From: Trypanosoma brucei
Taxonomy: Eukaryota
Reading direction: 5' to 3'
Length of the DNA: 64,000 nucleotides
Assembly (NCBI GenBank): GCA_000002445.1
Contig: CP000070.1
Span: 2,141,234-2,205,233, forward strand
Shown here: piece after piece, positions 1-64,000 of the stretch
Position numbering within the stretch: the stretch's first letter is position 1
How the letters are laid out: each line of letters begins with the position of its first letter
The notes under the pieces: generated by a model
Told to the model about the DNA's origin: nothing
What the model saw: the letters and a program-made list of their open reading frames with translations, nothing else
The model's database searches: none
Position numbers and translations under genes: made by a program

Positions 1-170
1 CTCCCCTTCACAATGTGACCCTTTTCATCACGAACAATCTTGGAAGTGTACATTTTCAATCGCTTGATCGTCCGCTGGTCTCGCAAACTTGTTTTCGTGG
101 GGTCCACACGGCGGTTAACATTCGTAGGTGCGAGGAGGCCTTTCCCGGCCTTTTTACCAGGCTTCCCCAT
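1..170 (-). CDS. Partial CDS (N-terminus only; continues past the window start): NOG2/NGP1-like nucleolar GTPase N-terminal domain
   Basis: The minus-strand ATG is at 170..168. Translation runs open to the window edge: MGKPGKKAGKGLLAPTNVNRRVDPTKTSLRDQRTIKRLKMYTSKIVRDEKGHIVKGE. The RDxxTIKRLxMY...KG.I motif is the hallmark of the Nog2/GNL2 N-terminal domain (from memory of the family; no search run). Confidence 0.45.
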   Translation of the reverse strand, partial: MGKPGKKAGKGLLAPTNVNRRVDPTKTSLRDQRTIKRLKMYTSKIVRDEKGHIVKG

Positions 171-469
171 TATCTACTCTACCTTCTCTGACAACTCTTT
201 TAAAAGAAGTAATGGGTGAGGGGACTTATTAGACACATCAACCAAACGCCTTTGTATCACTCCGCTGAGGGACAATGCAGTATATTTGTCGTGCGCTGCC
301 CAACAACGCAGCACGAAGGCTCATGCACTTTCCCCACGTATTATTGCACCGTCTGTTTAAAATTGGGGGATGATAAAATGAAAAAGAACACAGAGCTATT
401 AAAGGTGTGGAGTGAAGGACCCACTTTACTTTTCTTTTTTGCTTTCTCATCTCCCCTTTCCTTGTTCAT

Positions 470-1048
470 TTACCTCCTCACCGTTGGTTTGATAGCTTGG
501 TCAAGCCACGTATATCGACATGCAGCTTCATCAAGATCACTTGGACCGATTTCTACGAAATCCTCGAGTCCCATTATCTTGTGCACAAGTTCTGTATCTT
601 CCTCATTGCGAAGTTTGCAACTCAGACAAACACAAAGGAAATCGTGAAACCCCTTCATCTCATACTTTTCCGCCGCATTTATCGTTTGCAGATAATGCAT
701 GATGTTCAAGTCATTCATAAGGCGGGTAGTGAAAAATTCTCTCTCCCAGTCGTCCTTCAAAACATGCTGCACGTTACGATATATGCAGGGCCTAACTGTG
801 CTGCTCACTGCAACCCCATCCATGCCGTACTTAAGTGTCCACTGGGCAAGGCTCTCGAGAACCGCTTCCGGATAATCAAATTCAATATCTTCCTCTTCGC
901 TTGATTTCTCAATAAATTTTAGCCGGTTAAGGTGATCCTTTGATACCTCCGCGTACTTTCCGTCGCTACAGTGCACAACCGCGTAAAGGGACCTGTCAAC
1001 ATTTGCGGTGTTGTAAACGACACGAATGCCGTGTGTGGAAAAAACCAT
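470..1048 (-). CDS. Skp1-family (BTB/POZ-fold) protein, 192 aa
   Basis: Intact ORF with a true ATG at 1048. An SDG..AEV block (VVHCSDGKYAEVSKD) and a DDWEREFF..L..LN...YL.I motif align to the Skp1 dimerisation core (human SKP1 SSDGEIFEVD and [30 protein letters not shown]). The C-terminal tail diverges from canonical Skp1. Confidence 0.5.
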   Translation of the reverse strand: MVFSTHGIRVVYNTANVDRSLYAVVHCSDGKYAEVSKDHLNRLKFIEKSSEEEDIEFDYPEAVLESLAQWTLKYGMDGVAVSSTVRPCIYRNVQHVLKDDWEREFFTTRLMNDLNIMHYLQTINAAEKYEMKGFHDFLCVCLSCKLRNEEDTELVHKIMGLEDFVEIGPSDLDEAACRYTWLDQAIKPTVRR

Positions 1049-2903
1049 AACTTGATTTCGCCGCGGTGATATATATTTATATGTGTTAGTGGCTCAGTAT
1101 CTTAGACAGAAATGTGAACAAACAAGCGACAAGAATGGGAGTACGCTAAAGTACATGTGTGTGTGTGTGGGGGGGGGGGAGGAGGTTTCGTCGTGGCCAT
1201 ATAACATGATAGTCCACGAAGAGCAATAATAATAATGACAACAACAGCACACCAGCAACTTTAATGAATAAAAAAATATTGATATTATCACACGGAGCCC
1301 TCTTCCAGAATACTAAATTAACACAGCTCACCGCCACGAAAGCAACATAATTAGTTTTCAATAATATTTCAAAAAAAAAAAAGTAAAAAAGAACGACAAA
1401 GGACGGTAAAATAATTGCAGTCGTGTCCAATTCGATAAACTCAGTAAAACGGACGCTGGAAACCGTCAGTCATCGGGGAAAGGTTCATCCTTACGTTCAA
1501 ATTCGCACATGCGTCGTGATAAATACCGACGACGAAACACAAACAATGGCCCAACAAACAGGAAAACAGCTCCCAAAGCATAAGGGGGCACATACACATA
1601 TTACCACAAGGTGGCGACGGCATGAACTGACCAAGTTTTACCCCTGCTAAAAAAATCAACTTCTTACACGAGCGGCTGCCACAATAAAGAAGGAGAGCGG
1701 CCAGCGAACTCATCCGCTCCACAAACAAACTAGATCAGAGACCATCATAATAATGCCAGTAAAGAAAGCAATGCAACAAACCCCACGGCAATGACGGAAA
1801 GGAAAGTATAAACTGTCGGGCATTAAAAAAAAAAAAGAGGATGGAACGCAGTGGAACCTGCGCCGTAACAACGGGACACGTCCATAATCAAAGCAATGCA
1901 AACAATAAACAAAGGGATAAACGTGTAGACGGAAATAAAATTAGTTCCACTTAGCAGATTTGGGGCATTACCATTGCACTCAGTGATCTCACCGATCTTT
2001 CCACATGAAGCATAAGCCTCACCCCAAACCCACCCGACACCATGACAAAACGTAAGCGAATCAACCTCTTTGTGTGGTTTGGAGGCAAGCGCGGTGTGCT
2101 AAGTAACAAAGCCTGGGTGCGAACATCTTTCTACCCATCTCCCCACTAAACGACAGGGAAGTCTGTAGAGAGGTTAACACACAAAAAGGTCTGCTGCTTG
2201 CAGATGCACATCTGTGGAGAACACAGTTGCATGTGTCGTTTGTCCATAGATAGCTAAGGTACGAATACAGTAACATAAAAACGATATGGTGCAAAGCGTT
2301 CCTCTGCACTGCATACATCCCCTGCCTTTCCATGGATTCAACAGAGGCTTCCCCCGGGGTGCGGCAAGTCTCAGGTTGTGTCCACCCCGTGTGCGTATCA
2401 GGCGTGCGTCTGCTTCCGTTGAAGCATTACGCATCTTGCACGCACCATCGACCGCCTGGCAGCGATCGGCTACAGCCTCGTAAAGTCTTCCATAGCTTCT
2501 TGACTGGGCTGCTCCGGCTACCCTGTCAGCAGCCCGTCGCCGACGTGCCTGCTTTTAGCCCACTTTACATCACAACCGGAGGACGCCCTATACCCGTTGC
2601 GGGACCCTTCACGTGCTTCGGGTTGCTGTGCACAGCCGAGGCCCGCGCGAAGAATTATTTCCCGCGAGCTGTGTACTTATGCCGTCGCTTCCCGCATTTG
2701 CTTCTTTCTCCTGTTCTACTCCGGGGCATTACCCGCGCACACCGCTTGGGTGCCATAGCTGGGTCCTGTCTTCACGCAGCACCGTCACCAAACCGGTGGC
2801 GTAACTGCACCGTCAACGTTCGCACACATTTAACGTATTCTTTATATTCTATCTAGCTCCATCCCGCCCCACGTGGAGTCGCGGAGCCACTTTCTCATTT
2901 AGA

Positions 2904-2930
2904 CCCCCCCCCCCCCCCCCACACACACAC
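2904..2930. repeat. C17 homopolymer followed by (AC)5
   Basis: Direct reading of the sequence: 17 C from 2904 to 2920, then acacacacac. Confidence 0.9.
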
Positions 2931-5900
2931 ATCTAAACTCACTTCATGCTGAACTGAGTCTCCGAGTCGCCCAACCAACCTTTCCCACTCTTCCCTTTAG
3001 CAATAACTGGCCACACAGCCGGACTTTTGCATGCATATCTGTCCTCACCGACCGCGGCATCGGGGGCGTCTGTCAGTCCGGGTCCCCTCACAAACCTGCA
3101 TCTCCGTGGGCTCAGCTTCCGATCGGTCGCGGCGCCCCAGACAACAGGGTCCGTGATGCGGAAGCCGCAACACGAACTCCCATCACTTCCATTAAGGAAC
3201 GCAAGCTAAGTGACTTTGCTGAAAGAGGCTTTCCCGCTCCAGACGTCGGTGAAGCCTTTCGAGTTAACGTGGCGTCCGGCTCCGTTATCCCTTTGAGGGT
3301 GAGGCCAGGCGTCGGCATGCATCCTGGTTTGTGAGGGCTGGGGAGGGCGAGAGGCCGTCGGGGAACGTGCGGGTGGCAAAGCCGTTGGTTCTCCAACGCG
3401 AAAAAGGGTCGTCCGTTTGGGTCCCTGAACACACTGGGCCGCCCCCACTGGTATCCGCTGTGCGATGCCGATATTGAGCCGGTGTGTCAAACGAATCCCT
3501 ACTTGTGTTTTACGTGGGTCACAAGGGAACTTTGGTGTGTGTGCGTGTGGTTCTCCCAGCCGAAAAGAATCGCGTTAGCGAGGCGTCCCCATGCGAAGAA
3601 ATGCAGTATCCACATCTCCCCGGGGACACCTCCGCACAGACGAAACGGAACACAAAATAATACAAGGATGCCGGCAGATTGGGGAACCGTGGTGTTTCGA
3701 GAAAAAAATGCACCTTCGAGGGATCACAGAAGTGTGCAGAACAGCAAAAGTTTTTCTCTGGGGAATGAAAGAGCAGCAACCAAACCAACATTCGGAGAGG
3801 AACGGAAAGCCGCGCTTGCGTCCACATCTTACTGGAGACAACCTGCAAGACCACTCGCTGAAAGGAAGCGTGCAAGAAACAACCTAAGGATATGCAGAAA
3901 GGTAATCAAATGCCAATGCGACAGGGGCGGGGACTTGAACACCCCGCAGATCACGCGGAGCACGGTTTTGGAATAGGGTTTGCAGGGTATGAGGGATAAA
4001 CGTTGCGGGCGATTGGAGGAATAGTGGTCACTTATAGGGCGAGGGATTCACAATGCGAGTGAAGCAATTCCCCCAGCTGTTGGAGGAGCTAGAACAAGTG
4101 GGTGGGAAGACAGTTTAAACACTAAACCCCTTGAAGAGCTGGAGAAGAATATACAGAAGGCACTGGCCGAGGCGCAGAGTAGAACACGATACATATTCCG
4201 ATAGTACGATAACTTGTGCGTTCATATTCAGGGAAACACCCAACACACTAGGAATAAACACCAGGAGATGGTTGCAATGAAAGTAGGTATAGATGATGAA
4301 GCGCTCCTGGTAGCAAAGGCGTCTCTGAACATCCTCCAAATCCCCCGCTGCACGACAGAATGTACGGGACAAAGTGCCGTCGCTAAGCATATGCAGCGCG
4401 AGAAAGAACAGAAAATGAAAAACAAGACAGCGCATCACTCTGGGGATAGAGCGCTAGAAATCTTCATAGAATTTGTTGGAATTGTTAAGTCCTGAAAGCA
4501 CCGCGTAAAGAACATGATGCAGGGAACGCTTTGGAAGGCGAATTGCCATCTCACAGACACCCAACTCGTTTCCTATGCAAATTTTTCGGGCCAAAGTATT
4601 TAGGGCAAAGAAAAAAAAAGGAAACGCCGCATCCTCTTCCCGACGAATGCACGAATCCAGAGAGGGAGTGGGAGTCAAACGCCTCTGTTTTGCCAAGTTT
4701 ATTCCTCCTTCACCTCACGATATGCCTGCGTATGGGGTGCGGCAGTGTCGCTGCAATGGATTGGCAGGTGCCGAACGCAACCTTGCGTCTTGGCCCCCGG
4801 GTGCCATCTGCAGGACGGTAAAGGCACCGCTTCCACAGACCTTGGCTGCTGCCGCGTGTGGTTGCTATGAGCGCTGTTCCGGCAATCGCCCTCTTCAGGT
4901 GGAAAGGGCGTCAGCCTGCAGATTTCCTCCATACGGAATGAAAGACGCCGACGACACTTACACGAGAACGACCTTGTCGGTGGAGGTCACGATTCCCGAA
5001 GGTTTTACCAGGTGTTTTCCTTCCAACCTGCCGCTACCTCAGTTGCGGGTGTTTCCAACGTCGGCAGACGCGCCTTTGTGAAAGACACGGGCTAGAAACC
5101 GGCGAAAAGTTATGGGGTTTGGAGAAAGAGCCAGTGAATGGTTGACGGAAGTTCCACGGATGTATTCCGGCTCAATCGCATTCCCCACAGTTACGACATT
5201 GAGGCGCCAGCGGGTCAAGCGGGTACCTGGAGAAAATGGCAGCAGAGAGGTCATCGAGACCGCACACCCGAGTAGGCACCCACCTGCAGTTCTTTAAGTA
5301 CACCACAAGGCCTTCATATACGAGCAGCAGGGGCAGCGGCGAAAGGGGAAATCTGTCACAGCCGTCGCCATGGAATCAGCGTCACATACTTCGCAAACTA
5401 ATGAGGGAACCCGCCAATGCACGGACAAAAAGCATGACTTCCGTTAACAGCGGGAAATGCAAGCAGCCGCTGCTCGCAACGCCCCTTCAGATTACTACGG
5501 AGGAGGGCTTTAAGAACAGAAGAAGGGGGAAAAAAAAACAGGTTTGGGGATGCGAGTGACACCAATGAAAGGTGTTAACGTGTCTAGAAACCGCGGTGCT
5601 TCAAAAATCGGTTGTTGTTTGAATGTAGTGCAAAGCGATATAAGGCAATGGTAGATCTAGCGATAGCCAAAAAACAGCGGCAGCTGCAAATTAATAAAAC
5701 CCTGATATGGAGGTTCCGTTTTGGATGTAAGGAAGAATTACTGAAATTAAATGTACTCATAACCAGATTTATACAAAAAAAATATGAAGAGGTAGGTTAA
5801 ATGGTAACACCAACGAAAAATAAAAAAAGACCAAACAATGCACTACAAAGTGAGAAAAACATCGTTTACGCTTACCGTACAGAAGGCAATTTCACGGCCC

Positions 5901-6272
5901 TTAAGAATAAAAAAAAACCTAACACACTAGGGTTAACATCTTAGAAAAACATCACGCCGCATACACCTGACAGAAGGTTGTTTACTTTGCGCGATAGCAA
6001 GCAAGAACCTACTAAATCGTATGGGTGAAGGGGTGTGTTGAAATCCAACTCCCCCCCCAGCTACATTCAGCAAGCGACGTAACTGCAACAAGTAAAGATG
6101 CATATCTTGCGCCGAACCAATTGGGATGTATACTGCCAATGGGCTTAAGGAAACTCTTCACATTAAAAGTAAAATACCTACGAAACATACCATACATCTT
6201 TCACAACATCCCATGGCCTTATAAGCCTTAGAAGCCACGATCTATCTGTGATTAACTTCTTTTGATCCTAAT

Positions 6273-9200
6273 CTAAAAATCACCCAGCTCCCCCACGTGA
6301 TTGGAAATGATAAGCACCGACCCACTTGACAGGGTGCTCGATGAGTGCTCGCTCTCGACGACAGCGTGGTAATCCACAACGTGCCCAACCTTCATTGCAA
6401 TGCGACGCACAACCTCCTCACAGTAGCTGTCGTCCCACGCGGATGCACTTTTCTTGGGCAACGGCACCCGCCAACGTTCGCAGAAAGGCATCAAAGTTCC
6501 CTGGCGTTGCGCTTGTGTGAAGACGCCCATCAGTGACTGCAAAGAAACCGCAATCGCCTGCGCAGTCTCACTTAACTCGGCGAGTGTTGAGCTGTAATCA
6601 CTCGTGGAGGCTGCCGTGCCCTCTCCAAAGATATCAAGCACATCCAGCACCCGGTCCAGGCGCAGCTCGGCGAATGAGCGACCGGGCACGGCATTCAGCT
6701 GGTACACTTCCACAGGCTCTGACACACCACGTAGCGGCACACCACCTAACGGCGTCACGTCAAATTGGCTCCGTTCTTCAGTACTCAGTGAATGGTACGT
6801 CTCACACGTCATCAGCACCTGACCACCGTTACCAACACTCTCTGTCCTTGCTGCCGTGTTCGCCGTCTGCCCATAGTAGTCGTAACCCTTCGTCACTTCA
6901 TCGTAGCGGATGTCGCACAATCCAGTATGAATCCCTACACGTACACGCAACCCATTCCACAGTTGCCGATAAACCTCAGGGTCCAGGCGCGCAGTTGGCG
7001 GCTTGTACTTTCCATCACCCTCCTCCGCGTGCCGCTCCTCAAACTCACGGTAAAATTCGTCGAACACTGTCGTGCCCCAGTCATGATGCAAGAAACGCCG
7101 CTGGAGTTCCTGTGCGAGGTGGACGGCGGCGAATGGACTTTTACATGCAATCATAAAAGAGTCTCCAACAGTTTTCACTTCGTAGCAGTCATAATTCTCG
7201 ATCAGTGAGCGAACCATACTGTGATGTGTCGCAACGGCATCGGGCATCAGCTCAGGTTGTGTCGCCCACTGTGCAGTACTGCTCTCGATGTCAGTGAATA
7301 TTAATGTCACGGGGTCTGCCAATTCTTTTGGGGCGTTGTCGTTATCACGCTTGTTGCGCATAATGCAGCACAGAAAAACGGTAAGGCCTACTGCCAGTAT
7401 CAGCACAAGCAAACCGGCACCAACCACACCAGCAAGTTGTGCGGGGGTGAGGGCATTGTTGTTAGGGACGGTGTACACCATCGAAGGTGACATCGGATCT
7501 TGCAGCACTGGTTCATCCGACCGTAGCGCTCGTGCCATTGACCACACACTAATATCCGTTGCACCGAAGTTTGACAAACTCTCTTCCGCAGTGGCCACAC
7601 CCTCAGCGTCTTTGTAAGCGCCATATTGCATATCGTCGACAGTAATAAAAGTTTCGTTGAAAAAGAGGCCGGACAACAGGTCAGACGTCGCTAAGTCCAT
7701 GCGCTGAAGGTTTCTCTGCATCAGTCTACCCGTGGCGAAACCCAGCAGCGACAGCGGCGTCCACTTTTCCACCTCACGTACCGCCTCGTGGAACCGTCGC
7801 ACAGTCTCCGATGTCGTGTTGACATCTGCCCAGTGCGGTAAACTCGTTGCGAACAAAAGGTGCTTGGCGCCATCACTATTGTTGAAGGCTTGCACAAACT
7901 CATTGTACAGCAGTGCAATGTCAGAGAACTGGACAAGTACGCGCGCCTTGGTGTGGATACGTAGGTGCTCTTCAATTACCACAATGTCATCAACAGCGAG
8001 TCCAATGATAAAAGTGCTACCACTTTTCGGAAGATGCTCTCCAACAGAGTCCCCTGGAGTCAATACAACGGTAGAGCTGAGGTTCAAGCCAAATGTGAAC
8101 AGTGTTTTCTTCAACACATTTTTGACCATCGGCGCCTGCTCACACCTAATAATGCAACTGACAGCACCAACGTGAATGTTGGAGAGGTAATTGACAAGCA
8201 CGTATAGTTGCTGCTCTAGTGTCGGGGACAAGTGGATCACATTCCTGCTGAAACTGTTCAGATGAGGGGTTGGCGTTATAGGGTCAATGAATGTTAAGTC
8301 CCTCAGTCCCAGTGTTGCTTCCGTCACGACACCAAATATAGCACTCACCGCACGATTCTGCCGCTGTGCATCGACATCCCCAGGAGCATTCTGCATATCT
8401 GTGGCAATCTTCTGAAGGAAAAATCTGTTCATATCACCAACTCTTCCAGTTGAGGCTACCGCAGATGCACCCTTGTTAAACTGATCGGTTGCCCTTTCCA
8501 GCTCCGGGTGGTCCTCAACGCTAACGAGCACGCCACTGAGCGGCGGCTGCAGGATTGCGGGGTCACTATTACACTCCAGCGGGGATTGCACAGTGTAGCC
8601 ACCAAGAACTGGCCGTAGTCGGTAATCCTCAGCGACCTCCTTCATGTACACCTTCCTCCCACCATGGTTGCAGTGACAGATAGCCCCACTCCCGACAGCC
8701 CTCTCGCTGCACTCACCTCCAAAATCACCGATCACGATGTCATCAATCACGTAACGGCGTTGCTCGTACAGCGACTCAAGGAAGGCTGTGCCGTTGTTCA
8801 TCCAGCCATGACTACGCAGTGCCCGCGCCAATACCTCCCCAGCAATCCAGCCATTAACCATCAGCTCCCCATCCGCGTCATTCTTTAGAAAGTGATCTGC
8901 ATCATTGAAGCCACTCCACTCCTTGTATTCAGTCAAATAGTTCCTCATTTCAGTTTGAAAGCGCTTGATCGCTGCGAAGAAGCCGTCTACGGCAAGCGGG
9001 TTAGTGCCTGTCTGAATGACACGACGTGGAACAAACGGAGCATTCGCTTCTTCTAATGCCTCCTTCCATACTGATGCGATTGACTTCTGCATTAGTGAGG
9101 GAGCTAGGAGGAACGCATCCGCGGTACGCGGGTCAGCCACAAGCTTCTTGATAAACTTCTCGGTTTCTTCTTTCATGGTGGTGAGGAGAATGACAGCCTG

Positions 9201-9890
9201 TGGACGGTTCGCCGCGAATTCTTTCCATGCCGCCTCAAACTCCGCCGCTGAAATGCCCTGGTCGCCTTCATGGCTCTGAACAGTGAATGCACAACACGGT
9301 TCATATCCCAAGCGTGACAAAAAAAAAACAGCCTTCTCATATGTCGCACTACCCCCCATCGAACCCTCAAGATACATAAAGCCCAACCGGAGGACACGCA
9401 GGTAATTCACAGCATAGCGGATGAGGGCTATGAGTTCACCAGTCAGCTCCGGTCGAAGGAAATAAAGATTGGGGCGGTATGCCTCAAAACCAGCAGCGCC
9501 AGTCATAGGGGCGAAGCCGACAAGAGTGTGTTCCTCCAGCGTATCATACGAAGAAGAAGTGCTTTCCTCGCCCATGGGACCCAGCACAACCAGAAGGTTA
9601 TTGTCATCTTCCAGGCCTCTTAAGTATTCCTTCAAGTACTCGTGTGCGGGGGTGTTGTAGGATGGGGGCCGTACCACCGAAACATCGACACCAGGGGCCA
9701 TCACCCAACCTCGCGCGGCCAGGGATGCGTTAAAACCGGCATTGACAGCGTTAATATACTCCACAGGCCAGTTTTTACTGTACAACAGGGACAGAACCGT
9801 CACGGTTACTTGTACACCCCCGGCTTCCCTCGTCGGCGGCGATGCGGCACATGCTGACAGTAAAAACAACAGCAAGGCTGGTGCTTTCAT
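6273..9890 (-). CDS. GRESAG4: Receptor-type adenylate cyclase, ESAG4-like (GRESAG4), 1205 aa
   Basis: True ATG (MKAPALLLFLLSACAAS, signal peptide). A large extracellular periplasmic-binding-protein-like region is followed by a single TM segment (LAGVVGAGLLVLILAVGLTVFLCCI). The class III cyclase catalytic domain carries the motifs FTDIESSTAQWA, KTVGDSFMIA, GIHTGLCDIRYDEV and YYGQTANTAARTES. It is about 85-90% identical to the two plus-strand copies across the catalytic domain. Confidence 0.9.
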   Translation of the reverse strand: MKAPALLLFLLSACAASPPTREAGGVQVTVTVLSLLYSKNWPVEYINAVNAGFNASLAARGWVMAPGVDVSVVRPPSYNTPAHEYLKEYLRGLEDDNNLLVVLGPMGEESTSSSYDTLEEHTLVGFAPMTGAAGFEAYRPNLYFLRPELTGELIALIRYAVNYLRVLRLGFMYLEGSMGGSATYEKAVFFLSRLGYEPCCAFTVQSHEGDQGISAAEFEAAWKEFAANRPQAVILLTTMKEETEKFIKKLVADPRTADAFLLAPSLMQKSIASVWKEALEEANAPFVPRRVIQTGTNPLAVDGFFAAIKRFQTEMRNYLTEYKEWSGFNDADHFLKNDADGELMVNGWIAGEVLARALRSHGWMNNGTAFLESLYEQRRYVIDDIVIGDFGGECSERAVGSGAICHCNHGGRKVYMKEVAEDYRLRPVLGGYTVQSPLECNSDPAILQPPLSGVLVSVEDHPELERATDQFNKGASAVASTGRVGDMNRFFLQKIATDMQNAPGDVDAQRQNRAVSAIFGVVTEATLGLRDLTFIDPITPTPHLNSFSRNVIHLSPTLEQQLYVLVNYLSNIHVGAVSCIIRCEQAPMVKNVLKKTLFTFGLNLSSTVVLTPGDSVGEHLPKSGSTFIIGLAVDDIVVIEEHLRIHTKARVLVQFSDIALLYNEFVQAFNNSDGAKHLLFATSLPHWADVNTTSETVRRFHEAVREVEKWTPLSLLGFATGRLMQRNLQRMDLATSDLLSGLFFNETFITVDDMQYGAYKDAEGVATAEESLSNFGATDISVWSMARALRSDEPVLQDPMSPSMVYTVPNNNALTPAQLAGVVGAGLLVLILAVGLTVFLCCIMRNKRDNDNAPKELADPVTLIFTDIESSTAQWATQPELMPDAVATHHSMVRSLIENYDCYEVKTVGDSFMIACKSPFAAVHLAQELQRRFLHHDWGTTVFDEFYREFEERHAEEGDGKYKPPTARLDPEVYRQLWNGLRVRVGIHTGLCDIRYDEVTKGYDYYGQTANTAARTESVGNGGQVLMTCETYHSLSTEERSQFDVTPLGGVPLRGVSEPVEVYQLNAVPGRSFAELRLDRVLDVLDIFGEGTAASTSDYSSTLAELSETAQAIAVSLQSLMGVFTQAQRQGTLMPFCERWRVPLPKKSASAWDDSYCEEVVRRIAMKVGHVVDYHAVVESEHSSSTLSSGSVLIISNHVGELGDF

Positions 9891-9951
9891 GGCGGAAGGA
9901 TTTATCCAGTTGCAGTCACCAGGGAACTGTTTCCCGGATCAGGAGACTTTG

Positions 9952-9978
9952 ATATATATATATATATATATGTGTGTG
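9952..9978. repeat. (AT)n followed by (GT)4 microsatellite, just upstream of the minus-strand GRESAG4 start
   Basis: Direct reading. Similar (TA)n or (AT)n runs occur near 26877 and 30853, and (GT)n or (TG)n runs near 25265, 26500 and 34376. Confidence 0.85.
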
Positions 9979-12900
9979 TCGTTGCAGTGTCTTGTAGCGG
10001 TAACCCCGTCAACGCGCGGTGGCAGCTAAAGGGGGTTGTATAGCTCGAAACTGTTATGGCCTAAAAGACAGAGAGGAAAACAAACTGTTAATAGTAATTT
10101 ATGACAGGAGGTAGTGAGAGTCATGCAACGCGACAGGGCTTTCTGGACTGCAATAGCTGTGCTCAAACATGTGGGGCCCGTCGCGACGAAGGGTGTACAC
10201 GTATAGAAAACTGTACAGAAGCAAAGAAATACTAAACATCCCCAGCATCATTTCAGGTCGGGCCCCGAGGGAGAGGGCAGACGACTGACATAAACTCCCT
10301 CTTCACGTCACGCGAAGCACGTCGACAGGCAAGTGTTTCGGGGTTTACTAAGGACGCATGCCTCCTCCTTCATGTAGTGAGGGAGTTTGGGCAACCACTT
10401 CCAATGCACACAACATTTATATAACCACGGCGATGCACGTGATAGTTGCTTCCCAACGACAGTAAACTTCGTGTGTAGGAAAGGAAAGTAAAAAATGTGA
10501 AAAACTACCATCTAGCAGAAACTCCCTTGAAACATAGAAGTATCGAATAAAACAGTATTTACTCACCGCTGACGTAGCATCAGTACACCGTTGGCAATCA
10601 GCTCAACTGCACGAGCTTTACAGCCTTCACACGAACTACCAAGTAGCATTTCCTACAAGCATGTCCCCCCTCTTCCATAAACTACTACTAAGCTAAACAC
10701 ACCGCGTCCTCATAGGTATTATACCTAAAGAATTTGGCATGTGCGAAAAAGTGTTCACACGCAGTGGTCAGCTTTGTCTACTGGTGGTGTCAATCAACAT
10801 AGCTGGTGATGTGTTTTTCAATGTCTTCAGCGTGCTTTACGAACTGGGTAATATGCTTCAAACGTAACCTCTGCACGCCTACGCGTGACATGACTAGAAC
10901 AAAGTGTGCTCCTTTGCATCAAAAAAAACAAAAATAATAATAATAATCACTTCCATCCACCCACCTTTGTGATATGTACAGGGTATGAAAACGGCGCCCC
11001 TGACACACAAATCGCACTTCAACTCTCTGAACAAAAAACACAGCCCTACACCGAAACTCATCAGTTAACATCACTTCGGTAAGCTGATGGCGAGTATTAT
11101 CTGTCTGAATAGAAGGTTGGACTTCAAATACGGTACGTTTGTCTGGGCACAAACCTGTCTCATCTCCCAAAAAATCCACAGAATATGCCATGGGGCAAGC
11201 AGCGGTGTGCCAACGGAAAGCAAAGCATGAAAATAAAAGGTGACGTAAAGGCAACTACCGCACGGCAAACATGTGGCATATAATCTGGTACCTGAGTGAC
11301 TCTCCGTGCTGTTAAATCAGAGGGTATATGTGCAGTGACTGTGACACCATCTGTCCACACTAATGACAAGGGCAAAAAATATGGCACCCTCCGCGCAACA
11401 ACAGGACAGTGCTCCCACAGACTCACTTCTCGCAGAGCAGACTCACTTATAGTACAAATGAAAGGCGGTAAACGCCACCTTTCCCGCACATTTTTTTGTG
11501 CATCCTGTTCATAGCACAACTAACCCCTAACTTTTGATTGTGAGCCGTCAATACCACTGGGTCACCCGTGCCAGAATGTCCACACCGCCGTCCTCATCCC
11601 GAACGTCGGTGAAGGTAAGAATATATCGCCTGAAGGTCCACACTTACTAGAGGGGGATGAAGCTACTCCCTCATCGCTTAGATGAAGCTGCGTCGTAGAA
11701 CTGGCAAGTTCCGTGTCCCCACCGTTTCGTGTGTGCACGATCCGCACCACTTTGCTTCAACATCGTTCTTTCTGCCACACAATAACTTGTAAAGTAACGT
11801 TGTGTACTCTCGCGAATACGAAAACAGTAAACGTACAAGGTCCGTTAAGATTACAAAAATGCCTCGCCACTTCGCCGCCCCTTCCCATTCCAACGTGAAC
11901 CGCGTACCTGATGGCGCACTGGGGTGTAAAGAAAGCAGACGTGCACTCCAAACCTTTTCAGTTTCGTCGGCGATGTAAGGGCACTTTCCGTTCACATCGC
12001 TACGCATCACATTGTTAACATTTCAACCTCACCTAGCAACGATGGCATTGTATAACCGATGAATGCCAAAAGCACAAATTAAGGGGCGAGTGGTTGCACT
12101 CTTCACAGCATCCCCAGACAGACAATGAGGGAAGGATATGCTGGAATCTCTGGCATTACCAGCTTTGTCTGTCATGGCAGTTACGTGTTTACTTCACCGC
12201 CACGCAACCCGACGTACAGATGGTGAAGTTCGATAACAAGCGCTACGACGATGATGCTGTCACGACCAGATGCGGCTCCGGATCCTTTCCACGTGTTCAG
12301 TGTGTATGGCTTAACTACCTTTAAGAAACCCGAGCCAGCTATTTATTAGAGCCCGTCCTCATAAATTATAATACCTTCGGATCCAACCACCAAAGCCTCT
12401 TCCTCTTGTCCAATCGTGAACCGTAACGAACAAATACACATCCACCAAACGTGGTACATCATATCCTGGATAGCAGGTGCTACCTTCATACGACGCGTAC
12501 TGCTTCACTAAACGTTTTGCAACTCTGTGCGCTACTACCTCGCCGACGTTGTCCCCGTTACGAATCCGGAAGCTAACACAAGACACTAACCTTTGTGCAT
12601 CCATTTCCCTTCCCGTTTCCATTGGGGTGTTTACCGTTCCTGTCTCAATATACGCTGGAATTATTTTTGTTATGCACATTACGAGCTTTTCGAGTAGCTG
12701 ATAAGTTGTCGTCCGTATCACACTCTTCAAAGTTGCGCCGCTCTCTCACAACGCATCCAAGCTCCTCATATACGTGCGCAAAGGGGCGTGAAGAGGCTGA
12801 ATCAAACCACACGGGAGTCGCTTTCCAAAGTGCAATTTGTCTCTTTCAAAAAACCACAACACGGATGTCGCAACTGTGGTTCCCCTTGTGTTTTTTTTAC

Positions 12901-15344
12901 CTTATTTGTTCTTTTTAGCCGTTCAAATGCTGCCCTTTCCCCCAGTTTTCTATCTTTATCATGAGGTTAGTTGCCGAGTCGTTCCATTATTATATAGTGT
13001 AGTGCCTTGAGGACATTATTGGGCCCATGTGTCGAATCGTTCGTGGCGTTGACGTCGTTTCCTGGCGGACAAGCAGGCATCATTGGCAGTGTTGTCAGGT
13101 GTGATCTAGGGGAAATTGTCCGTGTTAACTCTGGAACACTGTCTGCGTTTCATGCCGTATGCCCCCCTTTCCACTGCTACGCACGTTGACCGACCGATCG
13201 ATTCAATGTCCCATGTTCACAGCTGACCAAATATTTTTTCCTTTCCCTCTGAAGAAGTCACCACCGGGAGTGGGGTGCAACCCATGGGTTCACAACGGCA
13301 TGACTTAGTTTCTTAATCACTCTCAAACGTTTTCCCTCCTCACTTCTCTTCCACCCTTTCGGAGCTGCAATGATTCCCATCTTCCACGCCGAGGTTTGTT
13401 GTGGCATCAGGTTACCTCCGTCGGGTTTCTTCAGTTCATCGTTTTCCTGATCTCACGGCGCAACAACAGTAGCTGAAACGTTGGCATTGTTATTCTTCTG
13501 GTTGATTCTGCGGTATATATCCACACGGGTTGTGCAATCCCCCCTTTAATCTTGGAGGACCCGTTTTTTAAAAAGCCAATGAAAGGGATGAAAAGTTGGT
13601 GAGCACTGCCATTCTTATCCCTCTTTTGAGATCGCTTTTCCACAATCAGTAAGCGCTACGAATCTGCTTTTCACCTATGTACTCCTTATCCCATGGCTGG
13701 GTATGTAGTACTGTTTCACATCCTTAGAGTGTTGGAACAGTAAGGCCACAACTTCCAGCAAGCAAGGCGATGTCAATGACTCATCCGTCTAAATTGGGGA
13801 GTTGATTTTCTCTAGTTTTTACCTGTCCCGATATTCATTTGCGCTTTTCACCAATGAGGTCATCCGCTTTAGTTACCAACAACCTTCCTGAAGAGCAAGA
13901 AATACTAACGATGATCAGACAGTACCCGACAGCCTCAGAAAAATAAGCGGGCGCAGATGCGACCTGCAACCTGTGTCCAGATATGAGCCAGTGGGATACT
14001 ATCCGGGAGTACCCCGTGACACTTAGGCTTAGTGCAACAACTGGGTCCTCCGTCACCGCGCTCCTTCTCATCGGCTAGAAACCCGCGCCAATACCACACA
14101 CAAAGACAACGAAGTTTTCGTGTGTACTCCCCTTGTGGGGCTACGTTTTTCCCTTTCAGAATTCCTGTCGTAGTCTTGATCATGTCGACCCGATTTCCTC
14201 ATCGGAAGCAGTGCTCATGTGTTCAGAACGGTAGATCTCAGTACACAAGAAGGTATGCTCACAGGCAGATTGAGCGAATGATTGATCCTCGTCAACCCAG
14301 AGGAGAGGGAGGAATGAACATTGTCGTTTTACCAGTCCGTTGCCCACACGATGTATAATTGTTCATCTGTGCCACTGCCGAATCCTGGGACGCATGCTGA
14401 CGCTTAGCCCCCTTTCTCCCCCATGAGGGGACCCGCCCATGCTCTGCTGGGGATGCGGCGGCAACCTTCAAAAGCTAATGTTGAAGAGTGATTCTTACGC
14501 AGTTAGCTACTGAAGTAATACTGGAAGCAGGTGTCCACAGCCTACGACACGTCCCGCTTCTACGTTGTGTGAGTCACAGCTGCTTCCATAATTGGCCTTG
14601 TGATGTGGGACGGCTGTCGGTAGGATAATAATAATAGTAATGTCCCAGCAAAGTGGGACGATGACCAAACATATGGATCAACTTCCGTTACCGCAACGGG
14701 GACTATTGCATCACCGGATGAACAATAACGGCGGTGACGGTCAACCTATAAAATCTGCGCAAGCGGGCGATCTAACCGTAACCTACAAATGGCGATCCAA
14801 TGCCACGTTTCTCGAACGGGTCACCATCCGAGCACCTACCGCACAATCAGGTGGCAAAAAATGTCACCCAATCACACTCGCTAATTCGGAGCGACTACCT
14901 CCAAAACATGTCGGACTCACGCAGTGATGCAATCCATTCAGAAAAAAAAAATCATCGCCCCCCCCCCTTAAGTAACATGGCTTTTTGACCGCAGTAGCCA
15001 CTGTGCTTTCGCACCCTTCGCCGAGGTGCTTGCACATACTACGGGCAAGCGGCAGCAAAACCCTTGGCGTATTCGCGTGTATTGCTTCCGCCCACAGTGT
15101 ACACAAGGAAAAAATATAGAATGAGTGGCAAAACAGTGAGTTAAGATGCAATGCAGCTAGGAGGAAAGCTCATTTTCTCGAACGCCAACACACCAAGGTG
15201 TCCGGAAGGAACGTCTGTGAACCTTCACTTTCACGCGGTATACGGGGTTGATCCGCGCTAGAATAAAAACGTTAAAATTCAGCGCCATCTCGACGACACG
15301 TCGGTACGAATGAGCCTGCACACGACTCAGTCGCGCATCGGAAA

Positions 15345-17795
15345 TCAAATATTAGTAGGAACCACGTCCCGCCGTCTTTGGAAGACGAGTGTTAATATAA
15401 AAAGTGTCAACGCACACAAAGAAATTACGGACAAAAGATAAACATATTCCAATATACCCCCGTCACTGTATCTCGATCTTACTGAAGAAACATGGTCACC
15501 AAACGTAAAAAACACACCGTCATGTGACTGCCTGCCAGCCCCCGCAGCGACTCTTGAAGACACAGGAAGCGGCGTCGTCGGGTTGGCTGCACGGATCACC
15601 TCCCTGTTGGTGAACACCAACTGTAGTTCCCCTTCGCTCAACCTTCGGTTGTACAGGAGCACACTGTGTACAGTTATGGATGTGTGATCCGAGAGATCAG
15701 AGGACGCTGGGGTTCCAACGAAAAAGTGCCTAATGTTTAGAAGGTCGACACGATCGGACTCACTAACATTAATTGCAGCAACCGCTAGTTTGCCGTCAAC
15801 GTATGCAACAACCAAACCATCTTGCAATGCTAGTGCAATCTGGTGAGTCTCTTCCAAATTTGACGGCACCGGAGAACCTTCGCTGCATTTTTCTCCGTAC
15901 ATCAGAGTCCATCTCGTATTTTCAATCGAAAGAATAAAGAGTTTATTAGCATTCTTTTCTCCATTCACAAAACCAATTAATGGAGTGTCCCTTTGAGGCA
16001 CCGCGCCAAACTGCACCGTCGCCACAATTGTGAAATGGGTGTTGGCAAAGTAGTACCGTTGGTCTTGCCCTTGCTCACTAACCGGCCACACTACACTGCT
16101 TCCACTGGTACCACCTAATACGACGCCACGTTTGTTGTCCACAGCTCCACTGACACTTGCATTTACACACTTGTACACGTCAGGCCACACATGTCCAACT
16201 GCGGGTCCGGTAAGCAACCCGGCAAGATCACCAACTGGTATCCCCTTACAAGGTCTCGTTCCTCCAACCGATGAAAGACAGTCACCCACCAACAGAGCAT
16301 CCTGTGCCTTCCATAACAACACGACCCGTTTAATCATCTTCATCTCATCCACAAGACGTGCAAGGTAAATAGTGAAAACCTCTTCGATTTTCTGCTCATA
16401 TAGGCAGTAAAGTTTGCCATCGCTCGTGTATAGTAAGGAGCTGTATGGACTGTTGTCGTCACCTTGAGATATCTGTCCGACAAGGAATACACGAGTGCCG
16501 TCCGTTAACCATAACTGGAGATGGTCACGCGAGAAACTCCCCTTCTCATTTTTTGGCTGAGAAATTAGCATGACATCCATGCCCTCCACAGTTATGGAAA
16601 TAGCACTTCCTGAACTACCAGGCTGGTTACGAAGCGGCGAGTTGCCTATCACTCGGGAAAGAGTACTGATGGATTCCTTCAACGTATTCCCTAGGTCACT
16701 CGTTTCAAACACCCTGCGGTAACCTACATATTCGGCCGTTCTGGCATTCACTAACAACCTGTCTTTCCACCAAACCACGGAAGATTCAGTTGAACCGACC
16801 GGTGTTTCTCCCGCACCGAAGTGCCATGTTTTGCCATCATCAGTTGAGTACAAAAGTTTTCCTACAACATGGTTCCATGTATTCTTGACTTGGACAGAAA
16901 ATACAATGGCGCCGTCTGGCGTTACGGCAGCGTTCCCTACGCCACCAAGAAACTGGGATGGGGGGTGCCCACCTGGTGAGGGCACCGTTGCTAAGAGAAA
17001 CTTCAGGTTCTGGGGAGCCTCAAATGTAATGCTCGCAGTTACATTACCATCTTTTTCCTCTTTGATGACAGTACCCTTGTACATGAGTATATCCCAGTCT
17101 TCGCCGTAATGCTGCCACGTCCAATACTTACTGGAAGTGTTGTACCTTCCCACGAGAACGAATATATTGTTTCCTTTGACGGCGACTGTGGGATCTACAA
17201 CTCGGGAAAAATTAGTGTTAACACGACTGTTCTCAATGATGACTTTAGTCTTCCAAGTATCCCCACCATCAGCACTGTACTTGGCAACTGTCTCAGTGAA
17301 GGTGAAATCAGCAGATGAAATGTACCGTACGTCGGCGATGCCCACCAACACACCACTGACTTCAACAAACGAAGGGACACGGAAAGAGTGAACGTTGCGC
17401 ATCCATTGCGTTCCATTCTTCTCCCTAAATGGAACTTTCGTCCTCGGCACCAGCGTGTATCCTTTCTTCCTCTGAGAAAGCCACTCCTTCCTGCAAACTT
17501 CTCCCTTAGCTTCTTTAGCAACCGAGTCCATGCACCACGCCCACCATTCATAGCCGGCGTTCCACTCGGGGGAGGTTTTCCAACTGCCCTTTTCCCATTC
17601 ACTCTTCCTCACCCACCGGCCACCTTCCAGAAACACCTCACGCGTCGTCTTCTCATAGATCTTGGAGGACACGATGCCGCAGCAAAATGACAAAACAGAT
17701 AGTATCACCACTGTGCACGGTAAAAACGGATATGCTAACATGGAAAATGGGCTCGTCAGGCTTAGGGTGCCCATGCGCACCTGCAGGCGTTCCAT
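15345..17795 (-). CDS. Trans-sialidase/sialidase family protein (about 816 aa from the first ATG; the ORF-track start at 17840 is a GTG)
   Basis: FRIP-type motif (SFRVPSFVEV) carrying the catalytic Arg. Asp in IADVRY matches the TcTS Asp59 position. Asp boxes SADGGDTW and STDDGKTW are present. A hydrophobic N-terminal signal (MLAYPFLPCTVVILSVLSFCCGIVSS) and a hydrophobic C-terminus (LLSVISLCALTLFILTLVF) are consistent with a GPI-anchored surface enzyme. In-frame ATGs lie at 17795, 17774 and 17741; the signal peptide favours 17741 or 17774. Confidence 0.85.
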   Translation of the reverse strand: MERLQVRMGTLSLTSPFSMLAYPFLPCTVVILSVLSFCCGIVSSKIYEKTTREVFLEGGRWVRKSEWEKGSWKTSPEWNAGYEWWAWCMDSVAKEAKGEVCRKEWLSQRKKGYTLVPRTKVPFREKNGTQWMRNVHSFRVPSFVEVSGVLVGIADVRYISSADFTFTETVAKYSADGGDTWKTKVIIENSRVNTNFSRVVDPTVAVKGNNIFVLVGRYNTSSKYWTWQHYGEDWDILMYKGTVIKEEKDGNVTASITFEAPQNLKFLLATVPSPGGHPPSQFLGGVGNAAVTPDGAIVFSVQVKNTWNHVVGKLLYSTDDGKTWHFGAGETPVGSTESSVVWWKDRLLVNARTAEYVGYRRVFETSDLGNTLKESISTLSRVIGNSPLRNQPGSSGSAISITVEGMDVMLISQPKNEKGSFSRDHLQLWLTDGTRVFLVGQISQGDDNSPYSSLLYTSDGKLYCLYEQKIEEVFTIYLARLVDEMKMIKRVVLLWKAQDALLVGDCLSSVGGTRPCKGIPVGDLAGLLTGPAVGHVWPDVYKCVNASVSGAVDNKRGVVLGGTSGSSVVWPVSEQGQDQRYYFANTHFTIVATVQFGAVPQRDTPLIGFVNGEKNANKLFILSIENTRWTLMYGEKCSEGSPVPSNLEETHQIALALQDGLVVAYVDGKLAVAAINVSESDRVDLLNIRHFFVGTPASSDLSDHTSITVHSVLLYNRRLSEGELQLVFTNREVIRAANPTTPLPVSSRVAAGAGRQSHDGVFFTFGDHVSSVRSRYSDGGILEYVYLLSVISLCALTLFILTLVFQRRRDVVPTNI

Positions 17796-20008
17796 ATACT
17801 TTCTGCAAGCGTCCTCGCACCTAGCGAATACACCGCTCACAAGGTATAGTATAAGAGTACGCTTTCTAACACGTAAAATTCATGTCGTAAGGTGAAGTAA
17901 TCGAGGTTGAAATAAAACACACTCATTAACGCAATGGATTAGGCACAAAAATACAAATGCCAGCGGGAACGTCACGAAGACCACTGCAAAAGTTGAACCC
18001 ATGCGTTACGCTTGGTGGTCGGGCTGGTCGAAGAGACATAAACGAACTGCTGTTACACCACCAACTCCGTAAATTGTTTGATTGACGTAGAATATTAGTG
18101 ATAAGAATGTATTCGCAGCGGCCTTATATGGGGGCAAAAAATAACCGTAGGGTCACTTCCTAACACGCATTGAACAAGAGGTACCGATACGCGTGCACTC
18201 ATACAAGTTTTACAAACCCCCATGTTGTGAACAGTTAAATCCCTCATCTCTCTTATCAATATAGCGGCAAGTTTCAGCTTTTTGTTTAACCAGGAGAACT
18301 CAAGAGGCTGCAACAAACTTCGTGAAAGATAGGCAGGTGCGGAGGGGGGACGGCATCAAGTCACCGTGGGGTGAGCGGCAGCCCTCCTATAGGGGAAACC
18401 CGCTGCTGGAACTCCTTTACGAACTTATATGCGTAATGTCAGCAAAGTCGTCCGCGCCAACAGGAAAGTAAACTAACCCTAAGCAGTCGGTTTGCTACTC
18501 AACGAGCGGGGAAATTAAATTCGGGCCCGCCATACTGATGCCCGAAAGTCGAGAAGAAAAGGGACTGCACCCTCCTTCATAGGTGAAGCTGAACTCCCAT
18601 TACGGCAGTAATTGTAAAGAGAGAACAAACTGATCGACGCTGCCGCAGCTGAGGCAAAGAATTGCCCTATCGAACCGGCATGCCGGCAGGGACTTCAAGG
18701 GGAGAAAATAAAACGGCCCCCAAAAGGAAACTCATCGGTGATGAATTACCCACACGACACTGGCATATCAGTTGTTAGAGTGCAAAGGCGCCGTTGTTAG
18801 TATGGGCTACAGCTTTCTACCGTCCAAATTTGGCCGCGACACAAATCCTTTGCTTTCGCCCAAGGAAAGCGCAGTGTAGCCGGACTGTACGTTGCGCACG
18901 GACGTGAAGGCCAATTGAAACAAGCCTAAGACAGCCCACTGGCACAACCAAGCCACGTGTTAGCAGAAAAGTGAGTGACACCACTTCAATTAGGGATGAG
19001 ATCACAGTGGTACAGTATCCTCCCCTAGGTTACCGCTCCACTCCTTCGATCGCAATGCGGCACCCATTCACCGTGCCCAACCCAACGTGATCACCGAACT
19101 TTACGGCAGTGCGAGCATAGGCGAAGGGGAAGCGCTGCTTGGTGCGGCCCATGCGAGAAACTTCAGCCACTGAAAAGGGACTGTTCCAATACACCTCCCG
19201 CTAGCCGCATCCCCGCTGACGAACAAAAACATGTATGCGGCGCCCCGGTGTCCCGAGGCTGAGTCAGTAATTGCAGTGCTTTCGCCCCCTTTTCGGTGGA
19301 GTGGGAGCCAATGCCAGTGTTCGGACTGAGCAGGCGAGGATGTTGGCGACGCGAGGGCAGCATGAAGTGACGGTGAAAGCGTGGTCAGGCATTTCTCGCC
19401 TCTACGCGGGAGGGTACAGCGCAATCAGGTGCGCTCCGACAGTCCGGACGCGGTGCGTACCGAAAGCGTGTGCCGCAGTCGCGGGAGGAAGTGCCACAAT
19501 GTCACTTCTTTCCTCCGGGGCGCGGAAGCAATGTCGAGTCTTTCCGTATGAAGGGCGGTGCGTCAGCCAAAGAAGGTCCGATGCGAACCGGAGGCGTTGA
19601 ACCAAGGAAAGGACGTAAAATAGTTTAGTTGAGACACTGGCAACACACCGCAGCAAACGACCACCACAAGGGCGCGGAAGGGGGTGGGGGAGATATGGCG
19701 ACGCCGTGGCGAACGTCAACCATCTCAACACAATTAGGGGACGGATGCTTGACACTTTGGGTCAGTCCGTTCTTTGCCTATTCGATATCTGCCGCCCACG
19801 GCTCCGCTTGTGGCGTTTACCTTCAGACGCGAGGGCGCCATCGAGTTGGAGTGAGAGGGGTGTCGAGTCCCGGCTCCTCTTCTGTGGGAGGGGAAGCAGC
19901 GGTGCCACCACACTATGGTTATTGCCGTCGCGACGTCGTCGGTCCCGTGCGACACCTTACTGAATCGGTTCCCGTTCCTCGTTTCAGTCCGTGTGGCGTT
20001 CACGACAC

Positions 20009-20023
20009 GGGGGGGGGGGGGGG
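20009..20023. repeat. G15 homopolymer inside the divergent strand-switch region
   Basis: Direct reading of the sequence. Confidence 0.9.
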
Positions 20024-20591
20024 CCGTATCCGTTGCGGAGCTTTGTCGTTTTAGAGAGTTTTGGGTTCTAGTGTCGTGCAACATTAGCGAGTTGACTCCC
20101 CACCTCCATTGCAGGTTGTACCGCTTCCTTTTTGTTGACCAAATAAATGTGATTTTCTGCTTGTTCGTAGCTGGGCGCCGTCATCTGGATGCGAAAATGA
20201 TTTAAGTACCGTCCGTTGTGTTGATGTGTCCTGCTGCATGCAGATGTGACGGAGGTTGCCGATATGGCGAAGTCTAAACACCTTTTGGCTGCAGAAATGC
20301 TGTAACAGTTGCGCATGGCGCCGGTGGGTCGGTGCCGGTGCTTTCCGGGAGTAGCTGCCGTGCCATAGAGTGCAGAAGTTTCCGATTTGGCGATTCTGCT
20401 CGGTTAAATTCGCTTGTTTACTTTCCCAAGCTATCGCCTTTGACTTTGAACGAAGAGGGGGAGGTACTTGCCCCTTAGAAACCGTGGCAGCGTCAGGTGC
20501 AGAGGTTTGTTATGGGCGTTTGAGACGGGGGCTGCTTGCAGTGACTGAACAGAGTGTGAGCCAACATGTTTGCTTGATAACGAAAACCCTC

Positions 20592-20613
20592 TTTTTTTTT
20601 TTAGGGGGGGGGG
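20592..20613. repeat. T11-a-G10 compound homopolymer
   Basis: Direct reading of the sequence. Confidence 0.9.
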
Positions 20614-23600
20614 TCATACCAGCAGCTTATTTTACATGTTTATGTGTTGATGCGTACAGTTCACTCACATGCATTTTTTGTTTCGTTATTTCTTTTCCCC
20701 AGTGGGAAAATGCACTGTGCAACTGATAGGATAGATCAGCTCTCTTTTGCGGTGGGCTGTTCTCGTTTCAGCATCATATGACGAGCAAGTCGCCGGAGTA
20801 GGGGCTTTCGTTTATTTGATATTTCCCAACCGCCCTCCTCTTGCGGCGTTCCGTCTTTTTTACCTCTGAGATTAGCTTTGTATGTGTGGAGCGCTGGATT
20901 GCGTTGGGACAACACACACCTTTCACTTGTGTGAAGCGGTAGGCTCAGAAGCTGGTGAGTTAATGTGACTGCTCGGTGTGCCGTGATTTTTTGGTCATTT
21001 TTCGTACTTCAATTACTTTCCCCGAGTCGTTCCTGTTTGTGGGAAAAAAAAACAGTGACGAGCTTACCTTTCTTTTGTACCAGCGGCGGTTGTTTATGTT
21101 GTATTGTATTTGTTTGCCAATTCAATTGACGACTTAATTAGCGTTATCATTGTTAACTTTTTTGCTTTGGAGAACCCACGGGGAGAGGCACCACGGTTGC
21201 AGTGGTCACCGTTGCAGCAATCGCTGCAGGTTACTTGTTTTATCGAAGTGGTGGAAGATAGTAGTAAAACACTCATATCACTCACACTTGAATGTTGTTT
21301 CAGAATTATTGGATATCGCATGGGACAACTGAGAATGTTGTGCGTGTTACGTAGATTCAAGCGACATCCACTCAAGTCAGCGGTTAAAAGCGTTTGCCTT
21401 ACCGTGGATTTGACTTCTTGCGTTGGGTTTCACTGACATATCGTTGGGTTTGAACAATCAGCTTATAGACAAAGTTATTTTACCATTCTCCTCTTTTTAC
21501 CAGTTTTGTTATTTACAGGTGGGCTTACTTTTCCACTTGTAACCATTTGAAGGCTGTGGTAAGCATTATTTATGTGCCACCGTGCCGGCAGTGTTGTTAA
21601 GCAGGGGGGAAAGAAGGCACTATTGAAACATATTGGCACCATTTAAACGCCACCATACGCCAACATGGAACTTCTTCGTTATTTTCCCGCAATGTCATCC
21701 TGTGAGTCACACTTGTAATCACTACGGGGATTCGTCCGGCAGATTCTAGTCGTGCTCGTTCAGTGGGCAATGTTCTCTCTCACTGGTGCAGGCCATTATC
21801 GTCATTGTGATGGAGGTGCTTGGAATTGGACATCCGGTTTCTTACTTTTTATGTTGTTCACATCACAACCACCACACAGACACTTTCCCGTAGGTATGAT
21901 GTCCTTTAAAAAAAGTGGAACTGACGGCTCCAGAAGGGCTTCTACCATGTTGATTTTCTGCCTCGACGGGATCGTGAAGGCTGATCAACTGTGATAAATT
22001 CATATTGACGGCCCGTGACTTCGAGGACTTTTTTGTGGCTGAGCGTCGAGAGAAGCTCCAGGACCAGGACATGCCTGTGCTAGTGGGGGCACCGAGCACG
22101 GTACGGAAAGGTATTAAATAAACTGGAGCAACCACATAGATGTGTATCATTAGATGCAACTAATAAAGTTTGAAGTTACAGCAGAGACAGCGATACTTCA
22201 CTGCAGTGGATTATGCCAACGGGTGCTTGCGGGGGTTATGATCAGTTGGTGGTGAGCGCTTTTCTAAAGAGGATCGTCGGGTACGAACCCAGTAGCAGTG
22301 CCGGATGTGTATACAAGGAAGCCGGATTTTTTCTGCACTGATAGGTGCCATGCCAATTAATGGGTGCCTTATGGATGCTTTGAATGAAACGTTCTCTGTG
22401 GAACTTGAAGTGCTCACAATGCTGGCAGAGTAGCTTTACAGGTCGCACGAAAATGTATTTGACAGAGCGTCGATATCGGTCTGCACTTGCTGAATATAGT
22501 GAATATATTGATTCTGACGATCCCTGGTGGGATAAGCTAAACTAATTCCCACTGGATGCTAATCATGTCTACACGGATGAAGAGACGTGTGCTCGTCATT
22601 TCGTTGTACAAAAGCTGCCTGGCAGCGAACCTACCACGCTACAGGCGAAGGTAATGGAGAAGCTAAAGTGCTTGACACCAAATCCAGAGATGTCGCACAT
22701 ACGAGGTGAACATGGCGCTCGACTGGTGCGCCACGGAGGTGCTGTGCTGACGATCTCCGTTTCTTTTACCGAACACATGCGGTAAAGTGGAGCCCAGATG
22801 AAACGAACGGAGCGGAATCCGGTTCGCTAGTTTTCAGCCTTGCTGTGACGTGTGGTCGAGCCACTGAGCATAGCTGTATGTGTTTGCGGTGTGTGATTGA
22901 AAAGTGAAAGAGGTTGTGGAAGAGGGTGATGAACGGTACCGGTATTGAAACAACTTGGTTATGCCGATGGGGCGCCGTCAGATCTATTTCCCTGCGCGGG
23001 TTTTGTTGGAGAGGCCCAAAGAACTTAAAGTCTTCACTGGGCGGTGCTGGTTGCGAGGCCGCAGTCCAGTTACTGACGTGCTGGGGTCTTGACGAATCGC
23101 ACCTGGAACCGATAAATCGGTAGTTTAGTTGCAGTGAATTGCCTGTACATGGTTTCTACTTGAATAATTGCGAGTCGTCGGCCGCAGCAGAGATTTAGGG
23201 GCTATTGTGCTTGAAGAGGGTTAGATTGTATACATGGGGCGTTTGGAACAGTAACCTTTAAGGGCGGAAATGAGGCTGTTTTTCTGTTTTCGTTTTTTTT
23301 CCCGTAAATTTCATATTATCGAAAATCTCTGGTGTGACATCGGCACCGACAAGTCTCTAGGGGTCCAATCCAACGGAGACACGTATGAACTGCAAAGTAA
23401 CGGAACAAGTGATGAATAAAAGGGAAGTCTGTGCAACCTCAGTGTTTGAATGATTTGCCCCGTACCGGGGGAGTGCCTACCTGAGCAGGTCTAACGAACT
23501 CTGGGTACATCCTGTTTGCGTTACTGTTTTCTTTGAGTGTATAGATGTTGAACACCACCCCTACGTACGCACCCCTACCTTTCGTCAATCCTGCGGATTG

Positions 23601-24004
23601 TATCAGGGGTGAACGGCAGGCAAAAGGTGCGCTTTAGTGACATTTGTGCACTTCAACATTCTGTCAGGGACTGCGTTTTCTTTCCTTTGCATGCGGAAGC
23701 CGTGAAGTGGAAGTGGACTCGGTACTACGATAAGGCTAAGCTTGAAGGGCTCACCAAGACTCACTTCCTTCCCCCGCTATCGGAAAGTACTCGTTGGCGT
23801 GGCGCATCAAGCAGGTGTTCACTTTCTTACCAAAAGTAGTAGTAAAATGCGGGTGGTGGCTGAGGGTGTTGTCAAATTTGAAGTACCAACCCGATGAACC
23901 GTTCTAGGGTGCAAACACAAGCTAAGCACTTCGATTTAGGAATTTCATTTGCACTTCACTTCAATTACTGTTACCGATTGGTCTGTATGCGCATAGCCCC
24001 ACTA

Positions 24005-24095
24005 ATCTCTTTTCCCTCTTCCTACCGCTTAATTTACATGAATACTGGTCATGTGATTCGCTACGCTTGTCCCCAACTTGCCCTTTGGATCGCAG
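24005..24095 (+). promoter_or_regulatory. Putative trans-splicing acceptor (polypyrimidine tract plus first downstream AG) for the RING-protein gene
   Basis: A ctcttttccctcttcctaccgctt tract, with the first downstream AG at 24094-24095, lies 2 nt before the ATG. Confidence 0.35.
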
Positions 24096-24097
24096 AT

Positions 24098-24934
24098 ATG
24101 AGTTCCATCCCCGCCAACAGCGTTACCTGCTCCATATGCCTCGAGCACTGGGTAGAACCGACGGAGTGCCTGCCATGCAGGCACATATTCTGCAAGAAGT
24201 GCATATCCAGAGTAGAACGGTGTCCTTTGTGCCGCTCGCACATAAGGGAAATGATGAGTGCTAATCGCTTCCTGCTTGAGGCGGTGGAAGGCGTTGTTGG
24301 GCATGACGGGGTTGAACAACGGGTAAGGAATGCAGAGCAGCGAGCAGAGGAGGCAGAGAAAATTTTGGCGGAGATCGCTGGGCCGTTTTTGGAAACAGAC
24401 AACGAAACATGTTGGGAGGCGAAGGCAAGGGAGAATGCAGAAAAGGTCATCGGAGGCCTCCGGTCCCAGCTGGAGTGTCTAAGAGCGAAGAAACGCGGTA
24501 TGGAAGCAGCCATATCGAAACTGGAAGCGAGCAAGAGAAATTGTGCGCGGGGTCCGGATGTAAATCATTTTTTGCATTGCCTTTCGGGTGCCACACTGCT
24601 TCCGCAGTTGATATCAACCTTTGCCCCAACTTCAACTTCGCGCGCCGCCATGGGTGTTGCAGCGAGAGCGGCGTTGGGGATGGTGACGGGAGGTCCTTTG
24701 GGGGCGGTCGCCGCCGCAGCATTTGCGGGGGAGTCGAGTGGGAGGCAAGGAAATGATGAGATAGATGAAGAAATACGAGTGAAAACAGCAGACCTGCGGA
24801 TTTTGGAGCGTGAGATCGAGAACATCGAGGCCAACTTGCGTTTGGAGGAAGAGAAGGAGAATCGAAGGCAGTATTTTGTGGGGTTGATAAGGTCAATGGG
24901 ACAAAATTCGGAGCGCGGGATGGGACAATCATAG
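24098..24934 (+). CDS. RING-finger (C3HC4) protein with a coiled-coil and a C-terminal Gly/Ala-rich hydrophobic segment, 278 aa
   Basis: CSICLEHWVEPTECLPCRHIFCKKCISRVERCPLCRSH is a canonical RING. The ATG at 24098 follows a polypyrimidine tract (24005..24030) and an AG at 24094-24095. The longer ORF from 23894 has no such acceptor context. Confidence 0.7.
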   Translation: MSSIPANSVTCSICLEHWVEPTECLPCRHIFCKKCISRVERCPLCRSHIREMMSANRFLLEAVEGVVGHDGVEQRVRNAEQRAEEAEKILAEIAGPFLETDNETCWEAKARENAEKVIGGLRSQLECLRAKKRGMEAAISKLEASKRNCARGPDVNHFLHCLSGATLLPQLISTFAPTSTSRAAMGVAARAALGMVTGGPLGAVAAAAFAGESSGRQGNDEIDEEIRVKTADLRILEREIENIEANLRLEEEKENRRQYFVGLIRSMGQNSERGMGQS

Positions 24935-27900
24935 TGTGCGCCCAGGGACAAATGTCTCCCGCACTTGGAATGGAACAGAAACCAAAGGGAGTGCCGTAAA
25001 ATGGGAGGAGGACAACCCTGGCGAAGAGTTGATTAGTTTCCCCCACGCATGCACGTAAGGAGTAGCGAGGAATTGTCTGGTCTCGGCGACTCGTCGGGGT
25101 GACACGGCGAAAGCAAATGCAATTGCTCGCTTGTGTACGCGCACATCTGTGGGTGCTGTGCGCCAAGAGGCACGTTCTAGGTCTGACATTTTGATTTTTT
25201 TTTTCATATGTGTGTGAAAGTGGGAATAGTTGTCTGTGCCAACTTTCGTTCTCGCTCACTTTACTGTGTGTGTGTGTGTGTTTTCACTTTTTTTTTGTTA
25301 ATTTTGCTTGGGGTGAGGGGGGGACGTCCTGCCGTCTACCCCACTACCCTTGTGAAGAATCTTGTTGGTAACAGTGAGGTTCAACTAGGCGGCTCCGCGC
25401 CATGTGCGCTTGCCAGAAGACAAGTAGATAATGTAAAGTGGGAAGTTCTTTTGCTTCTATGTGTGAGTTTGGGGACTAATTGTGAGTCTGTTGCTGGTTA
25501 GCTCGCGTATGAAACAGAGAATGTGGTGATTTCATGCAAACCAACAGCCGTGGTTTCGCCGCATTGGCCTAGCGCCGCTGTTCCCCCATATTCTCCCTCC
25601 CCGTTCCACTGTGCAAACCTTTGTTGCCCTTTTCCTCCTGCGTGCTTACACCCCAGGTTACCCCCTGGAGAGCGAGATTAGCAGCAGTTGGAAGTACTCT
25701 ATTTGACCAAACACTTGTTGAGTGATGTTACAGGCAAAACGCGACGTCGATCCGTAAGGACGTGCATCAACTACTTTCACGAACCCCACCGCTCGTTGTT
25801 TGTCCACTGTGTACCACCTCCTGCTTATAGTATAGTTGATATGTTTCTGTTATGCGGACAATGCAATATGATTTGTGCCAGCCCCTCGATTGGTGCGAGA
25901 GCATTTGGGGCACACTAAAACACAAGAACGTTACAAGTGAGTTGTGTGCATCCGATTTGGGCTGCTGGTGTGTGGTGCACCCGTTCCTCCAATGTCTCGT
26001 GCAATCGGCTGCGCTCTTTATCTTTATGGGCTCTGTCAAAAAGAGAGACGTTCCGTCGTGAATGCCTTATGCCTGGATGTACAGTCATACGTCCCGAGAT
26101 GCGCACGCATGGTACTTCCACAGTCTCCATTGTAAATGAGACACAGCGGTTGGGATTAATCGCCGAAGGTGGGACGGATTACTTCTTTTCCGTGATTGTG
26201 CATTAAACCTGAGTGCAGAGGGTTAGGATGCCGCTGCCTACGCCGGTCACTCTTAGGAAACTTGGGCGGACCACCTGACAATTTCTGCGGGTGACTGTCG
26301 AGGCCGCTGACCGCAGCCTCGTTGTCGAAAAAAATATGTACCCCATAAAGCAAGCAGCCTCTGTCCGTATCTCGGAGGATAACAGTCCGATTGGGATCAG
26401 TGGCGGCGGGTGGGAGTTGGTTGCCAAAATGGTGTGAATCCTCCCCCTGTGGTGACCACACTTCTGGAAAGTCGATAATGTGGGGTGACATTCTTGGAGT
26501 GTGTGTGTGTGTGTGTGGTTGGCTATAGATCTTTATACTGCTTCCCTGCGGATGGGTGTTGAACATCGGTTTTTTGGAGGACGTGTATCACCGGCACGAT
26601 TTCATACCCGGTCGGTAGGAGCTGAAGAATTTGGTATTTGTGAGGCAATAATATTTGCTCCACATGGGATTCGGATGTTAGTTTTGCCGCACGAATACTC
26701 CTTACTTTTGAGGACCTTCGCAATGTTAATATTGTGTTGTCGCATGAGGGGGGGGGTTAAACTTTGGCTAAGTTTCCTGTTTCACCTATTCCGTTGTCCG
26801 GACTCGAATATGTATTTGTGGTGTGTATGCGCGTGATGCAATGGCTGAGAGAAACTGCAAACCTACACAAACGCATATATATATATATATATATATACGT
26901 AATAAAGCGCTTTCATTGTCCCTCTCCTCGATCTGATGGAACTTGGATTTCTCAGAGGCACAAAACGGAGAAGGAAGCTACTTGTGTTTCCGATCTAAGC
27001 TATTTACTTCAAATTGTCTTCGTTATAGGGGAGTGGAGTTCTCAGGAACGTGTGCGATGGCGTGTCCGTTCGACACCAGCAATTTTCTTTTTGTTTGGTC
27101 GTCTTAATTTTGATGAGACCTGATGGATCTTATCACAAGGTCTTACCGCGTTTTCCCATAGGCGGGATCTTTCATGAGCACCGGCCACGATTCCCAAGCG
27201 GTTGCTGCCATCTGGATGAGAGGGGGCGGTGGGATTGTGGTTTATTAATTGATGAGGAGGTTGGTTTTATCCAATGCCATCGTCCTCGGAAGAAAAGCAA
27301 TGTGTGCCTGAAACTAACAACGCCTCTAGGCGGTGTTCGAGAGGGGGTAACTGGGTGTTGTGTCACCTCCCGCCACCGATGGGGTGTGCCTTGCATATCA
27401 GATCCAACTATTGGGATGCTGTTGTCACGAACGGCACATAATCTGCAAGCGTACAGCTCATGCATCTATATATACACGTTGTGTGTACTGTTATTACCCT
27501 TTTTGCTGCACAAACATATGTCGTGCTCTAGCTGCCTCGCACTTCAAGGAAGGGAAGGCAATTAGTATATAAGAAAGGGGGATGCTGCAGAACCAGCAGT
27601 CCGAAAATGAGTGGTGGGAATTGAATAGTCTCCCGCAGGACAACACGGGAAATCAACCGCCTGTTGATGGCCATCATTGTCCCATGACGAGGCCGCGAGA
27701 AGGGGAGGAAGACATTAGAGCGCAACCGCCGTCACATCGCCAGAAGACTGAGGGCAATGAGCAACCTCGATGGAAGATGAGCTACGGTGAGGGGGATGCA
27801 TCACTAACGAAGTGGCTGCGGCGGTTTGCGTAAGGTGGAACCGCGTGTTTCCCCCCTAAAGTCCCCTCACGATGCGTGGGTACGTTTGGCATACCTTCTT

Positions 27901-30900
27901 TTTGTTTTGATTGAGCAATCCTCCCCAGGGGCGAGGGTGGAGGAGAATATGAGAAACCGGGCGTAAAAGATCTCCATGTGGGGGTTTCCCCTCCCCCGAC
28001 CTTTTGGGAGTCGCCGCACCGACCGGTACGATTCATTTACCAAACGAAGGCAGTGGACCATTATCCTCGAGCAGTTAGGCGCTGCATGTCGATGGGGGGG
28101 GGGCGAAGACGGAGTACTCGGAGCTGAAGAGTGAAAAAACGAAGTTGTGGACGCGCTTTCGTGTAAAAAGTGATGCGAAGCCACATAGCGGTGTTACAAG
28201 CTCCAGGGCATGTTCCTCTGAAGGAAGGTGATGATGAGGCTCCCTTGACACATAGAGATTAGGGGTGGGGTTTTTTATATCAATAGAAATTCAGATGAAG
28301 TTGGACGACACGCTTCCATGTGGCAGCATAACTGGAAATGTGGAAGCCACATCACGAGCCGGTTCGCTGCGCATGGGATTATGAATTCCCCTTGAGAAAT
28401 CGCGTGCCAACTTCGCGATGTTAGCGACATTTTGGGTTTCAGAGATATGAGGGAGTCTGGGGGGATATGATGAGGGTGCAATCCGCCATTTGGGCTCACC
28501 ACAACGAACAGGGTGACTTCTTCTAGTTTTTTTTTGTTATTGAAAGACTGGGGACTAGAAGGTGGTGTGTCGTTGGCTCGTCTCTGCTTCACTAATTTTT
28601 GCGTTACGAGTCGTAGGAGGGGCGCGCGGCTGCATTCCTTGCGAAGGTGAAAGTGTTTATTATCTATCTTCCGGAGGATGATCATCATGGCAGGGTTAAA
28701 TGCCATAATGGTCTGGACATCCATAGGAATTTTAACTATGGTGTCAGAAGAAGGCTTGGAGCGGCGTGCAACATTTGATATGGCGGACAATATTTGAACC
28801 ATTCATGGGTGTACTCGGATAATGTTGCGTTACCGTGGTAGTGGTGACAAGTGGAGGAAAAAAAAAATTAACACGGAACGATTTATACGCGCGGTGTAGA
28901 GACGCTTTCGGGTTAGCTGTGGTGGTGGGCACAGTTCAAAGACATTTACTGCGTGGTATGTACCTTGAAGGTTTTCCCCTTGGGTAGAAGGAAAAATGAA
29001 ACAAATGGAAGGGAAAGAGAGAGCACTGCCAACCTCATAGAATATTAATAGCGGGCGGGATGTGTCCGGAGATCACTTTTGATGTGTCTGGGGGCGGGGG
29101 GGAAGGAGAGGGCAACAGCGATGTGGGGATTAAGGAAGCAGGGAAGGGATCAAACTTCTCCTTAGGAGCGCATGAGGCAATTCCATGTGCAACTTCGAGG
29201 CAAACTCGCTACCGTCTTCGTCGACGCAATGATACGAAATCCATCATTCTGTGAAGGGAAAGAGAGCCAAGAAAATTTGTTTGAGTGTTTAACTGCAGAG
29301 ATGTAAGCGACCATTTGTAATTAAATAAATCATGGGAAGTGACGTATGAAGATGCCACTGAGCCGTTGTTTCCCCATTTGTGATGGATGAGATGGTGAAG
29401 AATGGGGCGCGACATGTTTCGGTGTCCTACTTCAGTATCTTTGGTGTGTTTTTGGGTGCAATGGAAATTTCGTTATCGTTTACGTTTCTGATAAGGTTTT
29501 TGCATTACTTGGGCGCACTCAGAAGGACCCTTTCAACAGGATCATCTTGTGATGTGGCAGCTGGTTAACGCGTTGCTCACATCGGCTTGCACTTTAAAAT
29601 ATTCTGCTCTACATTTTTTCATGGACATTTCTCCCGCACGTTGCCGGTATATCGTTTAGTTGCCTACTGATGCAACCGCATTATTAACGTTTGGACCAAG
29701 CGCACTTTCGGATATCTTGTTGCTCTTTTCTTTTCCCGCTTCTCCATGTCTCTTCTTTGTTCCTGCTTCCAAACCTTGATGATGATCGAAAATTCCTTTC
29801 ATGTCACCTCCGTTGGTAACCGCGTTGCACTCTGAAGCAGCCTTAATTCCTGTTTATTTTGTCGTTTTGCGGTGACTGTGCGATCTGCTCATCATCCCTT
29901 CACTGCTTATATGTGAGTCTGATGAGCGCAAGGCCTGCGACAAAGAATTTCTGTGAAAGGGACAGTGATGGGTTGCATATGTTTGTGGTGTTGTTTACGG
30001 CTGTTCTGTGGCAACGTATAGAGGAAGCGGAACTAGTAGAGTTGCGTGTACATTCACTTTTGCTTAAATGCATGGCATATGACACCTCGTTGCATCCTTC
30101 ATCGTTTAGTTTGACTCACTAGCTGTCATTCCTTCATGCCACGCCCATTCACTTTTGAAAATGCATTTATCTGACTGCCACAACCCTCTGCGAGTTCTGC
30201 TGCACAGTTACTCATTCTGCCACATGTCACCGGCGATAAAGGCTTTCTTTTTTTCTTTTTTTACCTTTTATTTATTTCTTCCGTGTACACAATGAATGTC
30301 TCTGTGTGTGTGAGGATGGGGCTAGAAAGGTTGACCCCGTGGTACAAAAGATTTTGTCGTTGATTTTATTTAAGTTGGCTGCTGAGAGGACGGAAATCGA
30401 GCTCCTCAGAGGTTACAGTTTCCCGCTGAGTGTGCTTGGAGAAGTCTTTACAACGAGATGCAGCAGTGACAGCACAGTTAAGCACTTATAATTTCAGTGA
30501 ACCTGAAGGGAGAAAAAAAAAAAAGAAAACATGACAACTGCAATACCGAAGAGCGAAGGATCCACTGTCTTCTTCAGCGGGGAAGTGGACGAGCCGCGTA
30601 CAAGCGTGATGGACGCACGACCTTAGCACCTCATGCAGGATAAAGGGTGGTAAAAATGCATATGTACGCGTGCATAAGCGTGTGCATGTTTTTTTTTCCT
30701 TTCACGCACATTTGCAGCGCGAAGTGTGCAAGATCCTGCCGGGTCATTGGCCTGTTTTTGTTAGGCGTACAACCCCACACATTTGTTTTTTTCGCTGAAC
30801 CATGCGCTGCTGCTTGCAACTGCATTGATTCCACACGGAACTTTTAATGGATAATATATATATATATATATGTTGCGTTTCCTTGTGACTCGTATGGGTT

Positions 30901-32599
30901 ACTTTTGTGGCATCGATTGCACAACGCTTTTAGTCACGAATCCGGCGCGCTTCTCGTGCGGAGATAATCTTTTAGCGTGGGACCCATTTTAACGCACACT
31001 TAATGGATCTTGGAAACATTACGCATATAAGAGCCGTTGGGACACTCTCTGCGAATATCATTGCAACGGAGGTTGGATGGCTGACAAAGACGTTAGATGT
31101 GACGTACGCCAATATGTACTCGGTGATGCGTGTGGATTATTGCGGCCTGTCCGTGCAATTTTGCGGTAAAGTTACTTGCGACTCGTGGACTGGTGCGTGT
31201 TTGGGATGTGGAGTTGAAGTCGCTTTCAAACAGAGAATATTTTTGATCAGGCTCTGGCGGAAGCTGCCAAGTTTGTCGAATGGGGGGGGGGGGGAGAATC
31301 GGGACACTTTGCGCTTAGGTTTGATTCCAATAAAATCGCGTTGTAAATAGGGTTGGGAATGCAAGGGGAGCTAATATTTTGCGGTCAAGTTGAGGGGGAT
31401 GGGAACAAAATGATGGGAAGCGTTAGGACGAATGAGTTTCAGGGTAAGGAAGGAGGAGAATGTGTTATTTCTTTGGTTTCCGCTGGGGGGGGGTTGAGTT
31501 TGAGTGGACGTGAGAGCGGCTGAGTTGTTTTGCCGTAGACGTGCTTCCAACTCCCTTAACTAAGGGGGCCATGGCTGGAACTAGGGTGCATATTTATAAC
31601 GAATGGGTGGATGGAGCTAGTGGAGATAAACTATAGGATAAAAATAGTGACTTGGCGAGTATCGTAACTTTTTTACTCGTTGTCTTTCAGTGGCCCGATC
31701 ATCAGAGTTTTTCTCAGAAAGATCCCGTTCTAACTCGAAGCTTCGTGATACGGTACGGCATCAGTTAGCAGTGGATGGGGAGGCCATGCAAACACACCAA
31801 AGTGAAGAGGGGAGTGCCACTGGATTGTTGGGGTGATGGTTGCATTTTTGCCCTCCACGTATTATTGTTTACGTGTTTAATGTCGAAACCACCGTTCCAG
31901 GAGTAAAAAAAAAGGGTTTGTCTTAAGTTCCCGTTTCTACCTGCACAACGCTCCCCCTCTTCCAACAAATTGCGTATTTTTGGAATTATACAGAAACGAC
32001 GCAGTAATCATGTCATTTTTCTCTCGCAGTGATTGACAGACCAATATCCCACCCTATCCCGTGTAAATATGTCCGCCCAGCTCCGTGAGATGGCTGGCTT
32101 TTAGGGAGTGAACAGATGGTTGCGTTGCTTGAAGTTTTTTTTTTTTTCCACCCATCGTCCTGTACATTCACTGATACCGATACACAAACCGTAAACAGCG
32201 TAACCTCCGAGGCACATTGCACGATGGATCTGAATTAGCATCATTATATGATACTTAATTTTGCCGGCCAAAGGGGAGGATGCTGCACTGTTTACGGCTT
32301 GGGTATCGGTATCTGGTTGCTCCCCATTCCCCACTAAAATACGATTTCCCTCCCCCCCCCCCCCGTATATCGGATACATAAACAGTAATTCGCTGTTGGT
32401 TATTACGTTATTGCCCTTACTTTCTGTCATACGTTGCTGCCGCGAGTACAAGTTTAGCGTGTCTATCCTCTCGTGCCTTTTCTCTTCACATCCTCATAGG
32501 GACTTTGCAGCACCCGCGTGTCTGAATAATCATAAATAACATTATCTTCATTATTATTTTTTGGCGTCTTCTTATTGATATTTTCATCGACAGGTGCTA

Positions 32600-33562
32600 A
32601 TGAATCACACTTCGATTCCAGTTATTGATGTGAGCCCTCTGTTTCGTGAAGGTGAACATCGGGTAATGGACGTTGCCCAACAAATTGACTGGGCTTGCAG
32701 GACGTGGGGTTTCTTTCATGTCGTGGGGCATCCCATTTCCCCTGAACGGATTGGAAAGTTGATGGAAATGGCCAAAACGTTCTTCTCGCTTCCACTGGAA
32801 GAGAAACTTAAAATTAACATTCAAAAGAGCAAACATCATCGCGGCTACGGGTGCCTTAATGCGGAGAATGTTGACCCAACGAAGCCATTTGACTGCAAGG
32901 AAACATTTGATATGGGCTGCCACCTCCCTGAGGATCACCCCGATGTCGCAGCTGGGAAACCGTTGCGTGGACCGAACAATCACCCCACGCAAGTGGGGGG
33001 TTGGATGGAATTAATGGAAACACACTATCGCGATATGCGGGACTTTGCCCTCGTTATTCTTCGTGCCCTTGCACTCGCTATTGGCTTAAGGAAAGACTTT
33101 TTCGACAATAAGTTTGATGAGCCATTGAGTGTGTTCCGCATGGTGCATTACCCCGCACAAAAGGAGGGGTCGCGCCATCCTCTTGTTTGTGGTGAGCATA
33201 CGGATTATGGTATTATTACATTACTCTACCAAGATTCGGTGGGCGGACTGCAGTTGCGCAATCTGTCAGATGAGTGGGTGGATGTGGAACCCATCGAAGG
33301 AAGTTTTGTTGTGAATATTGGGGACATGATGAATATGTGGAGTAATGGCCGTTACCGTTCTACTGCGCATCGCGTTCGCTTAACCACAACGGATCGCTAC
33401 TCCATGCCATATTTCTGCGAGCCCGATCCTTATACTCTTATTGAATGCCTTGATCATTGTCATTCGCCAAGCAATCCTCCCAAATATCCACCAGTCCGTG
33501 CTGTGGATTGGTTGCTGAAGCGTTTCGAGGAAACATATGCCCATCGCAAGGCAAATATGTGA
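32600..33562 (+). CDS. 2-oxoglutarate/Fe(II)-dependent dioxygenase, plant-like DOXC/IPNS class, 320 aa
   Basis: HxD...H iron triad (HTDYGIITLL ... STAHRV) and the RxS 2OG-binding motif within NIGDMMNMWSNGRYRSTAHRV, compared with ACC-oxidase [21 protein letters not shown]. True ATG at 32600 (the ORF track begins at a GTG, 32594). A polypyrimidine tract (32546..32580) and an AG at 32592-32593 lie immediately upstream. Confidence 0.85.
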   Translation: MNHTSIPVIDVSPLFREGEHRVMDVAQQIDWACRTWGFFHVVGHPISPERIGKLMEMAKTFFSLPLEEKLKINIQKSKHHRGYGCLNAENVDPTKPFDCKETFDMGCHLPEDHPDVAAGKPLRGPNNHPTQVGGWMELMETHYRDMRDFALVILRALALAIGLRKDFFDNKFDEPLSVFRMVHYPAQKEGSRHPLVCGEHTDYGIITLLYQDSVGGLQLRNLSDEWVDVEPIEGSFVVNIGDMMNMWSNGRYRSTAHRVRLTTTDRYSMPYFCEPDPYTLIECLDHCHSPSNPPKYPPVRAVDWLLKRFEETYAHRKANM

Positions 33563-35109
33563 AGGGGCGCCAGTGAGTGTATCCCTTACGCGTCTATGCG
33601 CTGCGGTGCCATGGCGTTGGTCAATATGGTTACATGAGTGCCGTGTAGGACGATGCCAGTGTGAGCCAGCGGGATGCTATAAGAATTTGCGTAGCATCTT
33701 GCGCTTCAAAGGAAAAGAAAAGGAGGTGAAAAAGATGGTGGCTCGTGGGTCACTTTTCAACTTCTTTCGTCTTAATTTAAAACATAGGGGGTTTGCTGTA
33801 AGGCTCATCCTTTCCTTTCTTCCCTTCACCACTTTTTCTCCCACTTTATTTACTTATACTTTTTTTTCCTTTTTCAAAATGGGAATAACTTTACTGCAGC
33901 GGTTGTTAACGGATTTCAGATGAACGGGGGAGGCGCGGTGTTGTGTCTTGGTTTTGATGTCTGTTCGCACTTTGGAAGGATAAAGGCACAAAGAAAAAAA
34001 AGGGGGACGATAACATTATTATTGCCTTACTTCTTCCTTAAACACCTTTCGGCTATTCTGTTTTGCTACTGTTGTTGTTGTTGTTGTTGTTTTTGTCAGT
34101 GGTTCTTTGTGGAGCACTCTGGGAGCCCTTTCGTCTAGGGCGGACTCCTTTGCCTTCATCCAGATGTTCTTGCGGGGTGTTCTCTAACATAAAGAAGAGG
34201 AAATAGTAATAGTATGAGAGGGTGGTGGTGGAGGGAAAGGATCTCATCGCTAACGATGACTGTAAGGTTGGTTCGGTAAGTTGTGCGTGCGCAACGCGTG
34301 TCATCATGCAGCATTCAGCCCTCAGATATGTATTGCTCGGTTCGTTGTCCAATGCCATCTTTTAAAAAGATGTGTGTGTGTGTGTGTGCTTCTCGTGTGA
34401 TGGAAGCGCTGGTTTGCGCTTTGCCTACTTCGGCCCCATCGGATTCTTACATGCGTGTGGTGCGGGGGGAGGGGAGACGTTTTAGCGCTGTGCATCAGCA
34501 CCTTTTAGGAATGTCAAATGCATCCAGCCGCTGGCAAAACTGAGGTTGTGTTTCGTATTTCTGGTCACACGATAACTGCACATGTCGCATTCCACACATC
34601 AGTTACTTGTTTTGTTTTTTTTTTTCGTCAACCGGTCACGTAATGATCGCTCGTGTAAGGCTGTGGTGCCCAGCGAAACTACTCCCGAGACTGCTATGGC
34701 GGCCGGCGTTTATGCCCGCTTTAGTTTGCGTGAGAAGCGCCATCTGTGTGGAATGGTGGGTCTGCGGTGCTAAGCATATACAAGCCCAATTTTGTGTGTG
34801 TGTTTCCGGGAGTTTGGTAGTGAGGAACTGTTTTTTTTTTTCCCTCTCATTTCCCGTAACATACGACCCGGATCATTTTTTTTTCTTTTTTTGCATGTGG
34901 GGAGGGGTGACTTTCGTGCACAAGTGGGGAAGCACACTGAGTTTGCTGAGAGCGCCAGTCGTCTGCGCACAAGCAGACGTGGGTGTCGGCCAAAACTGAT
35001 GTGCCACCATTATGAGAAACTATGAGTTGTATTGTAAAGGCGTAACTGCCGTCTCCTCTTTTTTCTTCCCATGTTTGAAGAGACTTCGAACAGCAAGTGG
35101 CAGAGTTGC

Positions 35110-35808
35110 ATGGAAATGGAGCAGGCTCCAGCGGTGGTAATATTCAGGCTTCTCACCGCGCTGATTTGCGCATCGAACATTGCAGTTGAGGCTTTCAATG
35201 TCGAGGGAGGTGTGAAGGATTTGAAAGAAGCAAATACGATGGTAAGGCACGGGATCCAGTTGGAGAGAATATCAGAGGACATCGCAAAATGTCTGAAGCA
35301 CGATAAGGAAGACCCTGAAGGTTGGGAAAAGGCTTGCAATCTCGCTGAGGAAGCGCTGGATATGCTTAAAAGAATAGCTGGCGAGCTTAATGGACCAAGG
35401 GGAAATGTGGCTGAAAAGCCAGAAGCAAAACAGGGACATAGTGAGAAGATAACTGGAGGTTGGAGAGATTGGAGGAGGGAATCAATAAAACCAAGAATAG
35501 GTGTAAATGGCTCTTCCCCAACCGCAATGGGGACGACTGAGATGTATGTTTCGGTTGTGAAAGTATGTGTGGAAGGAGGTGGTGTGACAAGCATATGTTT
35601 AGTTGGTAGTGCCTCCAGCGTTAAACCTAACAGCAAGGATCTTCAGTTTGATTTTGATGCGTGTGTCCAGCACTGGATAGATATTATAGGTGAATGTGGA
35701 GATCCTACGATTATGGGTATGTCAACACTGCCTGGTGGCGATGCAACAAAAGGGGACCGTCAGAAACAAAAAGAAGAGAACCACACTCTTCAAACTCCTT
35801 CCTCCTAG
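35110..35808 (+). CDS. Hypothetical protein with a predicted N-terminal signal peptide, about 232 aa
   Basis: The ORF at 35071..35808 is in the sense orientation of the plus-strand block. The internal ATG at 35110 gives MEMEQAPAVVIFRLLTALICASNIAVEA, a signal-peptide-like start. No recognisable domain. It is overlapped by a low-complexity antisense ORF, which was rejected. Confidence 0.4.
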   Translation: MEMEQAPAVVIFRLLTALICASNIAVEAFNVEGGVKDLKEANTMVRHGIQLERISEDIAKCLKHDKEDPEGWEKACNLAEEALDMLKRIAGELNGPRGNVAEKPEAKQGHSEKITGGWRDWRRESIKPRIGVNGSSPTAMGTTEMYVSVVKVCVEGGGVTSICLVGSASSVKPNSKDLQFDFDACVQHWIDIIGECGDPTIMGMSTLPGGDATKGDRQKQKEENHTLQTPSS

Positions 35809-38800
35809 TAATTTTTGCTACAATGCTTTTCCTTCACGGAAGATGTGGATGCTATATTATTAAAGAAACTTGTGGGGAGAGAATGTGGTATAGGTGTGTT
35901 TAATTCCTCTGCGTTTTTGGTGCTTCTTTGCATGATCTTTTTTTTTTATTATCAAAGCGCCAACGTTGTAATAGGGGTTATAAAATAAACTCCTCATCTT
36001 TATTACACCTCACAGAAATGCGATTTAATATTGTTAGTCCCTTATTCCTCGGAGGAATGGAATGTCACGGTATCGCAATTTATGATTTTATATGTTGAAT
36101 CCTTCAACGTGCTAACACTATCATTCTCTTCACTTACTTGAACGAAAAGGGCTCTCAGGAACAAGAAGCGACCGTTTCTTTACGCGATACGGGTTTTGAC
36201 ATGATATTGCCGCGATAAATCATATTGCAAAAATTACAGGTCTCCAATATGTCGCAGTCTAAATAAACAGACTTTAATTACGCTGATGAATGTAGCAAGA
36301 GAAATTGAGTGAGAATGCGTGTTGGCTTTGCATCGCGGCATTATAAGTATTACGCATCCGCGTTGGCAGAAATTAGTGCACGCACAGAGCACCTTGGCCA
36401 GCAAGTAGCGGTGACAAATTTGGGTCGATGACTGTTGGACGTGATGATCTTGCGCCTACAGAAGATTGTGCCGAGAAGCGAGATCAAATAAGCGAGTCCC
36501 TTAACAAAAGGTCGGAATGGCTCAGATTATTACTTTTCGTCCGGATTGGAAGGAGTGTGTGGTTTTTGCGTTTGGTGTGGATTACGACAAGTCGTCGGGT
36601 GGAGATCCCGGCACCGATACGGAAGCATTTCCAATGGAACAGGGACAGTGTAGCGCTCCTCGATTGGTTGGTGACACCCAAGACAGCCAAGTCCAATTCA
36701 CACCGAGCAGGTCGTTAAGTTCGCATTCGGGGATTAGGACGCTCTCGATATTACGCGACTACTCTCCACTTTGAAGTTCAAGGAACATGTAACAACGCTC
36801 ACAACAACCAAAGTCGAACGTATTCTGACTTCATGGGAGGTGATGACGCACCCCGTTAGAAGAGGGGCCTTTACAGCATGCTGCAGCCACAATTTGTGGA
36901 AGAACATAGCATGGATCCTCACATTATTCCCCAACTGATTAAGCACATCTATCCGTTCCACTTGCCGAGGAACACTGTCAGCCACTTGGATAAATACACC
37001 GCCATGTTGACTAATATGTAGAATATAGTCTCTATGATGTAACCCATGTCTTAGATGAAGGATAAGAGCCATGGGAGCCGCCAGGGCGTTGTCCCTTCAA
37101 GACGCACGGTTATACGATAACAAGGAGGGCGCACGCCACACGCCTGTTGAATACGCAGGACAAGGCTTCCATTCCTTTACAGCAAGTGCACGTCCCGCTG
37201 CTGGAGATATATTGAATCATTTCTCGCTTAAATTCGAGTGTGGAATGTAGATTTCAACATCTCTGGGGACTGATCGGACTGAGACCAAAAGGGACCAGTG
37301 AAAGGAGCCCTCAGGTTATTTCCATCGGCGATGATCGTTTACTTTGGAAGGTCGGTAGCGTAAAGGATGCCTCTTCCGCACCAACAGGAGCTCGGGTCAT
37401 CCCTCTTCTCAATTGCAGAGGATAAACTCTCCAACGAGCGTCGCTGGTGAATTGCGGGGCCTCAAGAGAAATAACAAAAGCGGATGAACCTTACGAGGCA
37501 ATTGTTCCTTTTGGAACACATTTCAAAATACCTCCATGCGGTTACTATCCTGAGTTGTCGACTTTTTCTGTCTGTTTTTTTTTTATTTTTTCTTAGAGGC
37601 GTTACGTCGTCGTCTTTTGCCTCGGACAGAGAACTTGTCCCCGCTACAGAGGCCGCTTTGTTGCCACTGTCCGCACTTGGTTTAGTAAGCGGGTATTGCT
37701 TTTTTGCCTGTTTAAAAATAAGAAACGCACGGTTACACCCAATTGGGAACCCGCAGTTGATTTGGTCACAGATGGCTCTTTGAGGGGTTGTGGGTCTGGG
37801 GCATGTCCTCTTATTGGATTCCGGTGAGGTGAAAATAATGTTATGTGGTGTAGTTGGTTTAAGTTCCCTTTTCTTATCATGCAGGCTCAGGCCCGTGTCC
37901 TCCGACTCTCCTCAGTAGCATTCGTGGAATCCTTTCCCCCTGAGTATTGACATTTGGGTTGATAATACATTCCTGTAAGGCGCGGAAACAAAAGGAAACA
38001 CAAAAGCCTACGGTCTTTCCGTGGCCATGGATGAGATGTTTATGATATTTGGTTCCCACAACATTAGCACAAATTACTCGTTTAACCGCTCCGTCAGCAA
38101 ACCGGCGGTCGGCTCCCGCGGAGGCACACGGTTTAACTGTGCAAAGTTAGTGAAAGAGTGCAACTTACAAAAGGAAGTGGCGGTGTCCCGAGGCTTTTGG
38201 GGACCACATGAACTGCCCTTTCACAAGTCTACTGTGAAATAAATATTCCGCTGCTGCTTGCCACCTAAGTTTGTGTCAGATGGGTATTGATGATTATAGA
38301 TTTAGTTTGCAACTCCTTGTTCCCCTCTATTTCATTTTCTTCCTCCATACATTAAGAGATCAAACAACTCCGAAATCCATATTCTCATCAACATTATTGT
38401 CTGTACGGTGGTTCTGTGAAGTTTTTCACTTCTAATGTGTTGTTACCAGTTGCGTTCATACACCTAAGATGTGTACGTTAAGAAGGTGAAGCGTGTGAAG
38501 TGGACGTTGCCACAAAGTAAAACTATCATCTGGTGCTGATTCAACGTGTTTGCTTCAATCCCTTTTTACATCTCCCCTGTGGATATTTTGGTTTGTGAGA
38601 GGTATCTCTCAAATGAAACTGCTGCCGACAACTATTTGCAACATCTAATACCTGTGCATAGCTTCCTGCATGTTTCCGTATGCTTCTTGTAACTTTCCTC
38701 ATATTCCCTCGTACCCGTTCTCTCTCTTTTACCTTTAGACAACCAAGGAATATGAAGCTGAGCAATGTCTGCCATGCTGTTGTCAGTTGAATGTTAACTG

Positions 38801-39161
38801 TGACTGCTAGTGTGCTTTGTTTTTGTTACTGGAATCCAGTCTATGATATTATAATGCTCCATTTACGCATTTACTCTTATGCCTAGTGATGTTTTATGTT
38901 TTTATATCGGATACATGAATGATGTGTGTGTGTGGGAATGTGTGTTGAACTACTTTCACACTGTTGTGGTTTGTATAATGTTATCCACTACAGTAGTTCC
39001 CTTTCCTACACTCTTATATACAATTATCATATGGAGTCTTATTGTGCCACAATCCAACATATCTGTACATATGCAGTCTATTAATCCTGCACCAATACTT
39101 TGTTATTATGCCGTTTTTGTCCTGTAGTTTGAAAGTTGAATTACGTTGAGTTACCAGTATT

Positions 39162-42100
39162 ATGGTTATCTTCATGCGTGAATTGTATGTTAGGGATGGC
39201 GTAGTCACTTGCGTAGTGTTTTCTTTGTTACTACAGGTGCTGACTGCATCATCACTTGCAAGTGGTGAAATACAGGTAAAGGTATACAACATGTTATACA
39301 GTGGCAAGATTTCAGCAAAGGTATATGATCCTATTACTGCAGGCTTCAACGCATCTCTTACCAACGGAAAGTCGCCTTCAGGTGGTAAAGTGACAGTCAT
39401 ATATGTTCCACCTAAGAATGATTCAGATTATGTTGAACATCTGGAGAAAAACATGTCATTTGGCAATAACAACGAAATATCTGTTGTGCTGGGACCTGTG
39501 GGTGACAAAAACACTCTCAACTTAACCGAATATTTCAAAGAAAAAAAGGTGATTGGTTTCTCACCCTTCACAGGATCCAGTAAGGTACGCAGTTGGAATC
39601 CTAATCTGTACTTCCTGACGGCATCACCCGCTGCTGAGATGCTTGCTCTTCTCCGTTATGCTATCACTCAGTTACGGTTACATCGACTGGGTTTCATGTA
39701 CTTGAAAAATGTTTCTTATGGTGATGATGAATATGAACTTGCTGTGGAATTGACAACAAGGATGGATCGCAAACTGTGTGGTGTTTTTGCATTGAATAGT
39801 CAACTTCGTGAGGAATCGGATGTTAGTACCTTCACTGCGGAATGGGATAGGTTTGCCGATACTCGACCCCAGGGTGTGATTGTATTTGGCTCTCCAATCC
39901 CTGATACGAAGAGATTCCTGGTGAAATCATTAGAAGATGAAAGGACAAAAAATGGATATTTGCTCATACCCTCTACACTCCAATATGTGATCGACAACAA
40001 GTGGTCAGAAGAATTGAATAGGAGCAAATTTCCAGCCGATAAGACAATAATAACAGGGACTAATCCACTTGCGAAGGATGATGGCTATGATGCAATTAAA
40101 CGTTTTAACAGAGAAATGGCTAAGTTCCTGGAGGACAACAAAAATAATTTTTCGCATGACAAATGGAATGTTACCCTAGATGTTAACGAAAATAACTTCA
40201 CCGAGCAAGACACTGATGCTGAGCTGATGGTGAGTGGATGGATTGCTGGAGAGGTATTGAAGCAAGCAGTGAGCTGTCGCGAATGGCTAACTAACAGGGA
40301 TGTATTTATGAAATCACTTTACAATCAGCGTCGTTATGTAATTGATGATCTTGTGGTTGGTGACTTTGGTGGTGAGTGCCAAGGCATGGCGGGTGAGCGA
40401 GGTGCATCATGTTTATGTAACCAAGGTGGGAATGTGGTGTACATGAAGAAGATAGGAAAGGATCATCGGCTACATCCCATGAAGGAAGGTGCATTAACTC
40501 TTACTTCATCTCGCTGTTATCGAGACCTGTCACAGCTGTACGCCCCATTGAGTGGCATCGTGTTTAATATAACTGACAACCCTAAGGTGCTGCGGACTGC
40601 AGAGGCAATATACGATGGTGCCTCTTATGTTGTTGGAAAGGGTCAACTGGGTCACTCTGATAGATTCTTTTTGCACTGGCTATCCTCGGAATCTCATGAT
40701 ACTTCTACAACTCTGTATGATGAAGTGAAGGAGCGAGTTGTAACTGCTGTGTTTGGTGTTGTGGATGATTCGTTACTGCGGACGAAGGGTATGACATTCA
40801 TCGATCCTATAATACTCACACCACAGCTGAGTGACCCCAGAAGGAATGTGATTCACCTGTCACCAACACTTGAGCAGCAACTATTCGTGATAGCTGAGCA
40901 TATCATACAAAATGGTACAGGAAAGATGCACGCCATTGTGCGTGGTGGTGATGCGAAAGGCATTGGCGATATGCTGAACAAAACCCTTGACTACTTTTTC
41001 GGTTCACTAAGCTCTCTTTCTGCGATTGGTGAGGGTTCTATTTTGAGAGACAAGCTACCGACTGCAGGTGAGGTGTTAGTTGCAGGTCTCACCTCAGATG
41101 ATATTCCAATAATCCTCTCTCACCTTGGCAAACACCATAAGGTGCGTATCTTTGTCCCGTTCTTTGATGTTGCGTTACTCTATGATGAACTTGTGAATGC
41201 CTTCCGTGACAAGCCATTTGCTGACCGTCTGCTATTCGCGACGAATCTGCCGCATTGGAGGGATAAGAACACGGGATCCGATATGGTACGTGAGTTCCAC
41301 AATGTTGTACAGAATGAGTCGAAGTGGAAGCCATTGTCATTACTTGGATATGCCACTGCACGTGCAATGATAAATGTGCTGCAACGTATGGGACATGTAA
41401 CGCCGGAGGAGCTTGTAGACGCCATCTTCGGTCAGTCTGTCATTACAGTTGATGATATGCGATATGGTCCTTTTGAAGACAAGTGTACTAACGGAGTTTC
41501 ATCTGAAGAGAAACACTGTGCTGTGAACTATGGTGCAACGCATATTTCTGTATGGTCGATGTCACGTGTTCTGAATCCTTCCGTGTCTCCTGTAGTGAAT
41601 TCTATCACACCATCAATGAAGTATAATGAACCAAAATGGATTCGACTAATAAATAAGCATATTGGTGCTGTGGCAGCTGGCTGCATTGTTCTGTTGGCGC
41701 TGTTTGTTACGGTTCTGGCACTTATTGTAAAGGCATCACGCCGTAACGCACGTGACAATAATAATGCTCCCAAGGAACCAACAGACCCCGTAACATTAAT
41801 ATTCACTGACATCGAGAGCAGTACAGCGCAGTGGGCAGCACACCCTGAGCAAATGCCTGACCTTGTGGCAACACATCACCGTTTGATCCGCTCCCTCATC
41901 ACACGGTATGAGTGCTACGAAGTGAAAACTGTTGGAGACTCTTTTATGATCGCATGTAAAAGTCCATTCGCCGCCGTCCAACTCGCATGTGACTTGCAAC
42001 GTGATTTTCTAAACCATGACTGGAATACCACTGAGCTTGATGAATCTTACCGTGAATTCGAACGGCAGCGTGCGGAAGATGACAGTGATTACACGCCACC

Positions 42101-42893
42101 AACTGCGAGCCTGGACCCTGAGGTTTATCGGCAACTGTGGAATGGGTTGCGTGTACGTGTAGGGATTCATACTGGATTGTGTGATATTCGTCATGATGAA
42201 GTAACGAAGGGTTACGACTATTATGGACGCACATCCAACATGGCAGCACGCACGGAGAGTGTTGGTAACGGTGGTCAGGTGCTGATGACGCGCTCAACAT
42301 ACCTGTCACTGAGTGGTGAGGAGCGTGAGCAAATTGATGTAACGCCTTTGGGTGATGTGCCGCTACGTGGTGTGCCGAAGCCTGTGGAAATGTACCAGTT
42401 GAATGCTGTACCTGGCCGCAACTTTGCTGCATTACGGCTTGACCGTGAAGCTGAGGAGGAAGAAGATAATGGAACTGGTAGTATCACTAGTGAGTCAGGA
42501 TCCCTCGCACATGGTTTAACTGCCACTGCCCAACAAGTTGCTGGTTGTATTGACGCTCTGCTTGGCACATTCCCTGCTGCCCAACGACAGAAGATGCTTG
42601 CAACTTTTTGTGAGCGTTGGCGTGTTAAGAAACCCCCAGGTGTGGATAGTTGGAATGAAGCCAGTTGTCGCTCTGTTACTCGTCGGATTGCTGCGAAGGT
42701 GGGTTGTGTTATGGATTTTGGAACGAGAAATACCTCTGGTAGCGTGGCTTCCTTTGAAAGGGGTGGAAGTCTCTTCTCACCTGGAGGAGTTGCTGCTGTA
42801 ATGCTTGCCTCATCCTCAAGCTCTTCCTGCGTTGCGGGACGCTGTGGTACCGTACAATTGATTGACCCAGAAAGTGCTAGCGCCGCCAGCTAA
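39162..42893 (+). CDS. GRESAG4: Receptor-type adenylate cyclase GRESAG4, tandem copy 1, 1243 aa
   Basis: Signal peptide, large ectodomain, a TM segment (IGAVAAGCIVLLALFVTVLALIV), then a class III cyclase domain (FTDIESSTAQWA, KTVGDSFMIACKSPF, GIHTGLCDIRHDEV, YYGRTSNMAARTES). A polypyrimidine tract (39098..39124) with an AG at 39126-39127 lies 34 nt upstream of the ATG. Confidence 0.92.
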   Translation: MVIFMRELYVRDGVVTCVVFSLLLQVLTASSLASGEIQVKVYNMLYSGKISAKVYDPITAGFNASLTNGKSPSGGKVTVIYVPPKNDSDYVEHLEKNMSFGNNNEISVVLGPVGDKNTLNLTEYFKEKKVIGFSPFTGSSKVRSWNPNLYFLTASPAAEMLALLRYAITQLRLHRLGFMYLKNVSYGDDEYELAVELTTRMDRKLCGVFALNSQLREESDVSTFTAEWDRFADTRPQGVIVFGSPIPDTKRFLVKSLEDERTKNGYLLIPSTLQYVIDNKWSEELNRSKFPADKTIITGTNPLAKDDGYDAIKRFNREMAKFLEDNKNNFSHDKWNVTLDVNENNFTEQDTDAELMVSGWIAGEVLKQAVSCREWLTNRDVFMKSLYNQRRYVIDDLVVGDFGGECQGMAGERGASCLCNQGGNVVYMKKIGKDHRLHPMKEGALTLTSSRCYRDLSQLYAPLSGIVFNITDNPKVLRTAEAIYDGASYVVGKGQLGHSDRFFLHWLSSESHDTSTTLYDEVKERVVTAVFGVVDDSLLRTKGMTFIDPIILTPQLSDPRRNVIHLSPTLEQQLFVIAEHIIQNGTGKMHAIVRGGDAKGIGDMLNKTLDYFFGSLSSLSAIGEGSILRDKLPTAGEVLVAGLTSDDIPIILSHLGKHHKVRIFVPFFDVALLYDELVNAFRDKPFADRLLFATNLPHWRDKNTGSDMVREFHNVVQNESKWKPLSLLGYATARAMINVLQRMGHVTPEELVDAIFGQSVITVDDMRYGPFEDKCTNGVSSEEKHCAVNYGATHISVWSMSRVLNPSVSPVVNSITPSMKYNEPKWIRLINKHIGAVAAGCIVLLALFVTVLALIVKASRRNARDNNNAPKEPTDPVTLIFTDIESSTAQWAAHPEQMPDLVATHHRLIRSLITRYECYEVKTVGDSFMIACKSPFAAVQLACDLQRDFLNHDWNTTELDESYREFERQRAEDDSDYTPPTASLDPEVYRQLWNGLRVRVGIHTGLCDIRHDEVTKGYDYYGRTSNMAARTESVGNGGQVLMTRSTYLSLSGEEREQIDVTPLGDVPLRGVPKPVEMYQLNAVPGRNFAALRLDREAEEEEDNGTGSITSESGSLAHGLTATAQQVAGCIDALLGTFPAAQRQKMLATFCERWRVKKPPGVDSWNEASCRSVTRRIAAKVGCVMDFGTRNTSGSVASFERGGSLFSPGGVAAVMLASSSSSSCVAGRCGTVQLIDPESASAAS

Positions 42894-45800
42894 TATTCCC
42901 CGTACCATTGCTGTATTTGCGCTTTGCTATTGAAGTGAATGAATAAGTTGTTTTACATGACGTTTGCAAGTTTTTATTTAGATTCATTTCGTATAAAGTG
43001 ACCATTATAACTTTCCCTCCCCATTCTTGTGCATGCAATGATCTCCTCATACGGTAGATGCTTTAAATACCTTTGTACATGAAGATGCTTTTTGTTTCTG
43101 ACATGGCTACTCTACTTTTGATAACTGTATTTGAAGATCGTAAATTTTCTTTTAATTCGTATGTTGAGGGATGGAAACGCACATGTTACTATTTTACATT
43201 CTGTTTCTTTTCGTCAGTGTTAATTATTCCATTAATTTTTCAAAAAGTCGTGGAGATAATGTGGACGAGAGGTGTTTAATTCTCACTGGCTCTTCTCACT
43301 TCATTTTCTTCATATGGTCTTTGTTTGACTGATGGAGACAGTCGTGACGTTGTAATAGGGGTTATAAAATAAACTCCTCATCTTTATTACACCTCACAGA
43401 AATGCCATTTAATATTGTTAGTCCCTTATTCCTCGGAGGAATGGAATGTCACGGTATCGCAATTTATGATTTTATATGTTGAATCCTTCAACGTGCTAAC
43501 ACTATCATTCTCTTCACTTACTTGAACGAAAAGGGCTCTCAGGAACAAGAAGCGACTGTTTCTTTACGCGATACGGGCTTTGACATGATATTGTCGCGAT
43601 AAATCATATTGCAAAAATTACAGGTCTCCAATATGTCGCAGTCTAAATAAACAGACTTTAATTACGCTGATGAATGTAGCAAGAGAAATTGAGTGAGAAT
43701 GCGTGTTGGCTTTGCATCGCGGCATTATGAATAAGTATTACGCATCCGCGTTGGCAGAAATTAGTGCACGCACAGAGCACCTTGGCCAGCAAGTAGCGGT
43801 GACAAATTTGGGTCGATGACTGTTGGACGTGATGATCTTGCGCCTACAGAAGATTGTGCCGAGAAGCGAGATCAAATAAGCGAGTCCCTTAACAAAAGGT
43901 CGGAATGGCTCAGATTATTACTTTTCGTCCGGATTGGAAGGAGTGTGTGGTTTTTGCGTTTGGTGTGGATTACGACAAGTCGCCGGGTGGAGATCCCGGC
44001 ACCGATACGGAAGCATTTCCAATGGAACAGGGACAGTGTAGCGCTCCTCGATTGGTTGGTGACACCCAAGACAGCCAAGTCCAATTCACACCGAGCAGGT
44101 CGTTAAGTTCGCATTCGGGGATTAGGACGCTCTCGATATTACGCGACTACTCTCCACTTTGAAGTTCAAGGAACATGTAACAACGCTCACAACAACCAAA
44201 GTCGAACGTATTCTGACTTCATGGGAGGTGATGACGCACCCCGTTAGAAGAGGGGCCTTTACAGCATGCTGCAGCCACAATTTGTGGAAGAACATAGCAT
44301 GGATCCTCACATTATTCCCCAACTGATTAAGCACATCTATCCGTTCCACTTGCCGAGGAACACTGTCAGCCACTTGGATAAATACACCGCCATGTTGACT
44401 AATATGTAGAATATATTCTCTATGATGTAACCCATGTCTTAGATGAAGGATAAGAGCCATGGGAGCCGCCAGGGCGTTGTCCCTTCAAGACGCACGGTTA
44501 TACGATAACAAGGAGGGCGCACGCCACACGCCTGTTGAATACGCAGGACAAGGCTTCCATTCCTTTACAGCAAGTGCACGTCCCGCTGCTGGAGATATAT
44601 TGAATCATTTCTCGCTTAAATTCGAGTGTGGAATGTAGATTTCAACATCTCTGGGGACTGATCGGACTGAGACCAAAAGGGACCAGTGAAAGGAGCCCTC
44701 AGGTTATTTCCATCGGCGATGATCGTTTACTTTGGAAGGTCGGTAGCGTAAAGGATGCCTCTTCCGCACCAACAGGAGCTCGGGTCATCCCTTTTCTCAA
44801 TTGCAGAGGATAAACTCTCCAACGAGCGTCGCTGGTGAATTGCGGGGCCTCAAGAGAAATAACAAAAGCGGATGAACCTTACGAGGCAATTGTTCCTTTT
44901 GGAACACATTTCAAAATACCTTCATGCGGTTACTATCCTGAGTTGTCGACTTTTTCTGTCTGTTTTTTTTTTATTTTTTCTTAGAGGCGTTACGTCGTCG
45001 TCTTTTGCCTCGGACAGAGAACTTGTCCCCGCTACAGAGGCCGCTTTGTTGCCACTGTCCGCACTTGGTTTAGTAAGCGGGTATTGCTTTTTTGCCTGTT
45101 TAAAAATAAGAAACGCACGGTTACACCCAATTGGGAACCCGCAGTTGATTTGGTCACAGATGGCTCTTTGAGGGGTTGTGGGTCTGGGGCATGTCCTCTT
45201 ATTGGATTCCGGTGAGGTGAAAATAACGTTATGTGGTGTAGTTGGTTTAAGTTCCCTTTTCTTATCATGCAGGCTCAGGCCCGTGTCCTCCGACTCTCCT
45301 CAGTAGCATTCGTGGAATCCTTTCCCCCTGAGTATTGACATTTGGGTTGATAATACATTCCTGTAAGGCGCGGAAACAAAAGGAAACACAAAAGCCTACG
45401 GTCTTTCCGTGGCCATGGATGAGATGTTTATGATATTTGATTCCCACAACATTGGCACAAATTACTCGTTTAACCGCTCCGTCAGCAAACCGGCGGTCGG
45501 CTCCCGCGGAGGCACACGGTTTAACTGTGCAAAGTTAGTGAAAGAGTGTAACTTACAAAAGGAAGTGGCGGTGTCCCGAGGCTTTTGGGGACCACATGAA
45601 CTGCCCTTTCACAAGTCTACTGTGAAATAAATATTCCGCTGCTGCTTGCCACCTAAGTTTGTGTCAGATGGGTATTGATGATTATAGATTTAGTTTGCAA
45701 CTCCTTGTTCCCCTCTATTTCATTTTCTTCCTCCATACATTAAGAGATCAAACAACTCCGAAATCCATATTCTCAACAACATTATTGTCTGTACGGTGGT

Positions 45801-46549
45801 TCTGTGAAGTTTTTCACTTCTAATGTGTTGTTACCAGTTGCGTTCATACACCTAAGATGTGTACGTTAAGAAGGTGCAGCGTGTGAAGTGGAGGTTGCCA
45901 CAAAGTAAAACTATCATCTGGTGCTGATTCAACGTGTTTGCTTCAATCCCTTTTTACATCTCCCCTGTGGATATTTTGGTTTGTGGGAGGTATCTCTCAA
46001 ATGAAACTGCTGCCGACAACTATTTGCAACATCTAATACCTGTGCATAGCTTCCTGCATGTTTCCGTATGCTTCTTGTAACTTTCCTCATATTCCCTCGT
46101 ACCCATTCTCTCTCTTTTACCTTTAGACAACCAAGGAATATGAAGCTGAGCAATGTCTGCCATGCTGTTGTCAGTTGAATGTTAACTGTGACTGCTAGTG
46201 TGCTTTGTTTTTGTTACTGGAATCCAGTCTATGATATTATAATGCTCCATTTACGCATTTACTCTTATGCCTAGTGATGTTTTATGTTTTTATATCGGAT
46301 ACATGAATGATGTGTGTGTGTGGGAATGTGTGTTGAATTACTTTCACACTGTTGTGGTTTGTATAATGTTATCCACTACAGTAGTTCCCTTTCCTACACT
46401 CTTATATACAATTATCATATGGAGTCTTATTGTGCCACAATCCAACATATCTGTACATATGCAGTCTATTAATCCTGCACCAATACTTTGTTATTATGCC
46501 GTTTTTGTCCTGTAGTTTGAAAGTTGAATTACGTTGAGTTACCAGTATT

Positions 46550-49500
46550 ATGGTTATCTTCATGCGTGAATTGTATGTTAGGGATGGCGTAGTCACCTAC
46601 GTAGTGTTTTCTTTGTTACTACAGGTGCTGACTGCATCATCACTTGCAAGTGGTGAAATACAGGTAAAGGTATACAACATGTTATACAGTGGCAAGATTT
46701 CAGCAAAGGTATTTGATCCTATTACTGCAGGCTTCAACGCATCTCTTACCAACGGAAAGTCGCCTTCAGGTGGTAAAGTGACAGTCATATATGTTCCACC
46801 TAAGAATGATTCAGATTACGTTGAACATCTTAATAAGGAACCGTCATTTGTCAACTTAAACGAAATATCTGTTGTGCTGGGACCTGTGGGTGACAAAAAC
46901 ACTCTCGACTTAACCGAATATTTCAAAGAAAAAAAGGTGATTGGTTTCTCACCCTTCACAGGATCCAGTAAGGTACGCAGTTGGAATCCTAATCTGTACT
47001 TCCTGACGGCATCACCCGCTGCTGAGATGCTTGCTCTTCTCCGTTATGCTATCACTCAGTTACGGTTACATCGACTGGGTTTCATGTACTTGAAAAATGT
47101 TTCTTATGGTGATGATGAATATGAACTTGCTGTGGAATTGACAACAAGGATGGATCGCAAACTGTGTGGTGTTTTTGCATTGAATAGTCAACTTCGTGAG
47201 GAATCGGATGTTAGTACCTTCACTGCGGAATGGGATAGGTTTGCCGATACTCGACCCCAGGGTGTGATTGTATTTGGCTCTCCAATCCCTGATACGAAGA
47301 GATTCCTAATGAAATCATTAGAAGATGAAAGGACAAAAAATGGATATTTGCTCATACCCTCTACACTCCAATATGTGATCGACAACAAGTGGTCAGAAGA
47401 ATTGAATAGGAGCAAATTTCCAGCCGATAAGACAATAATAACAGGGACTAATCCACTTGCGAAGGATGATGGCTATGATGCAATTAAACGTTTTAACAGA
47501 GAAATGGCTAAGTTCCTGGAGGACAACAAACCTAATTTTTCTCATGACAAATGGAATGTTACCCTAAATTTTGACAAAGACAACTTCACCGAGCAAGACA
47601 CTGATGCTGAGCTGATGGTGAGTGGATGGATTGCTGGAGAGGTATTGAAGCAAGCAGTGAGCTGTCGCGAATGGCTAACTAACAGGGATGTATTTATGAA
47701 ATCACTTTACAATCAGCGTCGTTATGTAATTGATGATCTTGTGGTTGGTGACTTTGGTGGTGAGTGCCAAGGCATGGCGGGTGAGCGAGGTGCATCATGT
47801 TTATGTAACCAAGGTGGGAATGTGGTGTACATGAAGAAGATAGGAAAGGATCATCGGCTACATCCCATGAAGGAAGGTGCATTAACTCTTACTTCATCTC
47901 GCTGTTATCGAGACCTGTCACAGCTGTACGCCCCATTGAGTGGCATCGTGTTTAATATAACTGACAACCCTAAGGTGCTGCGGACTGCAGAGGCAATATA
48001 CGATGGTGCCTCTTATGTTGTTGGAAAGGGTCAACTGGGTCACTCTGATAGATTCTTTTTGCACTGGCTATCCTCGGAATCTCATGATACTTCTACAACT
48101 CTGTATGATGAAGTGAAGGAGCGAGTTGTAACTGCTGTGTTTGGTGTTGTGGATGATTCGTTACTGCGGACGAAGGGTATGACATTCATCGATCCTATAA
48201 TACTCACACCACAGCTGAGTGACCCCAGAAGGAATGTGATTCACCTGTCACCAACACTTGAGCAGCAACTATTCGTGATAGCTGAGCATATCATACAAAA
48301 TGGTACAGGAAAGATGCACGCCATTGTGCGTGGTGGTGATGCGAAAGGCATTGGCGATATGCTGAACAAAACCCTTGACTACTTTTTCGGTTCACTAAGC
48401 TCTCTTTCTGCGATTGGTGAGGGTTCTATTTTGAGAGACAAGCTACCGACTGCAGGTGAGGTATTGGTTGCAGGTCTCACCTCAGATGATATTCCAATAA
48501 TCCTCTCTCACCTTGGCAAACACCATAAGGTGCGTATCTTTGTCCCGTTCTTTGATGTTGCGTTACTCTATGATGAACTTGTGAATGCCTTCCGTGACAA
48601 GCCATTTGCTGACCGTCTGCTATTCGCGACGAATCTGCCGCATTGGAGGGATAAGAACACGGGATCCGATATGGTACGTGAGTTCCACAATGTTGTACAG
48701 AATGAGTCGAAGTGGAAGCCATTGTCATTACTTGGATATGCCACTGCACGTGCAATGATAAATGTGCTGCAACGTATGGGACATGTAACGCCGGAGGAGC
48801 TTGTAGACGCCATCTTCGGTCAATCTGTCATTACAGTTGATGATATGCGATATGGTCCTTTTGAAGACAAGTGTACTAACGGAGTTTCATCTGAAGAGAA
48901 ACACTGTGCTGTGAACTATGGTGCAACGCATATTTCTGTATGGTCGATGTCACGTGTTCTGAATCCTTCCGTGTCTCCTGTAGTGAATTCTGTCACACCA
49001 TCAATGAAGTATAATGAACCAAAATGGATTCGACTAATAAATAAGCATATTGGTGCTGTGGCAGCTGGCTGCATTGTTCTGTTGGCGCTGTTTGTTACGG
49101 TTCTGGCACTTATTGTAAAGGCATCACGCCGGAACGCACGTGACAATAATAATGCTCCCAAGGAACCAACAGACCCCGTAACATTAATATTCACTGACAT
49201 CGAGAGCAGTACAGCGCAGTGGGCAGCACACCCTGAGCAAATGCCTGACCTTGTGGCAACACATCACCGTTTGATCCGCTCCCTCATCACACGGTATGAG
49301 TGCTACGAAGTGAAAACTGTTGGAGACTCTTTTATGATTGCATGTAAAAGTCCATTCGCCGCCGTCCAACTCGCATGTGACTTGCAACGTGATTTTCTAA
49401 ACCATGACTGGAATACCACTGAGCTTGATGAATCTTACCGTGAATTCGAACGGCAGCGTGCGGAAGATGACAGTGATTACACGCCACCAACTGCGAGCCT

Positions 49501-50281
49501 GGACCCTGAGGTTTATCGGCAACTGTGGAATGGGTTGCGTGTACGTGTAGGGATTCATACTGGATTGTGCGACATCCGCTACGATGAAGTGACGAAGGGT
49601 TACGACTATTATGGACGCACATCCAACATGGCAGCACGCACGGAGAGTGTTGGTAACGGTGGTCAGGTGCTGATGACGCGCTCAACATACCTGTCACTGA
49701 GTGGTGAGGAGCGTGAGCAAATTGATGTAACGCCTTTGGGTGATGTGCCGCTACGTGGTGTGCCGAAGCCTGTGGAAATGTACCAGTTGAATGCTGTACC
49801 TGGCCGCAACTTTGCTGCATTACGGCTTGACCGTGAAGCTGAGGAGGAAGAAGATAATGGAACTGGTAGTATCACTAGTGAGTCAGGATCCCTCGCACAT
49901 GGTTTAACTGCCACTGCCCAACAAGTTGCTGGTTGTATTGACGCTCTGCTTGGCACATTCCCTGCTGCCCAACGACAGAAGATGCTTGCAACTTTTTGTG
50001 AGCGTTGGCGTGTTAAGAAACCCCCAGGTGTGGATAGTTGGAATGAAGCCAGTTGTCGCTCTGTTACTCGTCGGATTGCTGCGAAGGTGGGTTGTGTTAT
50101 GGATTTTGGAACGAGAAATACCTCTGGTAGCGTGGCTTCCTTTGAAAGGGGTGGAAGTCTCTTCTCACCTGGAGGAGTTGCTGCTGTAATGCTTGCCTCA
50201 TCCTCAAGCTCTTCCTGCGTTGCGGGACGCTGTGGTACCGTACAATTGATTGACCCAGAAAGTGCTAGCGCCGCCAGCTAA
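46550..50281 (+). CDS. GRESAG4: Receptor-type adenylate cyclase GRESAG4, tandem copy 2, 1243 aa
   Basis: Same length and architecture as copy 1. It differs from copy 1 at about 20 residues clustered in three patches (aa 94-105, 326-345, and the DIR[H/Y]DEV site), plus a few singletons (C17Y, Y55F, V250M, I831V). Confidence 0.92.
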   Translation: MVIFMRELYVRDGVVTYVVFSLLLQVLTASSLASGEIQVKVYNMLYSGKISAKVFDPITAGFNASLTNGKSPSGGKVTVIYVPPKNDSDYVEHLNKEPSFVNLNEISVVLGPVGDKNTLDLTEYFKEKKVIGFSPFTGSSKVRSWNPNLYFLTASPAAEMLALLRYAITQLRLHRLGFMYLKNVSYGDDEYELAVELTTRMDRKLCGVFALNSQLREESDVSTFTAEWDRFADTRPQGVIVFGSPIPDTKRFLMKSLEDERTKNGYLLIPSTLQYVIDNKWSEELNRSKFPADKTIITGTNPLAKDDGYDAIKRFNREMAKFLEDNKPNFSHDKWNVTLNFDKDNFTEQDTDAELMVSGWIAGEVLKQAVSCREWLTNRDVFMKSLYNQRRYVIDDLVVGDFGGECQGMAGERGASCLCNQGGNVVYMKKIGKDHRLHPMKEGALTLTSSRCYRDLSQLYAPLSGIVFNITDNPKVLRTAEAIYDGASYVVGKGQLGHSDRFFLHWLSSESHDTSTTLYDEVKERVVTAVFGVVDDSLLRTKGMTFIDPIILTPQLSDPRRNVIHLSPTLEQQLFVIAEHIIQNGTGKMHAIVRGGDAKGIGDMLNKTLDYFFGSLSSLSAIGEGSILRDKLPTAGEVLVAGLTSDDIPIILSHLGKHHKVRIFVPFFDVALLYDELVNAFRDKPFADRLLFATNLPHWRDKNTGSDMVREFHNVVQNESKWKPLSLLGYATARAMINVLQRMGHVTPEELVDAIFGQSVITVDDMRYGPFEDKCTNGVSSEEKHCAVNYGATHISVWSMSRVLNPSVSPVVNSVTPSMKYNEPKWIRLINKHIGAVAAGCIVLLALFVTVLALIVKASRRNARDNNNAPKEPTDPVTLIFTDIESSTAQWAAHPEQMPDLVATHHRLIRSLITRYECYEVKTVGDSFMIACKSPFAAVQLACDLQRDFLNHDWNTTELDESYREFERQRAEDDSDYTPPTASLDPEVYRQLWNGLRVRVGIHTGLCDIRYDEVTKGYDYYGRTSNMAARTESVGNGGQVLMTRSTYLSLSGEEREQIDVTPLGDVPLRGVPKPVEMYQLNAVPGRNFAALRLDREAEEEEDNGTGSITSESGSLAHGLTATAQQVAGCIDALLGTFPAAQRQKMLATFCERWRVKKPPGVDSWNEASCRSVTRRIAAKVGCVMDFGTRNTSGSVASFERGGSLFSPGGVAAVMLASSSSSSCVAGRCGTVQLIDPESASAAS

Positions 50282-53180
50282 TATTCCCCGTACCATTGCT
50301 GTATTTGCGCTTTGCTATTGAAGTGAATGAATAAGTTGTTTTACATGACGTTTGCAAGTTTTTATTTAGATTCATTTCGTATAAAGTGACCATTATAACT
50401 TTCCCTCCCCATTCTTGTGCATGCAATGATCTCCTCATACGGTAGATGCTTTAAATACCTTTGTACATGAAGATGCTTTTTGTTTCTGACATGGCTACTC
50501 TACTTTTGATAACTGTATTTGAAGATCGTAAATTTTCTTTTAATTCGTATGTTGAGGGATGGAAACGCACATGTTACTATTTTACATTCTGTTTCTTTTC
50601 GTCAGTGTTAATTATTCCATTAATTTTTCAAAAAGTCGTGGAGATAATGTGGACGAGAGGTGTTTAATTCTCACTGGCTCTTCTCACTTCATTTTCTTCT
50701 TCATATGGTCTTTGTTTGACTGATGGAGACAGTCGTGACGTTGTAATAGGGGTTATAAAATAAACTCCTCATCTTTATTACACCTCACAGAAATGCCATT
50801 TAATATTGTTAGTCCCTTATTCCTCGGAGGAATGGAATGTCACGGTATCGCAATTTATGATTTTATATGTTGAATCCTTCAACGTGCTAACACTATCATT
50901 CTCTTCACTTACTTGAACGAAAAGGGCTCTCAGGAACAAGAAGCGACTGTTTCTTTACGCGATACGGGCTTTGACATGATATTGTCGCGATAAATCATAT
51001 TGCAAAAATTACAGGTCTCCAATATGTCGCAGTCTAAATAAACAGACTTTAATTACGCTGATGAATGTAGCAAGAGAAATTGAGTGAGAATGCGTGTTGG
51101 CTTTGCATCGCGGCATTATGAATAAGTATTACGCATCCGCGTTGGCAGAAATTAGTGCACGCACAGAGCACCTTGGCCAGCAAGTAGCGGTGACAAATTT
51201 GGGTCGATGACTGTTGGACGTGATGATCTTGCGCCTACAGAAGATTGTGCCGAGAAGCGAGATCAAATAAGCGAGTCCCTTAACAAAAGGTCGGAATGGC
51301 TCAGATTATTACTTTTCGTCCGGATTGGAAGGAGTGTGTGGTTTTTGCGTTTGGTGTGGATTACGACAAGTCGCCGGGTGGAGATCCCGGCACCGATACG
51401 GAAGCATTTCCAATGGAACAGGGACAGTGTAGCGCTCCTCGATTGGTTGGTGACACCCAAGACAGCCAAGTCCAATTCACACCGAGCAGGTCGTTAAGTT
51501 CGCATTCGGGGATTAGGACGCTCTCGATATTACGCGACTACTCTCCACTTTGAAGTTCAAGGAACATGTAACAACGCTCACAACAACCAAAGTCGAACGT
51601 ATTCTGACTTCATGGGAGGTGATGACGCACCCCGTTAGAAGAGGGGCCTTTACAGCATGCTGCAGCCACAATTTGTGGAAGAACATAGCATGGATCCTCA
51701 CATTATTCCCCAACTGATTAAGCACATCTATCCGTTCCACTTGCCGAGGAACACTGTCAGCCACTTGGATAAATACACCGCCATGTTGACTAATATGTAG
51801 AATATAGTCTCTATGATGTAACCCATGTCTTAGATGAAGGATAAGAGCCATGGGAGCCGCCAGGGCGTTGCCCCTTCAAGACGCACGGTTATACGATAAC
51901 AAGGAGGGCGCACGCCACACGCCTGTTGAATACGCAGGACAAGGCTTCCATTCCTTTACAGCAAGTGCACGTCCCGCTGCTGGAGATATATTGAATCATT
52001 TCTCGCTTAAATTCGAGTGTGGAATGTAGATTTCAACATCTCTGGGGACTGATCGGACTGAGACCAAAAGGGACCAGTGAAAGGAGCCCTCAGGTTATTT
52101 CCATCGGCGATGATCGTTTACTTTGGAAGGTCGGTAGCGTAAAGGATGCCTCTTCCGCACCAACAGGAGCTCGGGTCATCCCTTTTCTCAATTGCAGAGG
52201 ATAAACCCTCCAACGAGCGTCGCTGGTGAATTGCGGGGCCTCAAGAGAAATAACAAAAGCGGATGAACCTTACGAGGCAATTGTTCCTTTTGGAACACAT
52301 TTCAAAATACCTCCATGCGGTTACTATCCTGAGTTGTCGACTTTTTCTGTCTGTTTTTTTTTTATTTTTTCTTAGAGGCGTTACGTCGTCGTCTTTTGCC
52401 TCGGACAGAGAACTTGTCCCCGCTACAGAGGCCGCTTTGTTGCCACTGTCCGCACTTGGTTTAGTAAGCGGGTATTGCTTTTTTGCCTGTTTAAAAATAA
52501 GAAACGCACGGTTACACCCAATTGGGAACCCGCAGTTGATTTGGTCACAGATGGCTCTTTGAGGGGTTGTGGGTCTGGGGCATGTCCTCTTATTGGATTC
52601 CGGTGAGGTGAAAGTAATGTTATGTGGTGTAGTTGGTTTAAGTTCCCTTTTCTTATCATGCAGGCTCAGGCCCGTGTCCTCCGACTCTCCTCAGTAGCAT
52701 TCGTGGAATCCTTTCCCCCTGAGTATTGACATTTGGGTTGATAATACATTCCTGTAAGGCGCGGAAACAAAAGGAAACACAAAAGCCTACGGTCTTTCCG
52801 TGGCCATGGATGAGATGTTTATGATATTTGATTCCCACAACATTAGCACAAATTACTCGTTTAACCGCTCCGTCAGCAAACCGGCGGTCGGCTCCCGCGG
52901 AGGCACACGGTTTAACTGTGCAAAGTTAGTGAAAGAGTGTAACTTACAAAAGGAAGTGGCGGTGTCCCGAGGCTTTTGGGGACCACATGAACTGCCCTTT
53001 CACAAGTCTACTGTGAAATAAATATTCCGCTGCTGCTTGCCACCTAAGTTTGTGTCAGATGGGTATTGATGATTATAGATTTAGTTTGCAACTCCTTGTT
53101 CCCCTCTATTTCATTTTCTTCCTTCATACATTAAGAGATCAAACAACTCCGAAATCCATATTCTCATCAACATTATTGTC

Positions 53181-56100
53181 GTTTTGTTTGACGTAATGTG
53201 TGGGTGCTTTCGGTGGGGCGCACTTCCAAGCGGCTAACCGGATCGACGAGCGAAAATAACGGTATGTAAAAAATACGAGTGTAGTGAGATAAAGGGGGAG
53301 GAGGGTTGGCTAAAGACGCTTCGGTACGCGAAGCTGGGCGTGCAAATGTGGAGTTGTGAGTGAGTGGTACTACTTCTATTTTTAATGTTTAGTTTTGTAC
53401 TCATTGAGTTGTTGGGATGGTTTTCAATTCTCTCCTCACAGTAGCGTATAGTTTTCATTTTCTTATCTATCATTTCAGGGCTTCCGTTTTTCGTTTTTGC
53501 GTATTGAGTGCAATCGGATAAGGATTCTGCTGCCTCCGTGGCTAGTTGTTAGATTAAGCTTACAAGTTCTTTTATTTGATGTTTCGATGTTTTTTTTTAA
53601 AAAAAAAACAAGACTAAGGTTCAGAGAGGTAGTCGAAAAAAAGTTACCGCCGTCCACCTGAACGGGGCCCATCTTCAAAAAAAAAAAAAGAGGGGTGGCT
53701 AGACATGAGGTTATTATCTGTTTGGATGCATTTAATTCTTTTTTGTATTAGGGTATTTGTATATATGTGTGCATATGGGGATTTTGTTTTTGCTCTAATG
53801 CAACTTTTTCTTCTTTTTGGGCGACCATGCCGGAAGAGAAAAAAAAAAGAGTATGTTCCGGGTAAAGGGGTGGAGGTAAGGAGTGCTTTTTGTGCTGCCG
53901 GCTGCGGCTGCGTTTGCGCTTGCTTTGGGCACCGGGAGCGCCGGTTGTAATCCTGAGAGTTGCGGAGCCGTGTGTTATAAACACGGGACTGTTAAGTGAC
54001 TGGTTTATTTTGCATTAACCGCTGCTGCCACAATGCTCACCACTTCTCAGTTGAATAAATGGTGCTTTGGTTGAGCATTTACCTCTTCCAGCTTTATAGT
54101 TTCCAACAAATATACTCGCCGGGGTGCGTGAAAAGACGAGAAGCATAGTTCATTACAGCAAATGGTCACGAATTCCAGTGGTTCCCAAAATCCGGCCTCT
54201 TTTCAGATGTCTCGCGGCGTCTCAGCCGAATTCACCTCAACGCCGACATCATCGCCGAGAAGACATCGGGTCGCCGCCTCCAGCAGAAAACACGAAATAT
54301 TGGACACCAGCGCCACGATAAGTCATTTACCATACTTATGCGAAGGAGATTTGCTCCTCAGAAGTGCTGATGAGATTGTTTTGCCGGTTTCCAGCTGAAG
54401 TCACTGATGGGTCCCAGACCTTTGTAATGAGGTTAAAAAATAATATGACCCCGCGCGTGAGATTGCAATTCCCTTCACAGCCTTTGAACTTATTTCCTCT
54501 ACCTCTGCTGCTTTATGGTGCCTACGCGTGCGTCAATTGATTTATCAAAATAATAATAATAATATAAATGGGAATACCATATAGATGCGCAAAAAACAAG
54601 CAACTATTCTGCATCACAACGCAGTAACTTGTAGAGGATAAAAAGAACCCAAATTCCGAGAGTTGCAAGTTCCAGGGTTACCGATTGCAGTTAGATAAAC
54701 GCGTGTGATAAATACCTTCACATGTGACAGGCTGTAGTTTTCCGTCACTCTTTAAAAGATTCCACACGTGCAAATCGCCTGAATGAATATTTCCCTACGG
54801 CATCTTTCTTTTTTATTTTTGGTGAAAGGCCAATTTATATCTGATATGAGACGTAATACCTCAAACTTTTCCGCACTCTCCTGTAAACTCCGTGCAATTC
54901 TTCAAAGTTCTATGAGCAGCTAATCAAATTATGCATAGCGCTGCATGCTTTAGCGATCGAAAATAAACGCTTAGCCGTTACACATAATCTCATTATTTGG
55001 AACACAGTCCACAAACTTCACTGATAATCATTGCGTTGCATCATCGGTTGCAAACTGAAATTAACCACGTCACCAAACCACACTTATATAAACTCGCAAA
55101 AAATAAATAAGAAATAAGCGGTTGCATATATCATACCACTTCTTGCAATGTAAACCGAAAATAGTGCGTCGTGGCAGTGCGCTTGAAATTAGTAAACGAA
55201 AAAATTCCTGTATCATAAAAGTCTTTCACTATTTCCTGAAGTATTTCAATCTCCAACTAAGCATCATGCAGAACACCTTAAAGCCACTCCACTTTCCAAT
55301 ATATAAAAATCCCACTAATGTTACTTTCATGTGCCATCGCAGTGCGTCCTCATGCTTTTAATTTCAGTAGTCATTCACTTCCCAAGTTCCGTAAGCATTT
55401 ACTGCTAATAATGTAAGCGAAACAATTTGGGGATATGATATTCAAATGACAGTTGTTCTTCGATCTCACATACATCTCCCTTCAGATGCAGCGCTGCCTT
55501 TCGTCTCTTTCTTTTTTCTCAAATAGATAAATAATATTTGATATTTTACTATTTCGAATCGGTGTGGATTTGTGGAACTTAAATGTGCGGCTGTCTATAA
55601 CTCATCAGCTAACAGCAGTGTCTAATTAATTTAAGTGTGTGAGGAGGAAATCCTTTGCTCGTTATTGTCAAATAAAAAGTAAATATGAAGAAATACATAA
55701 TTTACCTCAGCAGTGTTTTCTGGAAAGTCATAAACATATACGGATACGGTAAGAAAAGGAAAATAAAATGAATGAAAGGATTTGCTCTCGCCTTCAGTTC
55801 TTCTGAGGCATCATGTTGTAAGGAAGAAAATAATATTTCCCAAAACCAGTGAAATGGTTACTACATTTTTCCATGCACAAGTAGCACAAATGTTAATGAA
55901 TTAATGTAGTGCACAACCCTTTGCTGTGCAACAGGATTCTGGATGTATGACATCTTCACAAATATTTGGCCCAAATAATTCTGAAAGGAAATGCAATAAA
56001 ATAAATTATGTTATTACAAAAATAAATAAAATAAGTCAAAATATTTTGATGAAACAAGGGGATTCGATTACACTGTTTGAGAATATATATATGTCAGCAG

Positions 56101-57183
56101 CAAATGTAAAAAAAGGATCACGAGACACGTAATGTGTTTTAAAACACTCTCCCATGTAAGAACTTGGTGGTCAAGATGCTGCTCTGATATAATTTATTGT
56201 AAAGTCACTCCGCCACTTCTTTCAGTAAATAATAAATAAGAATAATGAAATATATTCACTATACTTTAATGGTATATAAACTTCACCACCTCATATCATT
56301 GACAGGTGTACAGTACTGTAGAATGTTGAGTGCTTTTACTTTTCAGGTGTGGCTATGAGTAAAAATCAAATGTGGATGTTGTGTCTCAGACAACAATAAT
56401 GTTAATAATAATATTTCATTCAGTGTGTGAGAAGGTGTGTAGTTATAAAGTTAGAAGGTCATGCAAAATAATGATATGCTCACTTGTTATAGTTATAAAG
56501 TGAATGAGAGTAACACAACATTTACTACGGTTACAACTAAAATACAAATTTCCACTGAGAAAACAACCTTGTGCATACATACACACACACACACACACAG
56601 ACACAGACACTTTCCTAACTGTTCTTTACTCTTCACAATATACGATTGGTATGACTTACTAAATTGTGAAACGCTTACACGACTGTAATAAAATCCTTGT
56701 ATTTCTCGTATTTAAGATACTGTAACATCTAATACCGTCCATGTGAATTGTTACTGGTACCTGTCCGAATAATAGTGCCTACAGTAAATAACTACTCAAG
56801 CTGGCTGTTTAATTTAATAACGTGTTCTCATCAATAAGTTGTTACAATAATACAACGCGAAATAATGGACCACATATTAATGGATATGTACACTCCTTTT
56901 TCCAAGTTCACGCAGGATATCAGAACTGGCATGAGCATTTTTGAGATCCACCCAAGAAAGACATGACAATTCTAAAAGACTCCTGAATCCTTGTGTGGGC
57001 CCCCTTTCATCATAGCTCCGACAGAGATGCAATTTTTTAAATTGATTTTATTTTCCCAATTGGTGTAATATCATCAAGCTTTTCACAATAAGAGAGATTG
57101 AGCTCCTCAATGGTATGGGATGATTGAATTTCCCTGAGATCTTCATCTGTAATGAAAGAACAAATCAAGTCAAGAATGCGCAA
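53181..57183. terminator. Convergent strand-switch region between the plus-strand block (GRESAG4 array) and the minus-strand LRRP block; candidate pol II termination zone
   Basis: Gene orientation converges here. No convincing ORFs. Contains a T10A10 homopolymer pair (53590..53609) and a 2.5 kb AT-rich block (about 54540..57100) that contrasts with the about 50% GC flanks. Confidence 0.4.
53590..53609. repeat. T10A10 palindromic homopolymer pair
   Basis: Direct reading of the sequence. Confidence 0.9.
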
Positions 57184-58083
57184 CTATGGAAGAGTGAAAA
57201 GTGCACCAAACCCCCGCGTTAGCTCTTTGCATACTCCTATATGCAACTCCTCCAGTGTTTTGATATTAGCAAGACATGAAGCATCGGTCATATCACACGA
57301 TCGGAGGTTGAGTGTAACGAGGGATTTGCATCTGCTGATATAGTATCCACCGTAACGCGTCGTAACTCTGGCGGATTCCAAGTTGAGCACACTGAATCGT
57401 GGTAATTCGCTTAGTGCTTCCCAGCCTGAAGTTATGGGGTAACATCCGCTCAGATTCAATTCCTCCAGTGCCGTAAGGTTTGATATATGAGATATGTCTG
57501 TTAGTTTCCAACTGGAGGCTAGGTTGAGTGACGTAATGGATCGAGACAGACAAATATCATCAAGTGCGCTATTGCTAATGCGAGATAAACCGAGATCCAG
57601 CGATCTAAGCCGTGGTAGTTTCCCAAGTGTCCAGACTCCTTCCAGGGTATCACCGCATTCCCGCAATGACAATTCCTCAAGGGACGTGATGTTGGAGAGG
57701 GGTGTTGCGTCTGTTAGGTCCTCGCACAATTCAATAGTAAGCCTCACGAGAGATTTGCTCGTTCCAATGGATTCAACAGATATATCACTACCTCTCACAT
57801 TTCGCAGAAGCAAAAAACGCAACCGTGGCAGTGCACCAAGAGCATTCAGTCCCTTGAGGCCGTCTGAGCAGTTCTTAACTATCAGCTCCTCCAGTGATTG
57901 AATCTCATACACCACCGTAACATCTGACAACTCCTCACACCGAAACAACTTTAGTTTCACAAGTGTTTTGCAACTGCTAAGGCAACCTATGCCTTCATCA
58001 GTGATGTTGGTATCAGATAGAATTTCTACACGTAGTAGAGGCAGCTTTCCGAGCGACTCCCAGCCTTTTTTTTTAATTCCATT
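57184..58083 (-). pseudogene. LRRP: Same-frame continuation of the LRRP repeat array downstream of the TGA at 58084..58086 (about 300 further codons). The gene is either a nonsense-interrupted pseudogene or carries a sequencing/strain nonsense variant
   Basis: Both ORFs are in the same minus-strand frame (61221 and 57960 are both 0 mod 3). Reading through the TGA gives ...LEELNVNC*NGIKKKGWESLGKLPLLRVEILSDTNITDEGIGCLSSCKTLVKLKLFRCEELSDVT..., which preserves the LRR register exactly. The 258-aa ORF-track entry starts at a GTG and is not an independent gene. Confidence 0.6.
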
Positions 58084-61000
58084 TCAGCAGTTAACATTCA
58101 GTTCCTCCAGTGTCAATAGAGAAGACAATGCTGATATATCAGTTACCCATTTGCAATGTGATAAGTTGAGTAATCGCAGCGATTTTGATTTGGAAATATT
58201 TTTAGTTACATCACCATTAATATCCGTATATTTCAGATTCAGTACTCGAAGGCGCGGTAGACAGGAAAATGACGGTATGCAACATACTTCCTGTGCATGA
58301 TCAAGTACCAATTCCTCCAACGTCGCAATGTTAGAGAGAGCTTTCACAGATATGAATCCCATTGACCTCTCAAGATTCAGTTTCACAAGTGACTTACTAT
58401 TCCCAAGGATGGAACATTGTTGCGCATCACTGTCTCCCATGTAACATTCTTTCATGCTTGGGATACGTGCCTTGGGAAGCGTTCCAAGAGTTTCAATACC
58501 TTTTCTGATGTTAAGGTAGCAATCAAGGTTTAACTCCTCAAGCATAGTAATTTTGGAAAGTGCTGTGACGTCTGTTATATCTTTGCAAAACGCAAGGTTG
58601 AGTGTATTCAAAGACTTGCACTCGCTAACGTGCCGTATGTTTTCATCATTAATTCGTGTATTAGACAGTGTGGCTACACGCAGTTGGTGAAGTGTACCAA
58701 ATACATTCCTTTCGGATGTTACATTACAGTAGTTGTCAAGGTTGAGTTCCTCCAATGCCGTAAAGGAAGCTATTGCAGAAATAGATGTTATTTTCTTGCG
58801 ATGCGAAAGATTTAATGATACAAGTGGGATTGAGCTTGTGCAGATATTCTCAAGGGAATTATTATCAACTTGTGTCCGTCCCAAATCCAGTACACGAAGC
58901 TGCGGTAGCCTGCTAAGTGTTCCCATTCCAGAGGTTACTTTGTCACAGTAGTGGAGATTCAGTTTCTCAAGTGTAACAAGGTTCGAGAGGGGCGTGACAT
59001 CACCAAACCCTTTGCAATTCTCAAGACTGAGCTTTACAAATGAGTTACCATTCCCTAGTGAACCAATAACTGAATCTTCCAACTGTACACCCTTTATGTT
59101 CAGCACACAAAGCCGTGGCAACTCTCCAAGAACGCTCAGCCCTTTTCTGATGTTTGAACAATTATCAAGATTCAAATCCTCAAGCGTAGTGATGTTAGAG
59201 AGGGTTGTAACATCAAGTAACTTATTGCAGAAAGAAAGATCAAGCGTAACAAGGTTTTTGCACTTGCTGAAATGCGATATGTCTCTATCAGTAATATGTG
59301 TATTCGAGAGGATTGCCACATGTAGCTGCTGAAGTTTTTCAATTGCTTCCCATCCTGCATTTATTCCAAAACAGTTGCTCAGATTCAGTTCATTCAATGC
59401 TTCGAGGCTTGAAATATGGGACACATTTGTCATTTTCCAACAATGGGAAAGGTTGAGGGACACCATTGTCTGCGATAGGCATAAACTTCTGAGAGACTCA
59501 TTGTCGGTATTTGTGCCAGACAGGTCCAACATTTTAAGCTGTGGCAGGTTTCCGAGACATCCAATTCCTGCGTCAATACCCGTGCAGCCGTGAAGGCTTA
59601 GTTTTTCCAGAGTCAAAATGTTGGCGAGTGCTTCCACATTACTCAGTCCCGTGATACTCTCCATATTGAGCTGTAAAAGGGATTTTGAAGCACCAATACC
59701 AGCAAAGTCAAGGGACGAGATGTGTGCCTCCTTTATGTTAAGTACACGCAGGTATGGCAGTGTACCAAGGCAACCCACACCACTAATGATGTCAGCACAT
59801 TTTTGAATATTCAGCTCCTCGAGTGTAACAATGCTGGATAAGAGTGTCATATCACCAAAGCCTGCGCAGTTATCAAGACTGACCTTTACAAGTGGTCCAC
59901 CAGTCCCAACTGAATCGAGAGATGGCTCGCTCAGGTGCACATCCTTCATGTGCAATACACGGAGCTTTGGTAATGCCCACACAACGCCTATCCCCCTTGT
60001 TATTCGGCGACAACCGTTAAGGTTCAATTCCTCAATAGCAGTGGCATTGGAGAGTGGATTGATATCTGTCAGCTGAATACGATAAGAAATGTTCAGCCTT
60101 TCAAGCGATCCACAGTCACACAAATCCTTCAGACAATTATCTTCCACAGGAACACCACTCAAGTCAAGTACACGCAGTCGCAACAACCTAGTCAGTGTTC
60201 CTATTCCCTTCGTTATGTGGCAATTGCTTAGATTCAACTCTTCCAGCGCTGAAAGTTGTGAAATTGGGGTTGCATCCGTGATATTGTTGCATTCGGATAC
60301 ACTCAGTTTGGACAGTTTAACACATGCACATATTCTCCTCACACAGCTGTCGTCAATGTCTGTGGAATTTAAATCAAGGCACATCAGGTTAGTCAAGCGA
60401 GAGATTCCTCTGATATTTGTCAGTTGCATGGTGTCAGTAATAACCAACTCCTCCAATGTTCCAACACTGAATATGCAGTGAATATCATTGTTGTCAATAT
60501 TGTTGCTCCTGAGACAAAGCCTTTTCAACATGTGCAGTTTCTTCAAAGATATCATATTCACAAGTTTGCCACGCGGATATTCAATGCGTAACTCTTCCAA
60601 CTGTTTTAGCTTACTGACTCGTTCTAAGTTAAATTTCCAACCTTTTGATAACGTGATGGTTAATTTCTTGGTATGAATGCGGCCACAGAGTGAGGAAAGA
60701 GCACCTTTATATAGTCCTTCGTCACTGAAGGCATTATCAGCAGCATTATATAATGTTACTCTATGTATGCATTCGGTGTCATCACACACACCGCCGTGCC
60801 TTTCGCCACTCATAGCTGTGAGATTACTCATGAAACACCTAAGTGCCTTCACACTGCTTTCCAGCCGTGTTTGTTTAATCAATTTATCATGCTCATTCAG
60901 TAACGATACCACAGTTTCATCATTACTGGCGTCACGCGTCTCTTCGGTGATTGTAACGGTGGTGAGTTTATTTTGTCCAGTAGTTGATGGTTCCTTTAAG

Positions 61001-61221
61001 GCTTCTGACTGCTCAGGAAATGGGATGCACTGTCGCTTACTTCCTTGGTTTCCTGACATTATAGTTCCCGTTTCCGATTCCTTGAGGTGCTGAATGTTGA
61101 CGAAATGCTTTTTCTTTTTTAATAATAGAGCTAAGCGATGAATCAAATGGGGGGAAGTGTTATAAGGAAGTAATTGAGGTGCATGCCAAAATGTGCTATG
61201 GTCAGTAATCCTAACCTTCAT
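58084..61221 (-). CDS. LRRP: Leucine-rich repeat protein (LRRP, ESAG8-like LRR architecture), N-terminal 1044 codons, ending at an in-frame TGA
   Basis: About 72-aa super-repeats of three LRRs (LEELNLSNC.ITKGIGTL..LP.LRVLDLSG..V.D..L..L....SL..L.L..C..ITD) recur about 14 times. The ATG at 61221 lies 9 nt after a minus-strand polypyrimidine tract with AG (plus 61230..61250). An alternative ATG is at 61059 (MSGNQGSKRQ). Confidence 0.8.
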   Translation of the reverse strand: MKVRITDHSTFWHAPQLLPYNTSPHLIHRLALLLKKKKHFVNIQHLKESETGTIMSGNQGSKRQCIPFPEQSEALKEPSTTGQNKLTTVTITEETRDASNDETVVSLLNEHDKLIKQTRLESSVKALRCFMSNLTAMSGERHGGVCDDTECIHRVTLYNAADNAFSDEGLYKGALSSLCGRIHTKKLTITLSKGWKFNLERVSKLKQLEELRIEYPRGKLVNMISLKKLHMLKRLCLRSNNIDNNDIHCIFSVGTLEELVITDTMQLTNIRGISRLTNLMCLDLNSTDIDDSCVRRICACVKLSKLSVSECNNITDATPISQLSALEELNLSNCHITKGIGTLTRLLRLRVLDLSGVPVEDNCLKDLCDCGSLERLNISYRIQLTDINPLSNATAIEELNLNGCRRITRGIGVVWALPKLRVLHMKDVHLSEPSLDSVGTGGPLVKVSLDNCAGFGDMTLLSSIVTLEELNIQKCADIISGVGCLGTLPYLRVLNIKEAHISSLDFAGIGASKSLLQLNMESITGLSNVEALANILTLEKLSLHGCTGIDAGIGCLGNLPQLKMLDLSGTNTDNESLRSLCLSQTMVSLNLSHCWKMTNVSHISSLEALNELNLSNCFGINAGWEAIEKLQQLHVAILSNTHITDRDISHFSKCKNLVTLDLSFCNKLLDVTTLSNITTLEDLNLDNCSNIRKGLSVLGELPRLCVLNIKGVQLEDSVIGSLGNGNSFVKLSLENCKGFGDVTPLSNLVTLEKLNLHYCDKVTSGMGTLSRLPQLRVLDLGRTQVDNNSLENICTSSIPLVSLNLSHRKKITSISAIASFTALEELNLDNYCNVTSERNVFGTLHQLRVATLSNTRINDENIRHVSECKSLNTLNLAFCKDITDVTALSKITMLEELNLDCYLNIRKGIETLGTLPKARIPSMKECYMGDSDAQQCSILGNSKSLVKLNLERSMGFISVKALSNIATLEELVLDHAQEVCCIPSFSCLPRLRVLNLKYTDINGDVTKNISKSKSLRLLNLSHCKWVTDISALSSLLTLEELNVNC

Positions 61222-61229
61222 TCAGCAGT

Positions 61230-61250
61230 CTTTGGGGACAAAAGAAATGA
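61230..61250 (-). promoter_or_regulatory. Putative trans-splicing acceptor for LRRP (minus-strand tcatttcttttgtccccaaAG)
   Basis: Minus-strand pyrimidine run followed by AG, 9 nt upstream of the ATG at 61221. Confidence 0.35.
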
Positions 61251-61387
61251 TAATTGTAATGAGGTTGTTTTGTATATATATAGAAATCAATAAGGTGTGG
61301 CAAAAATATACTGTTTATTATTCTCAGTTGCTTACACGCTTAGCAGCCACAAGGGATTAATTTTATTCTCGTTGTTGTATTTATGAA

Positions 61388-61813
61388 TTACTGACCCAGT
61401 GCCTGGAGCACGCAGCAACAGTAGTTTCTGACAGTAGTATCAGGAAGTCTTTGCACTTCCTTAAACCGGAAGCTAACCTTCGCCTTCACGGCCTTCCCTC
61501 GCAGGGCAACTAGCATATAATTCTTATGCATTGATGTCGCGGCATGGAAAGTAAGGTGACACTTGCCTTCCCTTTCGTTGCTTGCAATATTTTCCAAAAG
61601 CACGGCACACACAACCACAAAACTGTTAGAATAATCCCAATCCTCACTCTCTCCACGAGCCACCCATATATGGTAGTGGCCTAGAATTTCAATTAATGTC
61701 ATTGCGTGAGCCCAAACGCAGTGACAAAACGGAAAGCGAAGACACATGGAAACACCTCCCGGATATGACACATACGCTTTATTTACCTCGGCTGCAGAAA
61801 CCAATTGAAACAT
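61388..61813 (-). CDS. Hypothetical small protein, 141 aa
   Basis: Intact ORF with a true ATG (MFQLVSAAEV) in the sense orientation of the minus-strand block. It sits 167 bp upstream of the LRRP ATG, with the LRRP acceptor tract between them. A segment LTFHAATSMHKNYMLVAL faintly resembles the roadblock/LC7 fold, but this is unsupported. Confidence 0.3.
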   Translation of the reverse strand: MFQLVSAAEVNKAYVSYPGGVSMCLRFPFCHCVWAHAMTLIEILGHYHIWVARGESEDWDYSNSFVVVCAVLLENIASNEREGKCHLTFHAATSMHKNYMLVALRGKAVKAKVSFRFKEVQRLPDTTVRNYCCCVLQALGQ

Positions 61814-64000
61814 CTACTGTGAAAACTGAAGGGACAACAGTAATTAGGTAGATGTATGGGCACTACGGTTTCCCATTAACTGTGGACAGGCGGAAATGTG
61901 TTGATTGAATGTCTTAGATAATCAGCGTTACGGGCGGGGAAATTCCATTCCCAAACTTTGCGTCCCGGTCCCTTTTTCAGGTATTGAAATATCTCTATAA
62001 GAAGCTTGGCACTCGTGTCTGTGCATGCCGTGATTTGTGTTGTGTTTTCATGTTAAAGAAATACCAGTGGTACATTCAATTCCAAAACACATTTCAAAAA
62101 CCTTTCGGTCTTTCCTTAGCCTGGTGGCAGTAACCATGATTCCTTTCATGAGTTCTGCAATGATGAGGGAATAGTTTGGAATGTATTGCCATTTTTTTCG
62201 TTGTTGGTTTTGCTTAATGTAATATTTCCCCCGCAAGTGGTGTACGCGCGACTTCTGAGAGTGAAACCAGTTGGAGAAATAACAAGCGGAAGTGTGGCAA
62301 ACAAAACACAGTTACCTTCATAATTGGAAAAGGACGAAGTGAAGCGGGTTCCCGCAAGTATTGTGTAACCCCAACGGAAGGAAAAAGGAAAAGGGAACAC
62401 GAAAGGGAACATTATGGCGCCATTGAGTATTAATATGCAGCGCCTTTTGCTTGACTTTGTTGGTGTTGGTGAGCGTGCGTGCCTCAGTGGTGAAAGCTCA
62501 TAAGTTTATGTGACGAATTTCTCAACCTTTTGTTTGTCCGACAGATTTACTGTTTGATATCTCGCACGGTTGGAAATACGCATTCCTCAACAGGGGAAGT
62601 GAAACGGATAACTTGTAAGAGGGGATGAGGGAACGCAAGTGCAGTGCAGTGCAGGTTCCACGGTGGAAAAAAAGAAAAAGCATCAGGGCAAATATCAGGG
62701 ACACCGCTTCACTCACATGGACGGAGCCGTCGGGTCATTTTCCAATGAAGGGATGGGAATATTGGAGCAACTATGGAGCATGCAATTTTTTTGAGGAAAG
62801 AAACAAAACAGTTCTTGTCATCCTACAAACAGGAGCCCCCTCTTTTCATACAACCCAAGAGGGAAAGAAAAACAAAGGGAGTATTATTATCTTCGTTTTG
62901 CACACAAATGCAGTACTCTGACATTCTGGCCATACTTCATAGAAGTGACAGCAACAATGTACAGGAAAAAAAAATGACGCTTAAAGAAAAACATATGCCC
63001 ACGCTTCGTTACCGTATGTAAAATCCCGTACTGATGGCCACGGTGTCGACGATACCGTTGATTGGCCGTCTTTTACCAACTCCTCGGTTCGAAAAGGTTA
63101 AGTGCGGGGAATTACGGCTCCAACAAGCGGTAAAAACTTATTGACATTAAATGGCCTAATCTCTGGTGGCCCACTCCCCTCTACAAATCACAACGCATGT
63201 GACATTATATAAGCTGCGTGCATAAGCAGCGCTCCGTAATATTATGCATTTGTCCATTCGGCGCTGTTAGAAATTGTGCAACCCCTTCGGAAGGAATGAT
63301 GTAATTGCAATCCCAACAGTAAAATACATCTCCTTATTCCGCTTTCATGGCACACTCACTTCGAAATCGCACAGCACCGCTGCGAATGGTATTTGTCTCC
63401 ACTGAGTTTGTATTGCCTCATCCCTAAACTTTTCCGCCTCGCCTATCGAAAGGGATCGTGTGTGCCATTATGGTAGTTCCCTGAAATCCACACGTCCCGC
63501 CACACACTTCACAGTTGCACGATACCTTGTAACATTCCTCTAGGGGTTTCCGCTGCACCATTTTAGTAACGACATCATGGAAAATAATAATGAATTCTGG
63601 TGGCATAAAGAAACGCCTACCTCACGCATAAGGGACGTGAGCATTGCATCATAACATCAGTGCTGTAGTCAACCGATGGTAACGATGACCCTCGACCCCG
63701 TAATGTTCGATGAAACCACATATTTCATCAAATGGGATGGCACCACCACAACGTAAATAATGCAACAAATATCGTGAAGGAAAAATATATTGTTAATTGA
63801 ACCTGTGGCAGTACGACGTGTTTTGAGGGGCATTTGATTTCAGAAGGATGCCTTGGAAATAAGACAAATTTTGAAGGGAACATCGGGTATACTCATGCAA
63901 GAATCAGACAAGGGCCCCAACGCAATGGTAACGAAGGCAATCCGCCGCAGAAGTGAATCGTGTGAGGGCATGTTTCAGCACTCCTTCACGCTGTGGGATC

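What the first reader, a model, noticed from the sequence alone, without database searches (positions are those of the whole stretch)
19100..20650. GC-rich island and long G homopolymers in the divergent strand-switch region: candidate bidirectional transcription start zone
The about 6 kb divergent strand-switch region has no coding signal. It holds a roughly 1 kb island of markedly higher GC content (overlapping long ORFs in five frames, a GC artefact), flanked by G15 (20009..20023) and T11-a-G10 (20592..20613). In trypanosomatids pol II initiates dispersedly at divergent strand-switch regions, which are marked by H2A.Z/H2B.V and acetylated histones. Which sequence elements trigger this is not settled; G-tracts and GT-rich elements have been implicated. 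The compositional island could instead be the relic of a degenerate element.
Basis: partly seen in the sequence, partly recalled or inferred. Interest (0 to 1): 0.5.

Follow-up and report, generated by a model that had tools for sequence, protein, structure and literature searches.

The report
Known trypanosome bidirectional promoter, GC-rich core
The flagged stretch is the centre of an already published two-way RNA polymerase II start region near the right end of Trypanosoma brucei chromosome 7, so it is mostly ordinary; the one thing worth following up is that its GC-rich core recurs, without sequence similarity, at the three other start regions I could examine.

Summary
G15 (20009-20023) and T11-a-G10 (20592-20613) are exact, and the 1.2 kb at 18956-20154 is the most GC-rich stretch of the window (0.61 against a mean of 0.46).

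The window is the last 64 kb of T. brucei TREU927 chromosome 7. The gap lies between Tb927.7.7480 (trans-sialidase, '-') and Tb927.7.7490 (RING protein, '+').

Kolev et al. 2010 (Table S14) already list both genes as the first genes of 'Divergent' pol II start sites, and Wyllie et al. 2016 name this gap a probable pol II start site.

- **The island is not a gene or a relic.** It has no period-3 signal, no Pfam match in six frames, no repeats and no plasmid match.
- **It sits at the strand switch.** The window-wide minimum of the (G+T)-(A+C) cumulative skew is at 19231. The 1.5 kb to its right is the GT-rich zone that runs to the first '+' splice acceptor (21504).
- **The G runs are not specific to this gap.** They are common on the sense strand all along the transcription units. 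They keep their position but vary in length between strains.
- **The possibly new point.** Comparable, non-homologous islands of 0.7-1.35 kb and about 58-61% GC sit at three other mapped or probable start regions.

The parts
15345..17840 (-). Trans-sialidase TbSA B2 (Tb927.7.7480), first gene of the short '-' transcription unit 7480 -> 7470. The annotated 816-aa protein starts at the ATG at 17795.
   Evidence: Pfam BNR_3 and TS_C domains. 100% identity to XP_846368.1. Gene identifier from PMC3795030. Listed as first gene of a 'Divergent' start site in Kolev Table S14.
17796..21503 (.). The gap between the start codon of the first '-' gene and the first '+' splice acceptor, about 3.7 kb. Both divergent initiation zones must lie in here.
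   Evidence: Bounded by the trans-sialidase ATG and by the 5' end of Tb7.NT.112. The splice acceptor of the trans-sialidase itself could not be retrieved, because the supplementary file was cut when stored.
18956..20154 (.). GC-rich, almost strand-symmetric island: GC 0.575 over the 1199 nt, 0.608 in its best 800 nt, GC skew +0.07, AT skew -0.01. It is centred in the gap.
   Evidence: No coding periodicity. No Pfam match in six frames at E <= 1. No copy elsewhere in the window. No plasmid match. No differences from T. equiperdum up to window 20017 (scaffold gap beyond), and one substitution against T. b. gambiense apart from changes at the G run.
19231..19231 (.). Strand-composition switch point: the minimum of the cumulative (G+T)-(A+C) skew over the whole 64-kb window.
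   Evidence: The maximum is at 54102, where the '+' unit ends.
19664..19704 (+). G-rich stretch inside the island that could form a quadruplex (G4Hunter 2.12).
   Evidence: About 20 comparable sites lie on the sense strand along the '+' unit, so this is not specific to the gap.
20009..20023 (+). G15 homopolymer on the sense strand of the '+' unit, at the right edge of the island. It is G17 in T. b. gambiense and coincides with a scaffold gap in T. equiperdum.
   Evidence: G4Hunter 2.28.
20001..21500 (+). GT-rich sense-strand zone: 27, 50 and 35 ten-mers with at least 9 G/T per 500 nt, against a window mean of 15. It lies between the island and the first splice acceptor and is the probable initiation zone of the '+' unit.
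   Evidence: The AT skew of -0.27 to -0.32 and GC skew of +0.12 to +0.21 are. It matches the description of the 5' end of start regions in Wedel 2017.
20592..20613 (+). T11-a-G10 tract on the sense strand. It is T10-a-G8 in T. equiperdum and T9-a-G8 in T. b. gambiense.
21480..21503 (+). Polypyrimidine tract and AG (21502-21503) of the first trans-splice acceptor of the '+' unit.
   Evidence: Sequence. The 5' end of Tb7.NT.112 (chromosome 7 position 2,162,737) maps to 21504 with the offset 2,141,233, which was derived from three poly(A) sites.
21504..23941 (+). Published novel spliced transcript Tb7.NT.112, the first processed RNA of the '+' unit. It has no convincing reading frame.
   Evidence: Kolev 2010 supplementary file 23. 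ORF list.
23894..24934 (+). RING-finger protein Tb927.7.7490. The annotated 278-aa protein starts at 24098. It is the first annotated gene of the '+' unit.
   Evidence: Pfam RING domains. XP_846369.1. Kolev Table S14.
2250..3600 (-). A second GC-rich island (GC 0.575; best 800 nt 0.59) inside the published internal start region upstream of Tb927.7.7460. It has the same layout in mirror image.
   Evidence: 'Internal' start site at Tb927.7.7460. ORF 470-1048 '-' is 579 nt, and the 5.2-kb distance to the cyclase matches the Tb427 coordinates.
2904..2920 (-). C17 on '+', which is G17 on the sense ('-') strand, inside the second island. It is followed downstream (1200-2250) by a zone that is GT-rich on the '-' strand.

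Best explanation
This is the core of a known bidirectional RNA polymerase II promoter of Trypanosoma brucei: the divergent strand-switch region between Tb927.7.7480 and Tb927.7.7490, about 44 kb from the right end of the chromosome 7 assembly.

Shown:
- Two transcription units leave the gap in opposite directions, and both are listed as start sites in a published 5'-triphosphate RNA map.
- The strand composition flips inside the GC island, at 19231.
- The 1.5 kb to the right of the island is GT-rich on the sense strand, carries G15 and T11-a-G10, and ends at the first trans-splice acceptor (21504).
- The island is neither coding nor repeated.

Inferred mechanism:
- The roughly 1.2-kb, 58-61% GC, strand-symmetric island is the central platform of the promoter. 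This is where published ChIP maps put the narrow peak of pol II and the SET27/CRD1 (SPARC) factors, between the two broad H2A.Z domains.
- Polymerase leaves this platform in both directions.
- Direction and efficiency are set by the sense-strand G and T homopolymers and GT-rich 10-mers just outside and at the edge of the island. These are stiff, exclude nucleosomes and can drive directional initiation and H2A.Z deposition. G15 can also fold into a quadruplex on the non-template strand.
- The '-' side is built more weakly: it is A/C-rich on '+' and has no long homopolymer.
For: Locus identity and published start sites.

Coordinate mapping: it is validated by the AG at 21502-21503, immediately before the published transcript 5' end.

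Composition: the skew minimum of the whole window is at 19231, inside the island, and GT-rich 10-mers are 2-3 times the window mean at 20001-21500.

Published mechanism for GT-rich elements and homopolymers.

Published ChIP pattern: pol II and Class I/SPARC factors form a narrow central peak, while H2A.Z-like factors are broad with a central trough. Initiation lies at the 5' end of the H2A.Z domains.

Recurrence:
- In each T. brucei-group locus I could read, the most GC-rich 800 nt coincides with a start region.
- In the window, the two top 800-nt windows fall in the two published start gaps. The rough chance of this is about 0.008.
- L005 holds the chromosome 5 gap between Tb927.5.630 and 5.640, listed 'Divergent'. 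Its island is at 4450-5150 (GC 0.61) and the skew minimum of the stretch read (3900-6299) is at 5246.
- L006 is the region upstream of the TbTS orthologue. Its island is at 707-1962 (GC 0.59), with a G10 at its right edge (1832) and the skew minimum at 1336.
- The four islands share no sequence similarity.

Precedent and genetics:
- Here the G run is G15, G17 or an assembly gap, and the T/G tract is T11aG10, T10aG8 or T9aG8, in three Trypanozoon genomes.
- Losing one allele of a >70-kb segment that includes this gap halves mRNA of a downstream gene.
Against: - No start-site, polymerase, SPARC or histone-variant data could be overlaid at nucleotide resolution. The claim that the island itself is the platform is an inference from position only.
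- The published table gives genes, not coordinates.
- The recurrence rests on four loci. Three of them were reached through trans-sialidase paralogues, so they are not an unbiased sample.
- For L006, the identity with the Tb927.7.6850/6860 gap is assumed, not shown.
- G runs and quadruplex-prone sites are spread along the whole '+' unit, so they cannot by themselves define the start.
- The left side of the gap lacks a long homopolymer, yet it is listed as a start site.
- Wedel 2017 found activity in GT-rich, not GC-rich, sequence.
- Sequence constraint on the island cannot be judged, because the available relatives differ by under 1%.
Confidence: 0.6

Rival explanations
1. The gap is the promoter, but the GC island is a passive by-product with no role in initiation. 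For example, it could be the footprint of GC-biased repair or gene conversion in permanently open, break-prone chromatin. Or it could be the only part of the region free of the A/T-rich and pyrimidine-rich signals that RNA processing imposes on everything that is spliced and polyadenylated.
For: - The four islands share composition but no sequence, as a mutational process would produce.
- The island is strand-symmetric, which fits a place where opposite transcription-linked biases cancel.
- CpG observed/expected is only slightly above background.
- Reporter activity has been published for GT-rich elements and for a 75-bp element, not for GC-rich sequence.
Against: - Ordinary intergenic sequence in this window is 35-48% GC, so mere absence of processing signals does not predict 58-61%.
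- The sharp edges and similar sizes of the islands (0.7-1.35 kb), and their position at the centre of each gap, fit a delimited element.
- No polymorphism spectrum could be examined: there is only one substitution in the island between the subspecies.
Confidence: 0.3
2. The island is a replication origin or ORC1/CDC6 binding site rather than, or as well as, a promoter part.
For: - Origins and ORC1 sites in T. brucei cluster at transcription unit boundaries, and quadruplexes lie near some origins (abstract of PMC13179062).
- In the ORC1 table of Maree 2017, site 2,144,967 (Tb427 coordinates) maps to about window 2805. That is inside the second GC island and 100 nt from C17.
Against: - The same table has no chromosome 7 site between 2,144,967 and 2,170,061. 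That interval would contain the 7480/7490 gap if the two strains are collinear.
- The mapping beyond Tb927.7.7470 is uncertain, because that gene is truncated in the Tb427 v4 assembly.
Confidence: 0.1
3. The island is the decayed relic of a retroelement (ingi/RIME/DIRE), of a pseudogene or of foreign DNA.
For: It has unusual composition and many overlapping open frames: 7 of at least 100 codons, against 3.15 expected (P = 0.023).
Against: - No Pfam family, and so no reverse transcriptase, endonuclease or RNase H, matches at E <= 0.1 in six frames. The only matches up to E = 1 are two chance-level ones at about 0.3.
- There is no period-3 signal.
- There is no similarity to any gene or other part of the window at DNA or protein level.
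- There are no terminal or internal repeats.
- There is no plasmid match and no Rfam match.
- Non-homologous islands in the same position at other start regions argue against a chance insertion.
- It was not compared with retroelement consensus sequences, which the tools do not hold.
Confidence: 0.03
4. The island encodes a real small protein, as the T. b. gambiense annotation suggests (CBH13038, 125 aa, equivalent to about window 19695-20072 '+').
For: A gene model exists in the DAL972 record, and its frame is open in both subspecies up to the G run.
Against: - The model is not annotated in TREU927, where the accession numbers of the two flanking genes are consecutive.
- The frame runs through a G run whose length differs between strains, which changes the C-terminus.
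- There is no period-3 signal, no Pfam match and no spliced transcript listed there.
- Open frames of this length are expected at this GC content.
Confidence: 0.02

Closest known systems
T. brucei divergent RNA pol II transcription start regions (Siegel 2009; Kolev 2010; Wedel 2017; Staneva 2021/2022)
   Same: It lies between two divergent transcription units. It is listed as a start-site pair in Kolev Table S14. G/T-rich 10-mers and G and T homopolymers sit on the sense strand at the 5' end. The first splice acceptor lies 1.5 kb downstream of the centre.
   Different: Nothing differs in kind: this locus is a member. The GC-rich, strand-symmetric centre is not mentioned in the papers I could read. 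Siegel 2009 and Cordon-Obras 2022 are not held in the library, so I could not check them.
GT-rich promoter elements of Wedel et al. 2017
   Same: Long G and T runs on the coding strand. G15 and T11-a-G10 are on the '+' strand upstream of the '+' unit. Homopolymers of this kind are reported to deplete nucleosomes.
   Different: Wedel's elements were synthetic concatenations of enriched 10-mers tested in reporters. The activity of this natural stretch is untested. The island itself is GC-rich and not skewed, so it is a different kind of sequence.
Transcription initiation segment of the Leishmania chromosome 1 strand-switch region (Martinez-Calvillo 2003; Puechberty 2007, PMC1805754)
   Same: It is the most GC-rich part of the switch region. 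It has a G/C homopolymer fixed in position and variable in length between relatives, and initiation is bidirectional.
   Different: The Leishmania segment is about 72 nt at about 70% GC, in a 0.9-1.6 kb gap of a 60% GC genome. Here the island is 1.2 kb at about 58-61% GC, in a 3.7 kb gap of a 46% GC genome. There is no sequence relationship. Conservation is shown here only within Trypanozoon (under 1% divergence).
Vertebrate CpG-island promoters
   Same: It is a broad, dispersed, divergent initiation zone with a GC-rich core of about 1 kb. Kolev 2010 already drew the comparison for the mode of initiation.
   Different: The numerical criteria are met (GC above 55%, CpG observed/expected 1.04, length over 500 nt). 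They discriminate poorly here, because the whole window has CpG observed/expected of 0.87. The logic of escape from CpG depletion does not visibly apply.
T. cruzi GC-rich strand-switch centromere domains (Obado 2005/2007)
   Same: It is a GC-rich domain located at a strand switch.
   Different: Those domains are 11-16 kb and made of degenerate retroelements. This island is 1.2 kb with no retroelement trace. T. brucei centromeres are AT-rich repeat arrays located elsewhere.

Membership tests
T. brucei divergent pol II transcription start region | Lies between two transcription units that run away from each other | tested here: met
   Genes on '-' lie to the left and on '+' to the right. The window-wide minimum of the keto skew is at 19231.
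T. brucei divergent pol II transcription start region | 5'-triphosphate primary transcripts arise here in both directions | not testable with these tools
   No read data are available. The published Table S14 of Kolev 2010 lists Tb927.7.7480 ('-') and Tb927.7.7490 ('+') as first genes of 'Divergent' start sites. The table gives genes, not coordinates.
T. brucei divergent pol II transcription start region | Enrichment of H2A.Z/H2B.V, H4K10ac and H3K4me3, and a narrow pol II/SPARC peak | not testable with these tools
   No ChIP tracks are available. The locus is absent from the table of start regions transferred to Tb427 v4, which stops at Tb427.07.7460/7470. The probable reason is that the Tb427 v4 assembly is incomplete there.
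T. brucei divergent pol II transcription start region | G/T-rich 10-mers and G or T homopolymers enriched on the sense strand at the 5' end of each start region | tested here: met
   On the '+' side there are 27, 50 and 35 such 10-mers per 500 nt at 20001-21500, against a mean of 15, plus G15 and T11-a-G10. The '-' side is weaker: 14-24 against a mean of 10.4, with no homopolymer of 8 or more.
T. brucei divergent pol II transcription start region | First trans-splice acceptor of each unit lies downstream of the initiation zone | tested here: met
   On the '+' side, a polypyrimidine tract and AG at 21502-21503 sit immediately before the published 5' end of Tb7.NT.112. The acceptor on the '-' side was not retrievable.
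GT-rich promoter element (Wedel 2017) | Drives orientation-dependent transcription and H2A.Z deposition when moved | not testable with these tools
   This needs a reporter assay. Only the sequence resemblance was tested.
Leishmania-type initiation segment (GC-rich with a poly(C)/poly(G) tract) | Highest GC of the switch region | tested here: met
   It is the highest GC of the gap and of the whole window.
Leishmania-type initiation segment (GC-rich with a poly(C)/poly(G) tract) | Homopolymer tract conserved in position and variable in length across species | tested here: inconclusive
   The G run is G15 in TREU927, G17 in T. b. gambiense and an assembly gap in T. equiperdum. The T/G tract is T11aG10, T9aG8 and T10aG8. 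These genomes differ by under 1%, so conservation of position says little. The T. congolense locus I fetched is not syntenic.
CpG-island-like promoter | At least 500 nt, GC at least 55%, CpG observed/expected at least 0.6 | tested here: inconclusive
   The island is 1199 nt, GC 0.575, CpG observed/expected 1.04. The criteria are met, but the whole window has 0.87, so they do not set the island apart except by GC.
Degenerate retroelement (ingi/RIME/DIRE/SIDER) | Remnants of reverse transcriptase, endonuclease or RNase H frames, or repeats at other sites | tested here: not met
   No retroelement domain is found in six frames; the only Pfam matches up to E = 1 are two unrelated ones at about 0.3. 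There is no second copy in the window and no period-3 signal.
Degenerate retroelement (ingi/RIME/DIRE/SIDER) | Nucleotide similarity to the element consensus | not testable with these tools
   No collection available here holds trypanosome repeat consensus sequences.
G-quadruplex-forming site | G4Hunter score of at least 1.5, or four G tracts | tested here: met
   19664-19704 scores 2.12, 19993-20038 scores 2.28 and 20590-20618 scores 1.56. About 20 further sites lie along the '+' unit, so the feature is not specific. Published G4 ChIP reports about 5-fold enrichment at start and stop regions.
ORC1/CDC6 site (replication origin) | Mapped ORC1 binding | tested here: not met
   No chromosome 7 site lies between 2,144,967 and 2,170,061 in the table transferred to Tb427. 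The coordinate transfer beyond Tb927.7.7470 is uncertain.

The most novel reading that the evidence does not exclude
Every RNA polymerase II promoter of T. brucei, whether one-way or two-way, may have a sequence-defined core. The core would be a strand-symmetric island of 0.7-1.35 kb and about 58-61% GC, sitting exactly where the strand skews flip. It would serve as the landing site of the narrow SPARC/pol II peak. G or T homopolymers at its edge and a GT-rich sense-strand zone beyond it would set direction.

This composition-based signature could be recognised from sequence alone. It would answer part of the old question of what marks these 'promoterless' start regions.
Probability: 0.25. Interest if true: 0.7.

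Novelty: already known. Interest (0 to 1): 0.3.

Why it matters
As a locus it does not change anything. It is a catalogued start region with the expected GT-rich, homopolymer-bearing sense strand.

The side result could matter. What recruits polymerase to trypanosome start regions is still debated, between GT-rich tracts, a 75-bp element, and chromatin alone.

A GC-rich, non-skewed core turned up at all four start regions examined, including an internal one that is unrelated to trans-sialidase genes. This is a cheap hypothesis that can be tested genome-wide with existing public ChIP and primary-transcript data. If it holds, start regions could be predicted from sequence in species that lack such data.

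Tried and rejected
RNA genes and repeats:
- Rfam at gathering thresholds over the whole window found nothing. At E <= 1 over the gap it found one chance-level match (ceN109, E = 0.48).
- The tRNA scan found none.
- Direct, inverted and tandem repeats in the gap gave only short chance pairs and the G15 itself.

Similarity searches:
- Six-frame translation of 18800-20700 against Pfam at E <= 1 gave only two chance-level matches at E about 0.3 (Thioredoxin, an EGF-like domain) and no retroelement domain.
- blastn and tblastn of the island and of all window proteins against the window gave no second copy and no pseudogene fragment in the gap.
- The island against 72,556 plasmids in distant mode gave no match.

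The large protein search, and a caveat. All stop-free stretches of 18900-20750 were concatenated (1389 aa) and searched against the 5.8-billion protein collection, with no hit. This negative is weak. The search also failed to return the T. b. gambiense gene model that I later found to lie in the island. The likely reason is that low-complexity words filled the candidate list.

Comparative loci:
- The TREU927 proteins themselves are not indexed for position.
- The Logan contig L001 stops at window 21546.
- The T. congolense trans-sialidase locus L003 is not syntenic, with all its genes on one strand.
- L004 holds only the 3' part of the chromosome 5 paralogue.
- No comparison beyond Trypanozoon was therefore possible.

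Literature:
- Siegel 2009 and Cordon-Obras 2022 are not held, so their statements on G runs and on the 75-bp promoter could not be checked.
- Searches for 'GC-rich' or 'GC content' together with start or switch regions in T. brucei found no description of such an island. They did find the T. cruzi centromere domains, the Leishmania initiation segment and the 2026 G-quadruplex map.

Replication origin: considered, and given low weight.

Full report
**What is in the sequence.** G15 is at 20009-20023 and T11-a-G10 at 20592-20613. The 1-kb window 19051-20050 has GC 0.599, the maximum of the whole 64-kb window (mean 0.464, sd 0.046). The best 800 nt, 19237-20036, reach 0.608, and 400-nt windows with GC >= 0.57 cover 18956-20154 without a break.

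Stop-free stretches occur in all six frames. The island holds 7 of at least 100 codons, against 3.15 +/- 1.54 in first-order Markov simulations (P = 0.023). The longest, at 141 codons, is ordinary (P = 0.57). There is no three-base periodicity: z = 1.0, against 5.4 to 17 for real genes of the window.

Two details need correcting. Both homopolymers lie on the right side of the island rather than flanking it. And only about 3.7 kb of the 6-kb gap is free of processed RNA.

**Where the window comes from.** Pfam shows a trans-sialidase (15345-17840, '-'), a RING protein (23894-24934, '+'), receptor-type adenylate cyclases and a leucine-rich-repeat protein.
- The trans-sialidase is 100% identical to XP_846368.1 of T. 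brucei brucei TREU927, on the 2,205,233-nt chromosome 7. The RING protein is the next accession, XP_846369.1.
- The literature names them Tb927.7.7480 (TbSA B2) and Tb927.7.7490.
- Three published poly(A) sites, for Tb927.7.7460, 7470 and 7500, all give the same offset: window position + 2,141,233 = chromosome position. The window is therefore the last 64,000 nt of the chromosome assembly.
- The offset is confirmed independently. The published 5' end of the novel transcript Tb7.NT.112 (2,162,737) falls at window 21504, immediately after an AG preceded by a polypyrimidine tract.

Table S14 of Kolev et al. 2010 summarises putative pol II start sites from 5'-triphosphate RNA sequencing. It lists 'Tb927.7.7480 -> Tb927.7.7470, -, Divergent' and 'Tb927.7.7490 -> Tb07.30D13.80, +, Divergent'.

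Wyllie et al. [quoted passage not shown] They report that losing one allele of a >70-kb segment containing it halves the mRNA of a gene further down.

Wedel et al. 2017 showed three things:
- Initiation takes place at the 5' end of the H2A.Z domains.
- Synthetic GT-rich elements drive directional transcription and H2A.Z deposition, with homopolymers depleting nucleosomes.

**Anatomy of the gap.**
- The cumulative (G+T)-(A+C) skew of the whole window has its minimum at 19231, inside the island, and its maximum at 54102, where the '+' unit ends.
- Right of the island, 20001-21500 carries 27, 50 and 35 GT-rich 10-mers per 500 nt, against a window mean of 15. It contains both homopolymers and ends at the first splice acceptor, 21504.
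- Left of the island the mirror pattern is weaker: 14-24 A/C-rich 10-mers against a mean of 10.4, with no long homopolymer.
- The island itself is almost unskewed (GC skew +0.07, AT skew -0.01). It is centred in the 3.7 kb between the trans-sialidase start codon (17795) and the first '+' acceptor.

**What the island is not.**
- Six-frame translation gives only two chance-level Pfam matches (E about 0.3) and no retroelement domain.
- The window holds no second copy and no pseudogene fragment in the gap.
- There are no repeats, no RNA family match and no tRNA, and no plasmid match.
- A search with all its open frames joined together found nothing in the large protein collection. That search also missed the one protein I later learned exists, so I give it little weight.
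- That protein is a 125-aa gene model (CBH13038) annotated in T. b. gambiense. It corresponds to about window 19695-20072 on '+' and reads through the G run. TREU927 does not annotate it. The frame's end depends on a homopolymer whose length differs between strains, and nothing else suggests coding.

**The homopolymers in context.** G or C runs of at least 10 occur at 8 loci in the window, where shuffles predict essentially none. Only two of them are in the gap.

Of the 11 runs of at least 8, nine are G on the sense strand of the local transcription unit. The two exceptions, G11 at 1169 and C13 at 32352, lie just upstream of Tb927.7.7460 and Tb927.7.7500. They read as C runs on the sense strand, which fits polypyrimidine tracts for splicing; this is my inference.

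Quadruplex-prone sites are likewise spread along the whole '+' unit. Published G4 ChIP does report about five-fold enrichment at start and stop regions.

Between relatives the tracts keep their place but change length. G15 becomes G17 in T. b. gambiense and coincides with a scaffold gap in T. equiperdum. T11-a-G10 becomes T9-a-G8 and T10-a-G8.

**A recurring island.** The second most GC-rich stretch of the window (2250-3600; best 800 nt 0.59) lies between Tb927.7.7460 (ORF 470-1048) and Tb927.7.7470 (6273-9890). Both Kolev 2010 and the table of Maree 2017 list an 'Internal' start site there. It carries C17 at 2904-2920, which is G17 on the sense '-' strand. Downstream of it is a zone that is GT-rich on the '-' strand (1200-2250). 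This is the same layout as on the '+' side of the flagged gap, in mirror image.

I then fetched two further loci through trans-sialidase paralogues.
- **L005** holds the chromosome 5 gap between Tb927.5.630 and 5.640, listed 'Divergent'. It has an island at 4450-5150 (GC 0.61; flanks 0.34 and 0.47). The skew minimum of the stretch read (3900-6299) is at 5246.
- **L006** holds the region upstream of the TbTS orthologue; Tb927.7.6850 is listed 'Divergent'. It has an island at 707-1962 (GC 0.59), a G10 at its right edge and the locus-wide skew minimum at 1336.

The four islands share no detectable sequence similarity.

In the window alone, the chance that the two top GC windows each fall in one of the two published start gaps is roughly 0.008. 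The sample is small, and three of the four loci are linked to one gene family. For L006, the identity with the TREU927 gap is assumed.

**How it most likely works.** It is shown that this is a two-way start region, that the strand biases flip in the island, and that the sense-strand GT-rich zone with the homopolymers lies between the island and the first acceptor.

The rest is inferred. I propose that the island is the central platform of the promoter. Published ChIP maps place a narrow peak of pol II and the SET27/CRD1 (SPARC) factors between two broad H2A.Z domains that show a central trough. The island would be the site of that narrow peak. The stiff G and T tracts at and beyond its edge would exclude nucleosomes and bias polymerase outward.

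The main rival keeps the promoter but treats the island as a mutational footprint, for example of biased gene conversion in open chromatin. I cannot separate the two readings with sequence from genomes that differ by under 1%.

A role as a replication origin is possible but unsupported for this gap. The ORC1 table has a site inside the second island (about window 2805) and none in the interval that should hold the 7480/7490 gap.

**Comparison with what is known.** The locus is a member of the T. brucei divergent start regions. The closest precedent for the composition is the initiation segment of the Leishmania chromosome 1 switch region. It has the highest GC of that region and a poly(C) tract fixed in position and variable in length in 15 species. 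It is about 72 nt long rather than 1.2 kb.

Kolev 2010 already likened trypanosome initiation to vertebrate CpG-island promoters. The island meets the numerical CpG-island criteria, but so little CpG depletion exists in this genome that only the GC criterion discriminates. T. cruzi GC-rich switch domains are 11-16 kb centromeric retroelement graveyards and are a different thing.

**Verdict.** Interest is low for the finding as written.

The recurring, non-homologous, GC-rich and unskewed core at four of four start regions examined is the only part I could not find described. It can be tested directly with public data.

Noticed in passing
window 1049-5621, island 2250-3600, C17 at 2904-2920: A second GC-rich island lies inside the published 'Internal' pol II start region upstream of Tb927.7.7460. 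It has a G17 on the sense '-' strand and a GT-rich sense-strand zone downstream. An ORC1 site from the table of Maree 2017 (Tb427 chromosome 7 position 2,144,967) maps to about window 2805, 100 nt from the homopolymer.
   Followed up: partly
window 1-64000: The window is the last 64,000 nt of the TREU927 chromosome 7 assembly (offset 2,141,233; chromosome length 2,205,233). The '-' unit that starts in the flagged gap holds only two annotated genes (7480 and 7470) before the internal start region.
   Followed up: yes
window 19695-20072 (+); L007 5724-6101 (-): T. b. gambiense DAL972 annotates a 125-aa hypothetical protein (CBH13038) inside the GC island. It reads through the G run. TREU927 has no such model. 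It looks like an ORF-length artefact of the annotation.
   Followed up: partly
window 10203-15103 (-): The 5.4 kb between the adenylate cyclase and the trans-sialidase has no reading frame of 150 aa or more. It is covered by a published 4.9-kb novel transcript, Tb7.NT.111. The '+' unit likewise begins with a run of long apparently non-coding processed RNAs: NT.112, then after the RING gene NT.113-115, at 21504-23941 and 25831-32386.
   Followed up: no
window 39162-42893 and 46550-50281 (+): These are two tandem adenylate cyclase genes of 1243 aa, 98.6% identical at protein level. They lie in a repeat unit of about 7.39 kb that appears three times; short exact matches recur at 38181, 45569 and 52960.
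   Followed up: no
window 1169-1179 (G11) and 32352-32364 (C13): These are the only two long G/C runs that are not G on the sense strand. They lie just upstream of Tb927.7.7460 and Tb927.7.7500 and read as C runs on the sense strand. They are probably part of the polypyrimidine tracts of those genes' splice acceptors.
   Followed up: partly
window 54100-57200: The cumulative keto skew peaks at 54102. It is followed by the most AT-rich stretch of the window (GC 0.33-0.35 at 55001-57000), and then by leucine-rich-repeat genes on '-'. This looks like the convergent end of the '+' unit.
   Followed up: no
window 27626-28126, G10 at 28094-28103: A smaller GC-rich patch (at least 0.57 in 400 nt) with a sense-strand G10 lies inside the '+' unit. 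If the two strains are collinear, the ORC1 site at Tb427 chromosome 7 position 2,170,061 maps to about window 27900. The coordinate transfer is uncertain.
   Followed up: no
L002 2744-2757 (T. equiperdum), equivalent to window 20018-20043: The T. equiperdum scaffold has a run of N exactly at the G15 tract. Long G homopolymers evidently break short-read assemblies, so tract lengths in draft genomes should not be trusted.
   Followed up: yes

What the first reader, a model, noticed from the sequence alone, without database searches (positions are those of the whole stretch)
35957..53180. Recent tandem duplication of a 7.39 kb GRESAG4 unit: three copies of the spacer segment but only two copies of the gene
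Two complete units and a 2.44 kb partial third unit are more than 99% identical. The array boundaries fall inside the intergenic spacer, as expected for unequal sister-chromatid exchange. The array directly abuts the convergent strand-switch region. Copy number here is likely polymorphic between strains, and short-read assemblies are prone to collapsing or mis-counting it. Receptor cyclase dosage is biologically relevant, because this family modulates host innate immunity and social motility in T. brucei.
Basis: seen in the sequence. Interest (0 to 1): 0.55.

Follow-up and report, generated by a model that had tools for sequence, protein, structure and literature searches.

The report
Known tandem adenylate-cyclase gene pair, T. 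brucei
The repeat is real: it is the already annotated pair of receptor adenylate cyclase genes Tb927.7.7520/7530 on Trypanosoma brucei chromosome 7, an ordinary example of the recombining tandem gene arrays typical of this parasite, though older and more structured than a simple recent duplication.

Summary
Observation confirmed. Window 35963-53180 holds two full units (7384 and 7391 bp) and a 2443-bp third copy of the unit's first part, 99.25-99.35% identical. The window is T. b. brucei TREU927 chromosome 7. The two intact 1243-aa genes are the annotated neighbours XP_846372/XP_846373 (Tb927.7.7520/7530).

- The layout is A-B-A-B-A. B (4.9 kb) matches one unit of the chromosome-4 GRESAG4 array at about 88-89%. 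A (2.44 kb, non-coding, no detectable domain) is absent from that array. One duplication cannot give A at both ends.
- The right end of the array lies within 10-30 bp of where chromosome-4 homology starts. This favours an older A-B-A cassette expanded by crossover between A copies.
- The repeat is not TREU927-specific. DAL972 has the L|A and A|B junctions. Three short-read contigs from other strains stop exactly k-1 bases inside A. TREU927's A copies differ by 0.4-0.7% from each other but about 2.4% from DAL972's, which indicates concerted evolution.
- The genes are not plain dosage copies: 29 of 42 coding differences sit in three short patches matching other paralogs.

Copy-number polymorphism could not be tested. 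Low novelty.

The parts
35071..35808 (+). Tb927.7.7510, an ESAG12-like gene (245 aa). It is the last unique gene before the array.
   Evidence: the listing of cluster members names it 'hypothetical protein Tb927.7.7510' / ESAG12. It is 95% identical to ESAG12 of the bloodstream expression sites.
35809..35962 (+). L-tail: unique left flank. It has weak old homology (about 65-70% over about 140 nt) to the last 160 nt of each B segment (43187-43326).
   Evidence: Local alignment score is 31 against a shuffle mean of 14.6, sd 2. It is the best non-self hit across the whole window.
35963..38401 (+). A1: first copy of the 2.44-kb non-coding direct repeat.
   Evidence: No Pfam domain was found in seven long, mostly stop-free stretches taken from five of its six reading frames. 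There are no tRNA or Rfam matches and no tandem or inverted repeats.
38402..43346 (+). B1: GRESAG4 cassette. It comprises the 5' region 38402-39161, the CDS 39162-42893 (Tb927.7.7520, XP_846372) and the 3' region 42894-43346.
   Evidence: Pfam finds PF25495, PF25493 and PF00211. The protein is an exact match to XP_846372.1. It is 88-89% identical to units of the DAL972 chromosome-4 array over 38397-43151.
43347..45789 (+). A2: second copy of the direct repeat.
   Evidence: 99.30% identical to A1 and 99.63% to A3.
45790..50737 (+). B2: second GRESAG4 cassette, with CDS 46550-50281 (Tb927.7.7530, XP_846373).
   Evidence: The protein is 98.6% identical to copy 1.
50738..53180 (+). A3: third copy of the direct repeat. 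It is followed by unique sequence, not by a gene.
   Evidence: No homology was found between 53181-53980 and the start of B. No cyclase fragment lies downstream.
39443..39470 (+). Difference patch 1 (codons 94-103; partner 46831-46858). It has 13 nucleotide differences. Copy 1 resembles the chromosome-4 types; copy 2 resembles the DAL972 chromosome-7 type.
40143..40193 (+). Difference patch 2 (codons 328-344; partner 47531-47581). It has 9 nucleotide differences. The copy 1 motif NENNFTEQD matches the chromosome-4 paralog P0004.
49570..49591 (+). Difference patch 3 in the catalytic domain of copy 2 (partner 42182-42203 in copy 1). All 7 sites in copy 2 match the GRESAG4.2-type gene at 6273-9890. 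Copy 1 matches the chromosome-4 paralogs.
   Evidence: copy 2 is identical to the upstream gene over 101 nt.
53181..57060 (.). Gene-poor convergent strand-switch region to the right of the array.
   Evidence: No ORF longer than 81 aa lies here. GC skew changes sign at about 54 kb. There are no tRNA or Rfam matches.
57061..61221 (-). Leucine-rich-repeat protein gene(s) (ESAG8-like LRRP) on the opposite strand.
   Evidence: Pfam LRR families. tblastn shows LRR homology down to 57061.
6273..9890 (-). The GRESAG 4.2 gene (XP_846367), 47% identical in protein sequence to the array genes. It, or an identical sequence, is the candidate donor of patch 3.

Best explanation
This is a genuine two-gene tandem array of receptor-type adenylate cyclases (Tb927.7.7520/7530) at the 3' end of a polycistronic transcription unit on T. 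b. brucei TREU927 chromosome 7.

Its architecture is A-B-A-B-A. B is a 4.9-kb GRESAG4 cassette of the same kind as the chromosome-4 array unit. A is a 2.44-kb non-coding, locus-specific segment that flanks every cassette as a direct repeat.

Shown: the layout, the homologies, the intact genes, and the presence of the L|A and A|B junctions in other T. brucei lineages.

Inferred:
1. An older A-B-A arrangement existed, in which a cassette sat between two copies of A, and A was originally contiguous with both present flanks.
2. Unequal homologous recombination between A copies or whole units then gave A-B-A-B-A. The same process can add or remove 7.39-kb units.
3. That recombination, together with gene conversion, keeps the copies 99.3-99.6% alike while the locus has diverged by about 2.4% from T. 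b. gambiense. This is concerted evolution, not a recent origin.
4. Short ectopic conversion tracts from other GRESAG4 paralogs introduce clustered differences. As a result the two genes encode slightly different ectodomains.
For: - Array geometry and identity.
- Gene identity: the proteins are exact matches to XP_846372.1/XP_846373.1 of TREU927, on a 2,205,233-bp contig. The neighbouring gene is named Tb927.7.7510, and the pair is cited as Tb927.7.7520/7530 in PMC5176191.
- Both genes are intact: signal peptide, PBP-like ectodomain, one transmembrane helix at residues 829-861, and a class III cyclase domain.
- B but not A is homologous to the DAL972 chromosome-4 GRESAG4 array at 88-89%. The chromosome-4 spacer aligns end to end with the chromosome-7 spacer once A is removed.
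- Robust chromosome-4 homology begins 10-30 bp right of the A|B junction. That is the same point at which A3 meets the right flank.
- DAL972 chromosome 7 carries L|A and A|B at 96.5% identity and its assembly ends inside gene copy 1.
- The T. equiperdum OVI contig ends 63 nt into A, and two Logan contigs (k=31) end exactly 30 nt into A. This is the de Bruijn signature of a second left context for A.
- A1, A2 and A3 differ from each other by 0.37-0.70%, but each differs from the DAL972 A by 2.4-2.5%. Flank divergence from DAL972 is about 2.0%.
- A1 differs from A2=A3 mainly in its first 640 bp, an edge effect.
- 29 of 42 coding differences fall within 101 nt. The largest count in any 60-nt window is 14, against at most 8 in 5000 random placements.
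- Patch 3 equals the upstream GRESAG4.2-type gene at 7 of 7 sites over a 101-nt identical stretch. Patches 1 and 2 match motifs of chromosome-4 or DAL972 paralogs.
- Tandem GRESAG4 arrays, concerted evolution and gene conversion in T. brucei arrays are described in PMC1855330 and PMC2854126. Repeat-mediated amplification and deletion in trypanosomatids is described in the abstract of PMC8065229.
Against: - No spanning reads or read depth were available, so the copy number in TREU927 rests on the deposited assembly.
- The contig-end evidence shows only that A has at least two left contexts in other strains. It does not show what the second context is, or how many units exist.
- Both novel junctions (A|B and B|A) are blunt, with no microhomology. 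This is not what the microhomology-dependent end joining known in T. brucei would predict (background knowledge, not checked against a paper here), so the event that first created A-B-A is unexplained.
- The last 160 nt of B resemble the L-tail at only 65-70%, which none of the simple scenarios predicts.
- Whether A occurs elsewhere in the genome could not be checked.
Confidence: 0.78

Rival explanations
1. A simple, recent, one-step tandem duplication in the TREU927 lineage by unequal sister-chromatid exchange, with the partial third unit a by-product of breakpoints in the spacer.
For: The units are more than 99% identical. Outside the patches, divergence is only 0.36% in the CDS. The boundaries are intergenic.
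Against: One exchange gives exactly two units, whereas here there are 2.33, with a complete extra A. The same left boundary behaves as a repeat edge in T. equiperdum and in two gambiense-like read sets. The DAL972 A is about equally distant, at roughly 2.4%, from all three TREU927 copies. If the structure is shared, that means homogenisation rather than recent origin.
Confidence: 0.1
2. An array of three or more full units whose last gene was later removed by a deletion that happens to end at 53180.
For: This would also give A-B-A-B-A. Deletions next to strand-switch regions are plausible.
Against: The deletion end would have to fall within about 30 bp of the point where chromosome-4-type homology begins in a 7.39-kb unit. 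That is roughly a 1% coincidence. No remnant of B follows A3.
Confidence: 0.08
3. An assembly artefact: a single unit, or the two haplotypes, laid out in tandem in the reference.
For: Tandem repeats of 7 kb at 99% identity are hard to assemble. No reads could be inspected here.
Against: The three A copies are all different from one another, with 9-17 differing alignment columns per pair. The two genes differ by paralog-derived patches. Independent assemblies of other strains break at exactly the repeat edge or inside unit 1. Both genes have been separate RefSeq entries since the 2005 genome.
Confidence: 0.03

Closest known systems
GRESAG4 tandem arrays of T. brucei, for example Tb927.4.4410-4470 on chromosome 4 and Tb927.7.6050-6080 on chromosome 7 (Jackson 2007, PMC1855330; Jackson et al. 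2010, PMC2854126)
   Same: Head-to-tail receptor adenylate cyclase genes inside a polycistronic unit. Copies are kept alike by concerted evolution, gene-conversion tracts occur between copies, and copy number differs between subspecies. B is 88-89% identical to the chromosome-4 unit.
   Different: There are only two genes. The spacer is 3.66 kb rather than 0.56-1.1 kb, because a 2.44-kb unrelated segment (A) sits in every spacer and at both ends of the array. This two-copy array does not appear in the passages and tables of those papers that I searched by text.
Subspecies-specific segmental duplications of adenylate cyclase units (6.5-6.8 kb, one gene, two copies) listed in Table 1 of PMC2854126
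   Same: Similar unit size, one cyclase gene per unit, two copies, very low distance between copies.
   Different: Those were scored as present in one subspecies only. Here the repeat edge is shared by brucei, gambiense-like and equiperdum genomes.
Direct-repeat-mediated amplification and deletion in trypanosomatids (abstract of PMC8065229)
   Same: Kilobase-scale direct repeats (A) flank a gene cassette, so homologous recombination can expand, contract or loop out the cassette.
   Different: No rearranged allele or circle was observed here. This is inferred from the architecture only.

Membership tests
Trypanosome receptor-type adenylate cyclase (ESAG4/GRESAG4 family) | Large N-terminal extracellular domain of periplasmic-binding-protein type | tested here: met
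   PF25495 (E 2.5e-53), PF25493 (E 6e-144) and PF13458 are found in both copies.
Trypanosome receptor-type adenylate cyclase (ESAG4/GRESAG4 family) | N-terminal signal sequence and a single transmembrane helix between the ectodomain and the catalytic domain | tested here: met
   A hydropathy scan finds hydrophobic segments at residues 8-35 and 829-861 only.
Trypanosome receptor-type adenylate cyclase (ESAG4/GRESAG4 family) | C-terminal class III cyclase catalytic domain | tested here: met
   PF00211 matches at residues 871-1081, E 7.5e-43.
Trypanosome receptor-type adenylate cyclase (ESAG4/GRESAG4 family) | Chromosome-internal location (GRESAG4), not in a telomeric VSG expression site (ESAG4) | tested here: met
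   The proteins are exact matches to RefSeq entries named GRESAG 4 on the TREU927 2.2-Mb chromosome. They are flanked by housekeeping-type genes and there is no VSG or 70-bp repeat in the window.
Trypanosome receptor-type adenylate cyclase (ESAG4/GRESAG4 family) | Adenylate cyclase activity and flagellar membrane location | not testable with these tools
   Available only from the literature. PMC5176191 states that Tb927.7.7520/7530 are flagellar and enriched in the salivary-gland stage.
Tandem gene array under concerted evolution | Head-to-tail units with a constant period, including the intergenic sequence | tested here: met
   Periods are 7384 and 7391 bp at 99.25% identity.
Tandem gene array under concerted evolution | Copies within a genome are more alike than orthologous copies between lineages that share the array | tested here: inconclusive
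   Divergence is 0.4-0.7% within TREU927 and 2.4% to DAL972. That the other lineages have more than one copy is inferred only from contig ends at k-1 inside A. Their other copies were not seen.
Tandem gene array under concerted evolution | Copy number varies between strains | not testable with these tools
   No read depth or long-read assemblies were available. The DAL972 and T. equiperdum assemblies are broken at the array.

The most novel reading that the evidence does not exclude
A is not just native flanking DNA but a discrete recombinogenic or mobile segment with fixed ends. It would capture and carry a GRESAG4 cassette in a composite, A-B-A transposon-like or circle-forming module. On this reading the chromosome-7 copy arose by cassette movement rather than local duplication, and similar A-flanked modules exist elsewhere in trypanosome genomes.
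Probability: 0.05. Interest if true: 0.5.

Novelty: already known. Interest (0 to 1): 0.18.

Why it matters
For biology, this adds little. Tandem GRESAG4 arrays, their homogenisation and their gene-conversion mosaics are textbook features of T. brucei, and both genes have been annotated since 2005.

The practical points are three.
- The two genes are 98.6% identical, so short reads and peptides cannot tell them apart except at three patches.
- Assemblies of other strains break at this locus, so apparent absence of an orthologue is an assembly effect. No orthologue of at least 90% identity turned up among the DAL972 or T. equiperdum proteins in the collection searched.
- The A-flanked layout predicts gain, loss or looping-out of 7.39-kb units, which is testable with long reads.

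The two products differ mostly in the ectodomain, so the pair may be more than a dosage duplicate.

Tried and rejected
There were no tRNA or tmRNA genes, no Rfam family at gathering score in the whole window, no tandem or inverted repeats, no terminal poly(A), and no other copy in the window or in the 23-kb DAL972 chromosome-4 locus.
- I looked for a degenerate third gene after 53180. None was found by tblastn or by local alignment of the right flank with the start of B (score equal to the shuffle mean).
- I looked for microhomology at the A|B, B|A, L|A and A|R junctions. There is none.
- I tried to fetch the TREU927 locus itself and other strains through exact protein look-ups. The TREU927 proteins are not in that index.
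- The third homology search, with the 2OG oxygenase, gave no DAL972 anchor. The anchor came instead from cluster members.
- The right junction (A|R) could not be examined in any other strain, because no protein anchor lies near it.
- A literature search for copy-number data on these two genes found none.
- I rejected the idea that the array is a two-haplotype mis-assembly, and the idea of a truncated three-gene array. The reasons are given under the rival explanations.
Full report
**1. The observation**

A self-comparison of the window gives two alignments:
- 35963-45789 vs 43347-53180, 99.25% identity over 9836 columns.
- 35963-38401 vs 50738-53180, 99.35% over 2443 columns.

The repeat finder gives start-to-start spacings of 7388 and 7391. 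The array therefore consists of:
- unit 1: 35963-43346 (7384 bp)
- unit 2: 43347-50737 (7391 bp)
- a third copy of the first 2443 bp only: 50738-53180

Only two long ORFs lie in the array, 39162-42893 and 46550-50281, each 1243 aa. tblastn with the cyclase finds nothing after 53180.

**2. Identity of the locus**

- Both ORFs carry the full receptor-cyclase architecture: PF25495, PF25493, PF13458 and PF00211, with a signal-like segment and one transmembrane helix at residues 829-861.
- The preceding gene (35071-35808) is named Tb927.7.7510 and is ESAG12-like. The gene before that is a 2OG-Fe(II) oxygenase (XP_846370).
- The two cyclases are therefore Tb927.7.7520 and Tb927.7.7530. That pair is reported as up-regulated in salivary-gland trypanosomes and as flagellar (PMC5176191). 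Tb927.7.7530 was also detected as an antigen (PMC3584999).
- Plus-strand genes run from about 23.9 kb to 50.3 kb. A leucine-rich-repeat gene occupies 57061-61221 on the minus strand, and GC skew changes sign at about 54 kb. The array does sit at the end of a transcription unit, against a convergent strand switch.

**3. Anatomy: A-B-A-B-A**

I call 35963-38401 'A', and 38402-43346 'B' (gene plus 760 bp upstream and 453 bp downstream). The sequence then reads L-A-B-A-B-A-R, where L and R are the unique left and right flanks.

A one-step duplication of a segment gives exactly two units. In that case, the stretch of 5' flank shared with the internal spacer plus the stretch of 3' flank shared with it should add up to the spacer length. 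Here they add up to 3199 + 2896 = 6095 bp against a spacer of 3656 bp. The excess is exactly one A.

A has no detectable content:
- no Pfam match in its long reading stretches
- no tRNA or Rfam match
- no internal repeats

**4. Comparison with the closest paralogs**

The nearest relatives, at 81-85% protein identity, lie in the chromosome-4 GRESAG4 array. I fetched the DAL972 chromosome-4 array.
- It aligns with the window at 88-89% from 38397 or 38627 to 43151. That is B only, never A.
- Its 1117-bp spacer aligns end to end with the chromosome-7 spacer from which A has been removed.
- Firm homology starts 10-30 bp to the right of the A|B junction.

B is therefore one period of a chromosome-4-type array, and A is extra, locus-specific DNA. 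The point where A meets B (38401|38402) is the same point in A at which A3 meets the right flank (53180|53181).
- If the array had simply been three units with the last gene later deleted, this coincidence would have a chance of about 1%.
- It is expected if A was originally contiguous with both present flanks, a cassette came to lie between two copies of A, and crossover between the A copies then gave A-B-A-B-A.

How the first A-B-A arose is not resolved:
- All junctions are blunt.
- The last 160 nt of B resemble the sequence just left of A1 at only 65-70%. No simple scenario predicts this.

**5. Other genomes**

- **DAL972 (T. b. gambiense) chromosome 7.** It is collinear with the window up to the array. 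It carries the L|A and A|B junctions at 96.5% identity, and the pseudomolecule ends inside the first cyclase gene.
- **T. equiperdum OVI.** A contig is collinear with 22623-36025 and ends 63 nt into A.
- **Logan contigs.** Two contigs from runs ERR7929156 and ERR7929157 are gambiense-like in sequence. They end exactly 30 nt into A, which is k-1 for k=31.

Ending exactly k-1 bases inside a repeat is what a de Bruijn assembler does when a sequence has two different left neighbours. So A appears to be repeated, with the same left boundary, in those genomes too.

The divergence figures are:

| Comparison | Divergence |
|---|---|
| TREU927 A copies, pairwise | 0.37-0.70% |
| Each TREU927 A copy vs the DAL972 A | 2.4-2.5% |
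| Flanking DNA, TREU927 vs DAL972 | about 2.0% |

Taken together, the repeat structure predates the split of these lineages, and the copies are kept alike by recombination (concerted evolution). An edge effect fits this. A1 differs from A2=A3 mostly in its first 640 bp, next to the unique flank.

These data also argue against an assembly artefact.

**6. The two genes are not identical**

- They differ at 42 of 3732 nucleotides and at 17 residues. Fifteen of those residues lie in the ectodomain, between residues 17 and 344.
- 29 of the 42 nucleotide differences lie in three patches totalling 101 nt. The densest 60-nt window holds 14 differences, against at most 8 in 5000 random placements.
- **Patch 3 (42182-42203 / 49570-49591).** Copy 2 matches the GRESAG4.2-type gene at 6273-9890 at all seven sites, within a 101-nt identical stretch. 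Copy 1 matches the chromosome-4 paralogs.
- **Patches 1 and 2.** Copy 1 carries motifs of chromosome-4 paralogs (for example NENNFTEQD as in P0004). Copy 2 resembles the DAL972 chromosome-7 sequence (SFVNL).

These are short ectopic gene-conversion tracts. Outside the patches the coding divergence is 0.36%.

**7. Comparison with what is known**

Tandem arrays of GRESAG4 genes, their concerted evolution, conversion tracts between copies and subspecies differences in copy number have all been described (PMC1855330; PMC2854126). Repeat-mediated amplification and deletion is a general property of trypanosomatid genomes (abstract of PMC8065229).

The present array is a small member of this class, and both genes are in the reference annotation. 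Two things go slightly beyond what I found in those papers: the A-flanked architecture, and the inference that the cassette lies between old direct repeats. I could not search the supplements, or any genome browser.

**8. Verdict**

It is a real tandem array at a convergent strand switch, and it is assembly-prone. It is not a simple recent duplication, and it is not a pure dosage pair.
- Copy-number polymorphism, and any role of these two genes in immunity or social motility, remain untested.
- Novelty is low.

Noticed in passing
L005 9460-9791 (DAL972 chromosome 7, FN554970.1, about 2218200-2218531): A 332-N gap in the DAL972 pseudomolecule has the same sequence (window 34989-35678) on both sides. 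The two annotated 202-aa 'ESAG12-like fragments' (CBH13046/CBH13047) therefore look like an unmerged contig overlap, not a real duplication.
   Followed up: partly
window 32600-33562 (+): The 2OG-Fe(II) oxygenase Tb927.7.7500 is 56-58% identical over 98% of its length to enzymes of Pseudomonas, Stutzerimonas and related bacteria. That is about as close as it is to some Leishmania homologues. It looks like an old bacterial-type acquisition in trypanosomatids.
   Followed up: no
window 32600-61221: The neighbourhood is a chromosome-internal cluster of relatives of expression-site genes: an ESAG12-like gene (95% identical to ESAG12 of bloodstream expression sites), two GRESAG4 genes and an ESAG8-like LRR protein. 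A member of the same 90%-identity cluster as the 2OG oxygenase may also come from an expression-site clone; I inferred that only from its accession, CAQ55508.
   Followed up: no
window 25000-32500 (+ strand transcription unit): About 7.5 kb lacks any ORF above 175 aa inside a transcribed unit, which is unusually long for T. brucei. It is conserved at 98% in DAL972.
   Followed up: no
window 57061-61221 (-): LRR homology continues about 1 kb beyond the stop of the 1045-aa ORF, into a separate 258-aa ORF (57184-57960). This is either a second LRRP gene or a frame-disrupted extension. The exact 1045-aa product is not in the protein collection.
   Followed up: no
proteins P0018 and P0033: Two full-length GRESAG4-type cyclases, 48-49% identical to the query, are deposited as Schistosoma mansoni proteins on 17-20 kb contigs. 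They are probably trypanosomatid contamination in that assembly.
   Followed up: no
window 6273-9890 (-): The upstream cyclase is the full-length gene for the historical partial sequence GRESAG 4.2 (Q99396, same 90% cluster). It has a DAL972 orthologue. Its catalytic-domain DNA is 82-83% identical to the array genes.
   Followed up: partly

What the first reader, a model, noticed from the sequence alone, without database searches (positions are those of the whole stretch)
39441..40199. Two further clustered-substitution patches in the ectodomain distinguish the otherwise identical tandem GRESAG4 copies
Patch A: aa 94-105 reads LEKNMSFGNNNE in copy 1 (39441..39476) and LNKEPSFVNLNE in copy 2 (46829..46864). 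Patch B: aa 326-345 reads KNNFSHDKWNVTLDVNENNF in copy 1 (40138..40199) and KPNFSHDKWNVTLNFDKDNF in copy 2 (47526..47587). Outside the patches, and in 3.6 kb of spacer, the copies are nearly identical. The divergence is therefore mosaic, consistent with short-tract gene conversion from other family members, or with diversifying selection on surface-exposed ectodomain loops. Patch A alters an N-glycosylation sequon context (NMS versus EPS).
Basis: seen in the sequence. Interest (0 to 1): 0.55.

Follow-up and report, generated by a model that had tools for sequence, protein, structure and literature searches.

The report
Mosaic patches in tandem trypanosome cyclase genes
Two neighbouring, almost identical receptor adenylate cyclase (GRESAG4) genes of Trypanosoma brucei differ mainly in three tiny stretches that look like pasted-in sequence rather than accumulated point mutations; this is a real but ordinary case of the gene-conversion mosaicism already described for trypanosome tandem gene arrays.

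Summary
The two 1243-aa GRESAG4 ORFs (39162-42893 and 46550-50281; T. b. brucei TREU927, XP_846372/XP_846373) differ at 42 of 3732 nt. Thirty of those differences fall in three patches covering 113 nt: A (39431-39470), B (40143-40193) and C (42182-42203). This clustering never arose in 20,000 random placements.

Synonymous divergence inside the patches (pS 0.22-0.54 or more) is 25-65 times the background of 0.008, so the patches are diverged tracts and not selected point mutations.

- **Patch C:** copy 2 is identical over 22-112 nt to a distant paralogue in the same window (6877-6988, minus strand). This is direct evidence of ectopic micro-conversion.
- **Patch A, first half:** both alleles are old haplotypes shared with the chromosome-4 GRESAG4 array.
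- **Patch A second half and patch B:** no donor was found in any accessible sequence. The origin of these tracts is unresolved: it could be an unsampled donor, a local template or selection.

An AlphaFold model places both ectodomain patches in loops of a Venus-flytrap (LIVBP-like) domain. Copy 1 has two N-glycosylation sequons (N97, N120) that copy 2 lacks. Mosaic GRESAG4 arrays are already published (Jackson 2007; Jackson et al. 2010), so interest is low to moderate.

The parts
39162..42893 (+). GRESAG4 copy 1 CDS (1243 aa; XP_846372 / Q57TY9): signal peptide, two PBP-like ectodomain modules, TM helix at aa 834-856, class III cyclase domain
46550..50281 (+). GRESAG4 copy 2 CDS (1243 aa; XP_846373 / Q57TZ0); derived at 25 of the 42 differing sites, including almost all the clustered ones
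35963..43346 (+). Tandem repeat unit 1 (spacer plus copy 1 plus 3' flank)
43347..50737 (+). Tandem repeat unit 2
50738..53180 (+). Partial third unit (2.44 kb of spacer only), giving an S-gene-S-gene-S layout
39431..39470 (+). Patch A in copy 1 (14 differences in 40 nt; codons 90-103). Sub-patch A1 (39443-39454) resembles the 'LEKHM' haplotype of chr-4 paralogues. Sub-patch A2 (39463-39470) resembles the g44-type paralogue. Carries sequon N97-M-S.
46819..46858 (+). Patch A in copy 2. A1 (46831-46842) resembles the 'LNSET/LNNET' haplotype of chr-4 paralogues. A2 (46851-46858, GTCAACTTA) is unique among all sampled sequences.
39516..39530 (+). Candidate local template for copy 2's A2 allele (CTCAACTTAACCGAA, 13 of 15 identical; the only partner with 2 or fewer mismatches in the window); includes the N120 codon
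39519..39519 (+). N120D difference (A in copy 1, G at 46907 in copy 2); creates or destroys sequon N120-L-T
40143..40193 (+). Patch B in copy 1 (9 differences in 51 nt; codons 328-344), inside a subfamily-specific 20-residue loop insertion
47531..47581 (+). Patch B in copy 2; P328, F341, K343 and D344 are unique among all subfamily proteins; no donor found
49497..49608 (+). Patch C conversion tract in copy 2 (minimum 49570-49591, 22 nt; maximum 112 nt); 6 synonymous steps plus H1011Y in the catalytic domain
42182..42203 (+). Patch C position in copy 1 (state shared with all chr-4-type genes, so unconverted)
6877..6988 (-). Donor-like segment, 100% identical to copy 2's patch C tract, inside the paralogue 6273-9890
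6273..9890 (-). Third GRESAG4 paralogue in the window (1205 aa, about 48% aa identity to the pair, about 80% nt identity in the cyclase domain)

Best explanation
The window is from a 2.2-Mb T. b. brucei TREU927 chromosome (chromosome 7 by size). It carries two tandem GRESAG4 receptor adenylate cyclase genes in an S-gene-S-gene-S arrangement. These were duplicated or last homogenised recently, with 0.3-0.6% background divergence. Most of the difference between them comes from a few very short, non-reciprocal, templated sequence replacements of about 11-112 nt (micro gene conversion), mainly written into copy 2. It does not come from gradual point mutation. One tract (patch C, catalytic domain) was copied from a distant GRESAG4 paralogue like the one 40 kb upstream on the opposite strand. 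It lies in a stretch that is identical in the pair and the paralogue on both sides (73 nt upstream, 17 nt downstream), which could have allowed pairing. Patches A and B lie in two indel-tolerant, glycan-bearing surface loops of the N-terminal Venus-flytrap (LIVBP-like) domain. These same loops are mosaic hotspots throughout the chromosome-4 / chromosome-7 GRESAG4 subfamily. New tracts persist there because the loops tolerate change, and possibly benefit from it. Shown here: the clustering, the raised synonymous divergence, the donor identity for C, the shared haplotypes for A1, and the loop location. Inferred: that A2 and B also arose from templates (an unsampled paralogue, the other haplotype or a local template), and that selection plays any role in keeping them.
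For: Clustering: 30 of 42 differences lie in 113 nt, and no simulation out of 20,000 reached this. Synonymous divergence is pS 0.54 in patch A, 0.22 in B and saturated in C, against 0.0083 in the rest of the gene. Codons with two or three changes occur (AAC to TTA, ATG to CCG, AAT to CCT). Patch C: copy 2 equals the in-window paralogue at 7 of 7 sites, and an exact 112-nt match occurs once in the window at 6877-6988 (minus strand). The run test gives P<2e-4. All 9 chr-4-type sequences that cover the site (8 full-length genes and one fragment) carry the copy-1 state, and a relative of the paralogue shares 4 of the 7 donor states, which gives the direction paralogue to copy 2. Patch A1: at sites 283, 285, 291 and 293 both alleles segregate among the chr-4-type genes of T. 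b. gambiense and T. equiperdum. Copy 1 matches GAGAAACACATG at 11 of 12 nt. Copy 2 matches AATAACGAAACA or AATAGCGAAACG at 9 of 12. Hotspots: aa 92-106 and 324-338 are among the 12 most variable 45-nt windows across the chr-4-type genes, and paralogues carry indels at both places. Structure: in the AF2 model (pLDDT 85.9, pTM 0.89), patch A is a helix end plus loop before strand 105-110, and patch B is a 20-residue coil with pLDDT about 66. Foldseek's top hits are LIVBP-type binding proteins at E about 1e-13. Literature: gene-conversion mosaics are reported in T. brucei tandem arrays, including the GRESAG4 arrays on chromosomes 4 and 7 (PMC1855330, PMC2854126).
Against: No donor was found for patch A2 or patch B in the window, in loci L001-L004 (about 81 kb, both strands, up to 3 mismatches), or among all 22 subfamily proteins in the database. 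For A1, the sampled 'LEKHM'-type genes share no flanking identity with copy 1, so none of them can be the actual donor, and an 11-13-nt tract would be unusually short. The 3' half of patch B looks like three substitutions in each copy away from an intermediate sequence seen in T. equiperdum. Five of the six are nonsynonymous first-position changes, which fits selection on point mutations as well as it fits conversion. The TREU927 genome outside the window, its subtelomeres and its second haplotype could not be searched.
Confidence: 0.6

Rival explanations
1. Islands of old divergence. The two copies are old paralogues whose bodies and spacers have been repeatedly homogenised by long-tract conversion or unequal crossing-over. 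Patches A and B are the remnants that escaped, either because selection favours two different loop versions or because high local mismatch density blocks heteroduplex formation.
For: Both A1 alleles are ancient haplotypes that predate the T. brucei subspecies split. The S-gene-S-gene-S layout and the alternating shared SNPs among the three spacer copies show ongoing exchange within the array. Jackson 2007 documents concerted evolution in these arrays. Patch flanks are sharply identical.
Against: Patch C cannot be a remnant. It is identical to a paralogue with only about 48% aa identity and is almost purely synonymous, so it must be an import. That shows imports do happen here. Copy 2 carries nearly all the clustered derived states, which is an asymmetry not expected for symmetric remnants.
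Confidence: 0.2
2. In situ point mutation under strong diversifying selection on exposed ectodomain loops, with no template involved.
For: Emes & Yang 2008 inferred positively selected sites mostly in the AC ectodomain (PMC2386149). Patch B's 3' half has 5 nonsynonymous and 1 synonymous change in 5 consecutive codons. Five are at first positions and they split 3:3 between the copies relative to a T. equiperdum intermediate. Sequon gain or loss occurs at N97 and N120. No donor was found for A2 or B.
Against: Synonymous sites inside patch A are about 65 times more diverged than background, and pN/pS is below 1 in A (0.53) and B (0.75). Runs of 2-4 adjacent changed nucleotides are unlikely as independent hits. 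The A1 alleles pre-exist in paralogues. Patch C shows the same clustering without any protein-level diversification.
Confidence: 0.12
3. For sub-patch A2 only: a single multinucleotide templated mutation. Misaligned repair or template switching would have copied the sequence 54 nt downstream (CTCAACTTAACCGAA) over GGCAATAACAACGAA.
For: All five copy-2-specific changes move toward that sequence, raising the match from 9 of 15 to 13 of 15. It is the only partner with 2 or fewer mismatches in 64 kb on either strand. Only 0.13% of random gene 15-mers have such a neighbour within 100 nt, and only 0.44% of random changes at the same five sites reach 13 of 15.
Against: It was noticed post hoc, after inspecting ten sub-patch alleles. 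Two mismatches remain. Copy 2's own downstream site has three mismatches. A single 40-nt import from an unsampled paralogue explains all of patch A equally well.
Confidence: 0.2
4. Assembly or sequencing artefact in a near-identical tandem repeat.
For: Tandem repeats of 99.4% identity are hard to assemble. A short-read T. equiperdum assembly breaks 62 nt into the repeat. Jackson 2007 warns about chimeric assemblies.
Against: All patches keep the reading frame. They are not low-complexity runs. Patch C is at most 112 nt, far shorter than a Sanger read from the 80%-identical paralogue, so a misplaced read would have brought in many more differences. Both proteins are full-length and match the deposited records exactly.
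Confidence: 0.03

Closest known systems
Sequence mosaics in T. brucei tandem gene arrays, including the GRESAG4 arrays Tb927.4.4470 (chr 4) and Tb927.7.6080 (chr 7) (Jackson 2007, PMC1855330; Jackson et al. 2010, PMC2854126)
   Same: Tandem surface-protein genes with near-identical non-coding regions, discontinuous variation, and biased (non-reciprocal) gene conversion tracts. Subspecies-specific mosaics occur: TREU927 XP_844595 and its T. b. gambiense cluster-mate already differ at patch B.
   Different: Those studies detected mostly within-array events of about 85-330 bp and called ectopic conversion 'very rare' (two arrays). Here the best-supported tract is ectopic, coming from a paralogue with about 48% aa identity, inverted and 40 kb away. 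It is only 22-112 nt long, probably below their detection limit. I could not establish whether this pair was part of their array Tb62.
Segmental gene conversion that builds mosaic VSGs (my own knowledge of the antigenic-variation literature; VSG mosaics are also mentioned in PMC2854126)
   Same: Short donor segments from diverged family members are pasted into a recipient gene that encodes an exposed surface domain.
   Different: VSG mosaics form in or for telomeric expression sites under immune selection and involve silent pseudogene archives. Here the genes are chromosome-internal, intact, and not known to be antigenically variable.
Positive selection in the T. brucei adenylate cyclase ectodomain (Emes & Yang 2008, PMC2386149)
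   Same: Variation is concentrated in the LIVBP-like N-terminal ectodomain.
   Different: That analysis used site models and does not mention gene conversion (0 occurrences). Here the synonymous sites are equally affected, so much of the apparent fast evolution is tract exchange.
Type I periplasmic binding protein / Venus-flytrap sensor domains (LivJ/LivK, ANP receptor, mGluR, taste receptors)
   Same: The fold of aa 30-460 (Foldseek E about 1e-13 to 4kv7, 3eaf and 3td9; also GC-A and mGluR ectodomains).
   Different: 10-16% sequence identity, an unknown ligand, and an extra 20-residue glycosylated loop (patch B) specific to this GRESAG4 subfamily.

Membership tests
Trypanosome receptor-type adenylate cyclase (ESAG4/GRESAG4) | Class III cyclase catalytic domain homologous to GRESAG4.1/4.3 | tested here: met
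   PF00211 at aa 871-1081 (E 7.5e-43); PDB 1fx4/1fx2 at E 1e-125
Trypanosome receptor-type adenylate cyclase (ESAG4/GRESAG4) | Large ectodomain made of two PBP-like modules, then a single transmembrane helix | tested here: met
   PF13458/PF25495 at aa 103-299 and PF25493 at aa 459-822; hydrophobic segment at aa 834-856; AF2 plus Foldseek give a LIVBP fold
Trypanosome receptor-type adenylate cyclase (ESAG4/GRESAG4) | GRESAG rather than ESAG: encoded outside a telomeric VSG expression site | tested here: met
   100% identical to proteins named GRESAG 4 on the 2.2-Mb TREU927 chromosome. The neighbours are a 2OG oxygenase, a RING protein and LRR protein genes. None of the ORFs examined looked like a VSG gene. 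70-bp repeats and telomeric repeats were not specifically searched for.
Trypanosome receptor-type adenylate cyclase (ESAG4/GRESAG4) | Adenylate cyclase activity and flagellar surface location | not testable with these tools
   Needs biochemistry and localisation
Interlocus (ectopic) gene conversion tract | Cluster of differences bounded by near-identical sequence | tested here: met
   Patches A, B and C
Interlocus (ectopic) gene conversion tract | Synonymous as well as nonsynonymous sites diverged within the tract | tested here: met
   pS is 0.54 (A), 0.22 (B) and saturated (C) against 0.0083 background. For B this rests on only about 2 synonymous changes.
Interlocus (ectopic) gene conversion tract | A donor elsewhere carries the identical tract | tested here: inconclusive
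   Met for patch C (112-nt exact match at 6877-6988). Partly met for A1 (haplotype class shared, 11/12 and 9/12 nt). Not met for A2 and B in the accessible data. The rest of the TREU927 genome was not searchable.
Interlocus (ectopic) gene conversion tract | Non-reciprocal transfer (donor unchanged) | tested here: inconclusive
   For C the paralogue keeps states typical of its own clade (4 of 7 shared with a T. equiperdum relative), which is consistent with one-way transfer. There is no pre-event sequence to compare.
Diversifying (positive) selection on codons | dN/dS above 1 in the region | tested here: not met
   pN/pS is 0.53 (A), 0.75 (B) and well below 1 (C). Only the 15-nt 3' half of B has 5 nonsynonymous to 1 synonymous change, which is too few sites to test.

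The most novel reading that the evidence does not exclude
Copy 2 of this chromosome-internal GRESAG4 pair acts as a preferred sink for very short templated patches of 11-112 nt. The templates would include a paralogue that is only about 80% identical in nucleotides, inverted and 40 kb away, and possibly a misaligned site 54 nt away in the same gene. On this reading, a VSG-like segmental mosaic process, largely invisible to standard recombination detectors, continuously rewrites glycosylated sensor-domain loops of trypanosome receptor cyclases. It would also inflate published estimates of positive selection in the family.
Probability: 0.15. Interest if true: 0.55.

Novelty: new member of a known kind. 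Interest (0 to 1): 0.25.

Why it matters
GRESAG4/ESAG4 receptor cyclases are the largest family of candidate environmental sensors on the trypanosome flagellum. They matter for evasion of host innate immunity and for social motility in the tsetse fly, yet their ligands are unknown.

Knowing that paralogue differences are concentrated in two glycan-bearing loops, and are produced largely by tract exchange, has two practical uses. First, it points to which ectodomain segments are free to vary and which are constrained. The likely ligand cleft belongs to the constrained part. Second, it warns that dN/dS-based claims of adaptive evolution in this family need to be corrected for recombination.

The pair also offers a clean natural example of a very short ectopic conversion tract with both donor and recipient in one 64-kb window. 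Beyond that, the finding is an expected feature of T. brucei tandem arrays.

Tried and rejected
1. Looked up TREU927 loci by exact protein (copy 1, copy 2, P0002, P0004). That genome is not indexed, so its chr-4 array and the rest of chr 7 could not be read as DNA.

2. Tried to reach the syntenic locus in other subspecies through the upstream 2OG oxygenase (homology search). No T. brucei-group orthologue in an indexed assembly came back. Exact-match look-ups of the two upstream genes did find a T. equiperdum contig, but it ends 62 nt into the repeat. The state of the pair in other strains therefore stays unknown.

3. No T. b. gambiense or T. equiperdum protein above 90% identity to the pair exists in the database.

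4. Exact k-mer search (10 nt or more) for patch alleles in the window gave only chance-level hits, except for patch C.

5. Near-match scan (up to 3 mismatches) of all patch alleles in the window and L001-L006 found no donor for A2 or B.

6. Solvent accessibility could not be computed because the model coordinates are not exposed.

7. Searched the literature for the protein accessions: no hits. I could not assign Tb927.7 gene IDs.

8. tRNA and Rfam scans of the window were empty.

9. Rejected the in-window paralogue as donor for patches A and B. It matches neither copy consistently there and lacks the patch B insertion.
Full report
**What is there.** The window contains two 1243-aa ORFs on the plus strand, 39162-42893 and 46550-50281, exactly 7388 nt apart. 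[quoted passage not shown] Both lie on a 2,205,233-bp chromosome, which is chromosome 7 by size (my inference).

Pfam finds a PBP-like module at aa 103-299, a second PBP-like module at aa 459-822 and a class III cyclase domain at aa 871-1081. The cyclase domain matches the solved GRESAG4.1/4.3 structures at E about 1e-125. A hydrophobic helix lies at aa 834-856.

The genes sit in a tandem repeat of 2.33 units: 35963-43346, 43347-50737, and a partial unit of spacer only at 50738-53180. This gives an S-gene-S-gene-S layout. A third, distant GRESAG4 paralogue (1205 aa, about 48% aa identity) lies at 6273-9890 on the minus strand.

**Checking the observation.** The patch B peptides are also right, but the stated start is 2 nt out of frame. 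The correct ranges are 40140-40199 and 47528-47587, aa 327-346.

The two CDSs differ at 42 of 3732 nt:

| Region | Window range (copy 1) | Differences | Codons |
|---|---|---|---|
| Patch A | 39431-39470 | 14 | 90-103 |
| Patch B | 40143-40193 | 9 | 328-344 |
| Patch C (catalytic domain) | 42182-42203 | 7 | 1007-1014 |
| Rest of CDS | about 3.6 kb | 12 (0.33%) | scattered |

The upstream spacer differs by 18 substitutions and one 4-bp indel in 3.2 kb (0.56%). The 453-nt 3' flank has no substitutions. In 20,000 random placements of 42 differences, the densest 40-nt window never held more than 6, against 14 observed. The median gap was 61 nt in simulation against 3 observed.

**Tracts or point mutations?** Nei-Gojobori counts give the following:

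| Region | pS | pN |
|---|---|---|
| Patch A | 0.54 | 0.29 |
| Patch B | 0.22 | 0.17 |
| Patch C | saturated | 0.05 |
| Remaining 1204 codons | 0.0083 | 0.0018 |

Synonymous sites inside the patches are thus 25-65 times more diverged than elsewhere, and pN/pS is below 1 in every patch. Several codons differ at two or three positions (AAC/TTA, ATG/CCG, AAT/CCT). Selection on independent point mutations since the duplication cannot produce this pattern. The patches are pieces of older, diverged sequence.

**Patch C gives a direct donor.** Copy 2 matches the in-window paralogue at all 7 differing sites. The whole 38-nt query around the patch, and in fact a 112-nt stretch (49497-49608), is 100% identical to 6877-6988 on the minus strand, and occurs only once there. 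The paralogue is only about 80% identical to the pair across the cyclase domain. A run-length permutation test gives P<2e-4.

All 9 chromosome-4-type sequences that cover the site (8 full-length genes and one fragment) carry the copy-1 state. A T. equiperdum relative of the paralogue shares four of the seven donor states. The direction is therefore paralogue-like sequence into copy 2.

The tract is 22-112 nt long. It lies in a stretch identical in all three genes on both sides (73 nt upstream, 17 nt downstream), which is plausibly what allowed pairing. A misassembled Sanger read would have brought in many more paralogue-specific differences, so this is not an assembly artefact.

**Patch A.** I fetched nucleotide sequence for nine chromosome-4-type genes from T. 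b. gambiense DAL972 (FN554967, the chr-4 record) and T. equiperdum. Against these, the 5' half of patch A (CDS 282-293) turns out to be an old dimorphism.
- Copy 1 (CTG GAG AAA AAC ATG) matches the 'LEKHM' type (GAGAAACACATG) at 11 of 12 nt.
- Copy 2 (CTT AAT AAG GAA CCG) matches the 'LNSET/LNNET' types at 9 of 12 nt.
- Both types occur in the chr-4 arrays of both other genomes.
- The shared flanks of the pair resemble the LNSET/LNNET-type genes.

Either copy 1 received a tiny LEKHM-type tract, or copy 2 received a roughly 40-nt tract from an unsampled LNxET-type relative. The sampled genes share no flanking identity with the pair, so none of them is the actual donor.

In the 3' half (CDS 302-309), copy 1 resembles one chr-4 type (GGC..AAC), while copy 2's GTCAACTTA is unique. 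Unexpectedly, the copy-2 15-mer GTCAACTTAAACGAA has a single partner with 2 or fewer mismatches in the whole window. That partner is CTCAACTTAACCGAA at 39516-39530, 54 nt downstream of the homologous position in copy 1. All five copy-2 changes move toward it (P about 0.001-0.004, post hoc). This hints at a local templated multinucleotide mutation, but it is not proven.

**Patch B.** This patch lies in an insertion found only in the chr-4/chr-7 subfamily. Copy 2 is derived at CDS 982, 983 and 993 (AAT to CCT; TCG to TCT). In the 3' half the two copies each differ by three substitutions from an intermediate sequence seen in T. equiperdum (AATGTTGACGAAAACAAC). Five of these six changes are nonsynonymous first-position changes in five consecutive codons. 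No donor exists in the window, in the fetched loci, or among all 22 subfamily proteins in the database. The origin of patch B is therefore unresolved. The candidates are an unsampled close relative (for example the other haplotype or a lost third copy), or protein-level selection on point changes.

**Polarity.** With the chr-4-type genes as outgroup, copy 2 is derived at 25 sites, including A2, B1, half of B2 and all of C. Copy 1 is derived at 12 sites, mostly scattered singletons. Five sites are ambiguous. Copy 2 has therefore taken most of the clustered changes.

**Hotspots and structure.** Among the chr-4-type genes alone, aa 92-106 and aa 324-338 are among the twelve most variable 45-nt windows. 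Paralogues carry 3-aa and 1-4-aa indels at these two places. Patch A is at the 97th percentile of ectodomain entropy across the whole family.

An AlphaFold2 model of aa 30-460, built with 59 sequences, has pLDDT 85.9 and pTM 0.89. It places patch A at the end of a helix (aa 90-97) plus the loop (aa 98-104) before the strand ISVVLG. It places patch B within a 20-residue coil (aa 326-345) that has the lowest internal confidence, about 66. Foldseek's best PDB matches are LIVBP-type solute-binding proteins (4kv7, 3eaf, 3td9; E about 1e-13), followed by taste-receptor, mGluR and GC-A flytrap domains.

From the known topology of type I binding proteins, a helix-to-strand connection such as patch A points away from the inter-lobe cleft. 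This is an inference that I did not test.

Copy 1 has two sequons missing from copy 2: N97-M-S in patch A and N120-L-T at the 39519 singleton. The three sequons around patch B (N329, N336, N345) are kept in both copies.

**Comparison with what is known.** Jackson (2007, PMC1855330) catalogued 76 conversion events in 21 T. brucei tandem arrays, including an adenylate cyclase array on chromosome 7 (Tb62, Tb927.7.6080). That study reported that ectopic conversion was very rare. [quoted passage not shown] Emes & Yang (2008, PMC2386149) inferred positive selection mainly in the cyclase ectodomain and identified the LIVBP homology, but did not consider gene conversion.

The present pair is therefore one more example of a documented phenomenon. 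Two points are mildly new. The best-supported tract is ectopic and very short, probably below the reach of the earlier detectors. And the raised synonymous divergence shows that tract exchange, rather than codon selection, accounts for most of the apparent rapid evolution here.

**Verdict.** The patches are real. The mosaic interpretation is right. Gene conversion is demonstrated for the neighbouring patch C and well supported for part of patch A, but remains an inference for the rest of A and for B. Pure diversifying selection is rejected for A and remains open only for the 3' half of B. Artefact is very unlikely. Novelty: a new member of a known kind. Interest: 0.25.

Noticed in passing
window 46850-46864 versus 39516-39530: Copy 2's unique patch A2 sequence GTCAACTTAAACGAA has only one partner with 2 or fewer mismatches in the 64-kb window. 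That partner is CTCAACTTAACCGAA, 54 nt downstream of the homologous site in copy 1. All five copy-2 changes move toward it (P about 0.001-0.004, post hoc). This may be a templated multinucleotide mutation.
   Followed up: partly
window 39450-39458 (N97) and 39519-39527 (N120); copy 2 at 46838 and 46907: Copy 1 carries two N-glycosylation sequons (NMS, NLT) that copy 2 lacks (EPS, DLT). All 14 other sequons are shared.
   Followed up: yes
window 50738-53180: A partial third repeat unit (2.44 kb of spacer, no CDS) gives an S-gene-S-gene-S layout, which is suited to copy-number change by unequal crossing-over. The three S copies share SNPs in an alternating pattern (u3=u2 at 9 sites, u3=u1 at 5 sites, interleaved), suggesting exchange among the spacers too.
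   Followed up: partly
window 40179-40193 / 47567-47581: Five consecutive codons differ at their first position (GAT/AAT, GTT/TTT, AAC/GAC, GAA/AAA, AAT/GAC). This is a 3-nt periodicity, with derived states alternating between the two copies.
   Followed up: partly
window 32594-33562 (+): An intact 2OG-Fe(II) oxygenase ORF. Its best database protein is only 85% identical and no TREU927 entry came back, although an identical gene is called in T. equiperdum. It is about 57% identical to Pseudomonas 2OG oxygenases, which is unusually high for a eukaryote-bacterium pair.
   Followed up: no
L005/L006 (T. equiperdum GCA_001457755.2, CZPT02001757.1), aligned to window 22623-36025: The contig is 99.06% identical to the window and ends 62 nt inside repeat unit 1. 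This is the usual short-read break at a collapsed repeat, so the repeat probably exists in T. equiperdum. The inter-strain divergence (0.94%) exceeds the copy 1/copy 2 spacer divergence (0.56%).
   Followed up: partly
database hits P0001 cluster: No T. b. gambiense or T. equiperdum protein is more than 90% identical to this chr-7 pair. The closest are the chr-4 array genes (77-87%). The pair may be missing, collapsed or unannotated in those assemblies.
   Followed up: partly
L001/L003 versus TREU927 proteins: TREU927 XP_844595 and T. b. gambiense XP_011773044 fall in the same 90%-identity cluster and appear to occupy equivalent positions in the chr-4 array. They carry different patch B haplotypes (NNFSKDNWNVTLNANENNF versus DNLSGTGQWNVNLNVDESNF). 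This shows loop shuffling between subspecies.
   Followed up: partly
database hits P0018, P0033: Two full-length GRESAG4-like proteins (about 48-49% identity) are annotated as Schistosoma mansoni on 17-20-kb contigs. This is most likely trypanosome contamination of that assembly.
   Followed up: no
window 57184-57960 (-) and 58084-61221 (-): A leucine-rich-repeat protein gene (ESAG8-like LRRP, 1045 aa) and an adjacent LRR fragment lie on the opposite strand. The GRESAG4 pair therefore sits at the end of a plus-strand gene run facing a convergent strand switch. No tRNA or Rfam RNA genes are present anywhere in the window.
   Followed up: partly
window 35071-35808 (+): A 245-aa ORF just upstream of the repeat has no Pfam domain but is called as a gene and is 100% conserved in T. 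equiperdum. It has an N-terminal hydrophobic segment and overlaps a 208-aa antisense ORF.
   Followed up: no

What the first reader, a model, noticed from the sequence alone, without database searches (positions are those of the whole stretch)
42181..42200. Gene-conversion patch: tandem copy 2 shares a 5-difference codon block with the inverted paralogue across the strand switch, while copy 1 does not
At the catalytic-domain DIR[H/Y]DEV site, copy 1 reads ggattgtgTgaTatTcgTCatgatgaagtAacg (His). Copy 2 (49569..49601) reads ggattgtgCgaCatCcgCTacgatgaagtGacg (Tyr). Within 25 nt the two copies differ by four synonymous and one nonsynonymous change, which points to a templated event rather than drift. 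The reverse complement of the minus-strand paralogue (about 6893..6925) is nucleotide-identical to copy 2 over this stretch. This suggests sequence exchange between GRESAG4 paralogues about 40 kb apart, in opposite orientation, on different polycistronic blocks. Alternatively copy 1 received the patch from an unseen donor.
Basis: seen in the sequence. Interest (0 to 1): 0.65.

Follow-up and report, generated by a model that had tools for sequence, protein, structure and literature searches.

The report
Gene-conversion patch between trypanosome cyclase paralogues
One of two nearly identical tandem adenylate-cyclase genes of Trypanosoma brucei has had about 22-34 bases overwritten with the sequence of a diverged, inverted paralogue 43 kb away, a well-supported but ordinary example of short-tract ectopic gene conversion in a multigene family.

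Summary
The window is T. b. brucei TREU927 chromosome 7. Tandem GRESAG4 cyclase genes c1 (39162-42893) and c2 (46550-50281) are 98.9% identical. They differ at 7 nt, not 5, within 22 nt (42182-42203 = 49570-49591): five synonymous changes plus CAT(His)->TAC(Tyr). The inverted paralogue c3 (6273-9890, minus strand, GRESAG4.2-type) is only ~50% identical overall and ~81% in the catalytic domain. Yet it matches c2 exactly over 112 nt spanning the patch.

Polarity is resolved. All seven closest paralogue copies (chr-4 arrays of T. b. gambiense and T. b. equiperdum) carry the c1 state, so c2 is the recipient. Recombination tests are strong: triplet run test P about 5e-10, and a GENECONV-style permutation gave 0 of 20,000.

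Flanking the patch on both sides (6936-6920 upstream, 6885 downstream), TREU927 c3 carries c1/c2-type bases that its gambiense orthologue lacks. Across the catalytic domain, 22 of 28 orthologue differences point this way. Exchange therefore probably ran in both directions.

This is short-tract, non-crossover ectopic gene conversion. The kind is known in T. brucei; this case does not appear in the papers I searched. An unseen donor elsewhere in TREU927 and haplotype or assembly effects could not be excluded. Interest is modest.

The parts
39162..42893 (+). c1: tandem copy 1, receptor-type adenylate cyclase GRESAG4 (1243 aa, XP_846372). It keeps the ancestral His/T-ending-codon state.
   Evidence: ORF. 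Pfam Peripla_BP_A-cyclase plus Guanylate_cyc. 100% identical to the TREU927 protein.
46550..50281 (+). c2: tandem copy 2 (1243 aa, XP_846373). It is 98.9% nt identical to c1 and is the recipient of the patch.
6273..9890 (-). c3: inverted paralogue (1205 aa, XP_846367), in the same 90% cluster as GRESAG4.2. It is 47.6% aa identical to c1/c2 and is the candidate donor.
49570..49591 (+). Minimal converted tract in c2: 7 c3-type bases, including His1011Tyr.
49566..49599 (+). Maximal c3-to-c2 tract if the donor was an ancestral (gambiense-like) c3. It is bounded by sites where gambiense c3 differs from c2, with junction identities of 4 and 8 nt.
49497..49608 (+). 112-nt block of exact identity between c2 and TREU927 c3. 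It is the maximal tract for either direction with present-day sequences.
42182..42203 (+). Homologous unconverted site in c1. It is identical to 7 chr-4 paralogue copies.
6894..6915 (-). Donor-type segment in c3 (native c3/GRESAG4.2-lineage Tyr codon block).
6885..6936 (-). Probable reverse tract. There are 9 differences between TREU927 c3 and its gambiense orthologue in 52 nt, and at every one TREU927 c3 equals c2. One of these is a c1/c2-specific A at 6936.
35963..53180 (+). Tandem repeat of a 7.39-kb unit: 35963-43346, 43347-50737 and a partial third unit 50738-53180. Identity is 99.2%.
17841..23893 (.). Divergent strand-switch interval. It separates the minus-strand block (c3, trans-sialidase-like) from the plus-strand block (RING, 2OG oxygenase, c1, c2).
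   Evidence: ORF orientation and Pfam hits

Best explanation
Copy c2 of the tandem GRESAG4 pair acquired a short non-crossover ectopic gene-conversion tract. The tract is at least 22 nt and at most 34-112 nt. It was templated by c3-type sequence, most simply the GRESAG4.2-type gene c3 itself, which lies 42.7 kb away in inverted orientation in the neighbouring transcription unit.

Inferred mechanism: a lesion or double-strand break arose in the conserved catalytic-core segment of c2. Homologous recombination repaired it using the about 670-nt, about 80%-identical catalytic-domain homology with c3. The heteroduplex was resolved by short-patch repair. This left six c3-type codons, five silent and one His1011Tyr.

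In the TREU927 lineage the exchange probably also ran the other way, with a c2-to-c3 tract of 52-112 nt. This would explain why both genes now carry one identical mosaic. The simplest order is two continuous tracts: first ancestral c3 into c2 (34 nt or less), then mosaic c2 into c3.

What is shown: the clustering, the polarity, the unique exact match to c3, the statistical support, and the absence of a rearrangement at c3. What is inferred: the break-and-repair mechanism, cis c3 as the actual donor, and the order and direction of the second tract.

The His-to-Tyr change is probably functionally tolerated, because both states occur in crystallised catalytic domains of this family.
For: The 7 differences in 22 nt sit in otherwise 98.9%-identical copies. 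The permutation test gave 0 of 20,000.

Polarity: three gambiense and four T. b. equiperdum chr-4 copies carry the exact c1 29-mer. The deeper chr-8 paralogue also has His and T-ending codons. His is the state in all close relatives.

Donor: c2 equals c3 over 112 nt. The c2-type 29-mer is found only at c2 and c3 in the window and in none of 9 loci. Other Tyr-bearing lineages differ by 1 nt (gambiense c3), 2 nt (L003) or 6 nt (L007).

Statistics: in the triplet c1 x c3 -> c2, 7 of the 8 c3-like sites are consecutive among 212 informative sites, P = 4.8e-10. The pairwise fragment test found 32 concordant polymorphic sites in a row, 0 of 20,000 permutations.

Reverse tract: a run of 9, P = 3.6e-8, with c2 as the best-fitting donor. 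In the catalytic domain the split is 22:4:2, against 12:15:14 in the N-terminal part. c3(927) carries c1/c2-specific alleles at 7146 and 6936. At aa 931, Arg (the c1/c2 state) replaces the Leu found in gambiense c3, GRESAG4.2 and GRESAG4.3.

No inversion: gambiense is collinear with the window through c3.

Mechanistic precedent in T. brucei: short templated insertions (about 46 bp mean), junction identity about 9 bp, about 100 bp of imperfect homology sufficient, donor position irrelevant, RAD51/BRCA2-dependent (PMC13233330). Discontinuous tracts arise by short-patch mismatch repair (PMC1904282).

Both residue states occur in solved structures: 1FX4 has Tyr and 1FX2 has His.
Against: Only three GRESAG4 genes of TREU927 (those in the window) could be read at DNA level. 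The other roughly 60-80 family members of this strain were not retrievable. An unseen paralogue with the same patch, such as a GRESAG4.3-like gene whose local peptide equals c2's, cannot be excluded as donor.

No c1/c2 orthologue from another isolate was obtained, so the event is not dated. Its presence on both haplotypes, and correct copy assignment in the assembly, are unverified.

The direction of the reverse tract rests on a single orthologue (gambiense) plus one polarised amino-acid site. The 7-site synonymous cluster itself could instead be a conversion of gambiense c3 by an unknown donor.

Position 49591 (G in c2 and c3(927), A in gambiense c3 and c1) needs one extra mutation or an ancestral polymorphism.
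Confidence: 0.85

Rival explanations
1. This is the same process but with a different donor. c2, and perhaps c3(927) too, was converted by an unseen third sequence carrying the identical mosaic. Candidates are a GRESAG4.3-like or subtelomeric paralogue elsewhere in TREU927, or the c3 allele on the homologous chromosome.
For: GRESAG4.3 has the peptide DIRYDEVTKGYDYYGRTSNMAA, identical to c2's, and c1/c2-like residues on both sides. It is c3's nearest relative. An unseen donor with the whole mosaic would explain both c2 and c3(927) without a ping-pong.
Against: No 90%-or-better relative of GRESAG4.3 from TREU927 is in the protein collection. Every other Tyr-bearing lineage that could be read differs inside the patch. 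c3 is an exact match, is on the same chromosome and is nearby. The c1/c2-specific A at 49549 in c3(927) points to direct c1/c2-c3 contact.
Confidence: 0.2
2. Polarity is reversed in two steps. The c1/c2 ancestor already carried the c3-type patch, and c1 was later back-converted by a chr-4-type paralogue.
For: Chr-4 copies are identical to c1 across the patch, so they could in principle have served as donor.
Against: It needs two conversion events instead of one. c1 keeps the c1/c2-specific bases at the nearest flanking markers (A at 42161; G at 42209, where chr-4 copies have A). A chr-4-to-c1 tract would therefore have to fit within 47 nt or less exactly around the patch. It still requires a conversion from c3 into the c1/c2 lineage.
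Confidence: 0.05
3. There was no templated event. The changes are independent point substitutions, a multi-nucleotide mutation burst, or selection for Tyr plus codon changes in c2.
For: All 7 changes are transitions, and 5 are at third codon positions.
Against: Seven changes fall in 22 nt against a background of about 0.3%. All seven land exactly on the c3 state, and five are silent, so selection on the protein cannot explain them. Run test P = 4.8e-10.
Confidence: 0.01
4. Assembly or haplotype artefact. The patch reflects mis-assignment of reads or alleles among the 99%-identical 7.4-kb repeat units, or a chimeric consensus with c3 reads.
For: The repeats are 99.2% identical and hard to assemble. 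A T. equiperdum contig breaks exactly at the repeat boundary. TREU927 is diploid.
Against: c3 is only about 80% identical outside the 112-nt block, so a c3 read could not be merged into c2. The reciprocal c1/c2-type bases in c3, a single-copy context, cannot be produced by repeat collapse. Allelic mis-assignment would change which copy or haplotype carries the patch, not the fact that a converted sequence exists.
Confidence: 0.03

Closest known systems
Ectopic gene conversion involving T. brucei tandem arrays (Jackson 2007, BMC Evol Biol 7:54; cases Tb105a and Tb32/ISG75)
   Same: A short region of significant identity (about 110 bp in Tb105a) links one tandem copy and a family member at a separate locus. 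In Tb32 the partner lies upstream on the opposite strand. Detection uses GENECONV-type criteria. The exchange is biased and partial, and creates chimaeric copies.
   Different: That survey found ectopic events 'very rare' (2 arrays) and did not analyse this chr-7 pair: no Tb927.7.74xx or 75xx identifiers appear in it. Here the partners are far more diverged (about 50% nt overall), the visible tract is only 22 nt, and there is evidence for exchange in both directions.
Break-induced mosaic VSG formation (Nature 2026, PMC13233330)
   Same: Short templated insertions (mean about 46 bp) come from a diverged family member. Junctions sit in a few bp of perfect identity. About 100 bp of imperfect homology is sufficient. 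The donor can be anywhere in the genome, and there is no crossover. The c2 patch is 22-34 nt, with 4 and 8 nt junction identities if the donor was ancestral c3, inside about 670 nt of about 80% homology. It fits these parameters.
   Different: This is a core-chromosome, non-VSG gene with no antigenic selection. The event is an evolutionary footprint, not an observed repair. Dependence on a break and on RAD51/BRCA2 is untested. The paper tested whether the silent donor was altered by sequencing it after repair, and concluded a templated conversion, not a crossover; the excerpt read does not give the sequencing result. Here the putative donor c3 also appears altered.
Short-patch mismatch repair of recombination heteroduplex in T. 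brucei (Barnes & McCulloch 2007, PMC1904282)
   Same: Discontinuous donor and recipient tracts switch within a few bp. This is like the alternating c1/c2-type and c3-type segments shared by c2 and c3(927).
   Different: Those were transfected constructs with 5-11% divergence. Here the partners are chromosomal paralogues with about 20% divergence.
Concerted evolution or allelic gene conversion within GRESAG4 arrays (array Tb62, Tb927.7.6080; Jackson 2007, 2010)
   Same: Same gene family, same chromosome, with documented partial conversions among copies.
   Different: Those events occur between adjacent, highly similar array members. This one crosses a strand-switch region between distantly related subfamilies.

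Membership tests
Short-tract non-crossover ectopic (interlocus) gene conversion | Differences between otherwise near-identical copies are clustered far beyond random expectation | tested here: met
   7 of 42 differences lie in 22 nt. A cluster of 7 or more in 25 nt arose in 0 of 20,000 random placements.
Short-tract non-crossover ectopic (interlocus) gene conversion | A candidate donor at another locus is identical to the recipient across the tract, and much more similar there than elsewhere | tested here: met
   c2 equals c3 exactly over 112 nt, against about 81% in the surrounding catalytic domain and about 50% gene-wide.
Short-tract non-crossover ectopic (interlocus) gene conversion | Polarity: outgroup sequences show which copy is derived | tested here: met
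   7 of 7 chr-4 paralogue copies from two genomes, plus the chr-8 paralogue, share the c1 state.
Short-tract non-crossover ectopic (interlocus) gene conversion | Significant by recombination tests (3SEQ or GENECONV type) | tested here: met
   Run test P = 4.8e-10. Pairwise fragment permutation 0 of 20,000. These are my own implementations, not the published programs.
Short-tract non-crossover ectopic (interlocus) gene conversion | Flanking sequence and gene order are unchanged: no crossover or inversion between the inverted partners | tested here: met
   c2 is c1-like on both sides of the patch. c3 flanks are collinear with gambiense chr 7.
Short-tract non-crossover ectopic (interlocus) gene conversion | The donor is unique in the genome, with no better-matching paralogue | not testable with these tools
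   TREU927 DNA outside the window was not retrievable. Only gambiense and equiperdum paralogues were surveyed.
Short-tract non-crossover ectopic (interlocus) gene conversion | Unidirectional transfer: the donor stays unchanged | tested here: inconclusive
   TREU927 c3 differs from gambiense c3 at 9 sites in 52 nt, all matching c2. This suggests a second tract in the opposite direction. Polarity rests on one orthologue plus aa 931.
Trypanosome receptor-type adenylate cyclase (ESAG4/GRESAG4) family | Extracellular periplasmic-binding-protein-like domains plus a single class III cyclase catalytic domain | tested here: met
   Pfam PF25495, PF25493 and PF00211 in c1 and c3. E = 1e-128 to PDB 1FX4 and 1FX2. 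100% identical to annotated TREU927 GRESAG4 proteins.
Break-induced, RAD51/BRCA2-dependent mosaic formation (as shown for VSG) | Initiated by a DNA break and dependent on RAD51/BRCA2 | not testable with these tools
   This needs Cas9-break and knockout experiments. Only the footprint (tract length, junction identity, homology length) is compatible.

The most novel reading that the evidence does not exclude
The c2/c3 mosaic may be the footprint of a single reciprocal heteroduplex event, or a tight ping-pong, at a recurrent exchange hotspot in the conserved catalytic core. At least three layers are visible: an old 52-nt block shared by the GRESAG4.2 lineage and the c1/c2/chr-4 clade; c1/c2 into c3 in the TREU927 lineage; and c3 into c2. 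If so, the short-templated-patch repair recently shown for VSG mosaics would operate genome-wide. It would shuffle catalytic-domain variants between adenylate cyclases that sit in different transcription units. If the inferred gene identities are right, those cyclases are also expressed in different tsetse stages (Tb927.7.7470 midgut/procyclic versus Tb927.7.7520/7530 salivary gland, PMC5176191).
Probability: 0.2. Interest if true: 0.45.

Novelty: new member of a known kind. Interest (0 to 1): 0.3.

Why it matters
This is a clean, polarised, statistically strong natural example of short-tract ectopic gene conversion between highly diverged paralogues in the T. brucei core genome. The exchange crosses a strand-switch region and the partners are in inverted orientation. 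An earlier survey judged this class of event very rare. The tract parameters match those measured experimentally for mosaic VSG formation. That suggests the same repair outcome also shapes non-VSG surface-receptor families and helps keep cyclase catalytic domains similar while the extracellular domains diverge. It does not change current understanding. It adds one well-documented case and a testable hint of two-way exchange.

Tried and rejected
(1) DNA for the TREU927 paralogues P0002, P0021 and P0004 is not on record, so no genome-wide TREU927 survey was possible.

(2) Third c3 orthologue at DNA level. The T. equiperdum contig L004 covers only window 11285-7922 and stops before the catalytic domain. 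A second protein search with c3's C-terminal 366 aa found no orthologue fragment; the best hit was 66% identical.

(3) c1/c2 orthologue in another isolate. Look-ups through the upstream 2OG-oxygenase and the 245-aa ORF hit only a T. equiperdum contig. That contig ends at the repeat boundary, at about window 36025. By extrapolation from L002, gambiense chr 7 would end about 200 nt before the patch; this was not verified. No protein 90% or more identical to c1/c2 exists outside TREU927 in the collection.

(4) The metagenome scan for the mosaic 48-mer gave 0 hits.

(5) Donors for the other two c1/c2 difference clusters, A and B: none in any locus.

(6) tRNA genes at the strand-switch regions: none.

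(7) Rejected ideas: the patch as family consensus (one search shows His is the majority); L003 or P0043-type Tyr paralogues as donors (2 and 6 mismatches); inversion by crossover.
Full report
WHAT IS THERE

The window is from Trypanosoma brucei brucei TREU927, on a 2,205,233-bp contig that I take to be chromosome 7. ORF 39162-42893 (+), called c1, is 100% identical to XP_846372. ORF 46550-50281 (+), called c2, is XP_846373. ORF 6273-9890 (-), called c3, is XP_846367.

All three have the trypanosome receptor-type adenylate cyclase architecture: Peripla_BP_A-cyclase domains plus one Guanylate_cyc domain. c3 falls in the same 90% cluster as Swiss-Prot GRESAG 4.2.

From the spacing of accession numbers and from PMC5176191, c3 is probably Tb927.7.7470, and c1 and c2 are probably Tb927.7.7520 and 7530. 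This is inference only.

c1 and c2 lie in a 7.39-kb tandem unit present in 2.3 copies: 35963-43346, 43347-50737 and 50738-53180, at 99.2% identity.

c3 and a trans-sialidase-like gene are on the minus strand. RING, 2OG-oxygenase, c1 and c2 are on the plus strand. A divergent strand switch therefore lies between about 17.8 and 23.9 kb.

CHECK OF THE OBSERVATION

The quoted sequences are exact. c1 and c2 differ at 42 of 3732 nt. Seven of these lie in 42182-42203 (= 49570-49591). They are TGT/TGC, GAT/GAC, ATT/ATC, CGT/CGC, CAT/TAC (His1011Tyr, 2 nt) and GTA/GTG. That makes 7 nt in 6 codons, not 5, and the last difference lies 3 nt beyond the stated end coordinate.

c3 equals c2 at all seven. The exact c2-c3 match extends over 112 nt (49497-49608 = 6988-6877). 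The two genes are about 50% identical overall and 81% identical over the 673-nt catalytic-domain alignment.

A cluster of 7 or more differences in 25 nt never arose in 20,000 random placements of 42 differences. The c2-type 29-mer occurs only at c2 and c3 in the window.

POLARITY

At protein level, His is the family's majority state. It is the state of every close relative of c1/c2 (P0002-P0006). Tyr is confined to a few lineages: c3/GRESAG4.2, GRESAG4.3, P0020/21, P0043 and some T. vivax genes.

TREU927 DNA outside the window could not be fetched. The closest paralogues could be read in two other genomes:
- T. b. gambiense DAL972, chr-4 array (L001, three copies)
- T. b. equiperdum, chr-4 array (L009, four copies)

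These copies are about 86-89% nt identical to c1 overall and about 98% identical around the patch. All seven carry the exact c1 29-mer. The next outgroup, gambiense chr 8 (L008), also has His and T-ending codons.

So c1 is ancestral and c2 is the converted copy. It would also need a tract that fits within 47 nt or less between flanking markers where c1 keeps c1/c2-specific bases.

DONOR

Only TREU927 c3 matches c2 exactly. Mismatches inside the patch for the other candidates:
- gambiense c3: 1 site (49591)
- the three chr-7 internal-array copies (L003, Tyr): 2 sites
- the gambiense orthologue of P0043 (L007, Tyr): 6 sites

The c2-type 29-mer is absent from all nine loci.

STATISTICS

With c1 and c3 as parents and c2 as child, an 801-nt catalytic alignment has 212 informative sites. 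204 follow c1 and 8 follow c3, and 7 of those 8 are consecutive. The exact probability of such a run is 4.8e-10.

A GENECONV-style test found a c2-c3 fragment of 32 concordant polymorphic sites among 354. No permutation out of 20,000 equalled it.

A SECOND TRACT IN THE OPPOSITE DIRECTION

TREU927 c3 and its gambiense orthologue (L002) differ at about 2% of CDS sites. Nine of the differences fall in 52 nt (6936-6885) that straddle the patch.
- At seven sites just upstream (c2 49549-49565) and one downstream (49600), TREU927 c3 equals c1 and c2.
- At 49591 it equals c2 only.
- At 49549 it carries an A otherwise specific to c1/c2. Chr-4 copies have G; gambiense c3 and L003 have T.
- A second such allele is at 49342.

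With gambiense c3 and c2 as parents, the run of 9 has P = 3.6e-8. c2 fits better than c1 (run of 7) or a chr-4 copy (run of 6).

Across the catalytic domain, 22 of the 28 orthologue differences make TREU927 c3 look like c1/c2. Four go the other way. By my own arithmetic the two-sided binomial P is about 5e-4. In the N-terminal 2.5 kb the split is 12:15:14.

The GRESAG4.2 protein, from a third stock, sides with gambiense c3 at 8 of 10 nonsynonymous sites. At aa 931, Leu is found in gambiense c3, GRESAG4.2 and GRESAG4.3. TREU927 c3 has the c1/c2 residue Arg instead.

Most likely, then, TREU927 c3 has received c1/c2-type sequence. I could not obtain a third c3 orthologue at DNA level. The alternative, that gambiense c3 was converted by an unknown donor, therefore stays open for the synonymous cluster.

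There was no inversion. Gambiense is collinear with the window through c3.

MODEL

The simplest history uses two continuous tracts.
1. Ancestral (gambiense-like) c3 converted c2 over 34 nt or less (49566-49599). The junctions lie in 4 and 8 nt of identity.
2. The now-mosaic c2 converted c3 over 52-112 nt.

G at 49591 was either ancestral in c3, or arose between the two steps. A single event with heteroduplex on both partners and patchy repair is also possible.

A still older layer exists. The 52-nt block 49497-49548 is identical in c1, c2, all chr-4 copies and both c3 orthologues. It is not identical in the other paralogues.

The mechanism is inferred from established T. brucei biology. Break-induced, RAD51/BRCA2-dependent templated repair gives short insertions of about 46 bp on average. 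Junction identity is about 9 bp, about 100 bp of imperfect homology suffices, and the donor can be anywhere in the genome (PMC13233330). Heteroduplex is resolved by short-patch mismatch repair into discontinuous tracts (PMC1904282).

FUNCTIONAL CONSEQUENCE

The only amino-acid change is His1011Tyr in the catalytic domain. Both states occur in crystallised catalytic domains of the family: 1FX4 (GRESAG4.3) has DIRYDEV and 1FX2 (GRESAG4.1) has DIRHDEV. The change is probably tolerated. No activity data were examined.

COMPARISON WITH WHAT IS KNOWN

Gene conversion within T. brucei tandem arrays is well documented, including a chr-7 GRESAG4 array. Ectopic conversion with separated family members was judged 'very rare', with two substantiated cases. 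One of those involves a partner on the opposite strand (PMC1855330). This gene pair was not analysed there.

The present case is therefore a new member of a known kind. It is unusual only for the divergence of the partners, the shortness of the tract, and the hint of two-way exchange.

CAVEATS
- The rest of the TREU927 family was not surveyed, so an unseen donor is possible. A GRESAG4.3-like gene is a candidate, since its local peptide equals c2's.
- The event could not be dated or checked in other isolates.
- Haplotype phase and the copy assignment in the assembly are unverified.

VERDICT

c2 is the recipient and c3-type sequence is the donor (confidence about 0.85). The donor is cis c3 specifically with confidence about 0.65. 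Two-way exchange has confidence about 0.6. Interest is modest, at 0.3.

Noticed in passing
window 39431-39470 (+39519) and 46819-46858: Patch A: 14-15 c1/c2 differences in 40-89 nt of the extracellular domain, 6 of 10 affected codons nonsynonymous. The region is also hypervariable among chr-4 paralogues. No exact donor was found in any locus. It could be another conversion from an unseen paralogue, or diversifying selection.
   Followed up: partly
window 40143-40193 and 47531-47581: Patch B: 9 c1/c2 differences in 51 nt, 6 of 7 codons nonsynonymous. Derived states are split between c1 and c2 relative to the chr-4 outgroups. No donor was found.
   Followed up: partly
window 49497-49548 (= 42109-42160 = 6988-6937 minus strand): A 52-nt block is identical in c1, c2, seven chr-4 copies and both c3 orthologues, but diverged in the other paralogues (L003, L007, L008). 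This is an older layer of exchange, or extreme constraint, at the same spot (RVGIHTG core).
   Followed up: partly
window 8718-8738 and 7820-7888 (c3, minus strand): Further clusters of differences between TREU927 c3 and gambiense c3 lie outside the catalytic domain: 6 in 21 nt and 7 in 69 nt. They show no clear match to c1/c2. They may be conversions from other paralogues.
   Followed up: no
window 49310-49377 region; c1 41951: c2 and c3 share a second exact run of 68 nt. In c1 it is split into runs of 38 and 29 nt by a c1-private C at 41951. In gambiense c3 it is interrupted at 7170 and 7146, and 7146 carries a c1/c2-specific A in TREU927 c3.
   Followed up: partly
window 35963-53180; L005/L006 (T. 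equiperdum CZPT02001757.1): The tandem unit has a partial third copy (50738-53180) with no cyclase gene. The T. equiperdum contig syntenic with the upstream genes ends at about window 36025, right at the repeat boundary. This suggests the repeat exists there too but broke the assembly. By extrapolation, gambiense chr 7 (2,224,448 bp) would end inside the c1 orthologue.
   Followed up: partly
P0018, P0033 (labelled Schistosoma mansoni); P0103 (labelled Eimeria tenella): These proteins have full trypanosome-type GRESAG4 architecture and are about 48-50% identical to the window's cyclases, yet they are filed under a flatworm and an apicomplexan. They probably reflect trypanosomatid contamination in those assemblies.
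   Followed up: no
window 58499-58693 vs 59141-59335 (LRR gene 58084-61221, minus strand): There is an internal 68%-identical direct repeat within a 1045-aa leucine-rich-repeat protein gene. This gene lies on the minus strand, so a convergent strand switch falls between the cyclase array and it.
   Followed up: no
L002 about 8979-9358 (gambiense chr 7), = window 10523-10890: The gambiense assembly has a run of N (a gap) just upstream of the c3 orthologue, so the 5' flank of c3 cannot be compared there.
   Followed up: no

What the first reader, a model, noticed from the sequence alone, without database searches (positions are those of the whole stretch)
58084..58086. LRRP gene interrupted by a single in-frame TGA with perfect LRR register on both sides
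A 1,344-codon LRR reading frame (57184..61221, minus strand) is split 1044 + 300 by one TGA. The downstream sequence continues the 72-aa super-repeat pattern in the same frame (…LTLEELNVNC*NGIKKKGWESLGKLPLLRVEILSDTNITDEGIGCL…). Three readings are possible: a young pseudogene, a strain-specific nonsense allele, or a sequencing error. A single transition would restore sense (TGA to TGG/CGA and others). LRRP genes sit beside GRESAG4 in T. brucei and mirror the ESAG8/ESAG4 pairing of VSG expression sites. A truncated LRRP lacking its last about 4 super-repeats could have altered function.
Basis: seen in the sequence. Interest (0 to 1): 0.6.

Follow-up and report, generated by a model that had tools for sequence, protein, structure and literature searches.

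The report
Decayed LRRP pseudogene, three lesions
The in-frame TGA is real, but it is only the first of three disabling mutations in a duplicated leucine-rich-repeat gene copy on Trypanosoma brucei chromosome 7, so this is an ordinary decaying pseudogene rather than a gene one base away from being intact.

Summary
A TGA lies at 58084-58086 (minus strand) in an LRR reading frame, with the repeat register kept on both sides and a T9/A9 run at 58066-58074. The "single interruption" claim does not hold.

The window is T. brucei brucei TREU927 chromosome 7. Intact LRRP1-type paralogues (1393-1448 aa, about 90% identical) show the homologous coding sequence runs from the ATG at 61059 to a family-shared TAA at 56877-56879.

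There are three lesions:
- TGC(Cys) to TGA at 58084-58086 (codon 992), next to a 3-nt in-frame insertion that creates the A9 run.
- CAG to TAG at 57184-57186 (codon 1292).
- A +1 T insertion at 57039-57041 (after codon 1340).

Removing the extra T restores a 1393-codon frame, the paralogue length. No protein was deposited for this locus, although its neighbours carry consecutive accessions.

All lesions, and an excess of private substitutions, lie in the 3' 29% of the gene. A truncated but functional 991-aa protein therefore remains a minor rival, at about 0.13. No SECIS element was found. Sequencing error is unlikely for three independent lesions. Whether the lesions are strain-specific could not be tested here. 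Interest is low.

The parts
56877..61059 (-). Full extent of the LRRP1-type pseudogene. It runs from the ATG (MSGNQG...) at 61059-61057 to the family-shared TAA at 56879-56877. This is 1393 codons once the extra T is removed.
   Evidence: tblastn of intact paralogues P0001 and P0002 aligns residues 1-1344 in one frame (61059..57031) and residues 1335-1393 in the next frame (57059..56883). The reconstruction gives 1393 aa. DNA alignment with L001-L003.
61060..61221 (-). Optional 54-codon N-terminal extension (MKVRITDH...) up to the furthest upstream ATG. Chromosome 1 paralogues are annotated from this start and chromosome 2 paralogues are not.
   Evidence: Alignment (P0004 and P0005 include it; P0001-P0003 start at MSGNQG).
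58084..58086 (-). Lesion 1: nonsense TGA at codon 992. It replaces the conserved LRR cysteine (TGC in L002 and L003, TGT in L001) by a C-to-A transversion.
58066..58074 (-). A9 run (T9 on the plus strand) created by a private in-frame 3-nt insertion plus a CG-to-AA change (GGAAT---ACGAAAAGG in paralogues, GGAATTAAAAAAAAAGG here). Not disabling.
   Evidence: DNA alignment. Protein alignment shows GI-RKGW in paralogues and GIKKKGW here.
57184..57186 (-). Lesion 2: nonsense TAG at codon 1292 (paralogues have CAG Gln or CGG/AGG Arg).
57039..57041 (-). Lesion 3: +1 frameshift, TT to TTT (AAATCAA-TTAAAAAA in three paralogues, AAATCAATTTAAAAAA here). It creates an immediate TAA at 57037-57039 in the old frame. 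The conserved tail (KKLHL...RSVHIH*) continues in the next frame.
61388..61813 (-). DUF1181 gene directly upstream of the LRRP. Its annotated product is Tb927.7.7550 / XP_846374.1, 104 aa, at 61388..61702. It belongs to the same duplicated DUF1181-LRRP unit found on chromosomes 1 and 2.
   Evidence: Pfam DUF1181 E=7e-81. Exact match to P0122. Same gene order in L001 and L003.
55055..63180 (-). Approximate extent of the duplicated DUF1181-LRRP unit, including 5' and 3' flanks, that is shared with chromosome 1-type LRRP array units.
   Evidence: blastn: 61700-63180 is 96% identical to L003 and 55055-57000 is 87% identical to L002 and L003. The gene body is 93% identical.

Best explanation
This is a non-processed (duplicated) pseudogene of the T. 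brucei LRRP1-type leucine-rich-repeat family. It sits on TREU927 chromosome 7 between the GRESAG4 pair and Tb927.7.7550.

Shown by the sequence: a copy of the DUF1181-LRRP unit, otherwise found in arrays on chromosomes 1 and 2, lies at the minus-strand side of a convergent strand switch. Its LRRP has at least three disabling mutations:
- Cys-992 TGC to TGA.
- Codon 1292 CAG to TAG.
- A +1 T insertion after codon 1340.
It also has a 3-nt homopolymer-forming insertion and a roughly 3-5-fold excess of private amino-acid changes in the segment downstream of the first stop.

Inferred:
- The TGA, or another 3' lesion, arose first and released the 3' third from constraint, which then collected further lesions.
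- The 5' 991 codons still look intact because inactivation is young relative to the divergence of the paralogues, and because the central repeats of this family are homogenised (95-100% identical across paralogues).
- Any mRNA produced by polycistronic transcription would terminate translation at codon 992. The product would lack about 5 super-repeats and the family-conserved C-terminal tail.
For: - Source identified by exact matches to XP_846372.1, XP_846373.1 and XP_846374.1 of TREU927 chromosome 7.
- Intact paralogues of 1393-1448 aa at 88-90% identity align end to end.
- The three lesions are mapped at protein level and at DNA level against three paralogous loci, none of which shares any of them.
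- Removing one T gives exactly 1393 codons ending at the shared TAA.
- At columns invariant in seven intact paralogues, the window copy has 18 private amino-acid changes upstream and 23 downstream of the TGA. Intact copies have 12-21 upstream and 3-9 downstream (Fisher p=0.001).
- Private changes include hits on consensus residues: C754R, W784R, C848Y, L867P.
- Private nucleotide substitution rate is 1.9% upstream and 4.0% downstream. The downstream value resembles the gambiense pseudogene L001 (3.4-4.5%).
- Neither the 1045-aa nor the 991-aa ORF exists as a deposited protein, while the flanking genes carry consecutive RefSeq accessions.
- A sister copy in T. b. gambiense is explicitly named "LRRP, pseudogene".
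Against: - All three lesions lie in the last 29% of the gene (chance about 0.024 if lesions fall uniformly).
- Private substitutions in the upstream 991 codons are depleted in non-synonymous changes (18 synonymous, 27 non-synonymous; omega 0.45; p=0.008 against neutrality).
- Both points would also fit a truncated gene still under selection.
- Pairwise dN/dS (0.38-0.64) does not separate this copy from intact paralogues.
- I could not view the TriTrypDB annotation, sequencing reads, RNA-seq or proteomics. Expression status and allele status (T. brucei is diploid) are untested.
Confidence: 0.8

Rival explanations
1. Truncated but functional LRRP. The TGA is an old, tolerated truncation. A 991-aa protein with about 11.5 super-repeats is still made and is under purifying selection, and only the untranslated 3' remnant decays.
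For: - All three lesions lie at or after codon 992 (p about 0.024).
- The upstream part has no frameshift or stop across 991 codons.
- Upstream private changes are as few as in intact paralogues, with omega 0.45 (p=0.008 against neutral).
- The downstream omega of 0.73 is not distinguishable from neutral.
Against: - Ascertainment bias: the locus was flagged because its ORF is long.
- If all 45 upstream private substitutions were neutral, only about 1.8 stops would be expected, so observing none is unremarkable (P=0.16).
- The central repeats are 95-100% identical across all paralogues. Concerted evolution or a recent origin explains the upstream conservation without selection on this copy.
- Synonymous divergence is also higher downstream (dS 0.17 against 0.07-0.09). 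This points to mosaic history rather than selection.
- Upstream private changes hit LRR consensus residues (C754R, W784R, C848Y, L867P).
- The lost C-terminal tail is conserved even in the 73%-identical P0006.
- No protein was deposited for this locus.
Confidence: 0.13
2. Sequencing or assembly error: the real gene is intact in TREU927.
For: The +1 T lies in a short T/A-rich homopolymer context, and the TGA sits 10 nt from an A9 run. This is a multi-copy family, in which mis-assembly is conceivable.
Against: - Three independent lesions would all have to be errors, and two are base substitutions outside homopolymers.
- They are accompanied by 23 private amino-acid changes in the same segment.
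- The TREU927 chromosomes are finished, BAC-based Sanger sequence (from my own knowledge, not checked here).
- The locus has unique flanks and is only 90-93% identical to any other copy recovered, so collapse of paralogues is unlikely.
Confidence: 0.03
3. Recoding: the TGA is decoded as selenocysteine or read through. It aligns with Cys in homologues, which is the classical Sec/Cys signature.
For: The TGA replaces a Cys codon that is conserved in all paralogues.
Against: - No SECIS or any other Rfam family was found at gathering threshold in the whole window.
- None was found at E up to 5 in 54500-58300.
- The replaced Cys is a structural LRR-consensus residue.
- Read-through would run into the TAG 299 codons later, and then the frameshift.
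Confidence: 0.01

Closest known systems
T. brucei LRRP1-type leucine-rich repeat proteins (CAD21749.1 LRRP1; XP_951476.1 and XP_951492.1 on chromosome 2; XP_846402.1, XP_846398.1 and XP_846409.1 on chromosome 1)
   Same: - 88-90% amino-acid identity over the whole length.
- The same 71-aa super-repeat built from three LRRs.
- The same N-terminal region and C-terminal tail.
- The same upstream DUF1181 gene and homologous flanks.
   Different: This copy carries two nonsense codons and a +1 frameshift in its 3' third, has excess private substitutions there, and has no deposited protein.
T. b. gambiense DAL972 chromosome 7 "LRRP, pseudogene" (CBH14837.1 / XP_011777103.1; locus L001)
   Same: - A DUF1181-LRRP unit on chromosome 7.
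- 92% nucleotide identity to the window copy.
- Also disabled and already annotated as a pseudogene.
- Partly colinear 3' flank.
   Different: - It has different lesions (its own 1-nt indels) and is intact at all three of the window's lesion sites.
- Its 5' flank differs, and it has a 5.2-kb insertion containing another LRR gene.
- 8-10% divergence is too much for a simple brucei/gambiense orthologue pair, so orthology is doubtful.
ESAG8 and the ESAG8-like chromosome-internal LRRPs (Tb927.1.3670, Tb927.3.580)
   Same: An LRR protein of the same broad trypanosome LRRP superfamily, found in the neighbourhood of ESAG4-related adenylate cyclase genes.
   Different: - No RING domain was detected.
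- ESAG8's closest relatives are other genes that carry RING and NLS motifs (PMC3605285).
- Here the LRRP and the GRESAG4 genes are on opposite strands in convergent transcription units.

Membership tests
T. brucei LRRP1-type LRRP family | LRR domain composition | tested here: met
   Pfam LRR_4 (E=2e-40 upstream, 1.6e-15 downstream) plus other LRR models on both sides of the TGA.
T. brucei LRRP1-type LRRP family | Full-length collinear similarity to named LRRP1 proteins | tested here: met
   88-90% identity over residues 1-1340 to P0001-P0004, P0102, P0103 and P0107. The tail of residues 1335-1393 aligns in the shifted frame.
T. brucei LRRP1-type LRRP family | About 71-aa super-repeat of three LRRs | tested here: met
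   Autocorrelation peaks at 71, 142, 213 and 284 aa. Anchor spacing is 70-74 aa.
T. brucei LRRP1-type LRRP family | Intact open reading frame of about 1393 codons (a functional member) | tested here: not met
   TGA at codon 992, TAG at codon 1292 and a +1 frameshift after codon 1340.
Duplicated (non-processed) pseudogene | Homology to functional paralogues, including flanks, with disabling lesions | tested here: met
   Three lesions that are absent from three paralogous loci and seven intact proteins. Flanks are homologous to chromosome 1 units.
Duplicated (non-processed) pseudogene | Relaxed selective constraint | tested here: inconclusive
   Downstream of the TGA there is an excess of private changes (Fisher p=0.001) with omega 0.73. 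Upstream, omega is 0.45 and significantly below neutral. Pairwise dN/dS is uninformative.
Duplicated (non-processed) pseudogene | No protein product annotated or expressed | tested here: inconclusive
   The ORFs are absent from the 15-billion-protein collection, while the neighbours carry consecutive accessions XP_846373 and XP_846374.
Selenoprotein gene (UGA = Sec) | In-frame TGA aligned with Cys in homologues | tested here: met
   TGC or TGT in L001-L003, and Cys in all paralogue proteins.
Selenoprotein gene (UGA = Sec) | SECIS element in the 3' UTR | tested here: not met
   No Rfam hit at gathering threshold in the window. No SECIS at E up to 5 in 54500-58300.
Selenoprotein gene (UGA = Sec) | Frame otherwise intact to the natural stop | tested here: not met
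   A TAG and a +1 frameshift lie downstream.
ESAG8-like LRRP | N-terminal RING zinc finger (plus NLS) | tested here: not met
   Only LRR models hit at E up to 0.001. The defining motifs are taken from PMC3605285. The NLS was not tested.

The most novel reading that the evidence does not exclude
The first 991 codons are maintained by selection as a naturally truncated LRRP lacking the last 5 or so super-repeats and the conserved tail. This would be a strain-specific shortened paralogue with altered partner binding, with the lesion-ridden 3' remnant serving as its 3' UTR.
Probability: 0.13. Interest if true: 0.3.

Novelty: already known. Interest (0 to 1): 0.1.

Why it matters
It matters little. 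Pseudogenes are common in the multi-copy, recombining gene families of T. brucei (LRRP, GRESAG4, ESAG, VSG), and a sister LRRP copy in T. b. gambiense is already labelled a pseudogene.

The useful outcome is a correction. The locus is not one base change from functional, and its apparent natural stop is a second nonsense mutation. It should not be treated as a candidate for a strain-specific null allele of an otherwise intact gene, nor for stop-codon recoding.

If the minor rival (a selected truncated protein) were true, it would be a modest example of functional diversification by truncation in an LRR family of unknown function.

Tried and rejected
- **Cross-strain test of whether the lesions are fixed.** Homologue searches with the LRRP, the DUF1181 neighbour and the GRESAG4 neighbour, plus the cluster member lists, found no protein more than 93% identical from T. 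b. gambiense, T. b. equiperdum or T. equiperdum. Exact-protein contig look-ups for window proteins and for TREU927 paralogues returned nothing. The question stays open.
- **L001 (gambiense chromosome 7) as the orthologue.** Rejected as a clean orthologue. It is 92% identical at nucleotide level, has a different 5' flank, a 5.2-kb insertion and different lesions.
- **Pairwise dN/dS to detect relaxed constraint.** Uninformative, because most divergence predates inactivation and the family as a whole has omega 0.4-0.65.
- **Selenocysteine or read-through.** No SECIS was found, and further lesions lie downstream.
- **Literature search for the locus ID.** Tb927.7.7540.7545.7550.7555 and .7570 gave no hits. 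The only hit was Tb927.7.7560, listed as a hypothetical protein and unrelated. LRRP family papers gave context only.
- **tRNA or ncRNA at the strand switch.** None found.

Full report
**Observation.** On the minus strand the sequence reads ...GAA CTG AAT GTT AAC TGC TGA AAT GGA ATT AAA AAA AAA GGC TGG..., with the TGA at 58086..58084 and an A9 run at 58074..58066. Translating 61221..57184 gives one internal stop and a terminal stop. The mechanical ORF list shows 58084..61221 (1045 aa) and, downstream in the same frame, 57184..57960. Both sides hit LRR Pfam models. The codon counts are off by one: 1045 + 299, not 1044 + 300.

**Where the window comes from.**
- The two 1243-aa ORFs at 39162-42893 and 46550-50281 are exact matches to GRESAG4 XP_846372.1 and XP_846373.1 of T. 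brucei brucei TREU927. They lie on a 2,205,233-bp record, which is chromosome 7.
- The DUF1181 ORF directly upstream of the LRRP contains, exactly, Tb927.7.7550 / XP_846374.1.
- The accessions of the two genes flanking the LRRP are consecutive, and neither the 1045-aa nor the 991-aa ORF is in the protein collection. So no protein was deposited for this LRRP.
- The rest of the window holds a third GRESAG4, a trans-sialidase, a RING protein and a 2OG-Fe(II) oxygenase.
- GC skew changes sign near 18-20 kb and near 54 kb. The plus-strand GRESAG4 pair and the minus-strand LRRP therefore converge on a strand switch.

**What the gene should look like.**
- A homologue search returned intact T. brucei LRRP1-type proteins of 1393-1448 aa at 88-91% identity with 100% query coverage. 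It also returned a T. b. gambiense entry named "LRRP, pseudogene".
- In the alignment, paralogues read NVNCCNGI-RKGWE where the window reads NVNC*NGIKKKGWE.
- The paralogues also continue for about 100 residues beyond the window's "terminal" stop: FTLPRLRILDL... in paralogues against FTLP*LRILDL... in the window.
- tblastn of P0001 and P0002 aligns residues 1-1344 to 61059..57031 in one frame, and residues 1335-1393 to 57059..56883 in the next frame.
- Three-frame translation shows ...GKIKSI*K... in the old frame and ...FKKLHLCRSYDERGPTQGFRSLLELSCLSWVDLKNAHASSDILRELGKRSVHIH* in the shifted frame.

**DNA-level proof.** I retrieved three paralogous loci:
- L001: T. b. gambiense chromosome 7, 92% identical.
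- L002 and L003: T. b. equiperdum chromosome 1, 93% identical.

The four-way alignment shows:
1. TGC TGA in the window against TGC TGC (L002, L003) or TGT (L001). This is a C-to-A transversion hitting the conserved LRR cysteine.
2. Immediately 3' of that, GGAATTAAAAAAAAAGG in the window against GGAAT---ACGAAAAGG. This is a private in-frame 3-nt insertion that creates the A9 run.
3. CCA TAG TTG in the window against CCA CAG TTG (L003), CCG CGG TTG (L002) or CCG AGG TTA (L001).
4. AAATCAATTTAAAAAA in the window against AAATCAA-TTAAAAAA in all three. This is a +1 T insertion.
5. A shared TAA stop after ...CAT at 56877-56879.

Deleting the extra T gives a 1393-codon frame with stops at codons 992 and 1292, which is exactly the paralogue length. 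None of the three lesions is present in any comparator. L001 has its own 1-nt indels.

**Repeat architecture.** Autocorrelation peaks at 71, 142, 213 and 284 aa, and LEEL-type anchors are spaced 70-74 aa apart. The TGA occupies position 9 of the unit beginning at residue 984, which is the conserved Cys of the LxxLxLxxC motif. A product ending there lacks 402 codons: about 5 super-repeats plus the C-terminal tail. That tail is conserved even in the 73%-identical P0006.

**Constraint.**
- At columns invariant among seven intact paralogues, the window copy has 41 private amino-acid changes, against 18-26 for independent intact copies.
- Split at the TGA, the window has 18 upstream and 23 downstream, against 12-21 and 3-9 for intact copies. 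Fisher p=0.001.
- At nucleotide level the private substitution rate is 1.9% upstream and 4.0% downstream. Omega is 0.45 upstream and 0.73 downstream.
- The upstream value is significantly below neutral (p=0.008); the downstream value is not.
- Pairwise dN/dS does not discriminate this copy from intact ones.
- Sliding identity shows residues 300-640 are 95-100% identical across all family members, while the last 100 residues of the window copy fall to 75-78%.
- Downstream dS is also elevated. Mosaic or concerted evolution therefore contributes to the pattern along with relaxed constraint.

**Interpretation.** The locus is a duplicated pseudogene with at least three disabling lesions, all in its 3' 29%. 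That clustering (p about 0.024) and the low upstream omega keep alive a minor rival: that the 991-codon remnant is a functional truncated LRRP. Several points weigh against that rival:
- Ascertainment bias: the locus was flagged because its ORF is long.
- Only about 1.8 stops would be expected upstream under neutrality (P of none = 0.16).
- The central repeats are homogenised across the family.
- Private changes hit consensus residues upstream: C754R, W784R, C848Y, L867P.
- The conserved tail is lost.

Sequencing error would have to explain three independent lesions plus surrounding private substitutions. Selenocysteine or read-through is excluded for practical purposes. No SECIS or other Rfam family was found, and decoding the TGA would only reach the TAG.

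**Context.** The DUF1181-LRRP unit, roughly 55055-63180, is a dispersed copy of the chromosome 1/2 array unit. The 5' flank 61700-63180 is 96% identical to L003, and the 3' flank 55055-57000 is 87% identical to L002 and L003. The LRRP has no RING domain. ESAG8's closest chromosome-internal relatives are different genes (PMC3605285). The ESAG8/ESAG4 analogy is therefore only a loose family-level resemblance.

**What could not be done.** No orthologous sequence from another strain was obtainable. No protein more than 93% identical exists for the LRRP, the DUF1181 gene or the GRESAG4 pair in the annotated gambiense or equiperdum proteomes, and the exact-protein contig look-ups failed. Whether the lesions are fixed, strain-specific or heterozygous is therefore open. 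The literature search did not retrieve the locus.

**Verdict.** The TGA is a real feature, but the finding is ordinary: a known kind of decaying paralogue in a recombining multigene family. Interest is 0.1.

Noticed in passing
window 36201-53146: Tandem duplication of GRESAG4 with a period of about 7.39 kb. The genes lie at 39162-42893 and 46550-50281 and are 99% identical. There are three copies of a 2.17-kb flank (36201-38367, 43585-45755, 50976-53146), and this flank is also 95% identical to a segment next to the gambiense chromosome 7 LRRP pseudogene (L001 7069-9232).
   Followed up: partly
window 39162-50281: The two GRESAG4 copies have no relative above 85% identity outside their own two-member TREU927 cluster. 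The best T. b. gambiense relative is 83% identical and lies on a different chromosome-sized record. This suggests the GRESAG4-GRESAG4-LRRP pseudogene block is strain-variable, or is collapsed or absent in other assemblies.
   Followed up: partly
window 61388-61813 (-): Tb927.7.7550 is annotated as 104 aa from an internal Met. The ORF is 141 aa, like most family members, and the Pfam DUF1181 model (120 positions) aligns to residues 1-120 of the 141-aa ORF. The deposited start is probably 37 codons too short.
   Followed up: partly
L002 about 2850 and L003 about 2770 (T. b. equiperdum CM010672.1): Both equiperdum chromosome 1 LRRPs are split into a short ORF plus an 1101/1102-aa ORF by single-base deletions relative to the window and to each other. 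These are either real frameshifts or long-read indel errors. The products are also labelled "paraflagellar rod component" in that annotation.
   Followed up: no
window about 18000-20000 and about 54000: GC skew changes sign at both places, matching a divergent and a convergent strand-switch region. No tRNA or Rfam RNA gene lies at either.
   Followed up: partly
window 56577-56610: An (AC)n microsatellite of 34 bp lies about 270 bp downstream of the pseudogene's natural stop.
   Followed up: no
proteins P0145 and P0157: Two proteins labelled Schistosoma mansoni ("receptor-type adenylate cyclase, putative" and Smp_112590), on 17-20 kb contigs, are 48-49% identical over 94-95% of the trypanosome GRESAG4. 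This looks like possible kinetoplastid contamination of that assembly rather than a schistosome gene.
   Followed up: no
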